This document shows, piece after piece, positions 1-42,521 of a stretch of DNA of 42,521 nt. Source of the stretch: a virus; the IMG/VR virus record IMGVR_UViG_3300018083_000059, positions 1 through 42,521 of that record; one strand, 5' to 3'. The notes under the pieces were generated by a model. That model saw only the letters and a program-made list of their open reading frames with translations. It was not told the origin of the DNA and made no database searches. The translations under genes were made by a program, and so were the position numbers. Numbering within the stretch: position 1 is the stretch's first letter; every line of letters begins with the position of its first letter.

Positions 1-75
1 GCGGTGCGGGTCGAGATCGAAACCATGATCCTTGAAGGCAATGCCGAAGTGCGGCCACGGCCCACCGCCGCCTGA
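1..75 (+). CDS. 3' end (partial, duplicated copy) of the small CDS annotated at 42231..42473
   Basis: In-frame continuation AVRVEIETMILEGNAEVRPRPTAA*, identical to 42399..42473. Confidence 0.5.
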   Translation, partial: AVRVEIETMILEGNAEVRPRPTAA

Positions 76-123
76 TCCCAGGAGTTTTCAATGCCACAAG
101 CTGATGACGCGCCATCTGGCAGC
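1..123. repeat. Terminal overlap copy 1 (identical to 42399-42521)
   Basis: Direct comparison of the first and last 123 nt. It spans the end of one CDS and the start of the scaffold CDS. Confidence 0.95.
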
Positions 124-1155
124 GCCAGCCCCCAGGTGTTAACTGTCAATCAAGCGGCGGATGCCATCGCCGGGCTGATGGATTCGAAGGAGCCAAAGAA
201 GGCTCCCGAGAGCAAACCGGAAGCCGACGAGGCACCGCAGTCAGAGGACGAAACGCCGTCCGAAGCCCCCGAGGGAGAGGAATCCGACGAGGACACTCCC
301 GAGCCCGAAGGGGACGACGAGGCGCCATCCGATGCAGCCGACGAAGACGAGGAAGCCACCGAGGAACTCGCCGAGGAATCCGCGCCGCCAGCCAAACTGA
401 AGTTGGATGATGGCACCGAGATCACCCTCGACGAGGCCAGGAAGGGCTACCTCCGCCAGTCGGATTACACCCGGAAGACGACGGAACTCGGCGAGAAACG
501 CCGGGAGGCCGAAGCCTTCCTTGCGCAGACCGCACAGATCGACCTTCACGCGCGGACCCTGGCCGAGCGGGCGATGCTGCTGATCCAGCAGATCGCGCCG
601 GAAAAGCCTGATCCGCGTCTCATCGAAACCGATCAATTCGCCTATCACGAGCAACGGGCCCGCTGGGAAGCCTGGAATGAATGGACGACGACACTCGAAT
701 CCGATCGTCGGAACCTCGAACACGCGGTCGTCCAGCGACACCAGCAGAACCAGCAGAACGTCGAGAGTGAGACCAAACGGCTGCGGCAGGAGGAAGCGCA
801 GAAGCTCCTCAAGCTGCGGCCGGAGCTGAAGGACCGGAAGAAGTTCGACGAGTTCCGCGGCAACCTGATGACGACGCTGCCCAAGGCGTTCGGCATTCAG
901 CCCGAGGAGATCGTCAACATCGCCGATCATCGGCTGCTGCTCGCCGCAGATGCGGCGGCCAGATATTACAAGCTCACCACCGCGGATCGTAAGAAGGCGA
1001 TTGAGAAAGGGAAGGATGCGCCGCCGGTGCAGACGCCCGGCAAGCGCACGTCGTCTGCTGAACAGCGGGCGAAGGTGAAGGGTCAGCATGTGCAGAGGCT
1101 GCGTCGGAGCGGCCGTGTGGAGGATGCCGCACGCGCCATTATGGATGACCTCTGA
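91..1155 (+). CDS. Putative scaffolding protein
   Basis: AGGAG SD before the ATG. Acidic D/E/P-rich N-terminus, helical charged remainder. Lies directly upstream of the major capsid gene. Confidence 0.55.
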   Translation: MPQADDAPSGSASPQVLTVNQAADAIAGLMDSKEPKKAPESKPEADEAPQSEDETPSEAPEGEESDEDTPEPEGDDEAPSDAADEDEEATEELAEESAPPAKLKLDDGTEITLDEARKGYLRQSDYTRKTTELGEKRREAEAFLAQTAQIDLHARTLAERAMLLIQQIAPEKPDPRLIETDQFAYHEQRARWEAWNEWTTTLESDRRNLEHAVVQRHQQNQQNVESETKRLRQEEAQKLLKLRPELKDRKKFDEFRGNLMTTLPKAFGIQPEEIVNIADHRLLLAADAAARYYKLTTADRKKAIEKGKDAPPVQTPGKRTSSAEQRAKVKGQHVQRLRRSGRVEDAARAIMDDL

Positions 1156-1167
1156 GGACACCCCTAA

Positions 1168-2130
1168 ATGACCCAGACTGTTGGCACTTATTCGACCTAT
1201 GACATCAAAGGCGCACGCGAGGATCTGCAGGACAAGATCTACATGATCTCGCCGACCGACACGCCGTTCCAGGCTAATGTCGGCACGCAAAGCGTCAAGG
1301 CCACGAAGCACGAATGGCAGACCGACGCGCTCGCCGCGGCGGCCAGCAACGCCTTCGTTGAAGGCGACGAGTTCTCCTATGCGGCGCCGGCGGCGACCGT
1401 CCGGGTGGGCAATTACACCCAGATCTCGCGGAAGACGTTCCTGATCACCGAGACCACCGAGGCGGTCGAGAAGGCCGGCCGCAAGAGCGAGGTGAGCTAC
1501 CAGCTCGCCAAGCAGGGTAAAGAAATAAAGCGGGACATCGAGACCGATCTCCTGGGCAAGAACGCCTCGGTGGCCGGCAATGACACCACCGCCCGCAAGA
1601 GTGGCGGCTTCGAGGCGTGGCTGACTTCCAACGATGCCCGCGGCGCCCTTGGCGTTCAGGGCGGCTACAATGTCGCCACTGGCGTTGTGGACACGGTGAC
1701 GGACGGCACGCAGCGCGCCTTCACCGAGGACCTGCTCAAGGACGCCCAGCAACTCGCCTTCACGAGCGGCGGCGAGCCTTCCATCCTGATGCTGGGGCCG
1801 TTCAATAAGCGTAAGTTCAGCGGCTTCACCGGCATTTCCGACCTGCGGAAGGATACGCCGGGCAAATCTCAGGCGACCATTATTGGTGCAGCGGACTACT
1901 ACACCGGAGATTTCGGGGGGCTGGCGGTGATAGTCAACCGGTTCCAGCGGGATCGCTCGGCGCTGCTGATCGATCCGGAGTATGCAAATATGGGTTGGCT
2001 TCGGCGCATGAAGCATGTGGAGCCGGCTATCATCGCCGACGCCGAGCCGCACGTGCTAATTTGTGAATGGACGCTAATAGTTGAGAATGAGGCAGCGCAC
2101 GCAATAGTTGCCGACCTTTTAACCACGTAG
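1168..2130 (+). CDS. Major capsid protein (HK97-fold type)
   Basis: 320 aa with high GC3. N-terminus (TYSTYDIKGAREDLQDKIYMISPTDTPF...) and overall pattern are typical of podovirus/P22-SU10-like coat families. Follows the scaffold gene. Confidence 0.85.
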   Translation: MTQTVGTYSTYDIKGAREDLQDKIYMISPTDTPFQANVGTQSVKATKHEWQTDALAAAASNAFVEGDEFSYAAPAATVRVGNYTQISRKTFLITETTEAVEKAGRKSEVSYQLAKQGKEIKRDIETDLLGKNASVAGNDTTARKSGGFEAWLTSNDARGALGVQGGYNVATGVVDTVTDGTQRAFTEDLLKDAQQLAFTSGGEPSILMLGPFNKRKFSGFTGISDLRKDTPGKSQATIIGAADYYTGDFGGLAVIVNRFQRDRSALLIDPEYANMGWLRRMKHVEPAIIADAEPHVLICEWTLIVENEAAHAIVADLLTT

Positions 2131-2155
2131 CGCTTCATTCAAGATATGCTATCAT

Positions 2156-2182
2156 CCGGGCCCTGCGCAAGGGAGGGCCCGG
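2156..2182 (+). promoter_or_regulatory. Perfect 9-bp hairpin sequestering the SD of the HNH gene
   Basis: CCGGGCCCT (2156-2164) pairs with AGGGCCCGG (2174-2182). GGGAGG SD at 2171-2176 and ATG at 2183 lie in or next to the right arm. Confidence 0.5.
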
Positions 2183-2773
2183 ATGGTTACTTGTTCGGTC
2201 AATGGGTGCGAGGGTCGCGTCAAGACGCGAGGCTTTTGCAACAAGCACTACATTCGGCTGCTGCGTCACGGCTCGCCGGATGTCCTCCTGTTCGTCCGTG
2301 GCTCGCTGGAGGAGCGGTTCTGGTTCCATGTCGTGAAGGGCAGGAACAAGAACGCCTGCTGGCAGTGGAAAGGCTATGTTTTGCCGACCGGGTACGCTCA
2401 GATCCAGATGGGCGGGCTAGGCTCGTCGCATATCCTTGTTCATCGTCTGAGCTACGAGATTCATTGCGGGCCGATCCCGAAGGGGATGATTGTCATGCAC
2501 AGTTGCGACAATCCCTCCTGCGCGAACCCGCGTCATCTCTCGTTAGGCACGCATCTTGATAATATGCAGGACATGTTCGCCAAGGGGCGTAACAACAATA
2601 CCGGCAGGCCGAAGGGCGAGGCGAACGGCAGGTCGGTCCTTGATGAAACCGCAGTTCGGTTTATCCGCGCCAATCAGACCATGACCTACAGGGCTATCGC
2701 GGAATCCCTCGGCGTTTCGCGTTCGGCGGTACGAGACGTCAAGGTCGGCCGCACCTGGACCCACATCACGTAA
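2183..2773 (+). CDS. HNH homing-type endonuclease (HNH_3-like core, N-terminal Cys cluster, C-terminal HTH)
   Basis: CxxxGC...GxCNKHY; HRLSYEIHCGPIPKGMIVMHSCDNPSCANPRHLSLGTHLDNMQD; C-terminal YRAIAESLGVSRSAVRDV. Paralog of 5062..5664. Confidence 0.85.
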   Translation: MVTCSVNGCEGRVKTRGFCNKHYIRLLRHGSPDVLLFVRGSLEERFWFHVVKGRNKNACWQWKGYVLPTGYAQIQMGGLGSSHILVHRLSYEIHCGPIPKGMIVMHSCDNPSCANPRHLSLGTHLDNMQDMFAKGRNNNTGRPKGEANGRSVLDETAVRFIRANQTMTYRAIAESLGVSRSAVRDVKVGRTWTHIT

Positions 2774-2819
2774 CCAGCGTTATGTCTTTGGCGGGGTAGC
2801 CACAATACCGCCAAGGGAA

Positions 2820-2858
2820 CCGCCGCTTCGGTGTCGTGGCCGGGGCGGCGGGCTTTTT
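2820..2858 (+). terminator. Putative rho-independent terminator
   Basis: CCGCCGC (2820-2826) pairs with GCGGCGG (2845-2851), followed by GC and TTTTT (2854-2858). The loop is rather large (18 nt). Confidence 0.45.
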
Positions 2859-2872
2859 CAAAGGGGACCGAC

Positions 2873-3331
2873 ATGGAAGAGAACATCGCGCACGTCGAGG
2901 ACGTGGCGGCGAAGCGGCGGGAGTCGTTGAAGCGTGCCCGAGCGGTCAGGGATGCCAACGTCGCGGCTCGCAAGGCCAATCCCCGCCAGCTCGATCTTGA
3001 GGAAGAAGCGCCAGCCCCAGCGCCGCGGGCTAAGCCGCCTGCGCAGCGAACGGTAAGGGTGCGGCTGCTCAAAGCGTATTGGCCGGGCGATGGGCGGGAG
3101 CATCCGGACGCGGCTAACCGCCTTTCCGGGCGCAAGCATCGGTTCGATGCCGGCGAGATCCTCGACCTGCCGGTGGCCGAGGCGCGGCTCCTGCTCGAGG
3201 AGCATGTGGAAAAGAGGACGGTCAGGGTGTGGGACGCCAAGATGCGGCGCTGGGTGGACCAGGACGACAGCCTGTACCGGCCGCCGGTTGCGGTGAGGGC
3301 CAACGCCTACAGCGTCGAGGACGATGCCTGA
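2873..3331 (+). CDS. Hypothetical protein (basic/charged)
   Basis: ATG at 2873 preceded by AAAGGGG. The track ORF start at 2831 lies inside the terminator hairpin, so the downstream ATG is preferred. Confidence 0.6.
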   Translation: MEENIAHVEDVAAKRRESLKRARAVRDANVAARKANPRQLDLEEEAPAPAPRAKPPAQRTVRVRLLKAYWPGDGREHPDAANRLSGRKHRFDAGEILDLPVAEARLLLEEHVEKRTVRVWDAKMRRWVDQDDSLYRPPVAVRANAYSVEDDA

Positions 3332-3951
3332 TGTTGCCTTTGAAGCTCAGCGATCTCCGCATGTTGCGGAAGGCCGTGGCTGAGGCTGGGTTGCTGCGTG
3401 AGGAGCATGCGCGCGTTGCTGCGGATGTGGTGGCGCATCGTTCCAATGTGCATCGCCTCATGGCGGCGAAGGAAAGGGTGGAAGCCGAATTGCGGGCAGT
3501 CGAGGCCAAGCGGCAAGCCGCTGAGGCATGGTTGCAGAAGGTCAATGCATCCACCGAGGCCAGGCTGCAGCAAGCCAAGGATGGGGAGGCCTCCTACCGC
3601 AAGTCGGTCGAATTGCTGAAGGCCGAGAACACCGATCTGGACAAGCGTCGGCAGGCGCTTCGTGAGGCGTATGCCCGCGACCTCGATGGCGATCCGATCA
3701 AGAACCTCAAGAAGGAACTGGCCTCGATGCAGGCCCGCATCGACCAGTGGAGGGCGAAAAACATCCAGTTGGCTTCTCAGGTCGATGTGCTGAAGCAGGC
3801 CAACGCCAGGGGGTCGAAAGCCCTTAACGAGATGACGGATCGATATGAGAATTTGAAGGACGAGGTCGAGCGACGAGGGACTGAGAAAGAGGCCAAGCTA
3901 AACCGCCGCCGTCACTTGTTCGACCGCATCATGTCGGGCGGGACCGTCTGA
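3331..3951 (+). CDS. Hypothetical coiled-coil protein
   Basis: TGATG stop/start overlap with the upstream gene. Heptad-rich charged sequence (AELRAVEAKRQAAEAWLQK..., DLDKRRQALREAY...). Confidence 0.6.
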   Translation: MLPLKLSDLRMLRKAVAEAGLLREEHARVAADVVAHRSNVHRLMAAKERVEAELRAVEAKRQAAEAWLQKVNASTEARLQQAKDGEASYRKSVELLKAENTDLDKRRQALREAYARDLDGDPIKNLKKELASMQARIDQWRAKNIQLASQVDVLKQANARGSKALNEMTDRYENLKDEVERRGTEKEAKLNRRRHLFDRIMSGGTV

Positions 3952-3953
3952 CA

Positions 3954-3974
3954 ATGGCCGGAATCCGCCATTTT
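3954..3974 (+). terminator. Weak terminator-like hairpin plus T4
   Basis: ATGG(C)CGG-aat-CCGCCAT followed by TTTT, directly after the stop at 3951. Confidence 0.35.
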
Positions 3975-4084
3975 GGCCGAAGGTCACTATTAGGCACTAA
4001 TTGGCATTAATTACCGACCGGGAATTAGTGACCGCGCTATGGCGCCTTATGGCGGCATATGGCGCTTGATTAAATCAGGAATGT
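3975..4084. promoter_or_regulatory. AT-rich structured intergenic region (candidate internal promoter or regulator binding array)
   Basis: GGTCACTA (3982) / TAGTGACC (4025) inverted repeat. Three TATGGCG copies at 4038, 4048 and 4058 (10-bp phasing). One inverted copy, CCGCCAT, at 3966. Confidence 0.4.
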
Positions 4085-4444
4085 ATGAACGACGAATATG
4101 CTGGCTGGATGCAGCGCTTCCGGCCCGGCGGCGACTATCGTTTTCACGGATGGGACGAGGTCCAGGGCATTCTATCGTGGCTGCATGTTCGTGATGATGG
4201 CGCCTGGGAGGTCGTGCAGCAGGCGATCTACGCGCCGAGCCTTTACGACATGAACAAGGAGGCCGAGGCCGACAGCAATGGGCAGCGGTTCGGCTCGGGC
4301 AAGCTGGTCGCGTCGATTCCGGTGAATATCGCCTATGCCACCGGCTTCATGGAGGCGGCCAAGGAGAAGGATCATCGCTGGATCGCCCGATTTCTAAATG
4401 ACCCAGCGCACAGATTCTTCAAACGCTTCGGAAGGAAACTCTGA
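4085..4444 (+). CDS. Hypothetical protein
   Basis: 119-aa ORF with good GC3. Stop overlaps the next start (TGATG). Confidence 0.6.
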   Translation: MNDEYAGWMQRFRPGGDYRFHGWDEVQGILSWLHVRDDGAWEVVQQAIYAPSLYDMNKEAEADSNGQRFGSGKLVASIPVNIAYATGFMEAAKEKDHRWIARFLNDPAHRFFKRFGRKL

Positions 4445-5052
4445 TGGCGTTCGGTAACTACACCGAGCTTAAGGCGACGATCGCCGAGTATGTCGGCCGC
4501 GACGATATCGACCCGCAGATCGCCGGCTTCATCGCGCTCGTCGAGACCGAGCTGAACCACGACGCCGATTTTCGCCTGGCGCAGATGCAATGGGAGGAGA
4601 CGCTGATCCTCGACCAGGACGGCGAGGCATCGCTGCCGCCTGATTTCCTTGAGCTGTATCAGGCGAGCATGGGCGGGGGCGCCAATCGGCGGGTGTTAAA
4701 ACTGGTCGACCGGTCGAACCCGTATGTGTATTGGAACTTCGGTATCACGGGGATCTGCATCGTCGACACCGGGACGATCACCGTGCCTGGCGCCGCCAAT
4801 GGGTCGGTCAACCTGCTCTATTACTCGGCCATCCCGCCGCTCAGCGACACCAATCCGACGAACTGGGTGCTGGCCGAGGCGCCGGCATTGTATTTGTATG
4901 GCGCGATAAAATCGTACACAGCTTTTAACAGAGAACCACAAGAACACATTGCGACTATTCAAATGTATGAGCAAGCTAAAGATAGCATAAAGGCTGCTGA
5001 CAGAGGCCGATGGCATTCAATGAGGGTTCGGATACCTAGTCCAACGCCCTAG
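4444..5052 (+). CDS. Putative tail tubular protein A / head-tail adaptor-like protein
   Basis: 202 aa. The N-terminus (MAFGNYTELKATIAEYVGRDDIDPQIAGFIALVETEL) recalls phage neck/adaptor families. Size and position match T7 gp11. Confidence 0.4.
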   Translation: MAFGNYTELKATIAEYVGRDDIDPQIAGFIALVETELNHDADFRLAQMQWEETLILDQDGEASLPPDFLELYQASMGGGANRRVLKLVDRSNPYVYWNFGITGICIVDTGTITVPGAANGSVNLLYYSAIPPLSDTNPTNWVLAEAPALYLYGAIKSYTAFNREPQEHIATIQMYEQAKDSIKAADRGRWHSMRVRIPSPTP

Positions 5053-5061
5053 GAGCGGTTG

Positions 5062-5664
5062 ATGGTTTGGAAAGACGTGACGTGTTCGGTCGGTGGATGC
5101 GATCGAGATGCCTATTGTCGGGGTCTATGCCAGAAGCATTATAACCGGCTCCACAAGACGGGTACGGTCACCGATCCGCCCCGGACCTATAAGCGCGGAT
5201 TGACGTTGGAACAGCGCCTGTGGGAGCACACCAAGGTCGGCGCTCCTGACGAATGCTGGGTTTGGGCTGGATCTACGAGCGAGAGCGGTTATGGCAAGCT
5301 GATTGACAGCTCTCAGGCCAAACGCCGACACCTCACGACCCATCGGGTGAGCTATGAAATCCACTATGGGCCGATCCCGCCTGGGGGGCTTGTTTGCCAC
5401 CACTGCGACAACCCTGCGTGTGTGAATCCGGCTCATCTTTTTGCCGGGATGGCCCGCGACAACTGTCTCGACATGATCGCCAAGGGGCGTGACCGGATTG
5501 TAGGCGAACGGCACAATCGCGCAAAGCTCAGAGCCGAAGATGTGAAGGCAATCCGTGCTATCGAGGGGATGTGTCAGAAGGACATCGCGGCGGCCTTTGG
5601 CATCAATCAGCCGCAGGTGTCGGCGATCCGGCGAGGCGCCGCTTGGCGGAGCCCGACGCCATGA
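5062..5664 (+). CDS. HNH homing-type endonuclease, second paralog
   Basis: AGGAG SD 6 nt before the ATG at 5062. CSVGGCDRDAYCRGLCQKHY; HRVSYEIHYGPIPPGGLVCHHCDNPACVNPAHLFAGMARDN; C-terminal HTH QKDIAAAFGINQPQVSAIRRG. Confidence 0.85.
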   Translation: MVWKDVTCSVGGCDRDAYCRGLCQKHYNRLHKTGTVTDPPRTYKRGLTLEQRLWEHTKVGAPDECWVWAGSTSESGYGKLIDSSQAKRRHLTTHRVSYEIHYGPIPPGGLVCHHCDNPACVNPAHLFAGMARDNCLDMIAKGRDRIVGERHNRAKLRAEDVKAIRAIEGMCQKDIAAAFGINQPQVSAIRRGAAWRSPTP

Positions 5665-5927
5665 CCAGCAGGCGAATCAACGTGAAGGAGGCGGCTGCAT
5701 ATCTTGGCGTCAGCAAGTCGGCGCTGGACAAGTGGCGCATGTCTCCGGAGGCCCGTGCTTATCAGCATCAGCATTATGGATGGGCGGCCACTGACGGGCC
5801 TCCATTTATCAGGATTGGCAGGCGGATCGTCTACGATACCGCCAACCTCGATCAGTGGATGGGGGTTGCACAAAACTCTGCACAAAACCCTGCACAAAAC
5901 CCTGACGTGTGGGACGTCGGGCCATGA
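5661..5927 (+). CDS. Excisionase/AlpA-type HTH DNA-binding protein
   Basis: ATGA overlap with the HNH stop. INVKEAAAYLGVSKSALDKWR...PPFIRIGRRIVYDTANLDQWM fits the HTH_17/MerR-like excisionase fold pattern. Confidence 0.65.
   Translation: MTSRRINVKEAAAYLGVSKSALDKWRMSPEARAYQHQHYGWAATDGPPFIRIGRRIVYDTANLDQWMGVAQNSAQNPAQNPDVWDVGP
5868..5903 (+). repeat. 12-bp tandem repeat x3 (GCACAAAACYCT)
   Basis: GCACAAAACTCT GCACAAAACCCT GCACAAAACCCT, encoding AQNS-AQNP-AQNP at the C-terminus of the HTH protein, 20 nt before the next start. Confidence 0.9.
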
Positions 5928-7390
5928 TGCCCTTCGGCCAGTTCGCCCCCGACGCGTTTTTGCTCGACAGCCAGCTGGCCGGGGATGCCCGCGGCGTCCT
6001 GCCGGGCGCCAATTCCTATCTGCCGTGGCCGAGCCTGGTCGCGGTTTCCAACCCGCTGCCGGCCCCCTGCTTCGGCTTCACCATGTTCCGCACCACGGCA
6101 GGCGGCTTTGGCGTCATCGCCGGCACGCAGACCAGGCTCTACCGCTACGACACCGCCGGGACGCCATGGACTGAGATCGGCAGCGGCTACAGTGTCCCGG
6201 TCGATGAGAAATGGAATTTCCAGCAGTTCGGCAACTTCATGCACATGACGAACGCCAGCAACGGGCTGCTGCAATATGACGTCGACCTTGGCGGTGCTGT
6301 CGTGCCGAATCCCGGATCGCCGCCGGCCGCCCGCTACATTGTCGCCTGGGGCGACCAGCTGATGCTTGGCGGGCTGACCAACTTCCCGAATTACATCTGG
6401 CTCAGCGGGCGCAACAATCCCGACTGGTGGGAGCTCGGCGAGATGGATTGCACACGGCAGCTCCTGCCGGATGGCGGCCGGGTCACCGGCTTGTCGCCGA
6501 TGGAAACCGGACTGATCTTCCAGGAAGGGATGGTGCGAAAAATCCTGCCGGTCGCCAATGACGCGATCTTCACCATCTCGAAGATCGAGCAATCCCGCGG
6601 CCTCGTTGCTCCGGACAGCCTCGTGATCCTGGCTAATGTCGCCTATTACCTCAGCGAAGAGGGCTGGATGGCGACCGATGGCTCGGGCGCGTCGAAGCGG
6701 ATCGGCGTCGATCGCATCGACGCCTGGTTCAAGGAAGGCTCCAACCAGTCGCGGCTTTCGGTCATCCAGGGGACCACCGACCCCGAGCGGTCGCGCATCT
6801 ACTGGATCATTCCAGGGCCCGGCAACGGCACCGACCAGACGCTTGACTTCATCCTCTGCTACGACGTCCAGGCCGACAAATGGACGGGCGCCGAGGTGCG
6901 GACGCAGGCGATCCAGGCGGCGCAGGTGCCGAGCTATACGATGGATAATCTGTCGGTACTGCTGGCCTCGATGGGCCTGGGCGACGATCTCGACCAGGTG
7001 CCGTTCAGCCTCGACAGCCGGTTTCTGGTTGCCGGCGGGACGACCATGGCGGCGTTCACCGCCGACAACCGCCTGGCGTTCTTCAACGGCCCGCCGATGA
7101 AGGCGATCATCGAGACTGCCGACTTTCAGCCGGTGCCAGGCAAGCGCGGCTTCGTCAAGGGCTGCCAGCCATTCACCGACGCGGCGGCGGCGACCATTGC
7201 GGTGGGCCGCAAGGAGCGGCCTTCCGATGCGACGGTATGGACGGCCGAGCGGCCGATCGATCGCCGCGGGTGGGCCTGGATGCGGTCGATGGGACGCATT
7301 CAGCGGGTGCGGATGACGATCCCGGCGGGGGCTGCATGGTCGCACGCGCAGGGCATAGAACTGGCCATGAAACCGGATGGAGCGAGATGA
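5924..7390 (+). CDS. Putative tail tubular protein B / nozzle-like virion protein
   Basis: 488 aa, ATGA overlap with the upstream stop. Beta-rich repetitive pattern (propeller-like). Position corresponds to T7 gp12. Confidence 0.4.
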   Translation: MMPFGQFAPDAFLLDSQLAGDARGVLPGANSYLPWPSLVAVSNPLPAPCFGFTMFRTTAGGFGVIAGTQTRLYRYDTAGTPWTEIGSGYSVPVDEKWNFQQFGNFMHMTNASNGLLQYDVDLGGAVVPNPGSPPAARYIVAWGDQLMLGGLTNFPNYIWLSGRNNPDWWELGEMDCTRQLLPDGGRVTGLSPMETGLIFQEGMVRKILPVANDAIFTISKIEQSRGLVAPDSLVILANVAYYLSEEGWMATDGSGASKRIGVDRIDAWFKEGSNQSRLSVIQGTTDPERSRIYWIIPGPGNGTDQTLDFILCYDVQADKWTGAEVRTQAIQAAQVPSYTMDNLSVLLASMGLGDDLDQVPFSLDSRFLVAGGTTMAAFTADNRLAFFNGPPMKAIIETADFQPVPGKRGFVKGCQPFTDAAAATIAVGRKERPSDATVWTAERPIDRRGWAWMRSMGRIQRVRMTIPAGAAWSHAQGIELAMKPDGAR

Positions 7391-7644
7391 CGCAGATTGT
7401 CAATCAGGGGATCAACACGTCGACCGAGGACGCGGTAAGGGATGTGCTCAAGGAGCGCATTGATCGCCTGGAGAAGCGCCCGGTGGTGCCGATGCCCGAG
7501 CGGCCGGCGCATCCGGCGAGCGGCCAGACCGTGGTGCCGCATGACTGGATCATCCGGGCCAGCATGCTCGCCGACGCGGTGCGCAGCGATAATGTCCCAT
7601 TGGCGAAGCTTGCGCTCAAGCATTGGGACGGTCGGGCTGACTAG
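7387..7644 (+). CDS. Hypothetical protein
   Basis: ATGA overlap with the upstream stop; 85 aa. Confidence 0.55.
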   Translation: MTQIVNQGINTSTEDAVRDVLKERIDRLEKRPVVPMPERPAHPASGQTVVPHDWIIRASMLADAVRSDNVPLAKLALKHWDGRAD

Positions 7645-7983
7645 ATGGCGGCGGTCTTCCCGGCGGCCAAATACCGGAGCGTCGGCGTCAACCTCACCGG
7701 GACGACCGTGACCACCATCATCACCGTGCCCGACGAGGCGGCCTATGACGTGGTGTGGATCGCCGTCGCCGACGCCACTGGCCATCCGGTCGACTGCCTG
7801 ATCGAGTGGGTCGACGACTCCGCGGCGACGAACTACGCCCTGCCCAAGGCGGCCACCGAGGGCTTCATCGAGTGCATGCCGTTGCGCCTGACGCATGGTG
7901 ACCAGCTTCAGGTGACCGGCGCCGCCGGCTCAGATGTTACGGTGACCTACATTGAATATCCGGTCAGACCGGCAGGCACATGA
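7645..7983 (+). CDS. Hypothetical small beta-rich virion-module protein
   Basis: 112 aa, starts directly after the upstream TAG, good GC3. Confidence 0.55.
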   Translation: MAAVFPAAKYRSVGVNLTGTTVTTIITVPDEAAYDVVWIAVADATGHPVDCLIEWVDDSAATNYALPKAATEGFIECMPLRLTHGDQLQVTGAAGSDVTVTYIEYPVRPAGT

Positions 7984-8392
7984 TCTCCAGGTCGGGTTCT
8001 ACCAGTACACCGACGTCGCGGCCGCCTGGCCGGCGCTCGCCGAGTGGATTGAGCTCGGATGCTCTCGGCTGTCAGGCGAACTGACGCCGGACTGGATTCG
8101 CGATCTCGCCATCAAGGGTCTTGCCTGGATCTTCGAGGTCCGCGGGGCTGACGGCAAGCCGCAGGGCGTCCTCGTCCTCGAGGTCCGCGACTGGCCTTCC
8201 GGCGAGCGGGTGGCGCAGATCCTCCTGCTTGCCGGCAAAGATATGTATCGCTGGCTGCACTTCCTCGACGACATCGAGCAGTTCGTGAAGCTTAACGGCA
8301 TCAGCCGGATTCGATTCGAGGGGCGCTTCGGCTGGGAGCGGGCGCTCAAGGATTACCGCCCGGTAAGGACGGTCATGGAAAAGGTGCTTTAG
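7952..8392 (+). CDS. Hypothetical protein (possible GNAT-like fold)
   Basis: Only a TTG start is available in frame (7952), overlapping the upstream gene by 32 nt. The strand-helix pattern VLVLEV...AQILLLAG...IEQFVKLNGISRIRFEGRFGWERAL is weakly acetyltransferase-like. Confidence 0.35.
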   Translation: MNIRSDRQAHDLQVGFYQYTDVAAAWPALAEWIELGCSRLSGELTPDWIRDLAIKGLAWIFEVRGADGKPQGVLVLEVRDWPSGERVAQILLLAGKDMYRWLHFLDDIEQFVKLNGISRIRFEGRFGWERALKDYRPVRTVMEKVL

Positions 8393-8394
8393 CT

Positions 8395-9783
8395 ATGGGC
8401 GGGACATCGACAACCACGCCAACCACGACGGAACCCTGGCAGCCGACGCAGGACGCGTTGATGAGCAATGTCGGGTCGGCGCAGGAACTGGTGAAGCAGG
8501 GGGTCGGCTATAACCCGGCCAGTTTCGACCTTCTGTACACGCCGCAGAACTGGTGGACGCAGCAGGGTCAGCAACAGCTTGGCAATGTCGCGGCGCGCGG
8601 CGACGAGCTCGGCCAGAACGCCTATGGGCAGAACAACGCCCTGGCGGCGTCGGGGGGCATCCAGAACTGGCAGCAGCCTTCCCTGCAGAGCCTCAGCAAT
8701 ATCGCTACCGGGGCCAACCGCATCGACACTGGCGACCTCTACCGACAGATGGCTGGTGGCGGTGGCATCGACGCCACCGGTATGTACAATCTCTACGGCC
8801 AGATCCAGGGCACGCCGGGCGCCAATCAGCAGAATCTCGGCGGCCTCGCATCTGGCAATGAGGGGATCAACTACAGCGGGCTGATGCCCCTTTATAACCA
8901 GGCTCAGCAACCGGGCGCGGCGCAGTTTGGCCTGACCGATATTGCCATGGGGAGACAGCTCGACCCCCAGAACGATCCCTATTACTCCAGGGCCCTTGAC
9001 ACCGAGAGCCAGAGGACCGCCGACCAGGCCAACCGGGCCTTTTCGAATATGGGTCGCTATGGCTCGGATGTTCATGAGCGTGGCGTTACCGAGGCGGTCG
9101 GCAATGTCCGCACCAATGCTCTCAACGAGCAGTACGGGCGCAACCAGGCTCTGCAGCAGCAGGCGGCCGGGCTGATTTCCAACGAACAGCTAGGGCGGCA
9201 GGCCCAGCAGGCAGGCATCCTCGGCCAGATCATCGGGGCGCAGCAGCAGAACATCGGCAACCGGATGGGCGCTTCCGGGCAGATCGCCAACGAGCAGCAG
9301 GGCAGGTTCGGCCAGCAGGCGGGGCTTCTCGGCCAGATCGCCGGGGCGCAGGGCCAGAACTTCGGCAACCAGCTGCAGGCCATCCAGGGCCTGACGCAGA
9401 CCCAGGGCGCCAATCTCGCCAACCAGGCGGGGGCGGCCCAAGGGATCAACAGCGCCGCCGGCCAGACGGCGAACATCCTCGGCAACCTCGGCCAGAACGC
9501 CTCGACGCTTTACGGCAACCTCTCCAACCCAGCCCGCCTCGCCCTGGAGACCGGCAAGATCGGCGAGGGCTACGACACGCAGATGCGGCAGTCGCTGCTG
9601 GACATCTACAACCAGGGGCAACAGGCGCCGTGGCAGCGGCTGTCGGCGGCGAATGCGATTTACGGGCTGGGCGGCTCGCTGGGCCAGTTCAACACCAAGA
9701 CATCGACGGTGCCGGGCAATGCCAACGGTGTCGGCGACATGCTCGGCAGCCTGTTCAAGCTGGCGCCGATGTTCGGGCTGTGA
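8395..9783 (+). CDS. Putative internal virion protein, Q/G/N-rich
   Basis: 462 aa. Degenerate repeats such as QQAGILGQIIGAQQQNIGN / QQAGLLGQIAGAQGQNFGN. Position is equivalent to the T7 gp14-type ejection proteins. Confidence 0.45.
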   Translation: MGGTSTTTPTTTEPWQPTQDALMSNVGSAQELVKQGVGYNPASFDLLYTPQNWWTQQGQQQLGNVAARGDELGQNAYGQNNALAASGGIQNWQQPSLQSLSNIATGANRIDTGDLYRQMAGGGGIDATGMYNLYGQIQGTPGANQQNLGGLASGNEGINYSGLMPLYNQAQQPGAAQFGLTDIAMGRQLDPQNDPYYSRALDTESQRTADQANRAFSNMGRYGSDVHERGVTEAVGNVRTNALNEQYGRNQALQQQAAGLISNEQLGRQAQQAGILGQIIGAQQQNIGNRMGASGQIANEQQGRFGQQAGLLGQIAGAQGQNFGNQLQAIQGLTQTQGANLANQAGAAQGINSAAGQTANILGNLGQNASTLYGNLSNPARLALETGKIGEGYDTQMRQSLLDIYNQGQQAPWQRLSAANAIYGLGGSLGQFNTKTSTVPGNANGVGDMLGSLFKLAPMFGL

Positions 9784-9794
9784 GGTAGATCGCC

Positions 9795-11129
9795 ATGGCT
9801 TACGGTGGGCTTCTCGACATCCTGCAGGGCATCCTCGGCCAGCAGGGACAGGGCTACGGCCAAGGCCAGGACCAGGGCAGCGGCATCCTGGGGATGATGG
9901 CGCAGCGGCAGCAGCAGGTGCCGACTAATCTGGCGACCGATAACGTTTATGGGCAGGGGTTGCTTGGTCAAGCAGGCAACGACCGACTGCTGGGTGCCGA
10001 CCTTGGCAACACCGGGGCCGATCGGCTTGGCGCGCCTGCCTCGGGGCTAGCCGACTATAGCGGCGGCCAAGGCACTGACACGCTTGGTCTTGGCGGGGCC
10101 GCAGCAGTTCCTGCACCTGCGGCGACGGCCACAAATACGGCAGCGCCTGCCGCTCAAGGCGGCGGCTTGCTCAGCGGCCTGTTCGGCGGCGGCGGGGGCA
10201 CAGCTGGCGGTGCGGGTCTCGCCGGCCTCGGCGGATGGGTTCAGAAGAACCCGGCGGCGATCGACGCCCTGGTCACCGGCTTTGCCAACATCGGCAACAA
10301 GAACGTCGGCAATCCCTTCCTTTACGGGGCGTCGCAGGCGGCACCGGAGTTCAAGGAGCAGAAAGCGCGGGACGAGCTCGAAAGCCGGCAGGAAGCGATG
10401 AAGTCGGCGATGCTGAAGCTCGGCTATCCGGCTGAGCTGGCTGCGGCGGCCGGGAAGATTCCCGAGCTTGGGACGACCGTCATTTCCCAGGCGCTGAAGC
10501 CGCGGGAGGCCAAGGACGCGCCGGCGCTCATGCAGGAATACCAGTATGCCGTGAGCCAGGGCTTCAAGGGTTCGCTCTTCGATTATCAGAAGGAATTGAG
10601 GCAAGCAGGCGCCACGACAGTTACCATTCCTCCCGATCGCGAGAAGTTGTCGCCCGGCTATCGCTGGGTGGACCCGAACGATATCAGCAAGGGTGAGGTA
10701 CCGGTTACTGGCGGCCCTGCCGAGCAGATGCCGGCTGAACTCGCCGCCCGTGTCGGCCTCGCCAAGGATGCCTTGAAGAAGCTGGACACGGTCGAGCAGG
10801 CGGCCAAGGAAGGCGTAATGACCGGCCCGATCGATTACACGACCGGCACCGTTCTAGGCCGCGGCAAGGCTGGAGAGATGTCGCGTGAACTCAACGCCGG
10901 GTCGGAGGCACTGGTTCGCATGCTCACCGGTGCCGGCATGAATGCGAGCGAGGCGAAGCGGGAGGCCAGCCAGTATCTGGTGCAGCCCACCGATAATGCG
11001 GAAACGCTGGCCAACAAGGTTTCGCAGCTGAAGCGCCGCCTGCAGGCGACGATCGTCGAGGCGACGCGCGGGAGAGGCGGCGTCAACCCGGCATCGCAGA
11101 CGACTGGTGATCCGGCAGGGATACGCTGA
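9795..11129 (+). CDS. Putative internal virion protein, Gly-rich N-terminal half
   Basis: 444 aa. Low-complexity G/Q/A N-terminus and structured C-terminal half. Lies in the series of large virion genes. Confidence 0.45.
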   Translation: MAYGGLLDILQGILGQQGQGYGQGQDQGSGILGMMAQRQQQVPTNLATDNVYGQGLLGQAGNDRLLGADLGNTGADRLGAPASGLADYSGGQGTDTLGLGGAAAVPAPAATATNTAAPAAQGGGLLSGLFGGGGGTAGGAGLAGLGGWVQKNPAAIDALVTGFANIGNKNVGNPFLYGASQAAPEFKEQKARDELESRQEAMKSAMLKLGYPAELAAAAGKIPELGTTVISQALKPREAKDAPALMQEYQYAVSQGFKGSLFDYQKELRQAGATTVTIPPDREKLSPGYRWVDPNDISKGEVPVTGGPAEQMPAELAARVGLAKDALKKLDTVEQAAKEGVMTGPIDYTTGTVLGRGKAGEMSRELNAGSEALVRMLTGAGMNASEAKREASQYLVQPTDNAETLANKVSQLKRRLQATIVEATRGRGGVNPASQTTGDPAGIR

Positions 11130-13351
11130 TGCCAAGGCCGATAGACGATGCTCGGGTTAATCTTCCGCAATACAACAATCTAAGCGACGATCAGTTTGCC
11201 GAGGTTTTGCATAAGAAATTCTACTCCGACATGTCGCGCGAGGAGGCCGATTCCAAGCTCGGCATCTCGCGATTGTCGGCTGTTGGGCCTTTCGGCGAAG
11301 GCACTGCGCCGCAGGAAGATTCGCCGCTCAAGACGGCGATGGAACAGAAGATCATTGAGCGAAACGACCCCGGTCTTCTCGACACGATCCTCCGCGGTGC
11401 CGGCAATCAGTTCAATCTCGGCTTCGGCCCCCAGGTTCGATCCGGCATCAAGACGGGGTTCGGGCTTCTCGGCGATTATGACAAGGCGCTTGAGGAGGAC
11501 CGCGCAAAATACGAAGGCGGCAAGGCGGCGCATCCGGGTGCCGCAATAGCGTCGGAGGTCGGCGGCGCTGTGGGATCAGCGTTGCTTGCGCCCGAGTTCC
11601 AGCTCGCTCGTGCGGCTCCCATCGTTCAGGGCCTCGGGAAGCTTCTGCCGAGGGCGGTCCCAAGGCTTACTCGCGCCACTCAGCCGGCAGCAACGATCGG
11701 CGAGCGCCTGAACCGGGCAGCGACAACCGGCGGCATTTATGGCGGCATCTCGGGTGTCGGCAATGCCCAGGCTGATAATCCACAAGATGCGCTGCTGGGC
11801 GGCGGCATCGGTGCGGCGACCGGCGCCGTGCTGGGGCCGGCGGTGTCGGGAGCGGTGTCGGGACTTGGCGCTGGCGCCCGGTGGGCCGCCGACCGTGCGC
11901 GGAGTGTGCTCGGCCCGGAGGGGCAGGCGCAACGCCTCGTGACCCGCGCCCTGGAGCAGGATCGAGTCGGGCGTGACTTAGCGGCTGGGCTGCCTCCGAA
12001 AGCCGATGAGGCAGTACAGGAGGCTCAGCAACGGCTTGGAACGGCGCTCGATCAGGGGCAGCCGGCGATCATCGCCGATGTCGGTGACACTGCGACACGA
12101 AGTCTTGCGCGGACGGCAGCCAACGTCTCGCCGGTCTCCAGGCAGGCGGTCGAGAACGTCACCGAGCCGCGGTTCAACCAGCAGGGGACCAGGGTCGCCG
12201 GGTTCATTCAGAACCTCACCGGGGCAGGCGGCGATACGACTGCAACTCGGGAAGCCGTTCAAGCGGCGGCACGCCGGGCCAACCGGCCAGCTTATGCCCG
12301 TGCTTATGCTGAGGGCGAGGCCGGTGTCTGGACCTCGGAACTGGAGGGGCTTACGGCCGCACCGGCGGTGCAGGATGCGGTGCGCGGAGCGGTCAAGACT
12401 GGCGCTAACCGAGCTGCTGCCGAGGGGTTTCGGCCGCCGCGGAATCCTTTCATCCAGGCTGAGGATGGAACACTGCAGCTCGCACCCGGCGTAAGGCCGA
12501 CGCTGCAGTTCTGGGACCATGTCAAGCGCAATCTCGACGGCGCGATTGGCGTGGCACAGAGGGCAGGAGACAACACTAAGGCGGGTGAGCTGCAAGATCT
12601 GCGCACGGCGCTTCTGCAACAACTCGACGCTGCGGCGCCGTCCTATCGGGGCGCCCGGCAAGGCGCTGCGGGCTACTTCGGCATGGATGACGCGCTTGAT
12701 GTTGGCCGGAACTTGGCTCGCGGCATCAAGATGGAATATCCCGACATCGCTCGCGGCCTGGCCGGCATGAACGAGGCCGAGCGCCGGCTGGCGCGTGAGG
12801 GCTATGTTAATAGCGTGATGGACCAACTTACCGACATCCGCGATCGGCGAGATGTAGTGAACGCTTTGCCGGCATTCTCGACCGAGAAGGGTCGTCGCGT
12901 GGCGAACATGATTCTCGGCGCTGACAATGCCGCACGGCTTGAGGATTTCATCCACGTTGAAAATATCATGAACCGGACCCGGCAGGAGGTGTCGGGCAAC
13001 TCGACGACCGCCCGGCAGCAATTTCTTCAGCGAAGCCTCGGGGTGACGACGGAGGGCACTTTAGCCGGCGGTGCGGCCTTGTATGCGGGTCAAGGCGATC
13101 TCAGTGACCCCAAGACCTATCTGGCGCCATTACTCGTCATGGGAGCGCGCCGGGCCGGTCAGTATTTCGATCGGCGGGTGATGGAGCAGGTCGGCCGGCT
13201 ACTGGCCTCGGACGACCCGCAGCAGCTCAATCAGGGCCTGCGAATTGTGGCCCGAAATCAAGGCGTGCGTCAGGCGCTGAATTATGTCGATCAGATGCTG
13301 CAGCGGCCGGCGGTCACGAATCCAGCAGCGCAGCAGGGTCTGCAGCAGTAG
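11129..13351 (+). CDS. Putative internal virion (core/ejection) protein
   Basis: 740 aa, TGATG coupling to the upstream gene. Size and position are comparable to T7 gp15. Confidence 0.45.
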   Translation: MPRPIDDARVNLPQYNNLSDDQFAEVLHKKFYSDMSREEADSKLGISRLSAVGPFGEGTAPQEDSPLKTAMEQKIIERNDPGLLDTILRGAGNQFNLGFGPQVRSGIKTGFGLLGDYDKALEEDRAKYEGGKAAHPGAAIASEVGGAVGSALLAPEFQLARAAPIVQGLGKLLPRAVPRLTRATQPAATIGERLNRAATTGGIYGGISGVGNAQADNPQDALLGGGIGAATGAVLGPAVSGAVSGLGAGARWAADRARSVLGPEGQAQRLVTRALEQDRVGRDLAAGLPPKADEAVQEAQQRLGTALDQGQPAIIADVGDTATRSLARTAANVSPVSRQAVENVTEPRFNQQGTRVAGFIQNLTGAGGDTTATREAVQAAARRANRPAYARAYAEGEAGVWTSELEGLTAAPAVQDAVRGAVKTGANRAAAEGFRPPRNPFIQAEDGTLQLAPGVRPTLQFWDHVKRNLDGAIGVAQRAGDNTKAGELQDLRTALLQQLDAAAPSYRGARQGAAGYFGMDDALDVGRNLARGIKMEYPDIARGLAGMNEAERRLAREGYVNSVMDQLTDIRDRRDVVNALPAFSTEKGRRVANMILGADNAARLEDFIHVENIMNRTRQEVSGNSTTARQQFLQRSLGVTTEGTLAGGAALYAGQGDLSDPKTYLAPLLVMGARRAGQYFDRRVMEQVGRLLASDDPQQLNQGLRIVARNQGVRQALNYVDQMLQRPAVTNPAAQQGLQQ

Positions 13352-13586
13352 GGACGACCTCGGCCTCGACCCGCTCCAGCCGCTCGTCGATGTCGTTCAG
13401 CCGCTTCTGGATCGAGTCCAGAGCATCGACGACGCGATCCAGCCGGGCGGTGAAGTGCTTTTCAAAATTGACCAGACTGCCGCTCTGATCAGTGAATTGC
13501 CGCGACAGGCGGGCGTCCATCTGGGCGATCTGGTCAGTGAGCAGGTGGAAGATTTCCGCGAATGTGAGGTCGTTCATGGTCGCCAT
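13314..13586 (-). CDS. Hypothetical coiled-coil protein encoded antisense to the virion module
   Basis: The minus-strand reading has high GC3 (CTG, GAC, ATC, CGC codons) and a plausible sequence (MATMNDLTFAEIFHLLTDQIAQMDARL...). The plus-strand shadow ORF looks non-protein-like. Confidence 0.55.
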   Translation of the reverse strand: MATMNDLTFAEIFHLLTDQIAQMDARLSRQFTDQSGSLVNFEKHFTARLDRVVDALDSIQKRLNDIDERLERVEAEVVPTAADPAALLDS

Positions 13587-13637
13587 GCTTGACGCAAGCA
13601 AGCCTCGGCCGCAACCGCGTCTTTAGAGGGAATCCCG

Positions 13638-16196
13638 ATGGCATCATCGCAGCGTGAGGGCATCACCATCAGCACACGCGACCTCGACCTGATCGCCCGT
13701 GTCGTAGCGTCGGAAACCCCGAACAGTTGGCTCCGCAGCGAATCCGGCGCGAACGGCGTCAAGGGCGTCATTGACGTCATTCTCAACCGGGCAAGCTCGG
13801 GCAGCTATCCGAGCAGCATCGAAGACGTGCTGAACCAAAAGGGGCAGTTCTCGGCGGTTTCAGGCAACAAGAACGCAGCTGGTTCGGCCGATCGGTTGGG
13901 ACGGCCATCAAAAGAGATGTCCGAGTTCGTTACTGGCTATATCCGCGATCGCGCCAATGGGGCGCCTTCGGCGGTTGGCGGTGCGCTCAACTTTGCTAAT
14001 CCGCACTATTCAGATCCTCGCAACCTCTCCTGGATCAACGCCATGGAGCGGAATGGTGGCCAAACTTTCGGCCGCGGCGGCAAGGATATTCACGTTTACG
14101 GCACAGCACCGGGCGCGCGGTCGCATGAGGCGACCAATATCCGCCTGACGCGGGATATCTCATCGCCTGCTGCTGGTTCCGCCCGTGGGAGAACCCATGT
14201 CGCCGACCGCCTGCCCGACAACTGGCCGCGTGGCGGGCCGACCGCTTCCGGCTTCAATGCCGGGATCTTCGACCGTGTCGCCGATCGCGTCCTCCGCTTC
14301 GGCAACCCGCAGGCGCTTGGCGCGCCGCCGCAGCGCAACGTTGTGCAGGAAATGTTCGACAAAATTGGTCGTGGCCGGGCGGGCGTGCGCAGCGATGCCG
14401 TGCCGCCGAGCACGCAGCAGCGCCAGGCGACCTTGCGGCAGGGCATGGAAGGCCCGCAGGTCAAGGCGCTGCAGCAGGATCTGATCCGCGCCGGCCTCCT
14501 TGAGCTGAAAGACGCGGACGGCAAGTTCGGGCCGCAGACGGCGGCGGCGGTGCGGCAACTGGAGCAGATCAAAGGCTTGCCGACGCAGGATCGCGGCATT
14601 GCCGGCCGGGAGGTCTTTGGGGCGCTTCGTGGCGGGCAGATGCCGCCGCCGGTGCCGCAGGCCACACCGACGCAGAGAACGACGGGCACTGCGCCAATCA
14701 CGCCGGTCGAGCGCGGTCCCGCGCTTAATCCCCCAGCCATCCCACCGCCATCCCCCACCCCGGCCACCACATCTGGATGGACCCCGCCAGCTTCTCTCTC
14801 CAAGGAACGGCCGGCTGGGACGGGCACGATGGCTCCTGGCGCCACCACGTGGCTGCATGGCGGGCCGAGTGCATCTACCGCTGCTCCCCCACCCATCCCA
14901 CCGCCATCCCCCTCTCCATCCCCCACCAACTGGTCGTTGCCGGCTTACGGCGGGGCTGTTCCAGGCCCAGGGCCTCATCTCCCGAACACGGACGTCCAGC
15001 GAACCATCGCGGCCGAGATTGCGGCTACGCCGGCAGCAGGCCAGCGCGTCGCCAATCAAGCGCGCGATTTCGGGCCGCTCGGCGCTCAGTCGCTTACCCC
15101 CCAGTCGTTCCCGGATGCTTTTGCACCGGCAGCACGGACCTCAGGTATCCAGACTGGCCCGACGGCAAATCCGGCGCAGTTCCAGCCGCCGACATTGCCG
15201 CCGCAGTTCGGCCCCAACCCGCCACCGGGAGCCGCACAAGCACTTGGTGCCCAGCCAGCAACGCCGCCCATGTCGCCAGGGAGCGGCATGCTGGCATCGC
15301 AGGAGGCACGCCCGTCGATCAGGCCGGATGCCCTGGGGCCGCCGGGAGGCGCCGCCAACTATGCGCCGCGCGACATCGGCGCGCTGGCCCGCGGCATCGA
15401 GTCTCCGATGTTCAACCCGCCGCAGTCGACGCCGCAATTCCCTGCTACCGGATGGGCAGGCGCCCCAGGTGCGCCACCTTCGCCATCGCCGCAGCTCGGC
15501 CCGACGATCGCCGCCGCCAATGCTGCCTTTGGCGGGGGCATCCCGACGATCGGGGCGGCAACGGCGGCGCCTCCTGCGACGACACAGCGCGAAGTCCCGG
15601 ACGAGCAGCGGAAGGCCGAGCTGCAGAAGGCGATAACGGAGCGCATTGAGGATATGCGGACCGGAGCTGCCCCGCCCACTGCCGTCATGGCTGCGGCTGC
15701 GGGACAACCGCCCCCTGATTTCGGTCTTGGGCAGACAACCATCGGCACAGCCAACGACCCGTTCCCCAATTTCCCGACGCCGGGCCTGACATCTGTCGGC
15801 GATCGCGCCAATGAGCCGCGTCCCAGCCAATACGAGGCGCCGACCGGGGCTTTCCTCGGGGACATCCCCACCGTCGCGCCACCGCCCATGGAAAGCATCG
15901 TCCAGCCGCAGATCGACCAGGGCGGCCAGGGCCTCCTTGGCGGGCAGGGCCTCGGCGACCAGACGCCGGTCGAAGGGCCGGCTGCCGGCCGGTCTGACGC
16001 CCAAGGCGTCCTCGACGCCATCAGCCAGGCTGATTTCACCGGCGTCAACCAGCAGGATCAGCAGCCGGGCGGCGACCAGGGCGCAACAGCATCGGCGGCG
16101 AGCGGCGACAACCCATTCACATCCGCCCAGACTGCCGAGCAGCAGGGCATCCTGGCCATGCTCGAAGAGATGTTCGGCTCAGGGAGCACCAGATGA
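13638..16196 (+). CDS. Internal virion protein with N-terminal cell-wall hydrolase (SleB-like) and peptidoglycan-binding domains plus a long Pro-rich region
   Basis: DLDLIARVVASE...VIDVILNR...QFSAV is Hydrolase_2-like. GPQVKALQQDLIRAGL...DGKFGPQTAAAVRQLE is PG_binding_1-like. About 470 aa of P/A/G/Q low complexity follow. Confidence 0.75.
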   Translation: MASSQREGITISTRDLDLIARVVASETPNSWLRSESGANGVKGVIDVILNRASSGSYPSSIEDVLNQKGQFSAVSGNKNAAGSADRLGRPSKEMSEFVTGYIRDRANGAPSAVGGALNFANPHYSDPRNLSWINAMERNGGQTFGRGGKDIHVYGTAPGARSHEATNIRLTRDISSPAAGSARGRTHVADRLPDNWPRGGPTASGFNAGIFDRVADRVLRFGNPQALGAPPQRNVVQEMFDKIGRGRAGVRSDAVPPSTQQRQATLRQGMEGPQVKALQQDLIRAGLLELKDADGKFGPQTAAAVRQLEQIKGLPTQDRGIAGREVFGALRGGQMPPPVPQATPTQRTTGTAPITPVERGPALNPPAIPPPSPTPATTSGWTPPASLSKERPAGTGTMAPGATTWLHGGPSASTAAPPPIPPPSPSPSPTNWSLPAYGGAVPGPGPHLPNTDVQRTIAAEIAATPAAGQRVANQARDFGPLGAQSLTPQSFPDAFAPAARTSGIQTGPTANPAQFQPPTLPPQFGPNPPPGAAQALGAQPATPPMSPGSGMLASQEARPSIRPDALGPPGGAANYAPRDIGALARGIESPMFNPPQSTPQFPATGWAGAPGAPPSPSPQLGPTIAAANAAFGGGIPTIGAATAAPPATTQREVPDEQRKAELQKAITERIEDMRTGAAPPTAVMAAAAGQPPPDFGLGQTTIGTANDPFPNFPTPGLTSVGDRANEPRPSQYEAPTGAFLGDIPTVAPPPMESIVQPQIDQGGQGLLGGQGLGDQTPVEGPAAGRSDAQGVLDAISQADFTGVNQQDQQPGGDQGATASAASGDNPFTSAQTAEQQGILAMLEEMFGSGSTR

Positions 16197-17914
16197 CCAA
16201 TCCGCTTTCCTGGTCGACGACCGCCGCCTCGAACACCAGCGTCGCCGGCGTCTCGATCGCCGAGGGCTGGGCGCCGGCCTCGGTCAACAATGCCCTGCGC
16301 GGCATGATGGCCGACCTCAGCAAGTTCATCAAAGACAGCAGCGGCGACCTTGTCACCTCGGGCGCCGGCACCAACTTCTATTCGATCAATTCGAACATGG
16401 ACCTGACAGCCTACGCCAAGCCGATCCTGCTGCTGGCGCGGGCGCACCAGACCAACACAGGGCCGTCTTCGATGTCGGTCGACGGCCTCGGCACCCGATC
16501 GATCAAGCGCACCAGCGGCGCCGTCCTGACTGCTGGCGATATCGTCCTCGGCGGGATGTATTTCTTCACTTACGACCCCGTTACCGACGTCTTCTTTCTC
16601 ATGAACCCGACCGGCGCCGGGGTCATCACCTCGACGATCCCGGTCGCCTTTGGCGGCACCGGAATCACCAGTTACGCCATCGGCGACATGATCTACGCCT
16701 CGGCGGCGACGGTGCTGTCGCATGTGCCGGCGGCGGCGACAGGTAACGTCCTGCTCTCGGGAACGGCGCCATCGTGGAACAAGGTGACGCTCACCGGCCA
16801 TGTGTCGGGCGTCCTGCCGATCGCCAATGGCGGCACTGCCGCCGCCGACGTGACTAACGCCCGGATCAATCTCGGCCTCGTCATCGGCACCAACGTCCAG
16901 GCGTTCGACGCGACGCTCAGCGGCCTCGCCGGTCTGACCACCGCATCTGACCAGGCGATCTATTCCACCGGCGTCAACACTTTCGCCATGACCGGGTTCA
17001 CCAGCTATGGGCGGTCGCTGGTCGACGACGTCGATGCCGCGGCGGCGAGGACGACGCTCGGCCTGGGGACCATGGCGACGCAGGCGGCGAGCGCGGTGGC
17101 GATCACCGGCGGCAGCATCGACGTCCCGACGCTCAAGGTGAGCGGCGTTGCCGTGCCGACCCAGAGCACTGCCAACATCTGGACAGCGGCGCAGACCGTC
17201 ACGCTGGCGACCGCGGCAGCAGTGCCGCTGACGCTGACCTCAACCGAAGCGGGAGCGGCAGTCGGCCCGACCCTGAACCTCTTCCGGGATTCCGTGTCGC
17301 CCTTCACCGCCGACGTCGCCGGTGCGGTGACGTTCACGGCCCGGAACAGCGCCAACGCGGTCGTCGGCTATGGCAGCATCCAGTCGGTTCTGGCCGATGT
17401 GACCGGCGGCTCGGAGGATGGCCGCATCAATGTCGCCACAGTCATCAACGGCTCGTCCGTCATCGTGGCGCAGTTCGGGCCCGGCCTGGTGGTCGGCGCA
17501 CCGACCGGCGGCGACAAGGGTGTCGGCACGATCAACGCGACCGGCGTTTACGACGACAACACGCTGTTGACCGGCTACGTGCTGGAGGCCGCCCTCGACG
17601 GCGCCATCGACAAGCCGAAATGGGACAAGATTGGCATCCGCGGCGTCCATGAGCCGATGCGGCGCTTTTCCGCCATGGTGGAGACAGGGTCTCGCAATCC
17701 GCTAACCATCGACGGATTCAGCGATTTCTGGAAAACCTATCGGCATCTCCCATCTTTGCCTGATGAGGAGCAGCCGTCGCTGCTTGAGCAGCCGTCGACC
17801 GGGCAATGGATTCAGATGCTGGTCGAAACGGTGGAGCTGCTGGCGGTGCATGTCGATGGGCTGAACGAGCGGCTGAACAGGTTGGAGCCGCAGTCGGTAT
17901 ATGGAGGGAAGTAA
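16193..17914 (+). CDS. Tail fiber protein
   Basis: N-terminus NPLSWSTTAASNTSVAGVSIAEGWAPASVNNALRGMMADL. Repeated fiber motifs VAFGGTGITSYA and PIANGGTAAADVTNARINLGL. Confidence 0.75.
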   Translation: MTNPLSWSTTAASNTSVAGVSIAEGWAPASVNNALRGMMADLSKFIKDSSGDLVTSGAGTNFYSINSNMDLTAYAKPILLLARAHQTNTGPSSMSVDGLGTRSIKRTSGAVLTAGDIVLGGMYFFTYDPVTDVFFLMNPTGAGVITSTIPVAFGGTGITSYAIGDMIYASAATVLSHVPAAATGNVLLSGTAPSWNKVTLTGHVSGVLPIANGGTAAADVTNARINLGLVIGTNVQAFDATLSGLAGLTTASDQAIYSTGVNTFAMTGFTSYGRSLVDDVDAAAARTTLGLGTMATQAASAVAITGGSIDVPTLKVSGVAVPTQSTANIWTAAQTVTLATAAAVPLTLTSTEAGAAVGPTLNLFRDSVSPFTADVAGAVTFTARNSANAVVGYGSIQSVLADVTGGSEDGRINVATVINGSSVIVAQFGPGLVVGAPTGGDKGVGTINATGVYDDNTLLTGYVLEAALDGAIDKPKWDKIGIRGVHEPMRRFSAMVETGSRNPLTIDGFSDFWKTYRHLPSLPDEEQPSLLEQPSTGQWIQMLVETVELLAVHVDGLNERLNRLEPQSVYGGK

Positions 17915-18255
17915 TGGATCAGGCTGCGATCATCCGCGAGCTCGAGGAGCAGCGAAACATGATGTCATCGCGGGCGGCGCAGTTCGCCGGCATCGCGGCG
18001 TCGCTGGGCGCCGAGATCGAGGTGCTCAAGGGCAAGTTGAAAAAGGCCGAGGCGGATGTCGACCGCGACCTGGACGGGATCGTGTCGGCCTATGAGGCCA
18101 AGGTTGCCGAGATGCGCGAGCGGATCACCGAGAACGAGGTCGACGCCGCCAACGCCGAGTTCGTTGCCGGCGGCGGGGTGATGAACAACTGGTCCGAGGG
18201 CGCTCCACGGGAGCCCGAGGCGATCGTCGAGGGGGCGGCGTTCAAGGCGGCGTGA
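17914..18255 (+). CDS. Hypothetical coiled-coil protein (last late gene)
   Basis: TAATG coupling to the fiber gene; 113 aa, helical and charged. Its 3' end overlaps the convergent MTase gene by 14 nt. Confidence 0.5.
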   Translation: MDQAAIIRELEEQRNMMSSRAAQFAGIAASLGAEIEVLKGKLKKAEADVDRDLDGIVSAYEAKVAEMRERITENEVDAANAEFVAGGGVMNNWSEGAPREPEAIVEGAAFKAA

Positions 18256-19123
18256 TGCTCATGGCGCATTGGATGAAGGCGGCCGCCTGCTCGGCATTGA
18301 TTGCATTGCCATAACCGCGCAGTCGTCCCACTCGGGCGGGAGCCCCATGAGCCAGCGGGAATGTGCCGGGTTCAACTGGCCGAGCTTTGCCGTCTTGGCA
18401 GGAGATCCAGTCGGCGTCGGACCAGAAGCTAGCCACACCTGCCGACCGAGGAGGCCATTGACCGGCACCGTTCCCACCGACCCGCCGTCCTTGTGGTCGC
18501 GGGTTGTCGGCGTCGCCCAGGAGGCCATCTTTGCCGCTCCCGGCAGCTTCAGCGCCGGCTTGTCGTGGTCGCCGCGGCTGTAGCTGTAATCGCTCGCCTT
18601 GGCGTTGTTCACCACCGGCATCGGCCATCCAGTAAAGCCGCTGCCGGATATGCGGCGCGCCAACGCTGCAAGCCGGGAAAGACACCGCCCCGAAGGCGTA
18701 ACCCAGGGCTTCCAGGTCAGTCGAAACAAGGTCGATCCACGGCCCCGCAACGTCTCCCGCAACCTGCTCTCCAAGCACCGTTGGAGGGCGGCACTCCGAG
18801 ATGAGCCAATGCCAGGCAGGCCACAGGTGCCGCTCGTCATCAAACCCTGCTCCGCGGCCTGCCGCGCTGAAAGGCTGGCATGGGCAGGAACCGGTCCACA
18901 CGGGCTGGTCGTCGGGCCATCCAGCTTGTCGAAGAGCGTAGGCCCAGACGCCGATGCCGGCGAAGAAATGACATTGGCTATAGCCGGCGAGGTCGGCTGG
19001 GCTGATATCGCGGATGTCGCGCTGGTCCACGTCTCCGGGTGGAAGATATCCGGCTGCAACGAGGTTGCGGAGCCACGCCGCAGCGAATGGATCAATCTCG
19101 TTGTAGAGGACTCGGCCATTCAT
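18242..19123 (-). CDS. DNA (cytosine-5)-methyltransferase (frame A; see finding on frame switching)
   Basis: FFAGIGVW (motif I), [11 protein letters not shown] (IV), LGEQV (VI), [11 protein letters not shown] (VIII), RLRGYGNAI (X). ATG at 19123 preceded by GGGAG. Confidence 0.8.
18259..19119 (-). other. Alternative-frame (+1) ORF completely nested in the C5-MTase gene
   Basis: 286 codons from an ATG 4 nt downstream of the frame-A ATG. Its C-terminal third reads [37 protein letters not shown] and has higher GC3 than frame A. Confidence 0.4.
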
Positions 19124-19324
19124 GCTCCCGGAACGTCCAATGAACGCTGTGTCAAATTTGGGCTCGTCGTATCCTGCTTGTTCTTGATTCCTGCCGTTTC
19201 GACCTGCATGGACATGCAAGCAAAACGAGGCAGGACTTGAGATTTTCCGCGGGTTTCCCTACACCAACCGATGGCCGCCTCTGGCCCTTGCGGAGGAGTT
19301 TACGTAATATGGTAAGCTGTTGTC
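19124..19324. other. Non-coding region next to the integrase 3' end; candidate attP-containing region
   Basis: AT-richer than its surroundings. Imperfect hairpin CTCATA(TA)CGC-tttct-GCGTATGAG overlaps the int stop. The core cannot be defined without the host attB. Confidence 0.3.
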
Positions 19325-20314
19325 TCATATACGCTTTCTGCGTATGAGATATGGTTTTGTGTCGGATTTTGTGCCACTGATCCTGTCCGCTAGCGTGTCA
19401 TCCTCGGCGGCGTGCCCGTAGGTCGCGAAGACGTGCGCCGGGCTCTTCCACCCGCCCAGTTTCGCCACCGTCACCACATCGACGCCGGCCTGCAGCATCG
19501 CCGTAGCGAAACCATGCCGGCAGGCATGGAATGACAGCGGCTTGATCTCTGCCCGTGTGATCGCTGCATCCCACCTCGGCAAGGCGTTCTCTCGTGAGAG
19601 ATAACCGAACACCCGGCCGTTCGGCTGCTGGTCGATGTTGGCTATTGCGGCGACAAGGACGGGCGGCAGGTGGGCTCGGCGCTCGGCGCCTATCTTGGTC
19701 TGCCGGATCAGCGCGCGGGCATTGGGGAGGCTTACATCAGCCCAGCGAAGGCTGGTCGCCTCGGTGATCCGAGCGCCGGTCAGGAACATGAAGCAGGCAA
19801 GGGCGCCGAGATGCGGCGAGGCATGCGCCATGAACGCCTCGATCCAAAGCCAGGTCGCCGGTTCCTTCTCGTGTTTGACGACCGGGAAGCGCCGCATCCG
19901 CACGATGGGCGGGCAGAGGTCGTGGTCGGCAGCGTGGTTGATGATCGCCTGCGTCGGGACCAGGACATGGCGGTTCCGGGTCGCGCCCGAAGCATTGGGA
20001 TAAAGGGTCTTTGCCGATTCCCGGATAGCGCCGGTCGTGATGTCCTTCACGCGGGTGTCGCGCCAATAATCCTCGATCTTGTCGAGGAAGCGGGTCGGCT
20101 TGCCTGCCCTTCGGTAGAGAATGGCGGCTTGGGCGAACGTCAGAACGGCTTCGGGTCCATCGAGACGACTTTGCCATTGCTTCGCCGCGGCTTCGTCGGC
20201 GATGCGGCGCGCGATTGCCTGGTCCTCAGTACGCGTAGAGCCGCGTAGTCGCCGGCCGGCAACGGTGCCTCGGTAGTACCAGACCTCGCCACGCTTGAAG
20301 AGTGTGAGGGACAT
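19325..20314 (-). CDS. int: Tyrosine integrase
   Basis: MSLTLFKRGEVWYYRG N-terminus. TGARITE (Arg), HACRHGFAT (His-x-x-Arg), ATYGH (catalytic Tyr). Confidence 0.9.
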   Translation of the reverse strand: MSLTLFKRGEVWYYRGTVAGRRLRGSTRTEDQAIARRIADEAAAKQWQSRLDGPEAVLTFAQAAILYRRAGKPTRFLDKIEDYWRDTRVKDITTGAIRESAKTLYPNASGATRNRHVLVPTQAIINHAADHDLCPPIVRMRRFPVVKHEKEPATWLWIEAFMAHASPHLGALACFMFLTGARITEATSLRWADVSLPNARALIRQTKIGAERRAHLPPVLVAAIANIDQQPNGRVFGYLSRENALPRWDAAITRAEIKPLSFHACRHGFATAMLQAGVDVVTVAKLGGWKSPAHVFATYGHAAEDDTLADRISGTKSDTKPYLIRRKRI

Positions 20315-20472
20315 GGCTTTGTCGCCTTCAAGAGGGTGCGGACGTCGTCTTCGGTGAGCACCATAGTCTTGCCGATGACGCTGCAGGCGCCAAGGTCGCG
20401 GGCCAACTTGCGCAAAGTCCTTTCGGGGCAACCAAGCTGGGCGGCGACGGCTGCCGGCGTGAGGAATGTCAT
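20140..20472 (-). CDS. Excisionase-like HTH protein with a long 3' extension over the int start
   Basis: LTPAAVAAQLGCPERTLRKLARDLG...VLTEDDVRTLL HTH. The ORF runs 175 nt into the int coding region in another frame. Confidence 0.55.
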   Translation of the reverse strand: MTFLTPAAVAAQLGCPERTLRKLARDLGACSVIGKTMVLTEDDVRTLLKATKPCPSHSSSVARSGTTEAPLPAGDYAALRVLRTRQSRAASPTKPRRSNGKVVSMDPKPF

Positions 20473-20478
20473 TCTATG

Positions 20479-20661
20479 TTACCCGCAGGAAGGCGGCGAG
20501 GAGGGCGAGGGCGGGGGTTGCCGCTCTCGCTCGGCATCTGCGAGCCGGGCGCGGAGGGCGTCGATCTCGTCGGCGGCCTCCATGCAATCCTGTCGCCCTC
20601 CCGGCGTTTGACTGATGGCAAGATTGCGCAGCCGCGCCACGATGTCATTCGGTTCGCTCAT
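20479..20661 (-). CDS. Hypothetical protein
   Basis: 60-aa ORF in the leftward operon, 4-nt overlap with the upstream gene. Confidence 0.5.
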   Translation of the reverse strand: MSEPNDIVARLRNLAISQTPGGRQDCMEAADEIDALRARLADAERERQPPPSPSSPPSCG

Positions 20662-20846
20662 TCCCGGTCCTCCAAAGCTAGTGATTGACCATGGTAAAGT
20701 CCGGCCATGTAGACGCGGAGGAGCAGATCATCGCCGCGCCCCTCCACCACAGAGCGGGCGGTTACGCGTCGGACGATATCCCGTAATCCATTAGCCATTT
20801 GCCTGTCCAACTCATGCGGCTGGATTGGCGCTGTCAGGGCGGTCAT
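20658..20846 (-). CDS. Hypothetical protein
   Basis: ATG at 20846 overlaps the stop of the tiny membrane ORF (TGATG); 62 aa. Confidence 0.5.
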   Translation of the reverse strand: MTALTAPIQPHELDRQMANGLRDIVRRVTARSVVEGRGDDLLLRVYMAGLYHGQSLALEDRE

Positions 20847-20947
20847 CAGATAGCGTCCGTGATGACGAGGATGGCGACCAGGATGGTGACGACGATGGCG
20901 GTGGCGACGATCGCCGGGGCGAAGAGGGAGTACCAGTCCATGGTCAT
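20846..20947 (-). CDS. Tiny single-pass membrane peptide (33 aa)
   Basis: MTMDWYSLFAPAIVATAIVVTILVAILVITDAI: one hydrophobic helix. Stop is coupled to the next start. Below the track's size cutoff as an independent ORF. Confidence 0.4.
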   Translation of the reverse strand: MTMDWYSLFAPAIVATAIVVTILVAILVITDAI

Positions 20948-21045
20948 GATCCAAAGTTGAAGGGGCGCAGGGAAACCGGGGTCATGTGGTGCCGTACAGA
21001 CCCTGGCTTGTCGGCCGTCGCCTATCCCTGCGCTTTCATGGCGGC

Positions 21046-21336
21046 CTAGCGGCAGTAGACGGTGTTGCCGATCGTCTGGCATTGCACCGTTGGCTGGCCA
21101 TAGCCGGGGTTGATGTATTGCTGGTTGCCATAGGTCTGCGAGCTGTAGCCGTTCGGCCCGTAGGTCTGGTTGCCGTAGGTCTGATAAGTACCCTGCGGCG
21201 TGACGGTGGTCCGCGGCGGGGTATAGGTTTGATAAGAGTTGCCGCCTCCATAAGTCCTCGTTTGCGCAGAGGCTTGTGTGGCGATGACGAGTAACAGCAC
21301 AGTCGTAAATGTCAGCATTGCAGTTGTCGTGGTCAT
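21046..21336 (-). CDS. Secreted Y/Q/G/T/N-rich repeat protein (signal peptide, C-terminal Cys pair)
   Basis: GGAGA SD before the ATG at 21336. MTTTTAMLTFTTVLLLVIATQASA|QT signal peptide. Repeats SYQTY, GTYQTYGNQTYG, SSQTYGNQQY. Ends ...VQCQTIGNTVYCR. Confidence 0.6.
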   Translation of the reverse strand: MTTTTAMLTFTTVLLLVIATQASAQTRTYGGGNSYQTYTPPRTTVTPQGTYQTYGNQTYGPNGYSSQTYGNQQYINPGYGQPTVQCQTIGNTVYCR

Positions 21337-21371
21337 GGTTCGGTTTCTCCGGTTTGCAGTAAGCCGCATGT

Positions 21372-21629
21372 TCAAAAGCCGTCTTCTTCGAGGTTGAAAA
21401 GATCGGTGAGAGCCTCCTGGCGGGTGGCGCCGTAGCCGTAGGGGCCGGCCTCTTCCTGGCCGTCGCGGTAGGCTGTCCAGTCGTAGTTTCTGATCGGGAT
21501 CGCCGGCGGGTCGTAGATGGTGATGACATCGGGAAGCTCGGGCGCCTCGTCATCAGGCGGCTCGAACTCCTGAAACATCTCGTCGTCGGGGCTGCGGGTC
21601 TTCCAGTGGTCATAGCGGGATCGCAGCAT
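21372..21629 (-). CDS. Hypothetical acidic protein with C-terminal GYGATxxEAxxDL motif
   Basis: 85 aa, TGATG coupling with the upstream gene. Its motif is shared with the CDS at 23772..23957. Confidence 0.55.
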   Translation of the reverse strand: MLRSRYDHWKTRSPDDEMFQEFEPPDDEAPELPDVITIYDPPAIPIRNYDWTAYRDGQEEAGPYGYGATRQEALTDLFNLEEDGF

Positions 21630-21811
21630 CACAGCCTCACCGTGTCGGTTGCTTCGAGCTGGGTGCGGACTTCCGGGGCGAGGCCGCAGGCGTCCCAGTA
21701 TTCGCGCTGGAGGCGGGCAGCCTCGATGCGGTCGGACGGGCGGCGGGAATAGCGCAGGACAATGATGCGGGCCTCGATGCGGGCCGCCTGGGCCTCGGTG
21801 GGCTTTTTCAT
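21629..21811 (-). CDS. Hypothetical protein
   Basis: ATG at 21811 overlaps the upstream stop (TGATG); 60 aa. Confidence 0.55.
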   Translation of the reverse strand: MKKPTEAQAARIEARIIVLRYSRRPSDRIEAARLQREYWDACGLAPEVRTQLEATDTVRL

Positions 21812-22128
21812 CACGCGTTCTCCTCCTTGAAAGGAATCCCGGCGGCGCGCATCGAACTGGCCAGCTCAGACATGGCCGTGGGCGCCTTGGCAGGCTCGCG
21901 GTCGGCCCACACCCGCAGGAGTGAGCGGCGGCATCCCTCAAGCTCCTGGCGGGCGTACATGAGGTAACGCATGGCGTCGTCGAGGTCGTCGACATCGACG
22001 AGGTTGACGAACATGCTCTCGCGAGCAACGCCGAGTTCGGCTTCGAAGGCCGTCAGTTCGGCGAGCATGCGCTCGAGGCGGATCGAGGCGGTAAGCTGGG
22101 TGCGGAGGGCGGAGAGGGTCGTGGGCAT
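21811..22128 (-). CDS. Hypothetical protein, first gene of the leftward early operon
   Basis: GGAGA SD 7 nt before the ATG at 22128; 105 aa. Confidence 0.55.
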   Translation of the reverse strand: MPTTLSALRTQLTASIRLERMLAELTAFEAELGVARESMFVNLVDVDDLDDAMRYLMYARQELEGCRRSLLRVWADREPAKAPTAMSELASSMRAAGIPFKEENA

Positions 22129-22159
22129 CTGCGGTCTCCATCGGGGTTCCGATGGGCAT

Positions 22160-22188
22160 AACGTGGAGGACATCCACAGCAGTGTCAA
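22160..22188 (-). promoter_or_regulatory. PL-like promoter with embedded 15-bp palindromic operator
   Basis: Minus strand: TTGACA (22188-22183), 5 nt, GTGGATGTCCTCCAC (22177-22163), candidate -10 CACGTT (22165-22160). Same layout as at 22626. Confidence 0.45.
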
Positions 22189-22231
22189 CAGAAAAGTGTA
22201 TGACATCCACGCAGAAAAATTAGCGGTGCTG

Positions 22232-22567
22232 TTAAGAGCCGGTCTTTAGCAAGGCGTCGACGATACGAAGCACCTGCGCTTTTTGCTCTGCCGACGCCGT
22301 TCGGAGATGGTCGGTAATCGACCAGACAGCATCAATATTTCCCGGATTGCGGGTTACTAGATCGGCCACGGTGCAGCCATACGCATCCGCAGCCGCTTCC
22401 ATAAACTGTTGCCCATAAGGGCTTTTCCGGTTTTCGATCTTCGACAATTGAGTTCGCGAGATGCCGAGCCGGGAAGCAGCTTCCTCCTGGCTGAGGTTTC
22501 GGAACTCCCGCCACTCCTTGAGAAAATGACGCTGCAGCGGACGCTTGGGATGCGAGACAGATGGCAT
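22232..22567 (-). CDS. CI-like repressor, XRE-family HTH, short form without a peptidase domain
   Basis: LKEWREFRNLSQEEAASRLGISRTQLSKIENRK HTH. 111 aa. Divergent from the Cro-like gene. Confidence 0.8.
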   Translation of the reverse strand: MPSVSHPKRPLQRHFLKEWREFRNLSQEEAASRLGISRTQLSKIENRKSPYGQQFMEAAADAYGCTVADLVTRNPGNIDAVWSITDHLRTASAEQKAQVLRIVDALLKTGS

Positions 22568-22625
22568 AGCCGAATGTCCCGCCGCACCACGGCCTCGATC
22601 TACGCCATAGCATGAACATACGTGC

Positions 22626-22654
22626 TTGACATCCACGTGGAGGATATCCACTAT
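22626..22654 (+). promoter_or_regulatory. PR-like promoter with embedded 15-bp palindromic operator
   Basis: TTGACA (22626-22631), 5 nt, GTGGAGGATATCCAC (22637-22651), candidate -10 CACTAT (22649-22654). The predicted start is about at the cro ATG. Confidence 0.45.
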
Positions 22655-22661
22655 CACATGC

Positions 22662-22871
22662 ATGACATTCCACGAATGGGCCGCTCAGTCCGGCAAAACC
22701 GACGATTGGATCGCTGCGCAGGTCGGACGTGATCGATCTACGATCACGCATGTCCGGAACCGGAATAAGCGCGCGAGCCTGGAACTGGCGGTGGCGCTGA
22801 ACAGATTGAGCGGCGGTCTGGTTCCGGTAGATGACTTCCTCCTTACTCAGACTGCCGAGGCCGGCGAATGA
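22662..22871 (+). CDS. Cro-like / YdaS-like small HTH regulator
   Basis: 69 aa. WAAQSGKTDDWIAAQVGRDRSTITHVRN...LELAVALNRLSGGLV pattern. No SD, ATG about 7 nt after the candidate -10. Confidence 0.6.
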   Translation: MTFHEWAAQSGKTDDWIAAQVGRDRSTITHVRNRNKRASLELAVALNRLSGGLVPVDDFLLTQTAEAGE

Positions 22872-23209
22872 CCGGCGGTCGGGCCTCTCGCATGAAGGGA
22901 AGTCGTAGAGAGCTTCAAGCCGTCCGTGTCATGCAGACGGCCGGCCTTGCCGCCGAGAAAACGCCCTTGTCGGGGTCTGTCGGCGGGAAATTTGCCGGCG
23001 ATATCTCCTGCCCGATCCTTGGCGTCGACCGGCGCTTCGAGGTCAAGGCCCGCGCCTCCGACTTCAGCCTGATCAGACGCTGGTTGGACGAGAATTACGG
23101 CCTGATCCTCAAGACCGATCGCAAACCAACCCTGGTCGTCATGCGGCTCGATGACTTCGCCGAGCTGGCCTATGGCGCCGACCGCAAGCGCCTGGAGGCC
23201 GCAGAATAA
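22868..23209 (+). CDS. Putative Holliday-junction-resolvase-like PD-(D/E)XK endonuclease
   Basis: KGSRRELQAVRVMQTAGLAAEKTPLSGS...GDISCPILGVDRRFEVKAR resembles archaeal Hjc-like phage resolvases. ATGA coupled to cro. Confidence 0.5.
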   Translation: MTGGRASRMKGSRRELQAVRVMQTAGLAAEKTPLSGSVGGKFAGDISCPILGVDRRFEVKARASDFSLIRRWLDENYGLILKTDRKPTLVVMRLDDFAELAYGADRKRLEAAE

Positions 23210-23775
23210 TGGACGCGATCGTCAAGAACGCCCATCTGTGGCGGCGCCATCCCGAAGACTTCTACGTCGAGCCAGGTTGGGTTTCGTGGAGGTTATTCGA
23301 CGTTGAACAGTTCAAGGGGGCAATATGGGATCCAGCTTGCGGAATAGGACGGATCGTCGATTCAGCAAGTCGGAATCATCATTATCTTTCATTCGGGTCT
23401 GACATCGTTAAGCGGTCGGACTGGTGTGAGAACGAAATAGATTTCCTCTCTGCCCCTGTTCAAGAGTGGCACGAGATCGTCAGCAATCCACCTTTCGGCA
23501 TCGCCGACAAATTCATCAAGCACGCCCTTGCCGCTCGCAAGGTGGCGATGCTCCTCCCGACGAAATGGATGAATAGCGCTGCCCGCGGCAAGTGGCTTGA
23601 GACCACGCCGCTGAAGCAAGTGTTGCTGCTTGCGCCACGGCCGTCGATGCCGCCTGGCCCGGTGATCGAGGCCGGCGAGAAGCCCGGCAACGGCACCGTC
23701 GACTTTGCCTGGTTCGTGTGGGAGCGCGGCTATATCGGCGCACCGACCATCGGGTGGCTGAGGAGAGACGAATGA
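23209..23775 (+). CDS. Small DNA N6-adenine methyltransferase
   Basis: IWDPACGIGRI (SAM motif I) and SNPPFGIADKF (motif IV, NPPF). 188 aa. The N-terminal half is visibly lower in GC. Confidence 0.75.
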   Translation: MDAIVKNAHLWRRHPEDFYVEPGWVSWRLFDVEQFKGAIWDPACGIGRIVDSASRNHHYLSFGSDIVKRSDWCENEIDFLSAPVQEWHEIVSNPPFGIADKFIKHALAARKVAMLLPTKWMNSAARGKWLETTPLKQVLLLAPRPSMPPGPVIEAGEKPGNGTVDFAWFVWERGYIGAPTIGWLRRDE

Positions 23776-23957
23776 ACCCGTTCGAAGCTTTCGCGAAGAA
23801 ACACGAACTTATCATCACTTATACAAATTGGCCTGTTCTTGATCATCGTTTTAAATATTGCGCCGCCTATTCGGGCGTCGAGAGATGCGGCTACGGCGCC
23901 ACCGAAGAAGAAGCTATCGCTGATCTCCTTCGCTTTGATGATGAAGATGCCGAATGA
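23772..23957 (+). CDS. Hypothetical protein with C-terminal GYGATxxEAxxDL motif
   Basis: ATGA coupling at both ends, low GC3, 61 aa. ...CGYGATEEEAIADLLRFDDEDAE. Confidence 0.55.
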   Translation: MNPFEAFAKKHELIITYTNWPVLDHRFKYCAAYSGVERCGYGATEEEAIADLLRFDDEDAE

Positions 23958-24703
23958 ACCCCTTTACCACCCACGGCATCGACCACCTCAGCGCCTCGGC
24001 GATCAACCAGTTCGCCGCCAGCCCCGCCATCTTCGTCTTAGAGCGTGTCCTCAAGCGCAAAACGCCTGTCGGCGCCGCCGCCCACCGCGGTTCGGCAGTC
24101 GAGGACGGCATCGTCCACGGCCTCACCACCGGCGCGGACGACGACGCCTGCGTCACCTACGCCATGGCATCCTTCGACCGGCGGGCGGCGCTCAGCGGCG
24201 ACCTCCGCCGCGATACCGAGCGCAAGGCGGTCGGCGACATGGTGAAGACCGGCCTGGCCGAACTCCGCAGTTACGGCGAGCCGACAAGCATCCAGGGCAA
24301 GATCGAGCACTCCTTCCCCGACGTCATGGTGCCGCTGATCGGCTTTTATGACACCGAATGGGCCCAGCACGGCATCCTGATCGACATCAAGTCAACCCAC
24401 CGGATACCGTCCGAGATCTCGACCAGCCATGCCCGCCAGGTCGCCCTTTACCAGACGGCCCGCAGCGATAACGCCGACGCCCGGCTGAGCTACATCTCGC
24501 CGAAACGCGCCGCGACCTACCAGCTGGAAAACTTCCGCCGGCACCTCGCCGCCATGGAGCGCATCGCGCTGACCATCCAGCGGTTCCTGAGCATCAGTGC
24601 CGATCCGCAAGAGCTGGTGGCGATCGTCGCCCCAGACACTGATTCCTATTACCTCGCAGACCCGAGCGCGCGACAGGCGGCTTTCGATGTCTGGGGTTAC
24701 TGA
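23954..24703 (+). CDS. PD-(D/E)XK family exonuclease (RecB/Cas4-like phage nuclease)
   Basis: ...GILIDIKSTHRIP....HARQVALYQ matches the D-x(n)-(D/E)xK ... QxxxY arrangement. Lies next to the SSB-like gene. Confidence 0.6.
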   Translation: MNPFTTHGIDHLSASAINQFAASPAIFVLERVLKRKTPVGAAAHRGSAVEDGIVHGLTTGADDDACVTYAMASFDRRAALSGDLRRDTERKAVGDMVKTGLAELRSYGEPTSIQGKIEHSFPDVMVPLIGFYDTEWAQHGILIDIKSTHRIPSEISTSHARQVALYQTARSDNADARLSYISPKRAATYQLENFRRHLAAMERIALTIQRFLSISADPQELVAIVAPDTDSYYLADPSARQAAFDVWGY

Positions 24704-24743
24704 ACTCGACCCGTGACGGGCGAGAATGACAAGGAGAGAAGCA

Positions 24744-25421
24744 ATGGCACTTGGATTGAACTTCGATAGTAATTCCGGCGATATCATGCCGATCATTAAA
24801 TACGATGCCCGAGCCGGACGTATGTTTCGGATCGACCGGGAAGATGGCGTCAATACTCCCGAGGACATAACCGACGAGTTCAAAGCCGTCTTCGACTTTG
24901 AGAATGTCGAAACCGGCTGGATCGATTTCCAGACCGGTGGAGCCCCGATCTTCACACTGTCCCCATTCGGCACTACGCCGCCGCCATTCCCCGGAGGCAG
25001 TGCCAAGCCCGGCGTTAGGGTGATGCTGCGGCTGGCCCAGGATTGTGGCAACGACGTCCGGGAGTTGGCGACAACCGCCAAGGCCGCCCTCCGCGGCATC
25101 GACGCCCTGCATACCGCCTATATGGACGCCAAGGACGCCAACCCCGGCAAGCTGCCTGTGGTGGCGATCGAGAAGATCATTCCGATCATCTCCGAAGGCG
25201 GCGGTCAGAAGACCACCAATTACTCACCAATCTTCGTCATCATTGGTTGGACCGAACGGCCAAAGGATCTGATCTTCAAAGCCAAGAACCAGCCGAAGCC
25301 ACAACTGGCGGCCGCCAATGGGACGCATGTTTCAGCCCCGGCGACCGGCTCGACCAAAGTCCCTCCTCCATCAAAAAAATCAAAGCCTGCGATGACCGTC
25401 GTGGAAGGCGACTTTGGCTGA
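24744..25421 (+). CDS. Putative ssDNA-binding protein (T7 gp2.5-like)
   Basis: AGGAGA SD 6 nt before the ATG at 24744. Basic/Pro-rich linker. C-terminus ...VVEGDFG resembles the acidic aromatic tail of gp2.5-type SSBs. Sits in the recombination/replication module. Confidence 0.4.
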   Translation: MALGLNFDSNSGDIMPIIKYDARAGRMFRIDREDGVNTPEDITDEFKAVFDFENVETGWIDFQTGGAPIFTLSPFGTTPPPFPGGSAKPGVRVMLRLAQDCGNDVRELATTAKAALRGIDALHTAYMDAKDANPGKLPVVAIEKIIPIISEGGGQKTTNYSPIFVIIGWTERPKDLIFKAKNQPKPQLAAANGTHVSAPATGSTKVPPPSKKSKPAMTVVEGDFG

Positions 25422-25837
25422 TGCTGGAGGGCGCCGATCGGGAGAAGTTCCTGAAGCTTCAGGCCCTTTTCGATAGCCCGGTCGAGAGCGAGCGGCTGGC
25501 GGCATTATCAGCCGCCAATCGCCTCCTCGAACGCAATAACACGACATGGCGAGACCTCAACGGCCACTCGCCAGTCCCCGTCTCACCGCCACCACCACCG
25601 GCATGGTCGCCGGCCGCTGACGCCCCAGCCGAAGAACGAAAACACCTCGGCAAAGAGGCCGCCGACCGGATGTATCTGGTTCTTCAGGAACTGCTGGCTC
25701 ACAAGCTGACCGCTTGGGAAACCAAGTTCACGACCGACATGATCGCCAAAATAGAAGAATACGAAGGGCGGTCGTTCTTGAGCAGTAAGCAACTCGCGAT
25801 AATAGAACGCATGTACGACGACTACATATCAAAATAA
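25421..25837 (+). CDS. Hypothetical protein
   Basis: TGATG coupling; 138 aa. The N-terminal KFLKLQALFDSPVESERLAALSAANRLLE helix pair is common in phage replication-module proteins. Confidence 0.5.
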   Translation: MLEGADREKFLKLQALFDSPVESERLAALSAANRLLERNNTTWRDLNGHSPVPVSPPPPPAWSPAADAPAEERKHLGKEAADRMYLVLQELLAHKLTAWETKFTTDMIAKIEEYEGRSFLSSKQLAIIERMYDDYISK

Positions 25838-25912
25838 GGGGTCGGGGTTGAGGTGCGGCAGCCTCCCCGTGATTTCCCATAACCAAAGCCGGCCAGGACG
25901 GAACGAAGGATC

Positions 25913-28030
25913 GTGCCGGCAATCTCCTTTCATCCTGAATTTGCCGGCCCGTCTGACTGGGCCGCCATGTACCGCCGATGCGGCCTGCAGGTGGTCCCGG
26001 CGCCATACCCGATGCGCGCTGCCGGCGACAAGCGCCCGGCGCTGCCGGAATGGCGAACCCTGCACGAGGCCCTGGTCACCGACACGGTGTTCGAGCGCTG
26101 GTACGCCTACGGTACCGGCACGTACCACAAGAACCCCAATATGGGCGTCATCTGCGGCCATGCCTCGGACAACCTCATGGTCATCGACGCCGACCAGTAC
26201 AAGTCGGCGACCTCGGGCAACTGGTGGCAGGACGTCATCAGGGTCCATAACCACGGCATCGACCCTGACACCTGGCGGGCGAAGACCGGCGGCGGCGGTA
26301 CGCATCGATTCTTCAAGGCGCCGATGCATTGGCGCGTGCCGACCAACAGCACCGCCCTCGAGGTCGACATCCGTGGCCAGGGCGGCTTTGCCATGCTGCC
26401 GCCCAGCAAGCACCTAAGCGGCAATGATTACGAGTGGATCGACGGCTTCGAGCCGTGGACCACCGAACTCGCCGAAGCGCCGCAATGGCTCCTGGATGCG
26501 ATCGACGAGCTGGTCGCAAACCATGCCGGCGCCGGCACTGGCGGGACCGCACGTACCACCCATCACGGCCCCGACTTCGATGCCCTCGGTTTCCGGATCA
26601 ACGGCCGCGAACAGTATATGACGCAAATGGTCTGGGCGGCCTGCGTCAACCTGTGGCGCGACAGCCCGATCATGCCGCATCCGGCCGACCTCGACCGCCT
26701 GATGCGAGAGGCATACGCGGTTTATGAGCTCCAGGTTGGAACCCGGCTGAAAGGCGTCGACAGGGATGCCGGCCTGGAGCAGGAGGGACGCGGCATCTCG
26801 ATGTTCGCCGTCAAGTGGCGACGAGCTCTGTCGAAGTGGGAAGGCAAGATCGCCGAGGACGGCGCCATCCCATCACCGAACCAGCCACCGCCAGGACAGA
26901 CGCCACCGGGCGCCCCACCGCCACCGCCTGGATCACAGTCGGGATGGTCTGCAGGGCAGTTCAGTGGCACTTCAGACCCGATCCCTGTCGGCAGCATCAA
27001 AGGCATCCCCAAGCCGCGAAAGTGGCTGGTGCAGGAATGGATACCAGCCGGCGCTATTACCGCGCTCTACGGCGACGGCGGTACCGGCAAGACCCTCCTC
27101 GGCCAGCAGCTTGTCTATGCAGGCGACATCGGCGCCATGTGGCTCGGCATCGAGATGCCAATAACGCGCAGCCTCGCTGTCCTTTGCGAGGACGATATGG
27201 ATGAACTCCATCGCCGCCATGACGATATCAAGGCCGACCTTGGCCATGCGATCGGCAATCCCTTCACAAGATCATGGGTCTGGCCGCGGGTTGGCAGTGA
27301 CAACATCCTGGTGACGTTCGACCGCGACAACCGGCCGAACGTTTCGGCCTTTTTCTTCCTGATCAAAAAGCACGTCCTCGACAAGCAGATAGAGCTTTTG
27401 GTGCTCGACACCGTCGCCGACTTCTTCGGCGGTAATGAGAACATCAAGGCGCAGGTTAACTACTTCATCAAGGTGATGTGCGCCGACCTTATCGTTGAAG
27501 CCCACGCCGCCGGCTTCACGCTGACCGTGGTGCTGCTGGCACATCCATCACAAGCCGGCATGAACACCGGCGCCGGCACCGCCGGTTCGGTTGGATGGAA
27601 TGCCGGCGTCAGGTCGCGCCTTTATCTCACCCGCGATCCGAACGGCGGCGCCAATGACCGAATCCTCGCCCGGATGAAATCCAACTACGCGGCAGCTGGC
27701 GATGACAAGACCATGAATCTGGTCTGGGCGGATGGCGTCCTCAAGCCACGCCTGCCTGGCGCCGTGGCGTGGCCCGATCGCCATACCTGCCAGCAGATCC
27801 TCGACGCCATCGCCGAAGCCTGGAATTCGGGAAAGCCGTGGTCGAGCGCGCCACGATCGAAAACTGAAAACCGATACGCCGCCGAACGCATCTCGGAGAA
27901 GTTCCCGGTGCGCATCAGGCAGGCCGAGATGATGATCAAAACATGGATCAAAAACGAGGTGCTCAGCACCGAAATTGCGTCTTCGCATAAAAACCTCAGG
28001 GGACTGAAGGTAATTGGCAAAATCGATTGA
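25913..28030 (+). CDS. Bifunctional primase-polymerase / RecA-like (AAA_25, RepA/P4-alpha-type) helicase
   Basis: GTG start after GAAGGA. Prim-pol motifs LMVIDAD, GGGGTHRFF, VDIRGQGGFAMLPPSKH..YEW. Walker A YGDGGTGKT, then LVLDT (Walker B-like). Confidence 0.85.
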   Translation: MPAISFHPEFAGPSDWAAMYRRCGLQVVPAPYPMRAAGDKRPALPEWRTLHEALVTDTVFERWYAYGTGTYHKNPNMGVICGHASDNLMVIDADQYKSATSGNWWQDVIRVHNHGIDPDTWRAKTGGGGTHRFFKAPMHWRVPTNSTALEVDIRGQGGFAMLPPSKHLSGNDYEWIDGFEPWTTELAEAPQWLLDAIDELVANHAGAGTGGTARTTHHGPDFDALGFRINGREQYMTQMVWAACVNLWRDSPIMPHPADLDRLMREAYAVYELQVGTRLKGVDRDAGLEQEGRGISMFAVKWRRALSKWEGKIAEDGAIPSPNQPPPGQTPPGAPPPPPGSQSGWSAGQFSGTSDPIPVGSIKGIPKPRKWLVQEWIPAGAITALYGDGGTGKTLLGQQLVYAGDIGAMWLGIEMPITRSLAVLCEDDMDELHRRHDDIKADLGHAIGNPFTRSWVWPRVGSDNILVTFDRDNRPNVSAFFFLIKKHVLDKQIELLVLDTVADFFGGNENIKAQVNYFIKVMCADLIVEAHAAGFTLTVVLLAHPSQAGMNTGAGTAGSVGWNAGVRSRLYLTRDPNGGANDRILARMKSNYAAAGDDKTMNLVWADGVLKPRLPGAVAWPDRHTCQQILDAIAEAWNSGKPWSSAPRSKTENRYAAERISEKFPVRIRQAEMMIKTWIKNEVLSTEIASSHKNLRGLKVIGKID

Positions 28031-28050
28031 TTATTCAATTAGTTATGGGC

Positions 28051-28162
28051 TTGCGAAGACGCCTGCTAAGACGCTTGCGAAGACGTCTGCGAAGACGCGA
28101 AGACGGTATCCTCAAACCCGCAGAAACCCTTGCGAAGACGTTGCGAAGACATGTGCGAAGAC
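28051..28162. repeat. Iteron array (TGCGAAGAC), candidate origin of replication
   Basis: Copies at 28052, 28076, 28088, 28131, 28142, 28154. Variant TGCTAAGAC at 28064, truncated GCGAAGAC at 28097. The first four are 12-bp phased. Lies directly after the primase/helicase stop. Confidence 0.6.
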
Positions 28163-28164
28163 AT

Positions 28165-28214
28165 CCCCCCCCGTACCCCCCCCCCGCACGCGAGGGAGGC
28201 TTGGGGCCTCCTCG
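28165..28214. other. C8-GTA-C10 homopolymer pair followed by a GC hairpin and an A7 tract
   Basis: CCCCCCCC (28165-72) GTA CCCCCCCCCC (28176-85). CGAGG(G)AGGC / GCCTCCTCG stem at 28191-28214. AAAAAAA at 28222-28. Confidence 0.8.
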
Positions 28215-28283
28215 CGGCGGCAAAAAAAGAACCCCACCAAACCGCCCCGGCCACAACGCCGTGGACAACGTCAGGAGGACGCA

Positions 28284-28685
28284 TTGCGCTACCGGGATTG
28301 CATGATCGTTTGGACGCCGATCAATTCGTTCGTCTGGAACCACGACGAGAAGAAAACAGTCCCCAACCCTCGGCGAGGAGAAATCAGGGTTGGGCTTCAT
28401 CCCCATGAAACCGATTCATTAGCAGGCTACGACAAGAGCACAGGTGCCTGCCATTGGGACCGGAAAAGCATGACGCCATTGATGCAGGTCGCGTTCATGC
28501 TCGTCGACTTCTACGAGATCATCACTCATGACGGCCTGAACCCGCGGAAGGTCCACAAAGCATTCCTGGCGATCGACGAATTCCGCTGGGTCATCTCACC
28601 CGACATGGAAGGCGCCGAACCGGCCCCGGAAGAGTGGGCGAAGCAGATGAGGCTTGCCGGTTATGTCGAGGCCCAGCATGCCTAA
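28284..28685 (+). CDS. Hypothetical protein
   Basis: TTG at 28284 lies 5 nt after a perfect AGGAGG; the alternative start is the ATG at 28302. The upstream part of track ORF 28014.. only translates the iterons. Confidence 0.5.
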   Translation: MRYRDCMIVWTPINSFVWNHDEKKTVPNPRRGEIRVGLHPHETDSLAGYDKSTGACHWDRKSMTPLMQVAFMLVDFYEIITHDGLNPRKVHKAFLAIDEFRWVISPDMEGAEPAPEEWAKQMRLAGYVEAQHA

Positions 28686-29304
28686 GCCCCCCACCAAGCC
28701 CGTCGACCGCCCCACCCATCCCGCCGTCCCGCCCTGGCACCAGACCCACGGCACCTACATTGCCGGAAGATCCTTCCTCGATGCGGTCGACATGCTGGCG
28801 GCCGAGATGGAGGCGAAGTGGGGGGCAGGCCGGCTACGCCTCCTCGTCCCCCAGCTCATGCGCGAGCGCTTCGACCGGCAGCGCTATCTGCTCAACCAGG
28901 CCGTCTGGCATGGCGACATCGAAGCTGTCCGTACCCAGGCACCACGCATGGCCACCGCCTGGCGCGTCCTCGACGAGCAAGCCACCCGTGACGGCCAAGG
29001 CCGCCTCGGCGACATGGTCTGGGAAATCACCCTCGGCGACGGCGGCGTGGCAGCCATCGTCCCCGACGCCCATCACGCCAGCAAGGTCCAGCCCGAAGGA
29101 CGTCACGTCCGGGTCTACACCCTCGACGAAATCGGAAGGCTCCTGACCGCCTTCCCCGAACTCGCCAAGGCGAAGGAAACATTCCCCGGCGCTACCGTCA
29201 TCGCCGCCAGGCGAACCATCCCCGACCCCCTCGACGCCATCGCTGACACCCAGCATGGCCTCGACGACGATCTCGACGACCGGGGGCCTTTTGATGCCCG
29301 CTAA
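28678..29304 (+). CDS. Hypothetical protein
   Basis: ATG at 28678 overlaps the upstream gene by 8 nt; 208 aa, good GC3. Confidence 0.55.
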   Translation: MPKPPTKPVDRPTHPAVPPWHQTHGTYIAGRSFLDAVDMLAAEMEAKWGAGRLRLLVPQLMRERFDRQRYLLNQAVWHGDIEAVRTQAPRMATAWRVLDEQATRDGQGRLGDMVWEITLGDGGVAAIVPDAHHASKVQPEGRHVRVYTLDEIGRLLTAFPELAKAKETFPGATVIAARRTIPDPLDAIADTQHGLDDDLDDRGPFDAR

Positions 29305-29878
29305 GCGCAAAGCTGCCCGCCGCGAACCTAACGGTCGCCGCTCCCGCCGCCTCATCCACATCAAAGATCACGACGCCATGACCGAGCGCGAAGCCAAATC
29401 CGTCGCCATCAACGCCCGTATCCGCCACGGCATCCCGCCCGATCTCGCCGACCTCGTCGATGCCGGCCGCCCCAATGCCGGCACTGTTCACGGACGCCTC
29501 GCGCTAAATGGCCTGCTGACGCCCGAACAGTGGCGGGTGGCGGAATGGTACCTGCGACGTCACGATGCCTATCAGCGGGCTTCCCTGAGCCCCGGAAGGG
29601 CATTCCACCCGTATGGGGAGCCGGTCGACGTATTTGGCGACGAGACGGACTATGCCGTCTGGGCCAGGCAGGCCATCGGCGACTGGGCGGCCATCCTCGA
29701 CTGCCTCAAGCGCGCTTCGATCACCCATAGCCTCGACGGCGGGTTCGCCATGCGTACCGACCTCGCCACCATCCTCGACTGCATTATCGTCCGCGAGCTG
29801 TCACTGCCAGACCACATAGCCACATTGCGCCGCGGCCTCGATGTCCTCGGCGACCAGTTTCTCGGCAGCGAGCCTTGA
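29294..29878 (+). CDS. Hypothetical protein with basic N-terminus (last early gene; a regulator is possible)
   Basis: ATG at 29294, 11-nt overlap with the upstream gene. MPAKRKAARREPNGRRSRR... Lies immediately before the strong terminator. Confidence 0.5.
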   Translation: MPAKRKAARREPNGRRSRRLIHIKDHDAMTEREAKSVAINARIRHGIPPDLADLVDAGRPNAGTVHGRLALNGLLTPEQWRVAEWYLRRHDAYQRASLSPGRAFHPYGEPVDVFGDETDYAVWARQAIGDWAAILDCLKRASITHSLDGGFAMRTDLATILDCIIVRELSLPDHIATLRRGLDVLGDQFLGSEP

Positions 29879-29939
29879 CTTGGCGACTGAAATGATTATC
29901 GAATCGTCACGTTCAGTTTCGTCGGAATTTTGTCAATAG

Positions 29940-29968
29940 CCCGCCCGGCCATGCCGCGGCGGGTTTTT
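29940..29968 (+). terminator. Rho-independent terminator separating the early and late operons
   Basis: CCCGCC-CGG / CCG-(C)-GGCGGG GC-rich hairpin followed by TTTTT (29964-29968). Confidence 0.65.
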
Positions 29969-29985
29969 CGCGTGAGGGCCAGCCC

Positions 29986-30180
29986 ATGACAGGCGCACTC
30001 ATCGGCCTCATCTTCCTCATCATCATCGTCGGCGTCGTCGTCTGGATCGTCCTCCAGCTCGTCGCCATGCTGCCAATGGACGCCGGATTCCAGAACATCG
30101 CCAAAGGCCTGATCATCATCGTCGCAATCCTCATCATCGCCTACAAAGCCCTGCCACTCCTCGGGATACCGGTGCCGTGA
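29986..30180 (+). CDS. Small two-TM membrane protein, holin-like
   Basis: GAGGG SD. 64 aa with two hydrophobic helices (LIGLIFLIIIVGVVVWIVLQLV; GLIIIVAILIIAY). First gene after the terminator, upstream of terS. Confidence 0.4.
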   Translation: MTGALIGLIFLIIIVGVVVWIVLQLVAMLPMDAGFQNIAKGLIIIVAILIIAYKALPLLGIPVP

Positions 30181-30413
30181 ATTCTACCGCGCGATCGCTA
30201 GTCCATCGATCGTCTGTTCACATCAAGGATATGGCCCTGTCCGTGCAGGTGAAGCGCATGCTTAGGGATAGCGGATTGCGAACCGCCGCAGGCGTGAGAA
30301 ACAAGACAGAAGATCAACTACTCCGTCTGCCAGGCTTCGGTCAGCGACGCCTAAGCGAGGTCAGGGACGCTCTCGCGGAACTGGGTTTCACCCTCAATCT
30401 GAACGGGCAATAA
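30177..30413 (+). CDS. RNA polymerase alpha-subunit C-terminal-domain-like (helix-hairpin-helix) protein
   Basis: DMALSVQVKRMLRDSGLRTAAGVRNKTEDQLLRLPGFGQRRLSEVRDALAELGFTL follows the alpha-CTD pattern L.LSVR..N.L...gI.....L...t...L......G.kSl.Ei...L...G..L. Confidence 0.55.
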   Translation: MNSTARSLVHRSSVHIKDMALSVQVKRMLRDSGLRTAAGVRNKTEDQLLRLPGFGQRRLSEVRDALAELGFTLNLNGQ

Positions 30414-30826
30414 TGGCCGGCGTCAAAGGTAAAGGCGGCCAGAAACCGGCAGTAACATTCTCAATCAAGATCATGGAAACCATCTGTGAGCGCGTCGCGG
30501 TTGGAGATAGCTTGAACCAAATCTGTAAAGAGACAGGGTTCCCAAGCGAAGCTTCAGTTAGGCAGTGGATTACTTTAGACCGCGAAGGATGTGCCTCGAA
30601 ATACGCGCGTGCGCGCGAACAACAGATGGAGTGGTGGGCGGATGATCTTATCAGGATCGCCGATTCAGCCATGAATGACTATGAGAGCGTTAACGCCGTG
30701 AGGGTCGCCGTCGATGCTCGAAAATGGGCGATGTCGAAGCTGGCGCCGAAGCGGTTCGGTGACCGCATCGAGCATGCCGGCGGGGTTACAATCCGCCACG
30801 AAGACGACCTGGCGAAGCTGAAATGA
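30413..30826 (+). CDS. terS: Terminase small subunit
   Basis: ICERVAVGDSLNQICKETGFPSEASVRQWI...YARAREQQMEWWADDLIRIAD...VDARKWAMSKLAPKRFGD is the classic phage TerS HTH plus oligomerisation pattern. Confidence 0.8.
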   Translation: MAGVKGKGGQKPAVTFSIKIMETICERVAVGDSLNQICKETGFPSEASVRQWITLDREGCASKYARAREQQMEWWADDLIRIADSAMNDYESVNAVRVAVDARKWAMSKLAPKRFGDRIEHAGGVTIRHEDDLAKLK

Positions 30827-30961
30827 CGTGGCGATGGCGTAACCGTGGTCGGGGGCACTTCCTTACAATCCACCTGTGCTGGGGGAGGAGGGCCGAAATG
30901 CTCGCGGTGCTGAGCATGGACCACTCCAGGGTCTCGACGCTGTGGCGGGCGGTCGCCTGAA

Positions 30962-32488
30962 ATGACCGAGGACGAGCGGCTGTCGATCAAGCAGCGGCTC
31001 AAGGACGACTTCGCCCACTACGCCGCCCGCTGCCTCACCATCCGGGCCAAGGACGGTGCGCTCCAGCATCTCGATTTGAACCGGGCTCAAAAGCATATCC
31101 ACAAGCGCCTGGAGGCCCAGAAGGACCGTACCGGCAAGGTGCGTGCGCTCGTCCTCAAGGGTCGGCAGCAGGGTGTGTCGACGCTGATCGGGGCCCGCTT
31201 CTATCACGCGGTCACCCACCTCACGGGGCGTCGGGTGTTTATTCTGACGCATGAGGATGCGGCGACCGCCAACCTGTTCGAGATGGTCCAGCGGTTTCAC
31301 GACAACCTGCCGCCGGCGATCAAGCCCGAGACCGGCGCCGCCAACGCCAAGGAGCTGGCGTTCTCGTCGCTCGATAGCGGCTACAAGGTCGGCACGGCTG
31401 GCACCAAGGGCGTTGGGCGAAGCTCGACGATCCAGTTCTTTCATGCGTCGGAATGCGCTTTCTGGCCACATGCCGAGACACATGAATCGGGCGTGTTGCA
31501 GGCGGTCCCCGACGAGCCCGGCACCGAGGTCATTCTTGAGAGCACCGCCAACGGCCTCGGCAACATGTTTCACCGCCGCTGGCGGGATGCCGAGCTCGGC
31601 GTCGGCGATTACCAGGCGATCTTCGTCCCCTGGTACTGGGATGATGGGTACGCTCGGGCTCCAGGCCCGCGGTTCGTCCTCGACGTTGAGGAGGCCGAGT
31701 ACGCCGAGGCTTACGGCCTGAGCGACGCGCAGATCGCCTGGCGCAGGGCGAAGATCATCGAGCTGAAATCGCCCGTTCTCTTCCGGCAGGAATACCCGGC
31801 GACCGCCGCCGAGGCGTTTCAGATGAGCGGCCACGACAGCTACATCGCCCCCGAGCTCGTCGCCAGGGCCCGGCATACGCGGGTCGAGCCGCACGGGCCC
31901 TTGGTCATCGGTTACGATCCGGCGTGGAAGGGCGACGACCGCTCGAGCATGGCTTGGCGGCGAGGCCGGTCGGTCTACCGCATCGAGAGCAAGCACGGCA
32001 TCGACACGATGCAGGGCGCCGGCTGGGCCAAGCAGGTGATTGACCGCGATCGCCCGAAGCGGATGTTCATCGACGTCGGCGGCATTGGCGCCGGGATCTA
32101 CGATCGCCTGTGCGAGATGGGCTATGACGAGGTCGTCCAGGCGGTGAACTTTGGTTCGTCGCCGCTCGAGCCGCAGCCTGAGGATGTTAATGGGATTCAA
32201 CGCGGCGGGCCGAGGAATCGCCGGGCCGAGATGTGGATGTGGCTGAAGGACTGGCTTGAAGATCCGGCCGGCGTCTCGATCCCTGACAGCGACAGCTTGC
32301 AGGCCGACATCTGCGGGCCTGGGTACAAGTGGGACAGCAACACGCGGCTGTTGCTGGAGAGCAAGGACGATATGAGACGTCGCGGGGTTCTGTCGCCGGA
32401 CGAGGGCGACGCGGTGGCGCTGACGTTCGCCGAGCCGGTGGCGCCGGAGCAGGCGTACACGCCGCCGGTCAGGGAATGGGTCGTGTGA
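30962..32488 (+). CDS. terL: Terminase large subunit
   Basis: 508 aa. Walker-A-like LVLKGRQQGVST. ATPase then nuclease halves. Lies directly after terS. Confidence 0.9.
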   Translation: MTEDERLSIKQRLKDDFAHYAARCLTIRAKDGALQHLDLNRAQKHIHKRLEAQKDRTGKVRALVLKGRQQGVSTLIGARFYHAVTHLTGRRVFILTHEDAATANLFEMVQRFHDNLPPAIKPETGAANAKELAFSSLDSGYKVGTAGTKGVGRSSTIQFFHASECAFWPHAETHESGVLQAVPDEPGTEVILESTANGLGNMFHRRWRDAELGVGDYQAIFVPWYWDDGYARAPGPRFVLDVEEAEYAEAYGLSDAQIAWRRAKIIELKSPVLFRQEYPATAAEAFQMSGHDSYIAPELVARARHTRVEPHGPLVIGYDPAWKGDDRSSMAWRRGRSVYRIESKHGIDTMQGAGWAKQVIDRDRPKRMFIDVGGIGAGIYDRLCEMGYDEVVQAVNFGSSPLEPQPEDVNGIQRGGPRNRRAEMWMWLKDWLEDPAGVSIPDSDSLQADICGPGYKWDSNTRLLLESKDDMRRRGVLSPDEGDAVALTFAEPVAPEQAYTPPVREWVV

Positions 32489-33348
32489 CCACGCGGCTCT
32501 TGGTTGGCGATTGCCGGCAGAAGCTCGCGGAACTGGCCGACGAGAGCGTCCACTGCATCGTTACGAGCCCTCCCTACTACGGGCTTCGGGATTATGGCGT
32601 CGACGGGCAGATCGGCCTTGAGGCGACGCCCGAGGCGTATGTCGCCGAACTGGTGGCGGTGTTCCGCGAATGCCGAAGGGTGCTGAGGAGCGACGGGACA
32701 CTTTGGTGCAATTTGGGCGACTCTTATGCGGCGAAGAACCTGATCGGCATTCCGTGGCTGGTGGCCTTCGCCCTCCGCGCCGATGGCTGGTGGCTGCGGC
32801 AGGACATCATCTGGGCCAAGCCGAACCCGATGCCGGAAAGTGTTCTTGACCGGTGTACGAAGAGCCACGAATACTTGTTCATGCTCTCCAAAAACAGCAG
32901 TTATTATTACGACAATGATGCAGTGAGAGAGCCTTATAGCGAAAAATCAATCGGCAGATATGAGTACGAATTTCAGGGCACTGCGCCGACGTGCAATCAG
33001 GTTGGAGGAGATGTCGGTCGTCGAGAACGTGAACGTGGCATTCGCCCACCTAACCCACTTGGGAGGAATCGTCGCTCTGTTTGGACCATAAATAGCGAGC
33101 CGTTTAACGACGCGCATTTCGCCACCTTTCCGCCGGCACTGGTCGAACCCTGCATCAAGGCGGGCAGCAGGGTTGGCGATACGATCTTGGACCCCTTCGC
33201 CGGCGCCGGCACCACCGGCCTTGTCGCCGATCGCCTCGGCCGCAACGCCGTACTGATCGAGCTGAACCCGGCCTATGCCGGGATGATGCGCGATCGCATC
33301 GTCAACGACGCGCCGCTGTTCGCTGAGGTCATGGACGCCGCCGAATGA
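32476..33348 (+). CDS. Beta-class N4-cytosine/N6-adenine DNA methyltransferase (N6_N4_Mtase family)
   Basis: CIVTSPPYYGLRDY (motif IV, SPPY) near the N-terminus and ILDPFAGAGTTGLVA (motif I) near the C-terminus. Start is the ATG at 32476 or the GTG at 32485. Confidence 0.85.
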   Translation: MGRVTTRLLVGDCRQKLAELADESVHCIVTSPPYYGLRDYGVDGQIGLEATPEAYVAELVAVFRECRRVLRSDGTLWCNLGDSYAAKNLIGIPWLVAFALRADGWWLRQDIIWAKPNPMPESVLDRCTKSHEYLFMLSKNSSYYYDNDAVREPYSEKSIGRYEYEFQGTAPTCNQVGGDVGRRERERGIRPPNPLGRNRRSVWTINSEPFNDAHFATFPPALVEPCIKAGSRVGDTILDPFAGAGTTGLVADRLGRNAVLIELNPAYAGMMRDRIVNDAPLFAEVMDAAE

Positions 33349-33578
33349 CCGGGATCACCTATCCGCCGGAGATGCTGCCGCGGCAGGAGGACGGCGACGG
33401 CGAGGTCTGGGTTGTACCGGCTGACGACAGCTTCGGATGCTGGCTGCTGGGCGTGTTGATCAAGCGGGAAATCGGAGTGCGGCGGGGATTTTACCTGCCG
33501 TGTTCACCCAAGGAACGGCGTCAGGCGGCCGAGGGGATGGTGCCGGCATGCGACCTCGATGCGCTTTGTTGTGATTAG
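33345..33578 (+). CDS. Hypothetical protein, Cys-rich C-terminus
   Basis: ATGA coupling to the MTase; 77 aa. Confidence 0.45.
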   Translation: MTGITYPPEMLPRQEDGDGEVWVVPADDSFGCWLLGVLIKREIGVRRGFYLPCSPKERRQAAEGMVPACDLDALCCD

Positions 33579-33795
33579 CGCGGTGATCGCCCTGGCCGGC
33601 TGCAACACGGTGGTGATCGACCAGTCGACGACCTTGCCAGATGCCGCGGGCCTGATCGAGGCCGACGCCCTCGATCGCGACCGGCTCCTGCAGCAGGGGC
33701 TTATCGACACCAACCGGAGGCTGGACAATCTGATGCGACGTGACGTGCGGGCGCGGCCGGCGATCCGGGCGCCTTTGGTCATCTTACCGAAATGA
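33559..33795 (+). CDS. Small lipoprotein (spanin-like candidate)
   Basis: MRFVVISAVIALAGC has a signal peptide with an L-A-G-C lipobox. 78 aa. Overlaps the upstream ORF by 20 nt. Confidence 0.55.
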   Translation: MRFVVISAVIALAGCNTVVIDQSTTLPDAAGLIEADALDRDRLLQQGLIDTNRRLDNLMRRDVRARPAIRAPLVILPK

Positions 33796-34154
33796 TGTCT
33801 CAGCTTTGCCGCGGCGGGAAGATCAGGAACTTCTGGCAGGACCGCCCGGTCCCGGCCGCCAAGTATAGGGTTCAGAGTCGGATACGTCGGTTGGCCGGGT
33901 ATCCCCAGACGATTTCTGACTGGTACGCCCGGCGACTTGAAGAGAACGGGCCGGCGACGAGAATGCGAAAGGACAAGCCGCATTTGGGATTTATGAAGTT
34001 CGGGCATATGCCCCGAAACTATCTGGGCTGGCGTTATTGGGGCCAAGTGTTCAAGGGCAAGGAGCGATGGAGCGGCGGCGTTCGGCCCCGCTCGACCGGT
34101 CCTAACTACTATCGGCGCCGGGTTCGGTCGCCGCGGGTGATCGTGGCGAAATGA
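33792..34154 (+). CDS. Hypothetical highly basic protein
   Basis: ATGA coupling. 120 aa, rich in R/K/W/Y, moderate GC3. Confidence 0.4.
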   Translation: MMSQLCRGGKIRNFWQDRPVPAAKYRVQSRIRRLAGYPQTISDWYARRLEENGPATRMRKDKPHLGFMKFGHMPRNYLGWRYWGQVFKGKERWSGGVRPRSTGPNYYRRRVRSPRVIVAK

Positions 34155-34239
34155 CTGTCACGCTACGTTTCAGCTTCAGGCGCGTTGAGTTAGGCGACGG
34201 CCGCAGGGGCGGCGCGTCGAACTATGAGGAAAACGACCC

Positions 34240-34446
34240 ATGTCGGATTATGGAAAACCACCGCAGGGCGGCAAAGCCACCCTCACCTTCGCCCAGCTCT
34301 CGGTCGAGGCCAAGGCGACCGCCCGTGACGCATGGAAGGCAGCCAACCCTGGCAAGCCCAACAAGACCGACCTTGAGATCGAGCAGGCGATCACCGCGGC
34401 CGGGGAGAAGTTTACCAAGGACGGCGATCCGGCCCCCGCCGCCTAG
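34240..34446 (+). CDS. Hypothetical protein
   Basis: GAGGAA SD 8 nt upstream; 68 aa. Confidence 0.55.
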   Translation: MSDYGKPPQGGKATLTFAQLSVEAKATARDAWKAANPGKPNKTDLEIEQAITAAGEKFTKDGDPAPAA

Positions 34447-34475
34447 CCTGCAGCAGCCAATGACCGGGCGGTGTC

Positions 34476-34495
34476 ATGCCTGACGCCGCCCGCCG
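34476..34495 (+). repeat. 20-bp direct repeat, copy 1 (ATGCCTGACGCCGCCCGCCG)
   Basis: Identical to 34681-34700. Confidence 0.9.
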
Positions 34496-34688
34496 TCTCG
34501 CGGTGCTCGAGGATGGGCTGAGGAAAATAAAGGAATTGAACTGGTCTACCGTGCATGGTGGACGCGAGCGTGACGTGAGAGAGCAGATTGATCGGCTTGT
34601 CTATGAACTTCTAAAGATGACCGCCGATGCTGGCGAGGGGGCACAGCCGCGAAACCTCCAAGCGCTTACTTGGCCTCCTTATGCCTGA
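34476..34688 (+). CDS. Hypothetical protein whose first 20 nt duplicate the portal gene start
   Basis: Starts ATGCCTGACGCCGCCCGCCG (MPDAARR), as does the portal gene. The centre is lower in GC. The stop overlaps the portal ATG region by 8 nt. Confidence 0.45.
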   Translation: MPDAARRLAVLEDGLRKIKELNWSTVHGGRERDVREQIDRLVYELLKMTADAGEGAQPRNLQALTWPPYA

Positions 34689-34700
34689 CGCCGCCCGCCG
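34681..34700 (+). repeat. 20-bp direct repeat, copy 2 (portal start)
   Basis: Identical to 34476-34495. Confidence 0.9.
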
Positions 34701-37035
34701 CCGCACCGAGGGCCTGACGGATCTGGACCTTGGGACGTTAGTCGACGGCGAGATCGAGGCCGCCCTCGACTTCGAATCCACCGACATCTCCGACAGCCGT
34801 GAGCGTGCCATCCAGTACGAGGACGGCGAGATGGCCGACACGCCCTCCGAAGCCGGGCGCTCGTCGGTGGTTTCCTACGACGTCCGCGACACCATCGACT
34901 GGATCATGCCGGGCCTGCTGCGGCTGTTCTTGGCGACCGACCAGGTCGTGATTTACCAGCCGACCCAGCCCGGCGATCTCGACAGCGCCAAGGACGCCAC
35001 CGATTACGTCAATTACAAGTTCCTGTGCGAGTGTGACGGCTTCAACGTCTTGCATGATGCTTTCCACGACGCCCTGCTTACTCGCAATGGTTACGTCAAG
35101 CATTGGTGGGAGGACTACGACGACAGTGAATCCGAGACGCATTACGGCCTGAGCGAGGACGAATACACGGCGATGGTCGAGCCCGACGATGTCGAGGTCG
35201 CCGAGCACACGCCTTATGAGGACACCGGCCTCCACGACGTGAAGATCACCCGGAGCAGGACCAAGGGCCGGCTGTGCATCATGGCGGTGCCGCCCGAGGA
35301 GATCCTGATAAACCGCGAGGCGATCGACTGGGGCCAGGGCAAGGGCCTCCGGTTCATCGCCCACCGCTGGACGACCAAGACCCGCTCCGATCTCGTCAAG
35401 GAGGGTTACGACCGCGATCTCATCGACGATCTCCCGAGCTACGACAACACCTCGACGCCCGAGGCTGACGCTCGTCGGGCCGACATCGCCAACTGGCGGT
35501 CAGATGCCGGCGACCGCAGTCAGGATCTGATCGAGGGTTACGAGTGCTATGTCCACTGCGACTACGACGGCGATGGAATAGCCGAGTGGCGTCGGGTCAT
35601 CCGGGCCGGCTCGTCGGGATCTCGGGTGCTGCTGGCGAATGAGGAATGGGACGATGAACTTCCCTTCTCCGACTTCCGGACAGGCCGAGTTCCGCACAAG
35701 TGGTCCGGACGATCGATTCACGATCTTCTGCAGGACATTCAGCGGATCAAAACGGTTCTGTGGCGGCAGAGCCTTGATAATCTTTATTTGCAGAACTACC
35801 CGCAGCGGGCAGCTGACCTCAGCCTGGTTCGCAACCCGCAGGAGCTCATCAACCCGACCCTCGGCGGCGTCGTCAACACCAAGGGCCCGCCGGCTGCGGT
35901 CATCCAGCCGCTTACGATACCCTTTGTGGCAAAGGAGAGCTTCGGCGCCCTGGAGGTGCTTGACGCGGTGATCGAGAAGCGGACGGGTGTGTCGCGGCAG
36001 ACCATGCAGCTCGACCCGGATGCGCTGCAGAACCAGACGGCGACCGCGGCGCAGCTGGCGCATAACGCCGCCTACAGCCGGATCGAGATGATCGGCCGGC
36101 TGCTGGCCGAGGGCGGGATGAAACGGTTCTTTCATTGTTTGCTGAAGCTGGTCGCCAAGTACCAGACCGAGCCGGACATGATCCGGCGCAAGGGCTCGTC
36201 TGCGCCGCCGCCCGTGCCCGGGATGCCGTCCGGTCTACCCTCGCAGGGTGCCGGCATTTCTGGCCCGCCAGGGATGGCGGCGCAGGCGGGACCAATGGCC
36301 ATTGGCGGGCCTCCCTCGCCAATGCCTCCAGGGGCGGCTCCTGGGCCTCCGGGTGCCCTTTCCGCCCCACCGGGGGCGCCACCGCCCGGCGGGCCGCCTC
36401 TGGGCTTGCCGGGGCCGCCTGGTGGCCAGGGCGCTCCACCTGACGCGGGCGCTCAACTGCCGTTCACGGCTGGTGCGGCCGGCTTCCAGGCGATGATGCC
36501 GTCGCAGTGGAACCCGAAGATGCAGGCGACCATCAACACCGGCCTCGGCACCGGGTCGAGGGAGAAGGATATGATGGTCAGCATGCAAATATTGAACGTT
36601 CAGAAGGAGATAGTCGCCAAGTATGGGTGGAACCCGCTGGTAACTCCTAAGAATGTTTACAACGCGCTGGCTAGGTTTACTGAGTCAGCAGGGGTCAAGG
36701 ACACCGACCTGTTTTTTGGCGAGATCGGCGAGGCCGAGAGCGCTCAGATGATGAACCAGCAGAAGAAAGACCCGAAGCAGGAGCAGGCCCAGCAGGAGCT
36801 CCAGATCAAGCAGATGGAAATGCAGGGCAAGCTCACGTTGCAGAAGATGAAGCAGGACGCCGACATCGAGCTGGACAAGCAGAAGGCGCAGCTTGAGGCC
36901 CAGCTCAAGATGCAGACCATGCAGGCTGATTTCAGCCTGAAGCAGCAGCAGATGGCGCAGGAGCAGATGTTCAGCGTGAGACAGCAGGCGGCGCAGACGC
37001 TGCAGCCGGTGCGGTTCGGCGGGGAGGTGGGATAA
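34681..37035 (+). CDS. Portal protein (P22-like, with C-terminal helical barrel-like tail)
   Basis: 784 aa. SVVSYDVRDTIDWIMPGLLRLF and the following conserved portal core. Q/K/M-rich C-terminal coiled coil. An in-frame ATG at 34627 is an alternative start. Confidence 0.85.
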   Translation: MPDAARRRTEGLTDLDLGTLVDGEIEAALDFESTDISDSRERAIQYEDGEMADTPSEAGRSSVVSYDVRDTIDWIMPGLLRLFLATDQVVIYQPTQPGDLDSAKDATDYVNYKFLCECDGFNVLHDAFHDALLTRNGYVKHWWEDYDDSESETHYGLSEDEYTAMVEPDDVEVAEHTPYEDTGLHDVKITRSRTKGRLCIMAVPPEEILINREAIDWGQGKGLRFIAHRWTTKTRSDLVKEGYDRDLIDDLPSYDNTSTPEADARRADIANWRSDAGDRSQDLIEGYECYVHCDYDGDGIAEWRRVIRAGSSGSRVLLANEEWDDELPFSDFRTGRVPHKWSGRSIHDLLQDIQRIKTVLWRQSLDNLYLQNYPQRAADLSLVRNPQELINPTLGGVVNTKGPPAAVIQPLTIPFVAKESFGALEVLDAVIEKRTGVSRQTMQLDPDALQNQTATAAQLAHNAAYSRIEMIGRLLAEGGMKRFFHCLLKLVAKYQTEPDMIRRKGSSAPPPVPGMPSGLPSQGAGISGPPGMAAQAGPMAIGGPPSPMPPGAAPGPPGALSAPPGAPPPGGPPLGLPGPPGGQGAPPDAGAQLPFTAGAAGFQAMMPSQWNPKMQATINTGLGTGSREKDMMVSMQILNVQKEIVAKYGWNPLVTPKNVYNALARFTESAGVKDTDLFFGEIGEAESAQMMNQQKKDPKQEQAQQELQIKQMEMQGKLTLQKMKQDADIELDKQKAQLEAQLKMQTMQADFSLKQQQMAQEQMFSVRQQAAQTLQPVRFGGEVG

Positions 37036-37340
37036 TGGCGAAACCGTTTCAGTCACATACGAGCAATTCGACGCTGTCGATCAGCGCCGGCACCGGCTCG
37101 ACCCGGATCGCGCTGACCGGTGGCGGCAGCTTCCGGGTCTACAATGCCGGCACCGGGGCGGCTTTCATCCAGTTCGGTAACTCGTCGGTCACGGCTTCGC
37201 TGGCCGGCGGCTTTCCGATTGCGCCGGGTTCGATCGAAGTCATCACGCCGCCGGTCTCGGCATCGAACTCGACGCATGTGGCGGCGATTACGTCGTCTGG
37301 CACCAGCATCGTCTACTTCACGGCCGGTGAGGGCATCTAG
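37035..37340 (+). CDS. Hypothetical small beta-rich protein
   Basis: TAATG coupling to the portal gene. 101 aa, S/T/G/A-rich. Confidence 0.5.
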   Translation: MAKPFQSHTSNSTLSISAGTGSTRIALTGGGSFRVYNAGTGAAFIQFGNSSVTASLAGGFPIAPGSIEVITPPVSASNSTHVAAITSSGTSIVYFTAGEGI

Positions 37341-37342
37341 CC

Positions 37343-38119
37343 ATGTTGCATTGGGGCGCCGGCCGCAGGTTCGTGCGGTGGGCGCCGAGCGGCACGCCGG
37401 CCGGCACTCTCATCGGGGCGATGACGCCGGCCCCGGATGCCACCCGGCAGACGCTTATCACATCGACCGTCGATTCGCTTATCGCGGCCGGCGTGTGGCC
37501 GAAGCTCGACATGTTCTTCATTACCGCCGCTCATGCGGCGCAGCCGGCTTTACTCGACTGGTGCAATCCCTATGCGATCGGGTTGATTGCGACGAACTCG
37601 CCGGCATTCGTCATCGACCGCGGCTATACCGGCGATGGGACGACGAGCGGGGTGCAGACCACCGGGCGCAATGTCTCGACGCTGACCAGCTTCCTGCAGG
37701 ACAGCGCCTCGATGTGGGCCTGGTCGCGGACGGACGGCACCGGGACCGGCGCCGATTTCGGCACTGTCGGCGCCAGCAATAGTTTCAGCATTATCCGCAG
37801 CGCCTCGAACAATAACACCCAGCGGCTCAACACCAACACGACGGCGAGCGTCGCCAATGCCGGTGCCATCGGGTTCTTCGGGATGACCCGGAACAACTCG
37901 GCCGATTTCCAACCCTACAAGAACGGTGCAGTGCTCGGCGGCGCTCTGGCTGCAGTCAGCGCGGCGCCTTTCGCCGGGCCCTTCAGCCTCTGCAAGGGGC
38001 AGGCGTCGTTTTCCGTCCGGCAGATGGCGGCCGGTGGCTGTGGCGGCTACCTGACGCCGACCGAGTGGCTGGCGCTCTACAACGCCGTCGCCGCGTACAT
38101 GACCGCCGTGGGGGCCTAG
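37343..38119 (+). CDS. Putative tail fiber/receptor-binding accessory protein (lectin/jelly-roll-like)
   Basis: The TLITSTVDSLIAAGVWPKLDMFFITAAH...LLDWCNP pattern recurs in phage fiber-like proteins. 258 aa. Confidence 0.35.
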   Translation: MLHWGAGRRFVRWAPSGTPAGTLIGAMTPAPDATRQTLITSTVDSLIAAGVWPKLDMFFITAAHAAQPALLDWCNPYAIGLIATNSPAFVIDRGYTGDGTTSGVQTTGRNVSTLTSFLQDSASMWAWSRTDGTGTGADFGTVGASNSFSIIRSASNNNTQRLNTNTTASVANAGAIGFFGMTRNNSADFQPYKNGAVLGGALAAVSAAPFAGPFSLCKGQASFSVRQMAAGGCGGYLTPTEWLALYNAVAAYMTAVGA

Positions 38120-38122
38120 CCA

Positions 38123-38413
38123 ATGACGATGATGATCATCCTCACCGAGGAAGAGGCAGCGCAAATTCGCGGACCCTCGGCGGTTGACCCACTCGCCGAG
38201 CTCGACCCGGTGCTGACGCCGGACGGGTTTCGCTACATGCTGCCGGTTGCTGTGCTCGACGATCCGGCCCACGCTGAGCATCACGATTTTCTCGCCGTCC
38301 TGCCGCAGGAGGACATCCCGCCGCCGGTGTATGAGGACGAGTCGGAAACCGAAATCGGTTTCGGCAAACCGAAATTGGTTTCGCGTCGGGGACGATCGGC
38401 CCCCGATGGATGA
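38123..38413 (+). CDS. Hypothetical acidic protein
   Basis: 96-aa ORF, coupled downstream by an ATGA overlap. Confidence 0.5.
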   Translation: MTMMIILTEEEAAQIRGPSAVDPLAELDPVLTPDGFRYMLPVAVLDDPAHAEHHDFLAVLPQEDIPPPVYEDESETEIGFGKPKLVSRRGRSAPDG

Positions 38414-38559
38414 CCACGCCGACACTGCTCGCCGTCACGGTTGTCTTGTTGCTTGGCGTTCCGGTCTGGCCCTGGAGCCGGAACTTCGGCTGGTACCCGA
38501 TCTTTGTTGCCGGCGCGGCGCTGGTCGTGCTGGAGCTTCTGTATCTCGTCCAATGGTGA
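38410..38559 (+). CDS. Small two-TM membrane protein (DUF3309-like), not in the supplied ORF track
   Basis: MTTPTLLAVTVVLLLGVPVWPWSRNFGWYPIFVAGAALVVLELLYLVQW. ATGA overlap with the upstream stop. 49 aa. Confidence 0.5.
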   Translation: MTTPTLLAVTVVLLLGVPVWPWSRNFGWYPIFVAGAALVVLELLYLVQW

Positions 38560-38563
38560 GGCC

Positions 38564-38890
38564 ATGATTCCGCTGCCGCTGGTCCGTGGCGATGAATGGC
38601 GCCTCGGGCCGGCAACGCTGAAGCAGAACGGCGAGCCAGTGCCTGACCCCGAGGCTTACGCCATCACTGGTCTGATCGCCTGGCCTGGCGGGTCGCTGCA
38701 ACTCACTGTCGGCAATGGACGGGTGTTTTTTGATGCCGAGACCGGAACCTGGGTGTTCATCGTCCAGGAGCAGGATAACCGGGTGGTGCCGCTCGGCCGG
38801 GTCGCCCGTTTGACTGCGGCGATGGTGGCCCCGGATGCGTTCACCACCACCAGCCAGTCGGTCACCCTCGAGATCAGGCAGACGCCATGA
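38564..38890 (+). CDS. Hypothetical protein (tail module)
   Basis: ATG at 38564 after GGTGAGG. 108 aa. ATGA coupled to the tailspike gene. Confidence 0.55.
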   Translation: MIPLPLVRGDEWRLGPATLKQNGEPVPDPEAYAITGLIAWPGGSLQLTVGNGRVFFDAETGTWVFIVQEQDNRVVPLGRVARLTAAMVAPDAFTTTSQSVTLEIRQTP

Positions 38891-41800
38891 CGACCTTGGA
38901 GTTCGAGGGTTCGCCAACGTTTACGCTGGCCTTCGAGGTCAGCAGCGGGACCGGCGGCACCGGTACCGGCTATCCGATTGCCACCCAGCCCGAGGCCGAG
39001 GCCGGCACGTCCAACACCAGCCTGATGACGCCGCTGCGGACGCATCAGGCGGTCGATTTCCGCATCGCCACCGAGGCCGAGGCTGCTGCCGGCGTTTCGA
39101 CCACCACCCTGATCACACCGGCGACGCTTCATTCGGCTTCCGCTTCGCAGCTATGGTTTTTTGACAAGGCGCTCGACCTTCTCGCTGTGACCGTTCCGGT
39201 GGGGGTCGATGTAATTTACCGGCTTGGCTATTACCAGCGCGGCGATCACGAGATCACCCGCTTCAAGCGCAAGCTCATCGCGCCGACTACTGCGCCGACG
39301 AACAACCTTGCCTGGGAGCAGGACGCTTCCGGGGCCTACTTCGTCAATGACATGCCGCGGATCGACGTCCGCACTTTCGGCGTCATGCCCGATGGCAAGA
39401 AGGTCAACGGCACCACCGTCACAACCGGCATATCGATCACCACCGGCACTGCAACCCTGACGGTGCCGGGCGCCAACTTCACCGCGGCCAATGTGGGCAA
39501 CTGGATACAGGTCGACGGCGCCGGGCCGCTGACCGAGATTGTCACCAACAACTGGATCGATGATCTCACCACGACGATCGCCTCGGTCGACGGCCCGACG
39601 CAGGTGACGCTGACCGACGCTGCCTCACAGACAGTGGCATACACCGATGGCAAGGCGGCTTATTGGGGCACCAACTACGTCACCCAGCTGCAGAACTGTT
39701 GTCGCGCACACGCGACAATGAAGAAACCGATGTATTTTCCGGCCAGCGAGTTCTTCTATCTCTTCGACAAGAGCCTCTGCGGCCTCAACGGATACGGCGA
39801 CATCCACCTCTGCGGCGATGGCGTGTCGAGCTGGCTGATGTTTGCCGGTTGGGACAGTCCAGCCGTCGATCTGTCCGAGACCTGCATGCTCCATATAACC
39901 GGGGGGATGCTGCCGCGGACCACTCTCGACACCCCTGTAACGACGCCTCCCGGCAGTCCGCTGCTGAAGGCGAATCGGGCTGGCCAGGACATCATCCGGG
40001 TGATCAGCCAGGCCAACCTCCAGGTCGGCGACTGGCTGTCGATCAGGGACTTGTCGAAGAAATATTACTCGTTGACGGGTGAAGACCCCTTCGGCAATCC
40101 GATGAACGGCTACCAGGGAGAGGTCTGCCGGATCAGGGAGGCGATCGACGCCAGCCATTTTCGCCTCCACGCCATGCTTGAGGTCGATTATGCCGCCAGT
40201 GCGACGGCCGGACTGGAAAGCGATGTCAGGGAGATAACACCCGTTACGGGGGTTGATGTTCACGACCTAAAGCTAGATGTTTCCAAGCCCATGAACAACT
40301 ATAGCGGTAGCAGTATTTCGCTTAACCGCGTGTGGAGAGGGAACGTCAAGAACTGTTTCTTCCCACATTCGTCCCATGGGGCGGTCGTTCTTGGATACCC
40401 GATCGATGTGACGGTCGATAACAATCAGATGGAATGGTCCGGCGGCCTCGACGGCATGCAGACGGATGGGGATCACGATCCCTACAAGGGCTATACGGTC
40501 ATCATCACTGGCGGCGCGCAGAACTGCCGCATCTCGAATAACATCGCTCGCAACGTTCGCCACTTCATCACCGGGTCGAACGCCACCGATATCGCTCCTC
40601 GCCATGTGATGGTAAGCAACTGCCATGTGGTAGAGGGTCGGGTGCTGGTCGATTCCCACCCGGGTGCCGATTATTGGCAGTTCTATAATTGTTCGGTTGA
40701 TGGCGGCATTTGGATAGACGAGGTTGACCAGGTTGGATACGGATATCAAATCCGTGGCAACTATAACGAGTTCATCAACTGTCGAGCCAGGAATGTCGCG
40801 ATCGCCCTTCAGCCGGTGTTCTGCGATGGGACGAGAGTGATCAACTTTTCTGCTGATAACTGTGATGTTGGCATCTCGATCTATAACTGCCGAAACACCC
40901 ATATCAAGGATGCCAAGATCACCAACCCGCGCTCCATGGGGTTCTTCTTCCATTGGTCACCCGCGCCGACTACAACCGAAATGCAGGACTTCGGCGACCT
41001 CGATATCGATGGCTTCTGGGTTTATGGGAACCCCAGCCAGACGTCTGTGGTCCCGGATTACAAGACGGTCACGCCGACCGGCATGGTCTTCGGCTATTGG
41101 GACACGTCGGACGTGTTCCATGCGCAATGGAAGCCGGGGTTCCGCCTGCGGAACTGGCACATGGACGAATGCACCACGCCGTTCATGGGCGTGCCATATG
41201 AGGCCGCCTATGGGCCGGGCATCCCGGCTTCGGCTGCGATCAATTACGCGGTGATCGCTGAATCGCCGAAGCGGGAACTGCACCAGGCGGCTGCCTTGGC
41301 GGTGCTGACTTCGGGCACGACCTACATGCAGGAGATCGACCTTGAGAAAGGGCGCCCTGTCGCCGCTCTCGGGTCGATGTTCGGTTCCGCCGGTACGACC
41401 GTGACCAACCTTTGGTTCGGGCTTTACGACAAGGATCGGAACCTGCTGGCACGGACCAGCGACAAGGCGGCGGCACCGACGCCCGACGTCATGACGCAGC
41501 TGGTCTGCGACCGCATCCATAGGCCGACCTACACCGGCCGCCATTATATCGGCATCACCTGCGCCGGGGCGGCCATGCCGACCGTCTACGGCCGGGTCAT
41601 CCCGACGCCGGTCGCTACGCTCCCGCCGATCCGCTCGGGTGCATCGAACACCGGCCTGACGGCGCCGGCTTCTGCCCCGGCGATCGCCTCGGCGACATCG
41701 GTGACGTCGCTGGACCTTGAGAACAGCATCGTCGGGACCAAGAAGATCATCACCCAGTCGGGCAAGGCGTTCGTTGAGGGCATGCGGGTCAAGGTCGCCC

Positions 41801-42000
41801 GGACGTCGGACCCGACGAAATACATGCTCGGCTGGGTGACGACCTACTCGTCGACCACGCTGTGGGTTTGCGTCGACAGCGTTATCGGTACGGGCACCGC
41901 AATCATCGACTGGACGATTACCGGCGATGCCGTGGCCACGGCGATCACGCCGAACGGTAATCAGCCCTATGTCGTGGCGCTCGGACCCTGGTGGGAATAG
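38887..42000 (+). CDS. Tailspike / depolymerase with right-handed beta-helix (pectate-lyase-like) centre
   Basis: N-terminal repeats ATQPEAEAGTSNTSLMTPLRTHQA / ATEAEAAAGVSTTTLITPATLHSA. Beta-helix-type repeats (NCRISNNIARNVRHFITGSN, NCRARNVAIAL, NCDVGISIYNCRNTHIKDAKITN). Confidence 0.7.
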   Translation: MTTLEFEGSPTFTLAFEVSSGTGGTGTGYPIATQPEAEAGTSNTSLMTPLRTHQAVDFRIATEAEAAAGVSTTTLITPATLHSASASQLWFFDKALDLLAVTVPVGVDVIYRLGYYQRGDHEITRFKRKLIAPTTAPTNNLAWEQDASGAYFVNDMPRIDVRTFGVMPDGKKVNGTTVTTGISITTGTATLTVPGANFTAANVGNWIQVDGAGPLTEIVTNNWIDDLTTTIASVDGPTQVTLTDAASQTVAYTDGKAAYWGTNYVTQLQNCCRAHATMKKPMYFPASEFFYLFDKSLCGLNGYGDIHLCGDGVSSWLMFAGWDSPAVDLSETCMLHITGGMLPRTTLDTPVTTPPGSPLLKANRAGQDIIRVISQANLQVGDWLSIRDLSKKYYSLTGEDPFGNPMNGYQGEVCRIREAIDASHFRLHAMLEVDYAASATAGLESDVREITPVTGVDVHDLKLDVSKPMNNYSGSSISLNRVWRGNVKNCFFPHSSHGAVVLGYPIDVTVDNNQMEWSGGLDGMQTDGDHDPYKGYTVIITGGAQNCRISNNIARNVRHFITGSNATDIAPRHVMVSNCHVVEGRVLVDSHPGADYWQFYNCSVDGGIWIDEVDQVGYGYQIRGNYNEFINCRARNVAIALQPVFCDGTRVINFSADNCDVGISIYNCRNTHIKDAKITNPRSMGFFFHWSPAPTTTEMQDFGDLDIDGFWVYGNPSQTSVVPDYKTVTPTGMVFGYWDTSDVFHAQWKPGFRLRNWHMDECTTPFMGVPYEAAYGPGIPASAAINYAVIAESPKRELHQAAALAVLTSGTTYMQEIDLEKGRPVAALGSMFGSAGTTVTNLWFGLYDKDRNLLARTSDKAAAPTPDVMTQLVCDRIHRPTYTGRHYIGITCAGAAMPTVYGRVIPTPVATLPPIRSGASNTGLTAPASAPAIASATSVTSLDLENSIVGTKKIITQSGKAFVEGMRVKVARTSDPTKYMLGWVTTYSSTTLWVCVDSVIGTGTAIIDWTITGDAVATAITPNGNQPYVVALGPWWE

Positions 42001-42003
42001 GCG

Positions 42004-42234
42004 ATGGCGACGCATCTCTATGACGACCTGCCGACCGCCCTCGCCAAAGCGGTAGCACGCGCCTTCTGGCGGCAGATCTACGACTATCCGATCATGAAAG
42101 AGGTCGGCGGCGGCCAGTTCGTCTTCGAGTCGGCGACGGCGGGGATGACCGATGGCGCCGTCGAGGATGCCATCCGCGCGGATATGCAGGGCATGGGCTT
42201 TCTGTGGAACGACGATGGGAGCAACGCCTTTTGA
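42004..42234 (+). CDS. Hypothetical protein
   Basis: 76-aa ORF with good GC3. Confidence 0.5.
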   Translation: MATHLYDDLPTALAKAVARAFWRQIYDYPIMKEVGGGQFVFESATAGMTDGAVEDAIRADMQGMGFLWNDDGSNAF

Positions 42235-42473
42235 GCGAGGAAACCATTCGCCGCGCCAATGAGGCGCGTCAGCTGCTCGCCAACCCGCTGCTCATCGAGG
42301 CCTTCGAGCGGGTCGAGGCCAAGGACTTCGAGGATGCCCTCGAGGTTTTCGATGCGGACGAAAAGCTGGAGTTTCTTCGCCGCGTGCAGGCACTGCGGGC
42401 GGTGCGGGTCGAGATCGAAACCATGATCCTTGAAGGCAATGCCGAAGTGCGGCCACGGCCCACCGCCGCCTGA
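42231..42473 (+). CDS. Hypothetical helical protein preceding the scaffold gene
   Basis: TTG at 42231 overlaps the upstream stop (TTGA); an alternative GTG is at 42204. Its 3' end lies in the terminal overlap. Confidence 0.45.
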   Translation: MSEETIRRANEARQLLANPLLIEAFERVEAKDFEDALEVFDADEKLEFLRRVQALRAVRVEIETMILEGNAEVRPRPTAA

Positions 42474-42521
42474 TCCCAGGAGTTTTCAATGCCACAAGCT
42501 GATGACGCGCCATCTGGCAGC
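42399..42521. repeat. Terminal overlap copy 2 (identical to 1-123)
   Basis: Direct comparison of the first and last 123 nt. Confidence 0.95.
42489..42521 (+). CDS. 5' end (partial, duplicated copy) of the scaffold gene 91..1155
   Basis: Identical to 91-123. Confidence 0.6.
   Translation, partial: MPQADDAPSGS

Follow-up and report, generated by a model that had tools for sequence, protein, structure and literature searches.

In this viral genome, the 3′ end of the major capsid protein gene is recoded toward A/T-ending codons without any change in protein sequence, immediately upstream of a facultatively inserted free-standing HNH endonuclease gene (referred to as HNH1). The genome is an IMG/VR record, IMGVR_UViG_3300018083_000059, analysed over its whole 42,521 nucleotides and hereafter called the window. 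An earlier note, made from the letters of the window, had read this junction as the footprint of homing, and comparison with related alleles supports that interpretation of the recoded capsid end. The insertion has a precise empty site, the silent patch is allele-specific, and endonucleases of one lineage are found repeatedly at the locus. The association with an AT3-rich patch is repeated at two further homing-type elements, a second HNH cassette (HNH2) behind the adaptor gene of the window and an intervening sequence in the capsid gene of the relative L001. The features of both cassettes are given in Table 1.

Table 1. Features at the capsid and adaptor loci of the window, with the evidence for each.
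Feature	Position	Strand	Evidence
Major capsid protein gene (SU10 type), whole, unbroken	1168..2130	+	Pfam SU10_MCP; end-to-end alignment with 12 homologues
Core recoded patch, capsid codons 296-312; putative recognition/nicking region	2053..2103	+	Codon comparison, GC3 change point
Last 8 capsid codons and stop, moderately AT3-rich, not HNH1-specific	2104..2130	+	Near-identity with HNH-less L151
HNH1 cassette, 646-bp facultative insertion between capsid stop and capsid terminator region	2131..2776	+	Empty site in L151
Extended -10-like motif TGCTATCAT, overlapping 5′ arm of hairpin (speculative)	2147..2155	+	Sequence reading
RNA hairpin pairing HNH1 Shine-Dalgarno region (GGGAGG) and AUG	2151..2187	+	Folding
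HNH1, free-standing I-HmuI-like HNH endonuclease	2183..2773	+	Pfam HNH_3, PHROG, AlphaFold2, Foldseek
Pair of hairpins; the downstream one is an intrinsic terminator (2820-2851 and T run)	2786..2857	+	Terminator scan, fold
Head-tail adaptor gene (SU10 adaptor)	4444..5052	+	Pfam SU10_adaptor, E 5.4e-22
Second recoded patch, last 55 adaptor codons	4885..5049	+	GC3 0.38 vs 0.85 upstream
HNH2 cassette, ~870-bp insertion between adaptor stop and next gene start	5053..5921	+	Empty site in L001
HNH2	5062-5664	+	Pfam HNH_3, 36.8 bits; 41% identical to HNH1
Small HTH_17 ORF in HNH2 cassette	5661-5927	+	HTH_17, E 7.6e-7

Recoding of the capsid 3′ end

The capsid ORF encodes a continuous protein of 320 amino acids, with the HNH1 cassette 3′ of its stop codon, and matches the Pfam SU10_MCP profile with an E-value of 1.3e-86 (residues 9-317 on profile positions 10-291 of 292). 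Both this match and the alignment show that the C-terminal residues are homologous to those of other SU10-type capsids. Recounting the G+C content at 2056-2130 gave 34/75 (0.453), the same figure as in the earlier note, and this places the segment within the lowest 1.5% of all 75-nt segments of a sequence that is 63% GC as a whole; the full span 2056-2182 is 52% GC. GC3 is 0.82 in capsid codons 1-296 vs 0.42 in the last 24 codons (0.44 in the last 25). An abrupt codon switch had been placed by eye at about 2055/2056, and an unbiased maximum-likelihood search recovered nt 2056 as the single GC3 change point of the gene (LR 17.2, permutation p 0.0025, binomial tail 1.4e-5).

The recoding had been assigned to all of the last 25 codons. 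It holds for codons 296-312 (the core patch), which are carrier-specific, and does not hold for the last 8 codons; these and the stop (ATA GTT GCC GAC CTT TTA ACC ACG TAG) are nearly common to the HNH-less relative L151 (ATA GTT GCC GAC CTT TTG ACG ACC TAA) and are therefore not HNH-specific. Across the core patch, 11/16 degenerate codons differ from those of L001 and L151 with 0/17 amino-acid differences, and lineage-specific residues such as VENEAAHA are retained, while GC3 is 0.41 in the window vs 0.82 in both relatives. About 70% of the synonymously variable codons of the core differ from the closest relatives, which is approximately the level expected at full synonymous randomisation.

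In comparison with L001, the fraction of synonymously different codons is 0.69 in the core patch vs 0.23 in codons 1-200 (Fisher p 2.6e-4). From codon 201 on, divergence from L001 is already high (0.44-0.71), and the core differs from the immediately neighbouring codons 276-295 with 0.69 vs 0.44 (p 0.14); it is set apart from these neighbours more through its composition than through divergence. Nei-Gojobori pS reaches 0.93-0.95 in the capsid and adaptor patches, but this value is inflated by two-fold sites, and we therefore set aside the reading that the patches are 'more than saturated' and instead used the simple proportion of codons that differ synonymously (0.62-0.69). A 'private substitution' test of little power, restricted to sites that do not vary among five other capsid alleles, found third-position changes at 3/5 sites in the patch vs 9/71 elsewhere (p 0.026). 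Base changes from GC to AT and from AT to GC stand at 12:5 in capsid codons 296-320, and are roughly 1:1 elsewhere.

Alignment with HNH-less homologues had been expected to show a conserved protein with a normal composition, and this is what we found. The four HNH-less relatives L024, L025, L031, and L032 (71-76% amino-acid identity in the capsid) retain the C-terminal protein and have a GC3 of 0.84-0.92 in the last 25 codons, and L151 has 0.76, vs 0.44 in the window. Over the recoded codons themselves, these five HNH-less alleles and one allele with a different HNH gene have a GC3 of 0.72-0.92, so that an AT-rich end shared with HNH-less relatives is not the case for the 17-codon core.

The HNH1 cassette and its empty site

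The insertion of a free-standing HNH gene after the capsid gene, which the earlier note had proposed, is borne out by an HNH_3 ORF and a precise empty site. In L151, the capsid stop codon is joined directly to sequence 100% identical to window positions 2777-2815, as seen in one 1.2-kb contig that reaches 39 nt past the junction; its empty site consists of GC3-rich codons 296-312, the stop codon, and then GCGTTATG.... L151 is 99% identical to L001 and is itself a recombinant with a junction at codon 312/313. At the same site L150 and L001 carry an HNH gene, and the source runs have neighbouring accession numbers. The terminator region of the capsid gene lies directly 3′ of the capsid stop in HNH-less alleles and is conserved in L001 and L151.

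HNH1 begins with a Cys-rich segment, continues with an HNH_3 nuclease domain, and ends in a helix-turn-helix, the last also indicated by Pfam HTH profile matches. It scores 50.6 bits against Pfam HNH_3 (cut-off 24.8; profile positions 2-46 of 46) and matches PHROG HNH families with an E-value of 1e-33. Residues H87, H106, C108, D109, C113, H118, N127, and D130 are invariant in alignments of 22 and 33 sequences, and presumably have catalytic roles. The AlphaFold2 model (pLDDT 93) has I-HmuI (1u3e) as its top PDB match in Foldseek, with an E-value of 8e-4, probability 1.0, and 167/174 columns aligned; the TM is only 0.33-0.37, and the domain orientation may differ. In sequence, HNH1 resembles I-HmuI only marginally (phmmer E 0.75, 18% identity). 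No Rfam family reached threshold in the window and the capsid ORF is intact, which argues against an intron around HNH1.

The spacer between the capsid stop and HNH1 had been described as AT-rich, which is correct for 2131-2155; the remainder is occupied by the GC-rich hairpin at 2151-2187, and the spacer as a whole (2131-2182) is 62% GC. The hairpin has a minimum free energy of -34.7 kcal/mol (z -4.2), and 0/200 shuffled sequences were equally stable. An analogous hairpin of unrelated sequence covers the start of the HNH gene in L001, and in L033 and L034 hairpin-forming inverted repeats, read by eye from the sequence, end 4-5 nt before the ATG. The motif TGCTATCAT in the spacer was not reported by the promoter scan because it has no -35 element.

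Homologs of HNH1 are located directly 3′ of SU10-type capsid genes in L001, L033, and L034 (51%, 49%, and 41% identity to HNH1, respectively), whose capsids are 96%, 51%, and 39% identical to that of the window. Two of these alleles count against the homing reading: the core of L001 is GC3-rich despite an HNH gene at the same site, with divergence in its last 8 codons only, and L033 shows no recoding (GC3 0.84). All of the contigs encoding the exact downstream 152-aa protein carry HNH1 (8/8, with 4 of the 8 places listed), and three of them, besides the window's own, were compared at the DNA level; each matches the window at 100% identity, patch included. Among these contigs we found no allele of the window's own lineage that spans the core patch but lacks an HNH gene, and the patch could therefore predate HNH1.

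Among 5.8 billion proteins, no other phage had a protein more than 51% identical to HNH1, the best non-self match being 48% in a list that did not hold the HNH of L001 (51%). Neither this search nor the contigs with the 152-aa protein yielded a second phage with HNH1 and this recoded flank. Among GenBank phages, a DNA search with positions 1-6000 found nothing above 76% identity over ~100 nt, and the best tblastn match of the capsid was at most 51% identical. A capsid scan of metagenome contigs found nothing closer than 54% identity, and a scan of genome contigs gave no match. A degenerate pattern for the peptide CEWTLIVENEAAHAIV matched L001 only in IMG/VR and nothing in genomes, and a pattern for the empty site had no match in IMG/VR. 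A capsid variant with 2 amino-acid differences (P0179) is present on a 13.7-kb JGI contig.

A second cassette and wider surveys

HNH1 and HNH2 are the only two HNH genes in the whole window. HNH2, in a cassette paralogous to that of HNH1, follows the adaptor gene, the GC3 of which has a change point at nt 4885 (permutation p <5e-4, binomial tail 2.8e-15), whereas L001, which does not contain HNH2, maintains a GC3 of 0.7-0.9 over the corresponding 55 codons. There is no insert in L001, where the ATG of the next gene overlaps the adaptor stop (CCATGATGCCC). The fraction of synonymously different codons is 0.62 in the adaptor patch vs 0.28 upstream, and changes from GC to AT and from AT to GC stand at 36:10 in the patch vs 31:26 upstream (p 0.01). 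The patch is not entirely silent, as amino-acid identity drops from 0.83 to 0.73 and the non-synonymous changes lean toward A/T. At both cassettes the shift is confined to the upstream flank, and the downstream flanks are normal. The Shine-Dalgarno sequence of HNH2 overlaps the adaptor stop codon. The capsid and adaptor patches share only the 8-mer CTTTTAAC, which is compatible with chance, and a promoter motif common to both was rejected on this ground.

The third instance is found in L001, where the exon codons flanking the capsid intervening sequence (codons 244-275) have a GC3 of 0.50 vs 0.75 in the uninterrupted allele of the window. A search of L001 against Rfam gave only a sub-threshold group I match (17.4 bits vs a threshold of 50).

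Within the window, the two lowest 3′-end GC3 values belong to the genes directly upstream of the two HNH genes, followed by the integrase gene, in a ranking based on a rough call of ~49 ORFs that missed the capsid gene, for which the value of 0.44 was computed separately. Of 245 control genes taken from other phage contigs rich in GC, 0.8% have a 3′-end GC3 drop of at least 0.37. Among more distant HNH_3 homologs, a survey of 96 viral contigs reduced to 14 that are non-redundant, GC-rich, and have an upstream gene found no general upstream AT3 shift (median 0.00 vs -0.02 in controls, p 0.57), which rules out the shift as a universal feature of the HNH_3 family.

Proposed mechanism and alternative explanations

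We consider intronless homing, with a target-site patch that shields the carrier as proposed for T4 mobE, to be the probable explanation of the capsid junction, with considerable room for doubt. The cassette would then represent a free-standing homing-endonuclease element, made up of an RBS-sequestering hairpin and an I-HmuI-like HNH/HTH gene, and placed exactly between the capsid stop and the capsid terminator in a temperate SU10-like podophage. During co-infection, HNH1 may recognise and nick or cut the conserved GC3-rich 3′ end of HNH-less capsid genes, for which CAC GTC CTG ATC TGC GAR TGG ACG CTG ATC GTC ... is a candidate target sequence. Repair of the break from the carrier genome would copy in the cassette together with the adjacent patch, and the patch would shield the carrier against its own enzyme. 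The activity of the enzyme, the position of its target, the immunity of the carrier, and gene conversion are what we infer from these comparisons. With a genomic GC3 of ~0.8, nearly any silent change replaces G/C by A/T, which would explain the AT-rich appearance of the patch. As a broader and more tentative proposal, to which we give somewhat less than even weight, patches that are AT3-shifted yet silent in the protein may be scars of immunity, located at the very sites that the adjacent endonucleases recognise.

Passive hitch-hiking is a different account of the same junction, which we regard as unlikely: the patch would derive from another capsid allele with a different codon usage, having come in with the cassette through co-conversion or ordinary recombination, and would form a mosaic junction with no role in immunity. 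Co-conversion of flanks is a documented outcome of homing (PMC2988022, PMC2790892), the capsid genes of the window and L001 are mosaic with the rise in synonymous divergence after codon 200 described above, L151 is recombinant at the very end of the core, and the adaptor patch loses amino-acid identity with its non-synonymous changes directed toward A/T. Nevertheless, the capsid patch encodes the exact lineage-specific peptide of L001 and L151, which makes a distant donor unlikely. Moreover, the cassettes are not themselves AT-rich (GC3 0.75 in HNH1 and 0.67 in HNH2; GC 0.58-0.60 in both), so a donor genome with a GC3 near 0.4 is not indicated, and the one-sided position of the shift at both cassettes also argues against hitch-hiking.

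A regulatory element within the coding sequence appears improbable. Here the AT-rich codons would be selected for HNH expression, as a promoter or UP element, or through weak mRNA structure or slow codons that help ribosomes get to the HNH start. The sole sigma-70-like match in 1000-6200 (TTGAGA-16-AATAGT, at 2081-2108) does fall inside the patch, but one match vs 1.5 expected does not exceed chance and its score is just 9/12, and a transcript started after 2108 would still include the entire RBS-sequestering hairpin. Promoter-plus-hairpin arrangements are described in T4 homing endonuclease genes (PMC2988022), and the position of the HNH2 Shine-Dalgarno sequence over the adaptor stop makes some coupling plausible. 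However, the 165-nt adaptor patch, itself far longer than a promoter, has no promoter-like match, and in L001 and L033, whose HNH genes at this site are homologous to HNH1, the coding flank is not AT-rich.

Still slimmer is the prospect that the patch is a by-product of repeated breaks and their repair: the enzyme would now and then have nicked or cut its own genome close to the cassette, error-prone or AT-biased repair of these lesions would have left mutations clustered there, and purifying selection on the capsid protein would then have removed the non-silent ones. The directional bias of base changes in both patches and the AT-ward shift at non-synonymous positions of the adaptor patch are in keeping with it. 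However, the same directionality is expected for any randomisation from a GC3-rich start, an alignment read by eye and untallied shows several kinds of substitution (C>T, G>A, C>A, C>G) without coordination between the strands, and none of the data require mutagenesis. Finally, a chance fluctuation or a general 3′-end compositional effect independent of the HNH gene is very improbable indeed: although the window has ~20 low-GC troughs and small segments fluctuate, the change points have low permutation p values in both genes, the probability that both HNH-upstream genes fall among the lowest 3 of ~50 is 0.0024, and the shift is absent from six other capsid alleles.

Implications

Read as intronless homing, the capsid locus provides a clear natural example of a free-standing homing endonuclease with a base-precise empty site and a carrier-specific flank, in which 17 capsid codons are silently recoded. 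The biology is that expected from work on T4 mobE and seg genes; it leaves the picture unchanged and is an ordinary case of a known scar, now extended from T4 to temperate SU10-like podophages of environmental metagenomes. In high-GC phages, a sharp GC3 drop at a gene end abutting an HNH gene may pinpoint the target of the nuclease, and for annotators, AT3 patches of this sort are not to be taken for sequencing or assembly artefacts. If such patches are indeed immunity scars, a GC3 change point alone could, in GC-rich phages, be enough to locate the target of a homing endonuclease, free-standing or intron-borne, that has yet to be characterised. The two sister phages would then offer three independent instances in which a selfish nuclease drives selection at the synonymous positions of genes for essential structural proteins.

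Comparison with known systems

The closest parallel that we draw is to T4 MobE, a free-standing HNH enzyme encoded between nrdA and nrdB, which nicks nrdB of the mobE-less phage T2; nick-site polymorphisms in mobE-carrying phages are proposed to stop self-nicking (PMC2790892). As with mobE, a free-standing HNH gene occupies a gap beside an essential conserved gene, with read-through from upstream transcription and an RNA structure restraining expression (PMC2790892, PMC2988022); RBS- and AUG-sequestering hairpins have been described in T4 homing endonuclease genes (PMC2988022). In phages without mobE the site lies inside the neighbouring gene and the flanks are co-converted, as would also apply to HNH1. 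Unlike HNH1, MobE combines an N-terminal HNH domain with a C-terminal domain of its own, and its target lies downstream, at the 5′ end of nrdB, whereas here it is the upstream gene that is altered, in a patch at its 3′ end 27-78 nt away from where the HNH1 cassette is inserted. The signature here is also compositional (GC3 0.8 to 0.4), unlike that of mobE, because the genome is GC-rich.

T4 SegF, SegG, and SegB represent intronless homing and marker exclusion, in which endonuclease genes are inherited preferentially with flanking markers. Their cleavage sites are apart from the insertion sites, as is the putative site here, and segB is described as having a hairpin that sequesters its RBS (PMC2988022). 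In contrast to HNH1, which is of the HNH type, the Seg enzymes are GIY-YIG endonucleases that make double-strand breaks. Cleavage sites of free-standing endonucleases are described as hundreds or thousands of bp away from their genes (PMC2988022), while the putative site here lies within ~80 bp.

Homing endonuclease genes, including HNH_3 types, beside capsid, terminase, and RNR genes are described for ICP1 and other phages, where such genes mark recombination boundaries between related phages (PMC10448857); in that paper 'synonymous' occurs 0 times, and no silent compositionally shifted patch appears in the passages considered here. Compared with these ICP1-type boundaries, the boundary in the window is inside the capsid ORF and resolved to ~17 codons.

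I-HmuI and I-HmuII of the Bacillus phages SPO1 and SP82 are nicking HNH enzymes, and in I-HmuI the HNH nuclease domain precedes a DNA-binding helix-turn-helix domain, the order also predicted for HNH1. I-HmuI differs in that it is encoded in a group I intron of a DNA polymerase gene, whereas HNH1 is located outside any intron. The terminase-associated HNH of cos-type phages is also a small HNH protein within the structural and packaging gene block, where it is conserved, needed for packaging, and adjoins the terminase gene and the cos site. We rejected an assignment to this group, as the two HNH genes of the window follow the capsid and adaptor genes and are absent from close relatives; unlike the terminase-associated HNH, the HNH proteins of the window carry a sequence-specific HTH domain.

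Recoding at the 3' end of the capsid gene

Against a G+C content of 63% over the whole window, the major capsid gene keeps a third-position G+C (GC3) of 0.82 in codons 1-296 and of only 0.42 in its last 24 codons; a likelihood change-point search puts the break between the two at nt 2056 (p 0.0025 by permutation, 1.4e-5 for the binomial tail). The abrupt switch to A/T-ending codons after about 2055 that had been described in the earlier note is thus confirmed, and its count of 34 G+C in 75 positions at 2056-2130 (0.453) was reproduced; ranked by G+C, this segment belongs to the bottom 1.5% of 75-nt windows in the sequence. The alternative that the capsid C-terminus is not homologous to other capsids is ruled out by the SU10_MCP match, which aligns capsid residues 9-317 with positions 10-291 of the 292-position profile and therefore covers homologous C-terminal residues, and likewise by the alignment of capsid homologues. 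The AT-rich spacer reported after the gene is present at 2131-2155, but 2131-2182 as a whole is 62% GC because 2151-2187 is a GC-rich hairpin.

In the window allele, which carries the HNH gene referred to as HNH1, GC3 of the last 25 capsid codons is 0.44, compared with 0.84-0.92 in four more distant HNH-less relatives (L024, L025, L031, and L032), 0.76 in the HNH-less allele L151, and 0.72 in the sister phage L001, which has a different HNH gene. The alignment shows the DNA stretch CAY GTC CTK ATC TGC GAR TGG ACG CTS ATC GTC to be kept in all six other alleles, where the window reads GTG CTA ATT TGT GAA TGG ACG CTA ATA GTT. Between the window and L001, the fraction of synonymously different codons is 0.23 in codons 1-200 (amino-acid changes 3/200), 0.44 in codons 276-295 (0/20), and 0.69 (11/16) in codons 296-312 (0/17), the last stretch having a GC3 of 0.41 in the window vs. 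0.82 in L001 (core patch vs. codons 1-200, Fisher p 2.6e-4). Over the last eight codons the window and HNH-less L151 are almost the same, and it is L001 that differs; 3' recoding of the L001 capsid gene is confined to these codons. The HNH1-specific core is thus 2053-2103 rather than all 25 codons. Silent changes with a conserved protein, as anticipated for a comparison with HNH-less alleles, therefore hold for codons 296-312 and not for the last eight.

Derivation of the patch from a distant capsid gene was rejected, since its peptide contains lineage-specific residues (VENEAAHA) common only to the window, L001, and L151. L151 itself is a mosaic: it resembles L001 as far as codon 312, and from codon 313 on, including the downstream region, it resembles the window. 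The junction (L151 ~1147-1177, capsid codons 312/313) falls at the 3' end of the recoded patch of the window.

Coordinates of the features discussed (window positions unless stated otherwise)
Feature	Position	Description
Major capsid gene, SU10-type, complete ORF	1168-2130	Pfam SU10_MCP E 1.3e-86
HNH1 cassette	2131-2776	Between capsid stop and two downstream hairpins
Hairpin burying HNH1 start	2151-2187	-34.7 kcal/mol, z -4.2
HNH1	2183-2773	HNH_3 endonuclease with C-terminal helix-turn-helix
Intrinsic terminator	2820-2851	Second downstream hairpin
HNH2	5062-5664	41% identical to HNH1
Small HTH_17 ORF in HNH2 cassette	5661-5927	88 aa; Pfam HTH_17 E 7.6e-7
Tyrosine integrase	ORF 19325-20431, minus strand (region 19240-20431)	Pfam Phage_integrase E 2.3e-21
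Intervening sequence in L001 capsid gene	L001 908-1653	Carries homing-endonuclease-like ORF

The HNH1 cassette as a facultative insertion

The closest relative in IMG/VR, L001 (IMGVR_UViG_3300037070_000778; capsid 96% identical at the protein level), carries at the same post-capsid site an HNH gene with 51% amino-acid identity to HNH1. The empty site is known from one short Logan contig, L151 (99% identical to L001), in which GCGTTATGTCTTTGGCGGGGTAGCC..., a 100% match to window 2777-2815, comes immediately after the capsid stop; this delimits a cassette of 646 bp. As L150, from a run with a neighboring accession number, is HNH-plus and 100% identical to L001, both states appear to coexist. The next gene also directly follows the capsid gene in the four more distant relatives, whose capsids are 71-76% identical to that of the window.

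HNH1 is present in all eight contigs that encode an exact copy of the window's downstream protein, so this set yielded no allele of the window lineage without HNH1; three of them, other than the contig of the window itself, were compared as DNA and do not differ from the window. A search of 5.8 billion proteins gave no second host of HNH1. Copies of the window phage, 100% identical over the stretches compared, come from four or more independent samples (ERZ27267964, SRR7007031, JGI 3300018055, and ERZ27267922; contigs L152-L155 and L129), with HNH1 in every copy and HNH2 also in the two long contigs reaching far enough.

The HNH1 protein and the hairpin at its start

HNH1 was modeled by AlphaFold2 with high confidence (pLDDT 93), and among PDB structures the model best matches I-HmuI, a nicking homing endonuclease (1u3e; E 8e-4, probability 1.0). 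The TM score is low (0.33-0.37), and the orientation of the domains may differ. The motif residues are invariant across homologs, two of which (L033, 49%; L034, 41%) lie directly after SU10-type capsid genes whose products share just 51% and 39% identity with the capsid of the window, thus tying the endonuclease lineage to that locus.

An analogous hairpin, unrelated in sequence, occurs at the HNH start of L001 (1918-1953), and hairpin-forming inverted repeats, read from the sequence without folding, lie just before the ATG in L033 (~3965-3990) and L034 (~680-712). A strong hairpin at the HNH start codon or immediately ahead of it is a feature of all four capsid-downstream cassettes, although the hairpins are unrelated in sequence. 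Hairpins sequestering the ribosome-binding site are known from T4 homing endonuclease genes (PMC2988022). In the window, a TGnTATCAT motif (2147-2155) overlaps the 5' arm of the HNH1 hairpin, which is reminiscent of the T4 layout, where a late transcript with its start within the hairpin leaves the ribosome-binding site accessible.

Recoding beside a second HNH gene and an intervening sequence

The window contains exactly two HNH genes. The second, HNH2, lies in an insert of ~870 bp that precisely separates the SU10 adaptor gene from the gene after it. In L001 the insert is missing, and the adaptor stop overlaps the next ATG. This cassette with its upstream patch (4885-5921) was absent from the earlier note and served as a replicate. 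Its signature is stronger than that of the capsid gene: GC3 is 0.85 before a change point at nt 4885 (p below 5e-4) and 0.38 in the 55 codons after it, while L001 has 0.7-0.9 over the same codons. Synonymous differences from L001 rise from 0.28 upstream to 0.62 in the patch, and GC>AT to AT>GC changes are 36:10 in the patch vs. 31:26 upstream (p 0.01). The 88-aa ORF of this cassette also matches excisionase-like families (phrog_66). The stop codon of this ORF and the ATG of the following structural gene overlap and thereby recreate the empty-site junction CCATGA, and the C-terminus of the ORF contains a triple 12-nt repeat GCACAAAACYCT (5868-5903) encoding AQNSAQNPAQNP.

In L001 and L151 (also L150), an insert of ~746 nt interrupts the capsid gene after codon 243 (..IIGAAD), and L001 exon codons 244-275, just 3' of the intervening sequence, have a GC3 of 0.50 vs. 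0.75 in the uninterrupted window allele. The intervening ORF (221 aa) has a LAGLIDADG-like motif, LAGILDGEG, and matches phrog_5046 "HNH endonuclease" (E 3.5e-9); a Pfam search of it gave no match. A T at the end of exon 1 and a G at the end of the insert are shared with group I introns, although the Rfam group I score is just 17.4 bits vs. a threshold of 50. Phage C72C1 (GenBank OQ984150.1, hit H39), whose capsid tblastn match is in two pieces and whose "major head protein" is annotated twice with hypothetical genes between, and L148, with a likewise fragmented match, may represent further interrupted SU10-type capsid genes.

Among ~49 window ORFs from a rough call that took a shadow ORF in place of the capsid gene, the adaptor gene has the lowest 3'-end GC3 (0.40); the capsid value is second-lowest, and the integrase, third at 0.48, is the only other gene at 0.5 or below. 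The integrase gene has an AT-rich 3' end that borders on a gap of low GC content (19278-19401, minimum 0.37) separating convergent genes; this gap may be attP, and since the enzyme is a tyrosine integrase, the phage is probably temperate. Short low-GC troughs (GC 0.33-0.45) between or inside early/replication genes at 22100-30600 (e.g., 23753-23893 and 27919-28095) are probably promoters or other regulatory regions.

Proposed homing and alternative explanations

At the sequence level, the data fit intronless homing, in which a free-standing HNH enzyme would act on a conserved 3'-end stretch of the neighboring essential gene in HNH-less alleles, silent changes in that stretch would protect the carrier, and the cassette would spread along with its flank. 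The earlier note had read the last 25 capsid codons in this way, and the comparison with HNH-less alleles that it proposed supports that reading, with the spacer and the core patch corrected. The AT-richness of the patch can be explained without a low-GC donor: GC3 in the two cassettes is 0.67-0.75, and in a GC3 0.8 background any silent-site randomization leads to about 0.4-0.5. Several observations weigh against the homing mechanism: L033 carries an HNH1 homolog beside an unrecoded capsid flank, L001 is recoded in its last eight codons alone, no general upstream AT3 shift was seen in 14 non-redundant GC-rich contigs with distant HNH_3 homologs, the searches described above gave neither an HNH1-less sibling allele nor a second HNH1 host, and the empty site comes from a single short contig. 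The patch might instead have arisen by passive co-conversion, repair-associated mutagenesis, or chance; none of these explanations, however, accounts for all three replicates as simply as homing, and the same applies to an embedded promoter, for which the one weak sigma-70-like match (2081-2108) is no more than expected by chance.

HNH1 and its patch represent a new, well-resolved example of an already known kind of system. T4 MobE nicks nrdB of the mobE-less phage T2, and nick-site polymorphisms in mobE-carrying phages have been proposed to prevent self-nicking (PMC2790892), a direct precedent for the proposed action of HNH1 and the proposed protection of its carrier.

Follow-up and report, generated by a model that had tools for sequence, protein, structure and literature searches.

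A putative HNH_3 homing endonuclease gene and a low-GC gene end within the adaptor gene of an SU10-like podophage

The stretch of viral DNA analysed here, referred to throughout as the window, is 42,521 nt long with a GC content of 63.0%. It represents most of the genome of an SU10-like podophage, since the major capsid protein (1168-2130), the portal (34627-37035) and the adaptor are all assigned by Pfam to the SU10 type. An original prediction, made from the sequence alone, had described the gene at 4444-5052 as “gp11-like”; Pfam instead identifies it as an SU10-type adaptor, and that label is replaced here. The window carries only two HNH_3 genes, HNH1 behind the capsid gene and HNH2 at the adaptor. 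The order of elements at the adaptor locus is native codons 1 to 147, a low-GC segment covering codons 148 to 202 with its TAG stop, a Shine-Dalgarno (SD) sequence, HNH2, and finally the last codons and stop of the native adaptor gene (Table 1).

Table 1. Features of the adaptor locus and the second HNH_3 gene, in window coordinates
Feature	Position	Strand	Basis
HNH1, distant paralog behind the capsid gene	2183..2773	+	HNH_3, 50.6 bits
Adaptor gene, native part, codons 1-147	4444..4884	+	Pfam SU10_adaptor PF24175, E 5e-22; GC3 0.85
Low-GC C-terminal segment of the adaptor (putative surrogate), codons 148-202 + TAG	4885..5052	+	GC 44%, GC3 0.39
Candidate recognition/cleavage region; counterpart nearly invariant in nuclease-free relatives	4909..4985	+	inferred from diversity
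Shine-Dalgarno GGAG, overlapping the TAG of the adaptor in TAGGAG and ending 6 nt short of the HNH2 ATG	5052..5055	+	read from sequence
HNH2, putative free-standing HNH_3 homing endonuclease gene, in the adaptor's reading frame	5062..5664	+	HNH_3 PF13392, 36.8 bits (cut-off 24.8)
Low-GC3 start of HNH2 (~22 codons), running on from the low-GC adaptor segment	5062..5127	+	change-point model
Relic of the native adaptor 3' end, GAGCCCGACGCCATGA, ..SPTP* + ATGA stop/start overlap, now the end of the HNH2 ORF	5649..5664	+	identical to L004 and L005 adaptor ends
Small HTH_17 (excisionase-like) ORF, separate accessory insertion between HNH2 and the next virion gene	5661..5927	+	Pfam HTH_17, 29.8 bits (cut-off 27)
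Downstream virion structural gene, phrog_3287	5924..7390	+	PHROG E 2e-50; 91-92% aa identity to relatives

The original prediction placed an HNH gene 9 nt beyond the adaptor, and this holds exactly, with the ATG at 5062 following the TAG at 5050-5052. The three-part architecture that it described as common to this gene and the one at 2183-2773 is also borne out, comprising an N-terminal Cys/KHY module, an HNH_3 core and a weak C-terminal helix-turn-helix (HTH_23/HTH_37 in Pfam for HNH2), and the two proteins align from end to end with 41% identity. HNH2 matches several PHROG families of HNH endonucleases, with E values down to 5e-33, and in a 35-sequence alignment the catalytic and zinc residues H113, C115, D116, C120, N122, H125 and N134 are invariant, HNH2 included. 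The AlphaFold model of HNH2 has a pLDDT of 91 and its best match in the PDB is I-HmuI (1u3e), with a Foldseek probability of 0.99 but an E value of 0.011 and a TM score of 0.33-0.38; the next fold match is I-PpoI, and a sequence search of the PDB gave no match. The closest HNH2 relatives reach 53% identity (46% of the query aligned) or, among viral contigs, 46% identity; with none closer found, the cassette is not traceable.

Carriage of HNH2 by an intron or intein is ruled out by the TAG stop, the SD sequence and the lack of a ribozyme match; no Rfam match was found in 1-9000 and RNA structure was not significant. The terminase-associated HNH proteins of cos-packaging phages were also considered and rejected, as the small terminase lies at 30413-30826, the portal at 34627-37035, and HNH2 is absent from close relatives. 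The features that place HNH2 among homing endonucleases are an HNH_3 domain above the curated threshold, retention of the catalytic and zinc residues, and a donor-type tract at 4885-5052 that continues to about 5128. Because it is absent from the same site in relatives, adjoins this tract and has no associated intron or intein, HNH2 is described here as a free-standing, I-HmuI-like HNH_3 homing endonuclease gene encoding a putative enzyme.

A search of 5.8 billion proteins returned only five adaptor alleles, with 78-82% amino acid identity. The DNA of adaptor relatives was recovered for L001/L002, L004, L005 and L006, counted as four relatives, so that the comparison of carrier with empty sites is one of a single carrier allele against four empty alleles. 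HNH2 has no counterpart at the adaptor site in any of them, making it a presence/absence insertion. In L001 and L004 the virion gene that follows has its ATG overlapping the stop codon of the adaptor, forming the junction ACGCCATGATGCC, while spacers of 86 and 67 nt follow the adaptor in L005 and L006, respectively. The L006 spacer was considered as a decayed HNH gene and discarded, its similarity to HNH cassettes being not above that of shuffled sequences.

The 3' end of HNH2 reveals where the native adaptor gene once ended. The 16 nt sequence GAGCCCGACGCCATGA occurs only once in the window, as the end of the HNH2 ORF. Thirty-odd members of the HNH family terminate in W-x-H-[VIL]-x, and this family end is missing from HNH2, which terminates in W-R-S-P-T-P. 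Since HNH2 lies in the adaptor frame and ends in the last 16 nt of the native adaptor, the cassette lies inside the original adaptor ORF and not “behind” it, a point that the original prediction missed. The in-frame fusion of HNH2 to the native last 16 nt has also kept the native ATGA overlap with the downstream gene. Of the HTH_17 ORF that follows, L005 retains only a 29-codon in-frame remnant, and L001 and L004 lack it.

The base composition of the adaptor gene changes abruptly towards its 3' end. The count of 72 G+C in the 165 nt from 4888 to 5052 given by the original prediction is exact (43.6%), and the upstream 444 nt of the adaptor ORF have 62.6%. This region is the lowest-GC 165-nt stretch in all 42,521 bases, with the minimum of 43.0% at 4887; across the window such stretches average 63% (sd 5.4%), and the fraction that are equally low is 7e-5. 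The drop in GC3, from 0.85 upstream to 0.39-0.40 in the tail, falls at codon 148 of the adaptor, and GC1 is lowered too (0.47 versus 0.56-0.65). A three-segment maximum-likelihood change-point model of third positions places the low-GC3 tract from 4885 to about 5128, with successive GC3 values of 0.85, 0.40 and 0.70. As the right edge falls at 5128, the tract takes in the first ~22 codons of HNH2, which have a GC3 of 0.45, while the same stretch in 26 other genes averages 0.81 and never falls below 0.55. Over the body of HNH2, GC3 is 0.70 rather than 0.40, so tail and nuclease do not have one simple compositional origin. Synonymous changes in the tail comprise 20 from GC to AT against 3 from AT to GC (20 of 28 being GC to AT), and tail codons have a mean relative frequency of 0.26, compared with 0.49 for those of the adaptor body. 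Elsewhere in the window there are other low-GC islands, one at 27879-28152, formed by the end of a Prim-Pol/AAA_25 gene and an ORF of no known family, and one at 32795-33054, a DNA methylase; a nuclease was sought in both and not found.

Alignment with the four nuclease-free relatives shows that the change in composition coincides with a change in divergence. Over codons 1 to 147 the window has 80-83% nucleotide identity to the relatives, with 25-32% of same-amino-acid codons differing, which is the divergence of the relatives among themselves (75-84% and 26-43%). Over codons 148 to 202 nucleotide identity to the relatives falls to 59-64% and amino acid identity is 69-80%, with 62-71% of same-amino-acid codons differing, whereas among the relatives the corresponding nucleotide identity is 76-86% and only 25-45% of such codons differ. 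The clustering of synonymous differences anticipated by the original prediction is therefore present: 25 of 40 same-amino-acid codons differ in the tail against 33 of 120 upstream (Fisher p = 1.2e-4). The left switch is sharp to one codon, codon 147 being native-like and codon 148 not, and the maximum-likelihood change-point is at 4885. Between 11 and 17 of the 55 tail residues are replaced, at positions where all four relatives agree, and many tail codons are changed at two or three positions, as in His CAC to Ser TCG, Gly GGC to Gln CAA, Ser TCC to AGC and Arg CGC to AGA. The tails of the four relatives have ordinary values, with a GC of 59-62% and a GC3 of 0.73-0.80. A low-GC tail is thus not shared by the family, and the objection raised with the original prediction, that such a tail might be general to this gene family, falls away. 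The term “recoded flank” used in that prediction is appropriate insofar as the tract is compositionally foreign, sharply bounded and synonymously saturated, but recoding is too narrow a description of a segment in which residues are replaced, GC1 is shifted and the tract enters HNH2. Taken as a whole, the sequence comparison supports a homing-type footprint in the 55 adaptor codons adjacent to HNH2.

Within the tail, one block stands out. In the counterpart of 4909-4985 the nucleotide diversity among the four relatives is 0.03-0.12, against about 0.2-0.3 elsewhere, and here the window departs from all four at 33-43% of positions; outside this block the distance of the window equals the relatives' own diversity. 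As the tail differs most exactly where the nuclease-free relatives are near-invariant, the native-tail equivalent of 4909-4985 is the likely target of HNH2.

Neither a promoter nor an RNA structure is seen at the start of HNH2. The arms of a 5-bp stem proposed to touch the SD sequence, CCTAG at 5035-5039 and CTAGG at 5049-5053, are present, but folding is no better than that of shuffled sequences (z = +0.81). RNA folding of 4885-5100 likewise gave no structure signal against shuffles (z = -0.26), and no sigma-70-like promoter was found in 4400-6000. HNH2 differs in this from HNH1, whose SD sequence and ATG are enclosed in a strong hairpin, a structure that L002 keeps with a different sequence.

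The original prediction also proposed that two copies of one endonuclease family, each with a recoded flank, suggested repeated homing or target switching within a single genome. The capsid gene does have a footprint, weaker than that of the adaptor, in which synonymous differences from L002 climb, starting at codon 221, from about 0.2 to 0.5-0.7. Switching within one genome is not supported, because the two paralogs are only 41% identical. At its capsid site L002 carries an HNH protein that shares just 51% identity with HNH1, despite flanks of about 95% identity. HNH1 and HNH2 are old paralogs, and independent acquisition or turnover is more likely than switching in one genome.

Several searches were directed at a donor of the tail. 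When the tail alone was compared by phmmer with 1.84 billion representatives, the only match was its own cluster, and the exact tail 23-mer had no match in viral contigs. A metagenome scan with the adaptor alignment found only L089, which is the same as L004, and a genome scan found nothing; scanning with the downstream virion gene gave the same contigs only and no donor. Across 48 other HNH_3 loci that have an ORF upstream on the same strand, the GC3 of that ORF's tail drops by a median of only 0.03, and the carried low-GC tail is therefore not a general trait of the nuclease family. L053, which looked like the strongest second case of a low-GC tail, was set aside, as its upstream “ORF” is an artefact, a non-coding frame opposite a minus-strand gene.

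The anatomy of the locus, the presence/absence polymorphism, the sharp boundaries in composition and divergence, and the relic of the native end are firm. They are probably best explained by an HNH_3 homing endonuclease cassette of ~760 bp (4885-5648) having replaced the last ~50 codons of the adaptor with a foreign surrogate. The foreign, AT-richer copy of codons 148 to 202 with its TAG would keep the essential adaptor gene whole. In nuclease-free relatives HNH2 would cut or nick the native tail, probably at the equivalent of 4909-4985, and during co-infection the break would be repaired from the carrier genome, so that surrogate tail and nuclease gene are copied together, with the left crossover perhaps in the conserved stretch coding for NPTNWVLAEAP just before 4885. 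A surrogate tail that differs at about 40% of nucleotides would render the carrier immune to its own enzyme, and would also leave target and nuclease gene without homology able to separate them. The low GC may mean that the tail and the first ~22 HNH2 codons came from an AT-richer source, and the late structural mRNA could serve for translation of HNH2, by coupling or re-initiation.

How the tail acquired its divergence is the point on which the principal alternative turns, namely that the phage's own tail was recoded in place after arrival of the nuclease, through selection for escape or loss of homology and/or through error-prone repair of nicks. Recoding would account for a divergence that peaks precisely in the block with the strongest conservation among nuclease-free relatives, and change from a GC3-rich original would lower GC in any case, since two-fold codons ending in G or C allow only an A or T ending as the synonymous alternative and 20 of the 28 changes run from GC to AT. 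The donor searches also returned none, and independent post-insertion evolution has been raised, as the less parsimonious reading, for two of four fungal gene hybrids (PMC3630166). Even so, synonymous differences in the tail are saturated (62-71%) when the rest of the gene shows 25-32%, codons such as TCC to AGC and CGC to AGA have changed at two or three positions, 11-17 residues are replaced, the left boundary is sharp at one codon, and the low-GC3 tract enters the first 22 codons of HNH2, which have no native target to differ from. We regard recoding in place as unlikely. Replacement of the tail by that of a distant, AT-richer homolog is favoured over it because of the saturated synonymous sites, the multi-position codon changes, the shift in both GC1 and GC3 and the extension of the tract into HNH2 codons. 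A bolder reading, which we consider rather doubtful, would treat the cassette as a phage equivalent of the mitochondrial mobile ORF with a portable “immunity exon”, a surrogate end that selection holds at the greatest possible difference from the native target, so that the carrier escapes cutting and nuclease and immunity share no homology by which to be parted. The AT-richness would then stem mostly from selection to differ from a GC3-rich target and not from donor composition, and the relic ends of L006 and L005 would be products of a recurrent cycle of insertion and loss at the junction.

Ordinary phage mosaicism, in which a patch from a divergent relative happens to end beside an independently inserted HNH gene, draws on the mosaic nature of phage structural genes, on the synonymous divergence between the window and L002, which rises over the final 100 capsid codons too, and on the lack of a general tail effect across the nuclease family. 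It is nevertheless very unlikely, as the boundary of the patch falls inside the HNH2 gene instead of coinciding with the gene junction, native tails are retained in all four relatives that lack the nuclease, and the fusion of HNH2 to the native gene's last 16 nt means that the same event removed the native tail. Less probable still is that the AT-rich, rare-codon tail is kept to serve HNH2 as a promoter, an unstructured leader or a ribosome-slowing coupling ramp: although the SD sequence overlaps the adaptor stop with the ATG 6 nt on, codon frequency is reduced (0.26 against 0.49) and the hairpin of HNH1 is missing, 4400-6000 has no sigma-70-like promoter, there is neither a structure signal nor an Rfam match, 165 nt plus 66 nt far exceeds a translation-initiation region, and the amino acid replacements and native-end fusion would be left unexplained. 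The window is a metagenomic contig, and a chimera joining reads from two related phages might be suspected; this is scarcely credible, because the adaptor, and the adaptor with the HNH region, are found identical on 7 contigs from ENA and Logan data sets, 6 of which are 20-50 kb (L087 and L088 are identical to the window).

Replacement of the adaptor end together with insertion of a nuclease gene has parallels in known systems, and the closest architectural one is the mobile ORF (mORF) gene hybrid of fungal mitochondria. Such hybrids are described for atp6 of Allomyces macrogynus and for atp6, atp9, cox2 and nad3 of Glomus sp. (PMC3630166), where the inserted, in-phase foreign C-terminus is 64-81% identical in nucleotides to the native one and the protein stays similar (PMC3630166). 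There, as here, an endonuclease ORF is accompanied by a foreign host-gene C-terminus in phase, the tail of the present adaptor being 59-64% identical in nucleotides. The fungal hybrids affect mitochondrial respiratory genes and involve LAGLIDADG or GIY-YIG nucleases, whereas the present case involves a phage virion gene and HNH_3. The hybrids also keep a full native duplicate downstream, while here only 16 nt (5649-5664) are left, which resembles Glomus atp9, in which the native 3' end is wholly replaced (PMC3630166). The adaptor surrogate moreover has its own stop, so that no fusion protein is predicted, and the foreign piece is marked by base composition as well.

In phages, the Seg and Mob nucleases of T4 cleave the nuclease-free allele at a site removed from the insertion; after resection of the break, carrier-templated repair co-converts the flank (PMC2988022, PMC2790892). 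The HNH2 cassette resembles the T-even genes for SegF, SegG and MobE in being an intron- and intein-free nuclease gene beside conserved essential genes, with a target expected to lie in the adjacent gene, away from the insertion itself, and in the hybrid alleles produced by co-conversion of the flank (“intronless homing” or localized marker exclusion; PMC2988022, PMC2790892). It departs from them in position, since the T-even nuclease genes are intergenic, whereas the HNH2 cassette lies within an ORF, brings a complete C-terminus to replace the native one and makes use of the native stop. I-HmuI, the HNH nicking endonuclease of an SPO1 intron (1u3e), shares the order of an HNH_3 core followed by a C-terminal helix-turn-helix, but it is intron-encoded while HNH2 is not, HNH2 has the extra N-terminal Cys/KHY module, and the fold match is weak overall. 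HNH_3 genes of ICP1 and other phages lie near essential or structural genes, likewise beside those for capsid or tail, and cognates at the same site can be very divergent (PMC10448857), comparable to the 51% between HNH1 and its L002 counterpart. We describe the locus as a known kind of gene invasion, and not a new system: in effect a phage example of a putative gene-end-replacing nuclease cassette.

The value of the locus lies in its legibility. It offers an unusually clean natural example of what would be a selfish nuclease entering an essential phage virion gene without breaking it, in which the left boundary, the replacement end, the nuclease and the 16-nt relic can all be read, and it links homing in phages to the gene-hybrid architecture of fungal mitochondria. 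It also names a testable target, the equivalent of 4909-4985, together with a candidate naturally resistant allele. For annotation, a low-GC gene tail beside an HNH gene may serve as the mark of a mosaic junction. The outcome of a co-infection can be decided by nucleases that cut essential genes of a competitor (PMC11620839), and the adaptor/HNH2 region may therefore influence how these soil or water phages compete.

The nuclease encoded behind the capsid gene in the window (HNH1, 2183-2773) has 51% of its residues in common with the one at the same position in L002 (IMGVR_UViG_3300037070_000778, 1880-2464), a close relative with no nuclease after its adaptor gene. The intergenic region downstream of this nuclease, which holds GC-rich terminator-like stems, is nevertheless near-identical in the two genomes, pointing to a site at which the nuclease has been exchanged over time while its position has remained fixed. 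A strong hairpin encloses both the Shine-Dalgarno sequence and the ATG of HNH1, and L002 forms an equivalent hairpin from a different sequence, which suggests that translational repression of the capsid-site nuclease is conserved. No hairpin comparable to that of HNH1 was found at the start of HNH2, its paralog behind the adaptor gene.

The capsid gene of L002 is itself split by an insert that encodes a LAGLIDADG protein (ORF 927-1592), and joining the exons restores a full capsid protein of 320 aa. The boundary bases match those of group I introns, T being the last base of exon 1 and G the last of the insert, but the Rfam Intron_gpI model scored the insert at 17.4 bits (E 0.52), far under threshold.

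Features of the window and of L002
Feature	Genome	Position	Remarks
Hairpin over HNH1 start	window	2151-2187	14 bp, -31.2 kcal/mol, z = -4.8
Equivalent hairpin, same-site HNH	L002	about 1847-1884	-27.2 kcal/mol, z = -4.6
Capsid-gene insert	L002	837-1582	~745 nt, after codon 243
HTH_17 (excisionase-like) small ORF	window	5661-5927	between HNH2 and next virion gene
Three 12-nt repeats, GCACAAAACYCT	window	5868-5903	close to HTH_17 ORF end
phrog_799 gene	window	23209-23775	DNA methyltransferase
Prim-Pol/AAA_25 primase-helicase gene	window	25913-28030	end within low-GC island
223-aa ORF	window	28014-28685	GC3 0.66; start within low-GC island
N6_N4_Mtase gene	window	32329-33348	DNA methyltransferase

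At the adaptor junction, the relative L006 (1030-1120) carries the same end-duplication signature as the window with the nuclease gene absent. Its adaptor has its own diverged end, GGGGPTP* (CCA ACC CCT TGA), and 55 nt past this lies GACGCCATGATG, the native end together with the start of the next gene. Comparison of the spacer with the HNH cassettes shows no significant resemblance. The HTH_17 ORF of the window has a CCATGA overlap at both its start and its end, as at the native junction. It is absent from the relatives L001 and L004, and in L005 (2250-2340) is reduced to an in-frame remnant of 29 codons comprising the start, the repeats and DVWDVGP*.

Elsewhere in the window, the second-lowest GC island (27879-28152, 44%) may be another mosaic junction; the 223-aa ORF that begins within it has neither a Pfam nor a PHROG match. 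Further low-GC stretches (32795-33054 and 23209-23775) lie within or beside DNA methyltransferase genes, as expected for acquired accessory genes.

The corresponding module of a distant relative, Sulfitobacter phage phiGT1 (MT584811.1, 7688-13260; adaptor 31% identical), likewise holds two HNH_3 genes, one directly after the capsid gene and one directly before the adaptor homolog. The capsid-gene and adaptor positions appear to be recurrent nuclease sites within this phage group.

Follow-up and report, generated by a model that had tools for sequence, protein, structure and literature searches.

Within the window, a 42,521-nt stretch of viral DNA (IMG/VR record IMGVR_UViG_3300018083_000059), two long open reading frames (ORFs) occupy almost the same minus-strand nucleotides (Table 1). 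The longer, in frame A, encodes a C5-methyltransferase (C5-MTase) large-domain subunit, here called alpha, and the shorter, in frame B (+1 relative to A), lies wholly inside it; its predicted product is called beta. The two fully overlapping ORFs had been recognized in the initial annotation, and the lengths and ends that it gave proved correct when coordinates and strings were re-read, as did its placement of RLRGYGNAI and the other catalytic motifs in frame A. The methylase locus is an orphan phage gene, and an integrase adjoins it.

Table 1. Features of the nested methyltransferase locus (positions are those of the window).
Feature	Position	Strand	Description
Alpha ORF (frame A)	18242..19123	minus	293 aa + stop; C5-MTase large-domain subunit
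Beta ORF (frame B = A+1)	18259..19119	minus	286 codons + stop; nested in alpha
Shared initiation region	19117..19129	minus	SD-like GGGAG 19129-19125, alpha ATG 19123, beta ATG 19119; putative, from sequence reading
Alpha motif I	18967-18944	minus	FFAGIG; frame A
Alpha motif IV	18889-18857	minus	PCQPFS; frame A
Alpha motif VI	18775-18761	minus	GEQV; frame A
Alpha motif VIII	18661-18629	minus	PHIRQR; frame A
Dual-coding segment 1	18629..18880	minus	alpha motifs IV-VIII over conserved beta N-terminal module
Beta N-terminal module	helix 18792-18748, hairpin 18738-18637	minus	SLSARQA..GLMTSGT
Alpha linker	18428..18628	minus	residues 166-232, G/R/Q/A/P-rich; overlapped by beta W-x-T-P region
Beta W-x-T-P region blocks	18627-18616, 18552-18523, 18519-18481	minus	WPMP at 18627-18616
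Dual-coding segment 2	18316..18427	minus	alpha conserved hairpin stretch over beta motif IX-like block (18381-18316)
Alpha motif X + C-terminal helix	18260..18325	minus	beta tail unconstrained here

Alpha matched PF00145 (E 4e-11; 43.3 bits, cut-off 22) and, over its full length, phrog_363 (E 4e-80), and its homologs, annotated as DNA cytosine methyltransferase, number at least 8000. The C5-MTase motifs I (FxGxG), IV (PCQ), VI (ENV-like) and VIII (QxRxR-like) are all present in alpha and in order. A motif scan of 86 loci found these four in frame 0 wherever they were detected, and each motif detected kept the same frame and rigid offsets. In the AlphaFold model of alpha, residues 1-170 (pLDDT ~90) and the helix at residues 262-290 that carries motif X (pLDDT 82-95) were confidently predicted; residues 175-232 were disordered (pLDDT <50), and residues 251-260 also fell below 50. 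Foldseek aligned the model with M.HhaI, M.HaeIII and DNMT2 at probability 1.0 over ~165-200 columns, and with DNMT1 also at probability 1.0, these alignments spanning only about half of the target enzymes. No small domain, i.e., a target recognition domain (TRD) plus motif IX, was found in the alpha chain by AlphaFold, codon constraint or Foldseek. The structural modelling shows alpha to have an AdoMet-dependent methyltransferase large-domain fold with a motif X helix only.

The GC content of third codon positions (GC3) had been counted by hand as switching from frame A to frame B and back to A along the locus, and the exact values agree: 0.68 in A and 0.71 in B over the first 160 codons, 0.56 and 0.82 over 18625-18310, and 0.72 and 0.54 over the last 25 codons. 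Most of the remaining long ORFs in the window have GC3 values of 0.70-0.86. When protein A was held fixed and its synonymous codons were shuffled, frame B of the window (65% GC) stayed open in 17% of shuffles, and when protein B was held fixed the middle of frame A stayed open in 0.3%. Taken alone, the window therefore offers dual-frame evidence that is only partly beyond chance, the openness of frame B being non-significant (p 0.17).

Relatives were compared in a set of 164 loci, made up of a first sample of 85 and an alpha-only sample of 79, drawn from phages, IMG/VR and bacterial genomes, ranging from 46 to 68% GC and including E. coli, Vibrio and T4-like phages. Frames A and B were both open in every locus of the first (85/85) and the alpha-only (79/79) sample, compared with 3.5-4.6 stops expected per locus from synonymous shuffles; such dual openness across relatives is far beyond chance. 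Codon-level analysis showed that purifying selection acts on B between motif IV (18880) and ...EWDDCA (~18316), with 85 codons of this span overlapping motifs IV-VIII of A, and that A is under selection throughout, except in the linker, where its frame is only kept open. At the level of sequence, these comparisons demonstrate both open frames and purifying selection in A and in B.

The constraint changes from segment to segment. Upstream of motif IV the synonymous sites of alpha are free, and from +3 onward many are fixed (e.g., Pro CCT in 64/68 loci, Val GTT in 67/67 and Glu GAA in 67/67). Mean synonymous-codon diversity of alpha dropped from 0.56 upstream to 0.27 in segment 1 (Mann-Whitney p 3e-12), where 20 of 67 alpha codons were fixed versus none of 66 upstream. 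Across the linker, where the amino-acid divergence of alpha reached 0.83, beta W, T, P, D and L residues are conserved with free third positions, and the alpha frame is open in every locus (164/164) compared with ~0.7% of shuffles. Nearly every site in segment 2 is fixed in both frames; the third bases of beta Ser TCT and Thr ACT codons are fixed, giving Trp codons in alpha, and in three loci beta retained SRWLMG by means of AGC/AGA codons with alpha altered. Past RWLMG+42, the wobble positions of alpha are free again. Constraint thus lies on beta only in the middle, on both proteins around motif IX, and on alpha only after motif IX. Assignment of the middle to frame B had been based on composition, and it holds at the codon level: the phase check proposed for each part of the gene found that the middle varies at third positions of B, not of A, and that the amino acids of A are unconstrained there.

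These results bear on whether frame B is simply an untranslated shadow ORF, open through high GC and conserved only via A. The 17% of shuffles that leave B open in the window at 65% GC would suit such a shadow, and some of the conservation of B over motifs IV-VIII must indeed be A's. However, B is open even in loci of 46-56% GC, whereas the +1 frame of single-chain relatives at equal GC contains 6-10 stops; B residues of the middle region are conserved with third-position wobble where A is unconstrained; and synonymous sites of A are fixed in a manner that preserves B residues. A shadow ORF is accordingly extremely unlikely. We give almost no credence to a further possibility, that the specificity domain was scrambled in this genome, either by two compensating indels as the gene decayed or by errors of assembly. 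The layout does resemble a +1/-1 pair relative to single-chain methyltransferases, and a relative in phage PMG1 has an additional frame break in alpha, but 164 independent loci, spread over many taxa and sequenced in many projects, have an identical layout, and purifying selection acts on both frames. The arrangement may have originated long ago through a pair of frame changes; the present gene is not broken.

Homologs of beta numbered 2420 in a first search and formed 27,125 clusters at 50% identity, none of which carried a Pfam domain. The conserved part of beta comprises ~190-250 aa, with W-x-T-P..D repeats that vary in number from 0 to 6 across the family. Searches of frame B against Pfam, NCBIfam and PDB sequences gave no match, nor did a mosaic profile of motifs IX-X against the same three collections. 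AlphaFold modelled beta with an overall pLDDT of 64, its N-terminal helix and hairpin reaching 80-90, and Foldseek of this model against the PDB returned only noise because model confidence was low. Residues 237-265 of beta did align with the L.P.F.EWLMG.P.GW block of single-chain methyltransferases (hhalign E 4e-5, 29 columns, prob 70%). Since Pfam and PDB sequence searches miss beta, this alignment gives moderate support to homology between the beta C-terminus and motif IX of those enzymes.

In most relatives beta appears to have its own start. An ATG occupies the usual internal position in 65/68 loci versus 48 expected, and the Asp codon at this site is GAT in 55/65 loci versus 39% elsewhere (p 2e-12), codon usage from which we conclude that the internal ATG is under selection in the relatives. 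It is absent from the window and from one other locus (L070), and the twin ATGs of the window, which fall within ATGAATGG, recur in L070. In this phage translation of beta probably begins at the second ATG of the pair, 4 nt downstream of the alpha start, and both ATGs would act as start codons. The internal ATG at 18621, previously put forward as a possible frame-B start, lies too far downstream: constraint on B already begins at 18880, within motif IV.

Single-chain enzymes with all motifs in one frame, which the initial annotation had suggested looking for, were found in actinophages: Gordonia phage Rabbitrun gp78 and Mycobacterium phages KyMonks1A gp92 and Graduation gp47. These have PCQPFS, DERHLWP, ENV/EQV and GAPHxRxR, followed by L.P.F.EWLMG.P.GW and GN.V, an order collinear with a mosaic of A (motifs I-VIII), B (middle and motif IX) and A (motif X), as had been supposed. 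The profiles of alpha (hhalign E 8e-18) and beta map to successive parts of the single-chain proteins. Unlike the locus described here, the actinophage enzymes lack both the W-x-T-P repeats and the beta N-terminal module, and their spacer between motifs IX and X is 15 aa versus ~6 in the mosaic. Single-piece tblastn matches of the mosaic in phage genomes (40-48% identity) were left out of the single-frame homologs: E. coli phage K1ind1, the one such locus read in all three frames, has the dual layout, so its single piece represents an alignment in frame A that spans the linker.

Collinearity with the single-chain actinophage enzymes is what would be expected if programmed recoding, with a +1 shift after ...RLYW (~18629) and a -1 shift after ...EWDD (~18320), produced one A-B-A methylase chain, and the rigid spacing, in all loci, from motif VIII to the first W-P-x-P and from motif IX to motif X is also in keeping with it. 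However, constraint on beta already covers the 85 codons before the +1 site, a stretch in which motifs IV-VIII of alpha are also needed; the alpha stretch FW.DADW..C.DGK is selected within the part supposedly read in frame B; and the alpha linker, which recoding would never read, is open in 164/164 loci. Neither +246..+262 nor RWLMG+27..+42 contains a conserved shift site (slippery heptamer, stop or rare codon); no locus closes either frame, the zero frame included, downstream of the junctions; and a beta ATG is conserved. DNA methylases are likewise absent from the cases in those parts of a comprehensive recoding review that were available (PMC5009743). Recoding is therefore very unlikely. 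Of the three explanations offered in the initial annotation, a separately translated frame-B product survives, and compensating indels (with assembly error) and recoding are contradicted because the layout is universal, both frames are selected in the same nucleotides, and the A linker is kept open.

A precedent for a separately translated beta, one that the initial annotation did not take up, exists in M.EcoHK31I, which belongs to a restriction-modification (R-M) system of E. coli (target YGGCCR) and has a beta polypeptide of 176 aa; the beta described here is longer and, in contrast to an R-M gene, its locus is an orphan beside an integrase. The M.EcoHK31I beta gene sits wholly within that of alpha in a different frame, and beta holds motif IX; both polypeptides are required for activity (PMC2836561), and the beta N-terminus mediates association with alpha (PMC2836561; PMC3404938). 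[quoted passage not shown] It differs in that the literature places the TRD of M.EcoHK31I in alpha, whereas here the TRD seems to be in beta: alpha between motifs VIII and X is a disordered linker free of constraint, and beta contains the conserved W-x-T-P repeats. M.AquI, another C5-MTase that naturally consists of two subunits, is divided inside its variable region (PMC3404938). In that enzyme the split is sequential and the small subunit has motifs IX and X, whereas here beta is nested and motif X is back in alpha.

It could also be that beta is a true overlapping gene of unrelated function, e.g., a regulator or an anti-defence protein, and that alpha alone is the enzyme. Beta has no Pfam, NCBIfam or PDB family match, its N-terminal half is without a counterpart in single-chain methyltransferases, and its GenBank label is 'Mte8-like' or hypothetical. 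On the other side, the beta C-terminus matches motif IX of single-chain relatives; alpha lacks a folded small domain or a motif IX of its own (residues 251-260 are modelled at low confidence and the linker is unconstrained); the alpha and beta ORFs occur together in 164/164 loci; and M.EcoHK31I sets a precedent. We consider an unrelated beta unlikely.

The reading that we hold with good confidence is a two-polypeptide C5-MTase, with beta nested out of frame inside alpha. One stretch of DNA would be read in two frames to give two polypeptides. Alpha would provide the catalytic large domain with motifs I-VIII, and a linker free of sequence constraint, maintained solely as an open frame, would tie this domain to a short conserved hairpin and to the helix of motif X. 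Beta would be initiated independently, in most relatives at the conserved internal ATG; its N-terminal helix-hairpin module probably docks on alpha, its W-x-T-P..D repeats probably recognize the target, and it would supply the motif IX missing from alpha. The two would assemble into an active enzyme, as demonstrated experimentally for M.EcoHK31I, predicted to methylate phage or host DNA like orphan phage methylases. Translation of beta has indirect support only, in the purifying selection on it, the selected ATG and the twin start of the window; that translation, its start site, the association of beta with alpha, the partner that recognizes the target and the activity of the enzyme are inferred. 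More tentatively, at a little less than an even chance, beta may be the entire small domain, with repeat-based target recognition, motif IX and a docking module overprinted on alpha motifs IV-VIII, the alpha region from VIII to X being a mere tether for motif X. In that event, specificity could evolve by gain or loss of repeats in beta, with alpha passively following, and the pair would be among the largest and most tightly constrained same-strand nested pairs known in bacteria and phages.

The same family, with the same nested layout, includes E. coli phage K1ind1 ORF29/ORF28, BcepC6B gp33 and epsilon15 gp p22. In K1ind1 both ORFs are annotated, one as 'putative C-specific methylase' and the other as 'putative Mte8-like protein'; the GenBank records of the three phages assign beta no function. 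Our literature searches found nothing informative on 'Mte8', no prior description of a nested gene in phage C5-methylases, and no paper linking the K1ind1, BcepC6B and epsilon15 homologs to the alpha/beta architecture. As anticipated in the initial annotation, gene callers split the locus into two families, phrog_363 for A versus phrog_1008 and phrog_31772 for B, and the JGI annotation of this very sequence missed alpha entirely. Beta clusters, where a label was seen, had no name or 'hypothetical protein', and beta is sometimes dropped altogether.

The alpha/beta architecture itself is already known; here it is very widespread and poorly annotated. The nested design is not confined to one E. 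coli R-M system; thousands of phage and prophage C5-methylases follow it as a rule. A methylase that seems frameshifted is probably a functional design, one with experimental precedent. Neither Pfam nor NCBIfam has a model for beta, and automated gene calling routinely goes wrong on the family; cloned alpha-only constructs would probably be inactive, and prediction of specificity from alpha would inspect a spacer. The family also forms a clean natural dataset of two proteins on shared nucleotides.

The window is a temperate phage, with genes for terminase, portal, primase and tail fibre. All of the methyltransferase motif strings quoted in the initial annotation were found, each in the frame stated, and exact third-position GC (GC3) values agreed with its hand counts. 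GC3 in frames A (alpha) and B (beta) was 0.68 and 0.71 over the first 160 codons, 0.56 and 0.82 over 18625-18310, and 0.72 and 0.54 over the last 25 codons, with most of the window's other long ORFs at 0.70-0.86. Frame A matched PF00145, while no family was matched by frame B in Pfam or NCBIfam. At ~14100-16200, within and beside an 867-aa plus-strand ORF, each strand carries long open ORFs, several in all, and their codon-position-2 GC is unusually high (0.61-0.73); this may be a Gly/Ala-rich fibre region.

Coordinates of the methylase ORFs and of adjoining or overlapping features in the window
Feature	Position	Strand	Remarks
ORF A (alpha)	ATG 19123, stop 18242	minus	293 codons, read from sequence
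ORF B (beta)	ATG 19119, stop 18259	minus, +1 frame relative to A	286 codons, read from sequence
Integrase	19325-20431		Adjoins methylase locus
JGI antisense ORF	18599..19240	plus	211 aa; crosses methylase gene
JGI frame-B fragment	18621..18259	minus	120 aa (MPVVNN...)
Convergent ORF	17806..18255	plus	149 aa; 14-nt overlap with alpha 3' end; downstream of tail-fibre gene
Tail-fibre gene	16193..17914		

The same layout recurs in relatives. GenBank phage homologs (BcepC6B gp33, Erwinia Eho59 gp69, epsilon15, KpV2811 and Vibrio Baybae) are annotated in frame A throughout, and their C-terminus in that frame, FW.DADW..C.DGK.RPVEPG.FPL..G...RVGRLR.YGNAI, matches the window. More than 250 codons are open in their +1 frame as well, reading GSTLYKLTWK..TP.G....LRAS..RTS...GWPTP, further W-x-T-P repeats and then one more conserved string, as the window's frame B does; frame +2 has stops throughout. 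In a motif scan of 86 loci (80 from IMG/VR and 6 GenBank phages), frame 0 held every instance found of motifs I, IV, VIII and C.DGK, frame +1 held those of LTWK, W-x-T-P and LNP..RWLMG, and the offsets were rigid. The overlap was open in both frames at all 85 usable loci, the window included. Beta was likewise open in 79 of 79 loci (51-66% GC) from bacterial genome contigs chosen by alpha alone, and the dual-frame layout held in a T4-like Krischvirus gene of 45.6% GC. An indel or assembly error is scarcely conceivable beside these counts. In Klebsiella virus KpV2811, beta runs on into the next gene, open for 442 nt beyond the end of alpha, and the part of alpha that separates the motif IX shadow from motif X contains an insertion. 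In Pseudomonas phage PMG1 (HQ711985), a one-base frame change near DERSIEDV interrupts alpha; either this is an error of sequencing, or alpha may be a true pseudogene there.

Chance expectation for open frames was taken from synonymous-codon shuffles in which one protein was held fixed. With alpha fixed, beta acquired a mean of 3.5 stops, and a median of 0.8% of shuffles left it open; with beta fixed, the alpha middle acquired 4.6 stops, and 0.7% left it open. In the window by itself, beta was open in 17% of shuffles and the alpha middle in 0.3%. In three single-chain relatives of 62-64% GC, the +1 frame contains 6-10 stops. That frame B is a shadow ORF is extremely unlikely.

Codon-level analysis of 68 loci, pairwise <90% identical, showed where each frame is constrained. 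Alpha wobble was near saturation ahead of motif IV (synonymous codon diversity 0.5-0.8), whereas many codons of alpha were fixed beginning with the Cys of PCQ: Pro CCT (64/68), Phe TTC (66/68), Ala GCG (44/45), Ala GCA (63/66), Pro CCT (67/67), Val GTT (67/67), Leu CTT (64/64) and Glu GAA (67/67). Mean synonymous diversity fell from 0.56 upstream to 0.27 in the overlap (p 3e-12), and fixed codons rose from 0/66 to 20/67. Protein-level constraint on beta therefore begins at window position 18880; the +1 shift point proposed initially lies 85 codons farther downstream, and the nucleotides of this constrained N-terminal stretch also encode alpha motifs IV-VIII. The proposal that the middle is coded in frame B held up: over 18628-18428, beta residues are conserved with third positions free, and alpha amino acids are unconstrained (divergence 0.83). 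Around motif IX, nearly all sites are fixed in both frames. Here the alpha Trp codons of FW.DADW include the third bases of beta Ser TCT and Thr ACT, which accounts for the invariance of those bases, and beta tolerates Met or Thr where alpha Asp is invariant. In three IMG/VR loci (L023, L041 and L059), beta SRWLMGLP is kept through AGC/AGA codons while alpha TFPLAHG becomes YEQMADG; these loci also have an alpha C-terminal extension of ~500 nt and an early beta stop. Downstream of ...EWD.CAP(T), alpha wobble is free again and the beta tail is unconstrained to its stop. Judged from these codon patterns, the same nucleotides appear to be read in both frames. Since selection acts on both, one mosaic polypeptide cannot explain the pattern; recoding, which would join the frames by shifts, is very unlikely, although the A-B-A mosaic is collinear with the canonical enzyme.

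The putative start of beta is also visible in alpha codons. In most loci, a frame-B ATG lies at -125 nt from motif IV and arises from alpha E-D-V (GAG GAT GTN). The Asp codon is GAT in 55/65 loci, whereas GAT makes up 39% of Asp codons elsewhere (p 2e-12), and the ATG is present in 65/68 loci against 48 expected. Most beta proteins in databases have their first residue at profile position 5 or 11. The spacing of these positions, six codons, equals that of the recurrent ATGs at -143 and -125. The window and one related locus, L070, have no -125 beta ATG, and both carry the twin start ATGAATGG (window 19117-19129; L070 ~iv-243), in which the beta ATG follows the alpha ATG by 4 nt. In the window, one SD-like GGGAG, 1 nt from the alpha ATG and 5 nt from the beta ATG, precedes the twin start; GGGAG likewise precedes it in L070. 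Both ATGs are putative start codons.

Homologs with all motifs in one frame, which the initial annotation had proposed to look for, were found in Gordonia phage Rabbitrun (gp78) and Mycobacterium phages KyMonks1A (gp92) and Graduation (gp47). These single-chain enzymes share PCQPFS, DERHLWP and GAPHxRxR with alpha, and continue in the same frame with ..RL.P.F.EWLMG.P.GWVT, 15 residues and GN.V. By hhalign, alpha profile residues 75-172 aligned to single-chain 94-190 (E 8e-18), and the beta profile (window B 237-265) to 243-271 (E 4e-5, probability 70%). From the latter match we infer that the C-terminal motif IX-like string of beta is probably the enzyme family's motif IX. The nested layout could plausibly have arisen through two ancient frame changes.

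The AlphaFold model of alpha (103-sequence alignment) had pLDDT of ~90 at residues 1-170 and <50 at 175-232 and 251-260, with a weak hairpin at 233-250 and a confident helix at 262-290. Foldseek matched it to M.HhaI, M.HaeIII, DNMT2 and DNMT1 at probability 1.0, over only ~165-200 columns of ~327-residue targets; the matched part is, in this model, the predicted large domain. Beta alone was modelled with low overall confidence (pLDDT 64), but a helix (107-124) and a hairpin (132-154), whose codons overlap alpha motifs VI-VIII, were predicted confidently; a Foldseek search with this model was uninformative. An unrelated function for beta is unlikely.

The initial annotation had foreseen artificial protein families made from one gene, and PHROGs indeed separates phrog_363 (A) from phrog_1008 and phrog_31772 (B). 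A beta profile search returned 27,125 clusters at 50% identity, 8,836 of them at E up to 1e-30, and no Pfam annotation was attached to the 120 beta homologs for which it was listed. In the JGI annotation of the identical sequence (L093), the alpha gene is absent. Beta alone is annotated in phage PMG1 ('similar to Mte8-like'), and both ORFs in E. coli phage K1ind1 ('C-specific methylase' and 'Mte8-like protein').

For one R-M enzyme, a nested alpha/beta architecture was already known in 1995; as a general design of a large phage methylase family, it was not found in the searchable literature. In M.EcoHK31I, beta sits wholly inside alpha in a different frame and bears motif IX; removal of the beta start codons abolished methylation, beta supplied in trans restored it, and N-terminal deletions of beta weakened its association with alpha (PMC2836561; PMC3404938). 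The window locus, compared by architecture, fits this enzyme in each of its points. It differs chiefly in that alpha VIII-X is a spacer in the window and that beta holds the conserved repeat region. The locus is quite probably an alpha/beta C5-methyltransferase with beta nested in alpha. The W-x-T-P repeats of beta number 0 to 6 by locus, the length of the alpha linker following passively, and this variation may be tied to target specificity.

Follow-up and report, generated by a model that had tools for sequence, protein, structure and literature searches.

A probable iteron-containing replication origin beside a Prim-Pol/RepA-type/winged-helix gene in a temperate phage genome

The temperate tailed-phage genome analysed here (IMG/VR record IMGVR_UViG_3300018083_000059, 42,521 nucleotides, called the window throughout) carries a group of short direct repeats just 3' of a gene for a 705-aa primase-helicase, followed by two C tracts, a GC-rich hairpin, and a run of A. 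This locus raises the question of whether the repeats belong to the phage replication origin and, if so, which protein reads them. A preliminary description made from the sequence alone had proposed an origin, and repeat arrays at the matching position in homologous phages, the observation on which that proposal could have failed, were found. The interval 27979–28236 is probably the phage replication origin and the adjoining Prim-Pol/RepA-type/winged-helix protein its initiator, as judged from sequence comparison and structure prediction. The features of the locus are as follows.

25913–28030, plus strand: gene for the 705-aa Prim-Pol, RepA-like helicase, and C-terminal winged-helix protein, the proposed initiator-helicase-primase (Pfam, PHROG, and profile matches)
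27776–28027, plus strand: coding region of the winged-helix domain, about residues 622–705, the proposed iteron reader (predicted fold)
27979–27987, minus strand: inverted exact iteron
28018–28047, no strand: AT-rich segment CAAAATCGATTGATTATTCAATTAGTTATG, candidate DNA-unwinding element
28052–28104, plus strand: iteron cluster I, five copies (28052, the 28064 variant, 28076, 28088, and 28096) at spacings of 12, 12, 12, and 8 bp
28105–28130, no strand: inter-cluster spacer, iteron start-to-start distance 35 bp
28131–28162, plus strand: iteron cluster II, three exact copies at spacings of 11 and 12 bp
28165–28185, plus strand: C8-GTA-C10, with C8 at 28165–28172 and C10 at 28176–28185
28184–28220, no strand: GC-rich hairpin or cruciform element
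28222–28228, plus strand: A7 run
28678–29304, plus strand: gene X, encoding a conserved 208-aa product, the right-hand limit of the origin interval in most relatives whose loci extend far enough

The iteron array and its flanking elements

The array is built from the 9-mer TGCGAAGAC, which occurs six times exactly on the plus strand, at 28052, 28076, 28088, 28131, 28142, and 28154. Two further copies differ by one mismatch, one at 28064 (TGCTAAGAC) and one at 28096 (CGCGAAGAC), the latter overlapping the 28088 copy at a spacing of 8 bp. The eight direct copies are located 22–132 nt 3' of the primase-helicase stop codon. The preliminary description had placed the six exact copies and the 28064 variant correctly, with the first four copies 12 bp apart, and had listed a truncated copy at 28097; however, it overlooked a seventh exact copy, which lies inverted at 27979–27987 within the last codons of the primase-helicase gene. 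Dinucleotide shuffles gave 0.40 ± 0.62 exact copies against the seven present, with a maximum of 3, and none of 100 shuffles reached 7. All of the exact copies in the 42.5-kb window are confined to 27979–28162, and in the rest of the window the number of one-mismatch copies, 16 against an expected 11.8, is at the level of chance.

The AT-rich segment at 28018–28047 overlaps the stop codon and is the lowest-stability duplex of the 42.5-kb window at both 20 and 30 bp, as calculated from nearest-neighbour ΔG. It is located between the inverted iteron and the direct array and adjoins the first direct iteron. On this calculation the segment is the likely unwinding element, a better candidate than the A7 run or the C tracts.

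The C8 and C10 tracts, found together with the A7 run exactly where the preliminary description had placed them, are the only G/C homopolymers of at least 7 nt in 42.5 kb. The complement, G10-TAC-G8, satisfies the G-quadruplex sequence rule, for which the window has only three sites; the preliminary description had suggested that the G-rich strand could form a G-quadruplex or i-motif. The hairpin that follows had been described as a 9-bp stem with one bulge at 28191–28214; the hairpin itself was recovered, but it is longer, extending over 28184–28220 with about 15 bp and two bulges (DNA ΔG −17.8 kcal/mol, z = −3.25). It was also considered as a canonical intrinsic terminator, and this assignment was rejected since the hairpin is followed by A7 rather than by a T run and the terminator scan found no terminator there. 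A search of 27500–28800 against Rfam, at E values up to 1, found no RNA family.

The replication protein and its genome context

The product of 25913–28030 features a Prim-Pol domain (PF09250, E 4e-24) and an AAA_25 domain (PF13481, E 4e-22), and it matches PHROG DNA polymerase/primase families. A single-sequence phmmer search of the PDB with the 705-aa protein gave no match; only the profile of the family alignment reached RSF1010 RepA (1G8Y) with an E value of 3.8e-11 over helicase positions 354–574. The AF2 model of the C-terminal domain (residues ~610–705, pLDDT 88) features four helices followed by a beta hairpin (H-H-H-H-beta-beta). The top Foldseek matches to this domain are mostly winged-helix DNA-binding domains, including the KAT6A winged helix bound to DNA, LexA, MarR, and the N-terminal domain of DnaD, and all of these matches are weak (E 0.1–1, TM 0.5–0.6). 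Taking the predicted fold together with the comparisons described below, the winged helix at residues ~622–705 probably reads the iterons. Prim-Pol/RepA/winged-helix architectures were catalogued by sequence analysis in 2018, and the C-terminal winged helix of related families was suggested to recognise origins (PMC5862659).

The window encodes an integrase on the minus strand (19325–20431), and the genes for the small terminase, the large terminase, and the portal protein are located at 30413, 30962, and 34627, respectively. The replication module contains a RusA-like resolvase, a methyltransferase, and a PD-(D/E)XK nuclease, and the iteron element is located at the end of this module. There are two DNA methyltransferase genes in the window, one in the replication module (23209–23775) and one after the large terminase gene (32329–33348). 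The GC skew tracks gene orientation and is uninformative. Other short direct repeats occur far from the replication module. The stretch 3980–4067, which is AT-rich and located between ORFs (one ending at 3951 and one starting at 4085), is among the least stable duplexes of the window. In it, two different 10-bp units are each directly repeated three times, CACTAWTWGG at 3985–4012 and TATGGCGSYW at 4038–4065; the stretch may be a further site for protein binding, with a role in regulation or in packaging. At 5867–5904, TGCACAAAACYC is repeated three times with 12-bp spacing just 5' of the GTG start (5909) of an ORF for a virion structural protein.

Megablast and tblastn searches of 50,697 deposited phage records found no close relative. 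No full-length homologue of the primase-helicase was found among PLSDB plasmids, so there is no natural minimal replicon that could be used as evidence. The sole relative among viral contigs is L001 (75% identity), which is truncated before the end of the gene, and pattern scans of the viral contigs for the gene end with the AT-rich segment, and for the C tract with the hairpin, gave no matches.

Conservation and variation of the locus in relatives

The closest comparison is provided by locus L123, on a JGI contig, which encodes a primase-helicase (P0002) that is 85% identical to that of the window. Directly 3' of its stop codon, L123 has an AT-rich segment that is nearly identical to 28018–28047, a first iteron cluster closed by an overlapping 8-bp pair, and then, past a spacer, the second cluster, C8-AGA-C8, a GC hairpin with bulges, and an A run; the unit common to both loci ends at about 28236. 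The tight 8-bp pair that closes cluster I is also found in L008, L034, L045, L054, and L038. There is no counterpart in L123 of the inverted copy at 27979, and in several distant relatives (L085, L038, L057, and L087) the array opens with inverted copies. The hairpin has kept its shape in L123 with three stem positions changed on both arms, as read by the author from the alignment. Every iteron in L123 is TGCGGAAGT and not TGCGAAGAC, and the flanks are nearly identical to those of the window. Identity between the two proteins (85% overall) is 93% in the helicase and 85% in the Prim-Pol domain and drops to 64% over the last 81 aligned residues, which makes the winged helix their most diverged part. 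A concerted change of all iterons is what would be expected if the reader protein changed along with the repeat. L123 additionally has a second array at ~10500–10800, about 2.4 kb downstream of the primase gene, with seven copies of GGCAAGGC, and this array is probably inside a coding region.

In the blastn alignment with L123, similarity stops at 28236 and picks up again at 28668, which defines 28237–28667 as a 431-bp insertion in the window relative to L123. This bears on ORF 28014–28685, which the preliminary description had dismissed as a mere translation of the iterons. That description holds over the iterons, and a repeat protein was rejected, L123 having no gene call across the array; however, the 3' part of the ORF falls in the insertion and may, from its sequence, be a real gene. 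The inserted ORF would run from TTG 28284 or ATG 28302 to 28685 (~127–133 aa), its stop codon and the ATG of the following gene overlap (ATGCCTAA), and it gave no family or structure match.

A second contig bears on the C tracts. L124 (Ga0455888_0000993) was assembled independently of the window and comes, like L123, from JGI sample 3300043602. Its primase gene is identical to that of the window, and it stops exactly before the C8 run: its terminal sequence is ...TGCGAAGACAT, and its positions 5240–5252 correspond to 28152–28164 of the window. Such an end is typical of coverage loss at G/C homopolymers and indicates that these runs trouble assembly, so that the exact tract lengths are uncertain, much as had been anticipated when the runs were called slippage-prone and hard to sequence. 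It would also suit a reading in which C8 and C10 are in part an assembly or sequencing artefact of unreliable length and form only a GC-rich spacer without a function of its own. This reading is doubtful, with some chance of being right. In L123, which is a different genome, the sequence continues through C8-AGA-C8 at this place, and many distant loci have a CCCC(C)TA box and then palindromes or GC hairpins directly after the last iteron, where the window has its C tracts. The C runs are therefore not merely slippage noise, and a C-rich element at this position is, by these comparisons, inherited.

The distant relatives were gathered from metagenomes and genomes by homologue alignment. This gave 122 loci, 70 of them with a full-length homologue (29–52% identity), and an array was called where four or more identical 8-mers fell inside 300 nt. 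About half of the 64–70 distant-homologue loci carry an array by this definition, with iterons of 7–9 bp; the other half, which fail the strict exact-8-mer rule, may have degenerate repeats or too little downstream sequence. The arrays sit directly 3' of the stop codon or 0.1–2.4 kb downstream of it and are almost absent elsewhere in the loci. The commonest iterons are GCGGAGG, GCGGAAG, GCGGAGA, and GCGAAAG, and others include GCTGAGGT, ACGGAGGT, CCGGAGGT, TGGCGCA, ATGACGAT, CAAGCGTT, and ATGACACTC. In the relatives' loci the density of GCGRARR is 12.3 per kb in the array and 1.0 per kb outside it. Iteron spacing peaks at 9–12 bp with a second peak at 8 bp, and the distance between clusters is most often 33–36 bp, compared with 35 bp in the window. 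Folding is stronger in the 70 nt that follow the final iteron (median z −1.7) than in control segments (median z −0.3; Mann-Whitney p = 2e-5).

Many of these relatives feature a near-invariant AT box, CATTGAAATCATT, between the iteron clusters, which the window does not have. Its 27 matches are all on the gene strand, all 3' of the primase stop codon, and all in or beside the array region. The form (CT)AAGTCATTGAAATCATTG is found within the arrays of L084, L019, L021, L087, L057, L018, L064, L071, and others, and L123 has the AT-box-related CCAATGAAATCAATG. Unlike the iterons, the AT box hardly changes from locus to locus. This constancy suggests that its reader is conserved too, and the reader could be a host protein, for example IHF, or a conserved region of the replication protein. 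By eye, the AT-rich segment of the window and the AT box of the relatives might each contain an IHF-like site (TTCAA-N4-TTA).

Gene X was found by tblastn in 47 of the 70 loci with identities of 33–92%, and it has no match in Pfam, PHROG, NCBIfam, or the PDB. Many loci show higher conservation of gene X than of the primase-helicase. Extra genes that differ from locus to locus are present on either side of the array, and in about 12 loci they are located between the primase gene and the array. Adjacency of the array and the primase gene is thus not obligatory, and the site looks like an insertion hotspot.

The array is always flanked by two conserved transcription units, those of the primase gene and of gene X, a position that would also suit an operator or other regulatory site. 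Such a site, with either the primase-helicase or a different protein of the phage bound to it, would control transcription at the junction or autoregulate the primase. Iterons in plasmid systems often serve also as autoregulatory sites, and the hairpins after the arrays of L085 and L038 resemble intrinsic terminators that end in a T run. This explanation is nevertheless quite unlikely. The scan of 27500–28800 for promoters and terminators found no sigma-70-like promoter on the plus strand and one weak promoter-like site on the minus strand, and the window hairpin, with A7 and no T run after it, is not a canonical terminator on either strand. Additionally, the insertion of genes on either side means that the array is not tied to one promoter, and the stability minimum and the winged-helix primase-helicase alongside it fit initiation of replication better.

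The replication protein is a three-part mosaic, which makes it possible to compare its domains separately with the iterons. The Prim-Pol domain is 31–50% identical to that of all relatives. The helicase of the window is 41–63% identical to that of a group formed by L003, L006, L007, and L082, and ~20% identical to all others. The winged helices of this group are only 20–22% identical to that of the window, and its members with arrays (L003, L007, and L082) have different iterons, ATGACGAT, CAAGCGTT, and ATGACACTC. The winged helix of the window is instead 29–53% identical to those of proteins with GCGGAGG/GCGGAAG-type iterons (of the GCGRARR kind), whose helicases are only ~20% identical. The split in winged-helix identity (29–53% and ~20–27%) therefore partitions the relatives differently from the helicase split. 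Partial Mantel tests of iteron similarity against domain identity gave r = 0.27 (p = 0.001) for the winged helix, r = 0.15 (p = 0.02) for the helicase, and r = 0.01 (not significant) for the Prim-Pol domain; the partial correlation for the winged helix is modest, and its association with the iterons is confounded by phylogeny. Within the sequences compared, iteron class follows the winged helix and not the helicase. Gene X is 54–58% identical to the window copy in L008, L085, L088, and L003 whatever the iteron class, and so it is not the specificity partner.

These comparisons also bear on the use of the array in another DNA transaction, either as a pac/cos site for the small terminase or as a partition centromere. 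The parC site of plasmid R1 features two clusters of short repeats one helical turn apart, and the two short-repeat clusters of the window, phased at 11–12 bp, resemble centromere and TerS-binding arrays; the small-terminase gene is 2.2 kb downstream, at 30413. Such a function is highly improbable. The phage has an integrase (19325–20431), no partition gene was found among the neighbouring ORFs scanned, and across the family the array tracks the primase gene and the type of winged helix, not the terminase, while the constant neighbour, gene X, is not the specificity partner.

Origin model and relation to known systems

In the origin model, the winged helices of several subunits would bind the 8–9-bp iterons, which are arranged in two clusters with copies about one helical turn apart and an opposed copy at 27979. 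Binding would concentrate the helicase beside 28018–28047, the least stable duplex of the genome, and lead to melting there. The helicase ring would then load on the single strand, and the Prim-Pol domain would make the first primer, possibly at the C-tract/hairpin element beyond cluster II. Ring helicases of the RepA type ordinarily depend on single-stranded DNA and on a distinct initiator protein, RepC in the case of RSF1010. Self-loading is for this reason an extrapolation from SF3 systems.

The nearest functional parallel is found in SaPI and PICI elements. Experimental studies of SaPI Rep showed a C-terminal winged helix and 6–12 short iterons located immediately 3' of rep around an AT-rich region (PMC9371898). 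In SaPI the winged helix reads the iterons, some of which face each other, an AT-rich region melts, and specificity differs between close relatives (PMC9371898); the window has a predicted winged helix as its proposed iteron reader, a candidate melting region, and iterons that differ from those of L123. The window, with eight direct copies and one inverted copy just downstream of the initiator-helicase gene, falls in the same range of 6–12. SaPI5, like the window, encodes its primase and helicase as one protein. There are several differences. SaPI Reps are AAA+ proteins of the SF3 and MCM groups, whereas the motor in the window is RecA-type and RSF1010-RepA-like and its primase is a Prim-Pol. 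The AT-rich region of SaPI is central to the opposed iterons, and that of the window is at one edge of a direct array; the opposed copy at 27979 recalls the SaPI arrangement, but this copy is absent from L123. SaPI iterons are 5–6 nt and belong to a satellite element, whereas those of the window are 8–9 bp and belong to a complete temperate phage.

P4 alpha requires two separated iteron sites, ori and crr, whereas the window has a single iteron site at 27979–28162. The P4 alpha protein combines a primase, a helicase, and a C-terminal winged helix for octamer-class iterons in one polypeptide (PMC4234260), as is proposed here. Its primase is of the Toprim (DnaG) type and its helicase belongs to SF3, whereas the window protein is built from a Prim-Pol and a RepA-type helicase. 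The P4-alpha-type origin named in the preliminary description is thus useful as an analogy and not as a class assignment.

The iterons of RSF1010 are 20 bp and are bound by RepC. IncQ plasmid RSF1010 uses three separate proteins (RepA, RepB', and RepC), whereas in the window these functions are apparently fused and the iterons are 9 bp at 11–12-bp spacing. The resemblance lies in the RepA-homologous helicase (1G8Y) and in the primase, which belongs to the archaeo-eukaryotic primase superfamily as does RepB'. The RSF1010 oriV also features iterons, an AT-rich segment, a GC-rich segment, and hairpins, and the ssiA and ssiB hairpins are the priming sites of RepB' (PMC4234260; PMC8567376). ORF904 of pRN1 and Bordetella phages BIP-1/BPP-1 likewise combine Prim-Pol, helicase, and C-terminal winged helix in one protein, and their cis-acting origin is located just 3' of the gene with a required stem-loop (PMC4234260). 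Their helicases are SF3 and their origins have no iterons, whereas in the window the iterons dominate and the hairpin is accessory. Priming at the C-tract/hairpin element would parallel the ssiA/ssiB hairpins or the pRN1 stem-loop. Classical iteron plasmids differ from the window, with a two-winged-helix Rep protein (Rep_3, WH1-WH2) and iterons of 17–22 bp at ~22-bp spacing, and no Pfam match to Rep_3 or a similar family was found in the neighbouring ORFs. The proposed origin would therefore work like those of SaPI, P4, or IncQ and belong to none of them, its helicase being RSF1010-RepA-like and not SF3.

No description of origins for this Prim-Pol/RepA-type/winged-helix protein family was found in the literature searched. 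The kind of element is familiar; what is new is the RecA-type motor, an origin grammar conserved over a large group of uncultivated phages, and relatives with switched iteron specificity. A more far-reaching proposal, which is unlikely, is that the locus is the type example of an undescribed origin class, used by temperate phages that form a large uncultivated group across several bacterial phyla; in this class one self-loading polypeptide would replace the three IncQ proteins. The grammar of such a class would be fixed, with clusters ~35 bp apart, the AT box CATTGAAATCATT, and a 'CCCCTA' palindrome with a GC hairpin; in the lineage of the window the palindrome would have been replaced by C/G runs (i-motif or G-quadruplex) that act as the signal for strand opening or priming, and origin firing would perhaps be sensitive to slippage.

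Self-loading initiator-helicases that read iterons with a winged helix have so far been studied only with AAA+ motors, in P4, SaPI, and pRN1. If the origin model is true, the same solution evolved around a RecA-type RepA helicase, and the system would test how a RepA-type ring that acts on single-stranded DNA gets loaded at an origin. The window (TGCGAAGAC) and L123 (TGCGGAAGT), with nearly identical flanks, form a natural specificity-swap pair. The result marks a probable origin in a widespread uncultivated phage family that has no cultured or annotated close relative, and the combination of iterons, AT box, and CCCCTA hairpin provides a search pattern for annotating the origins of this family.
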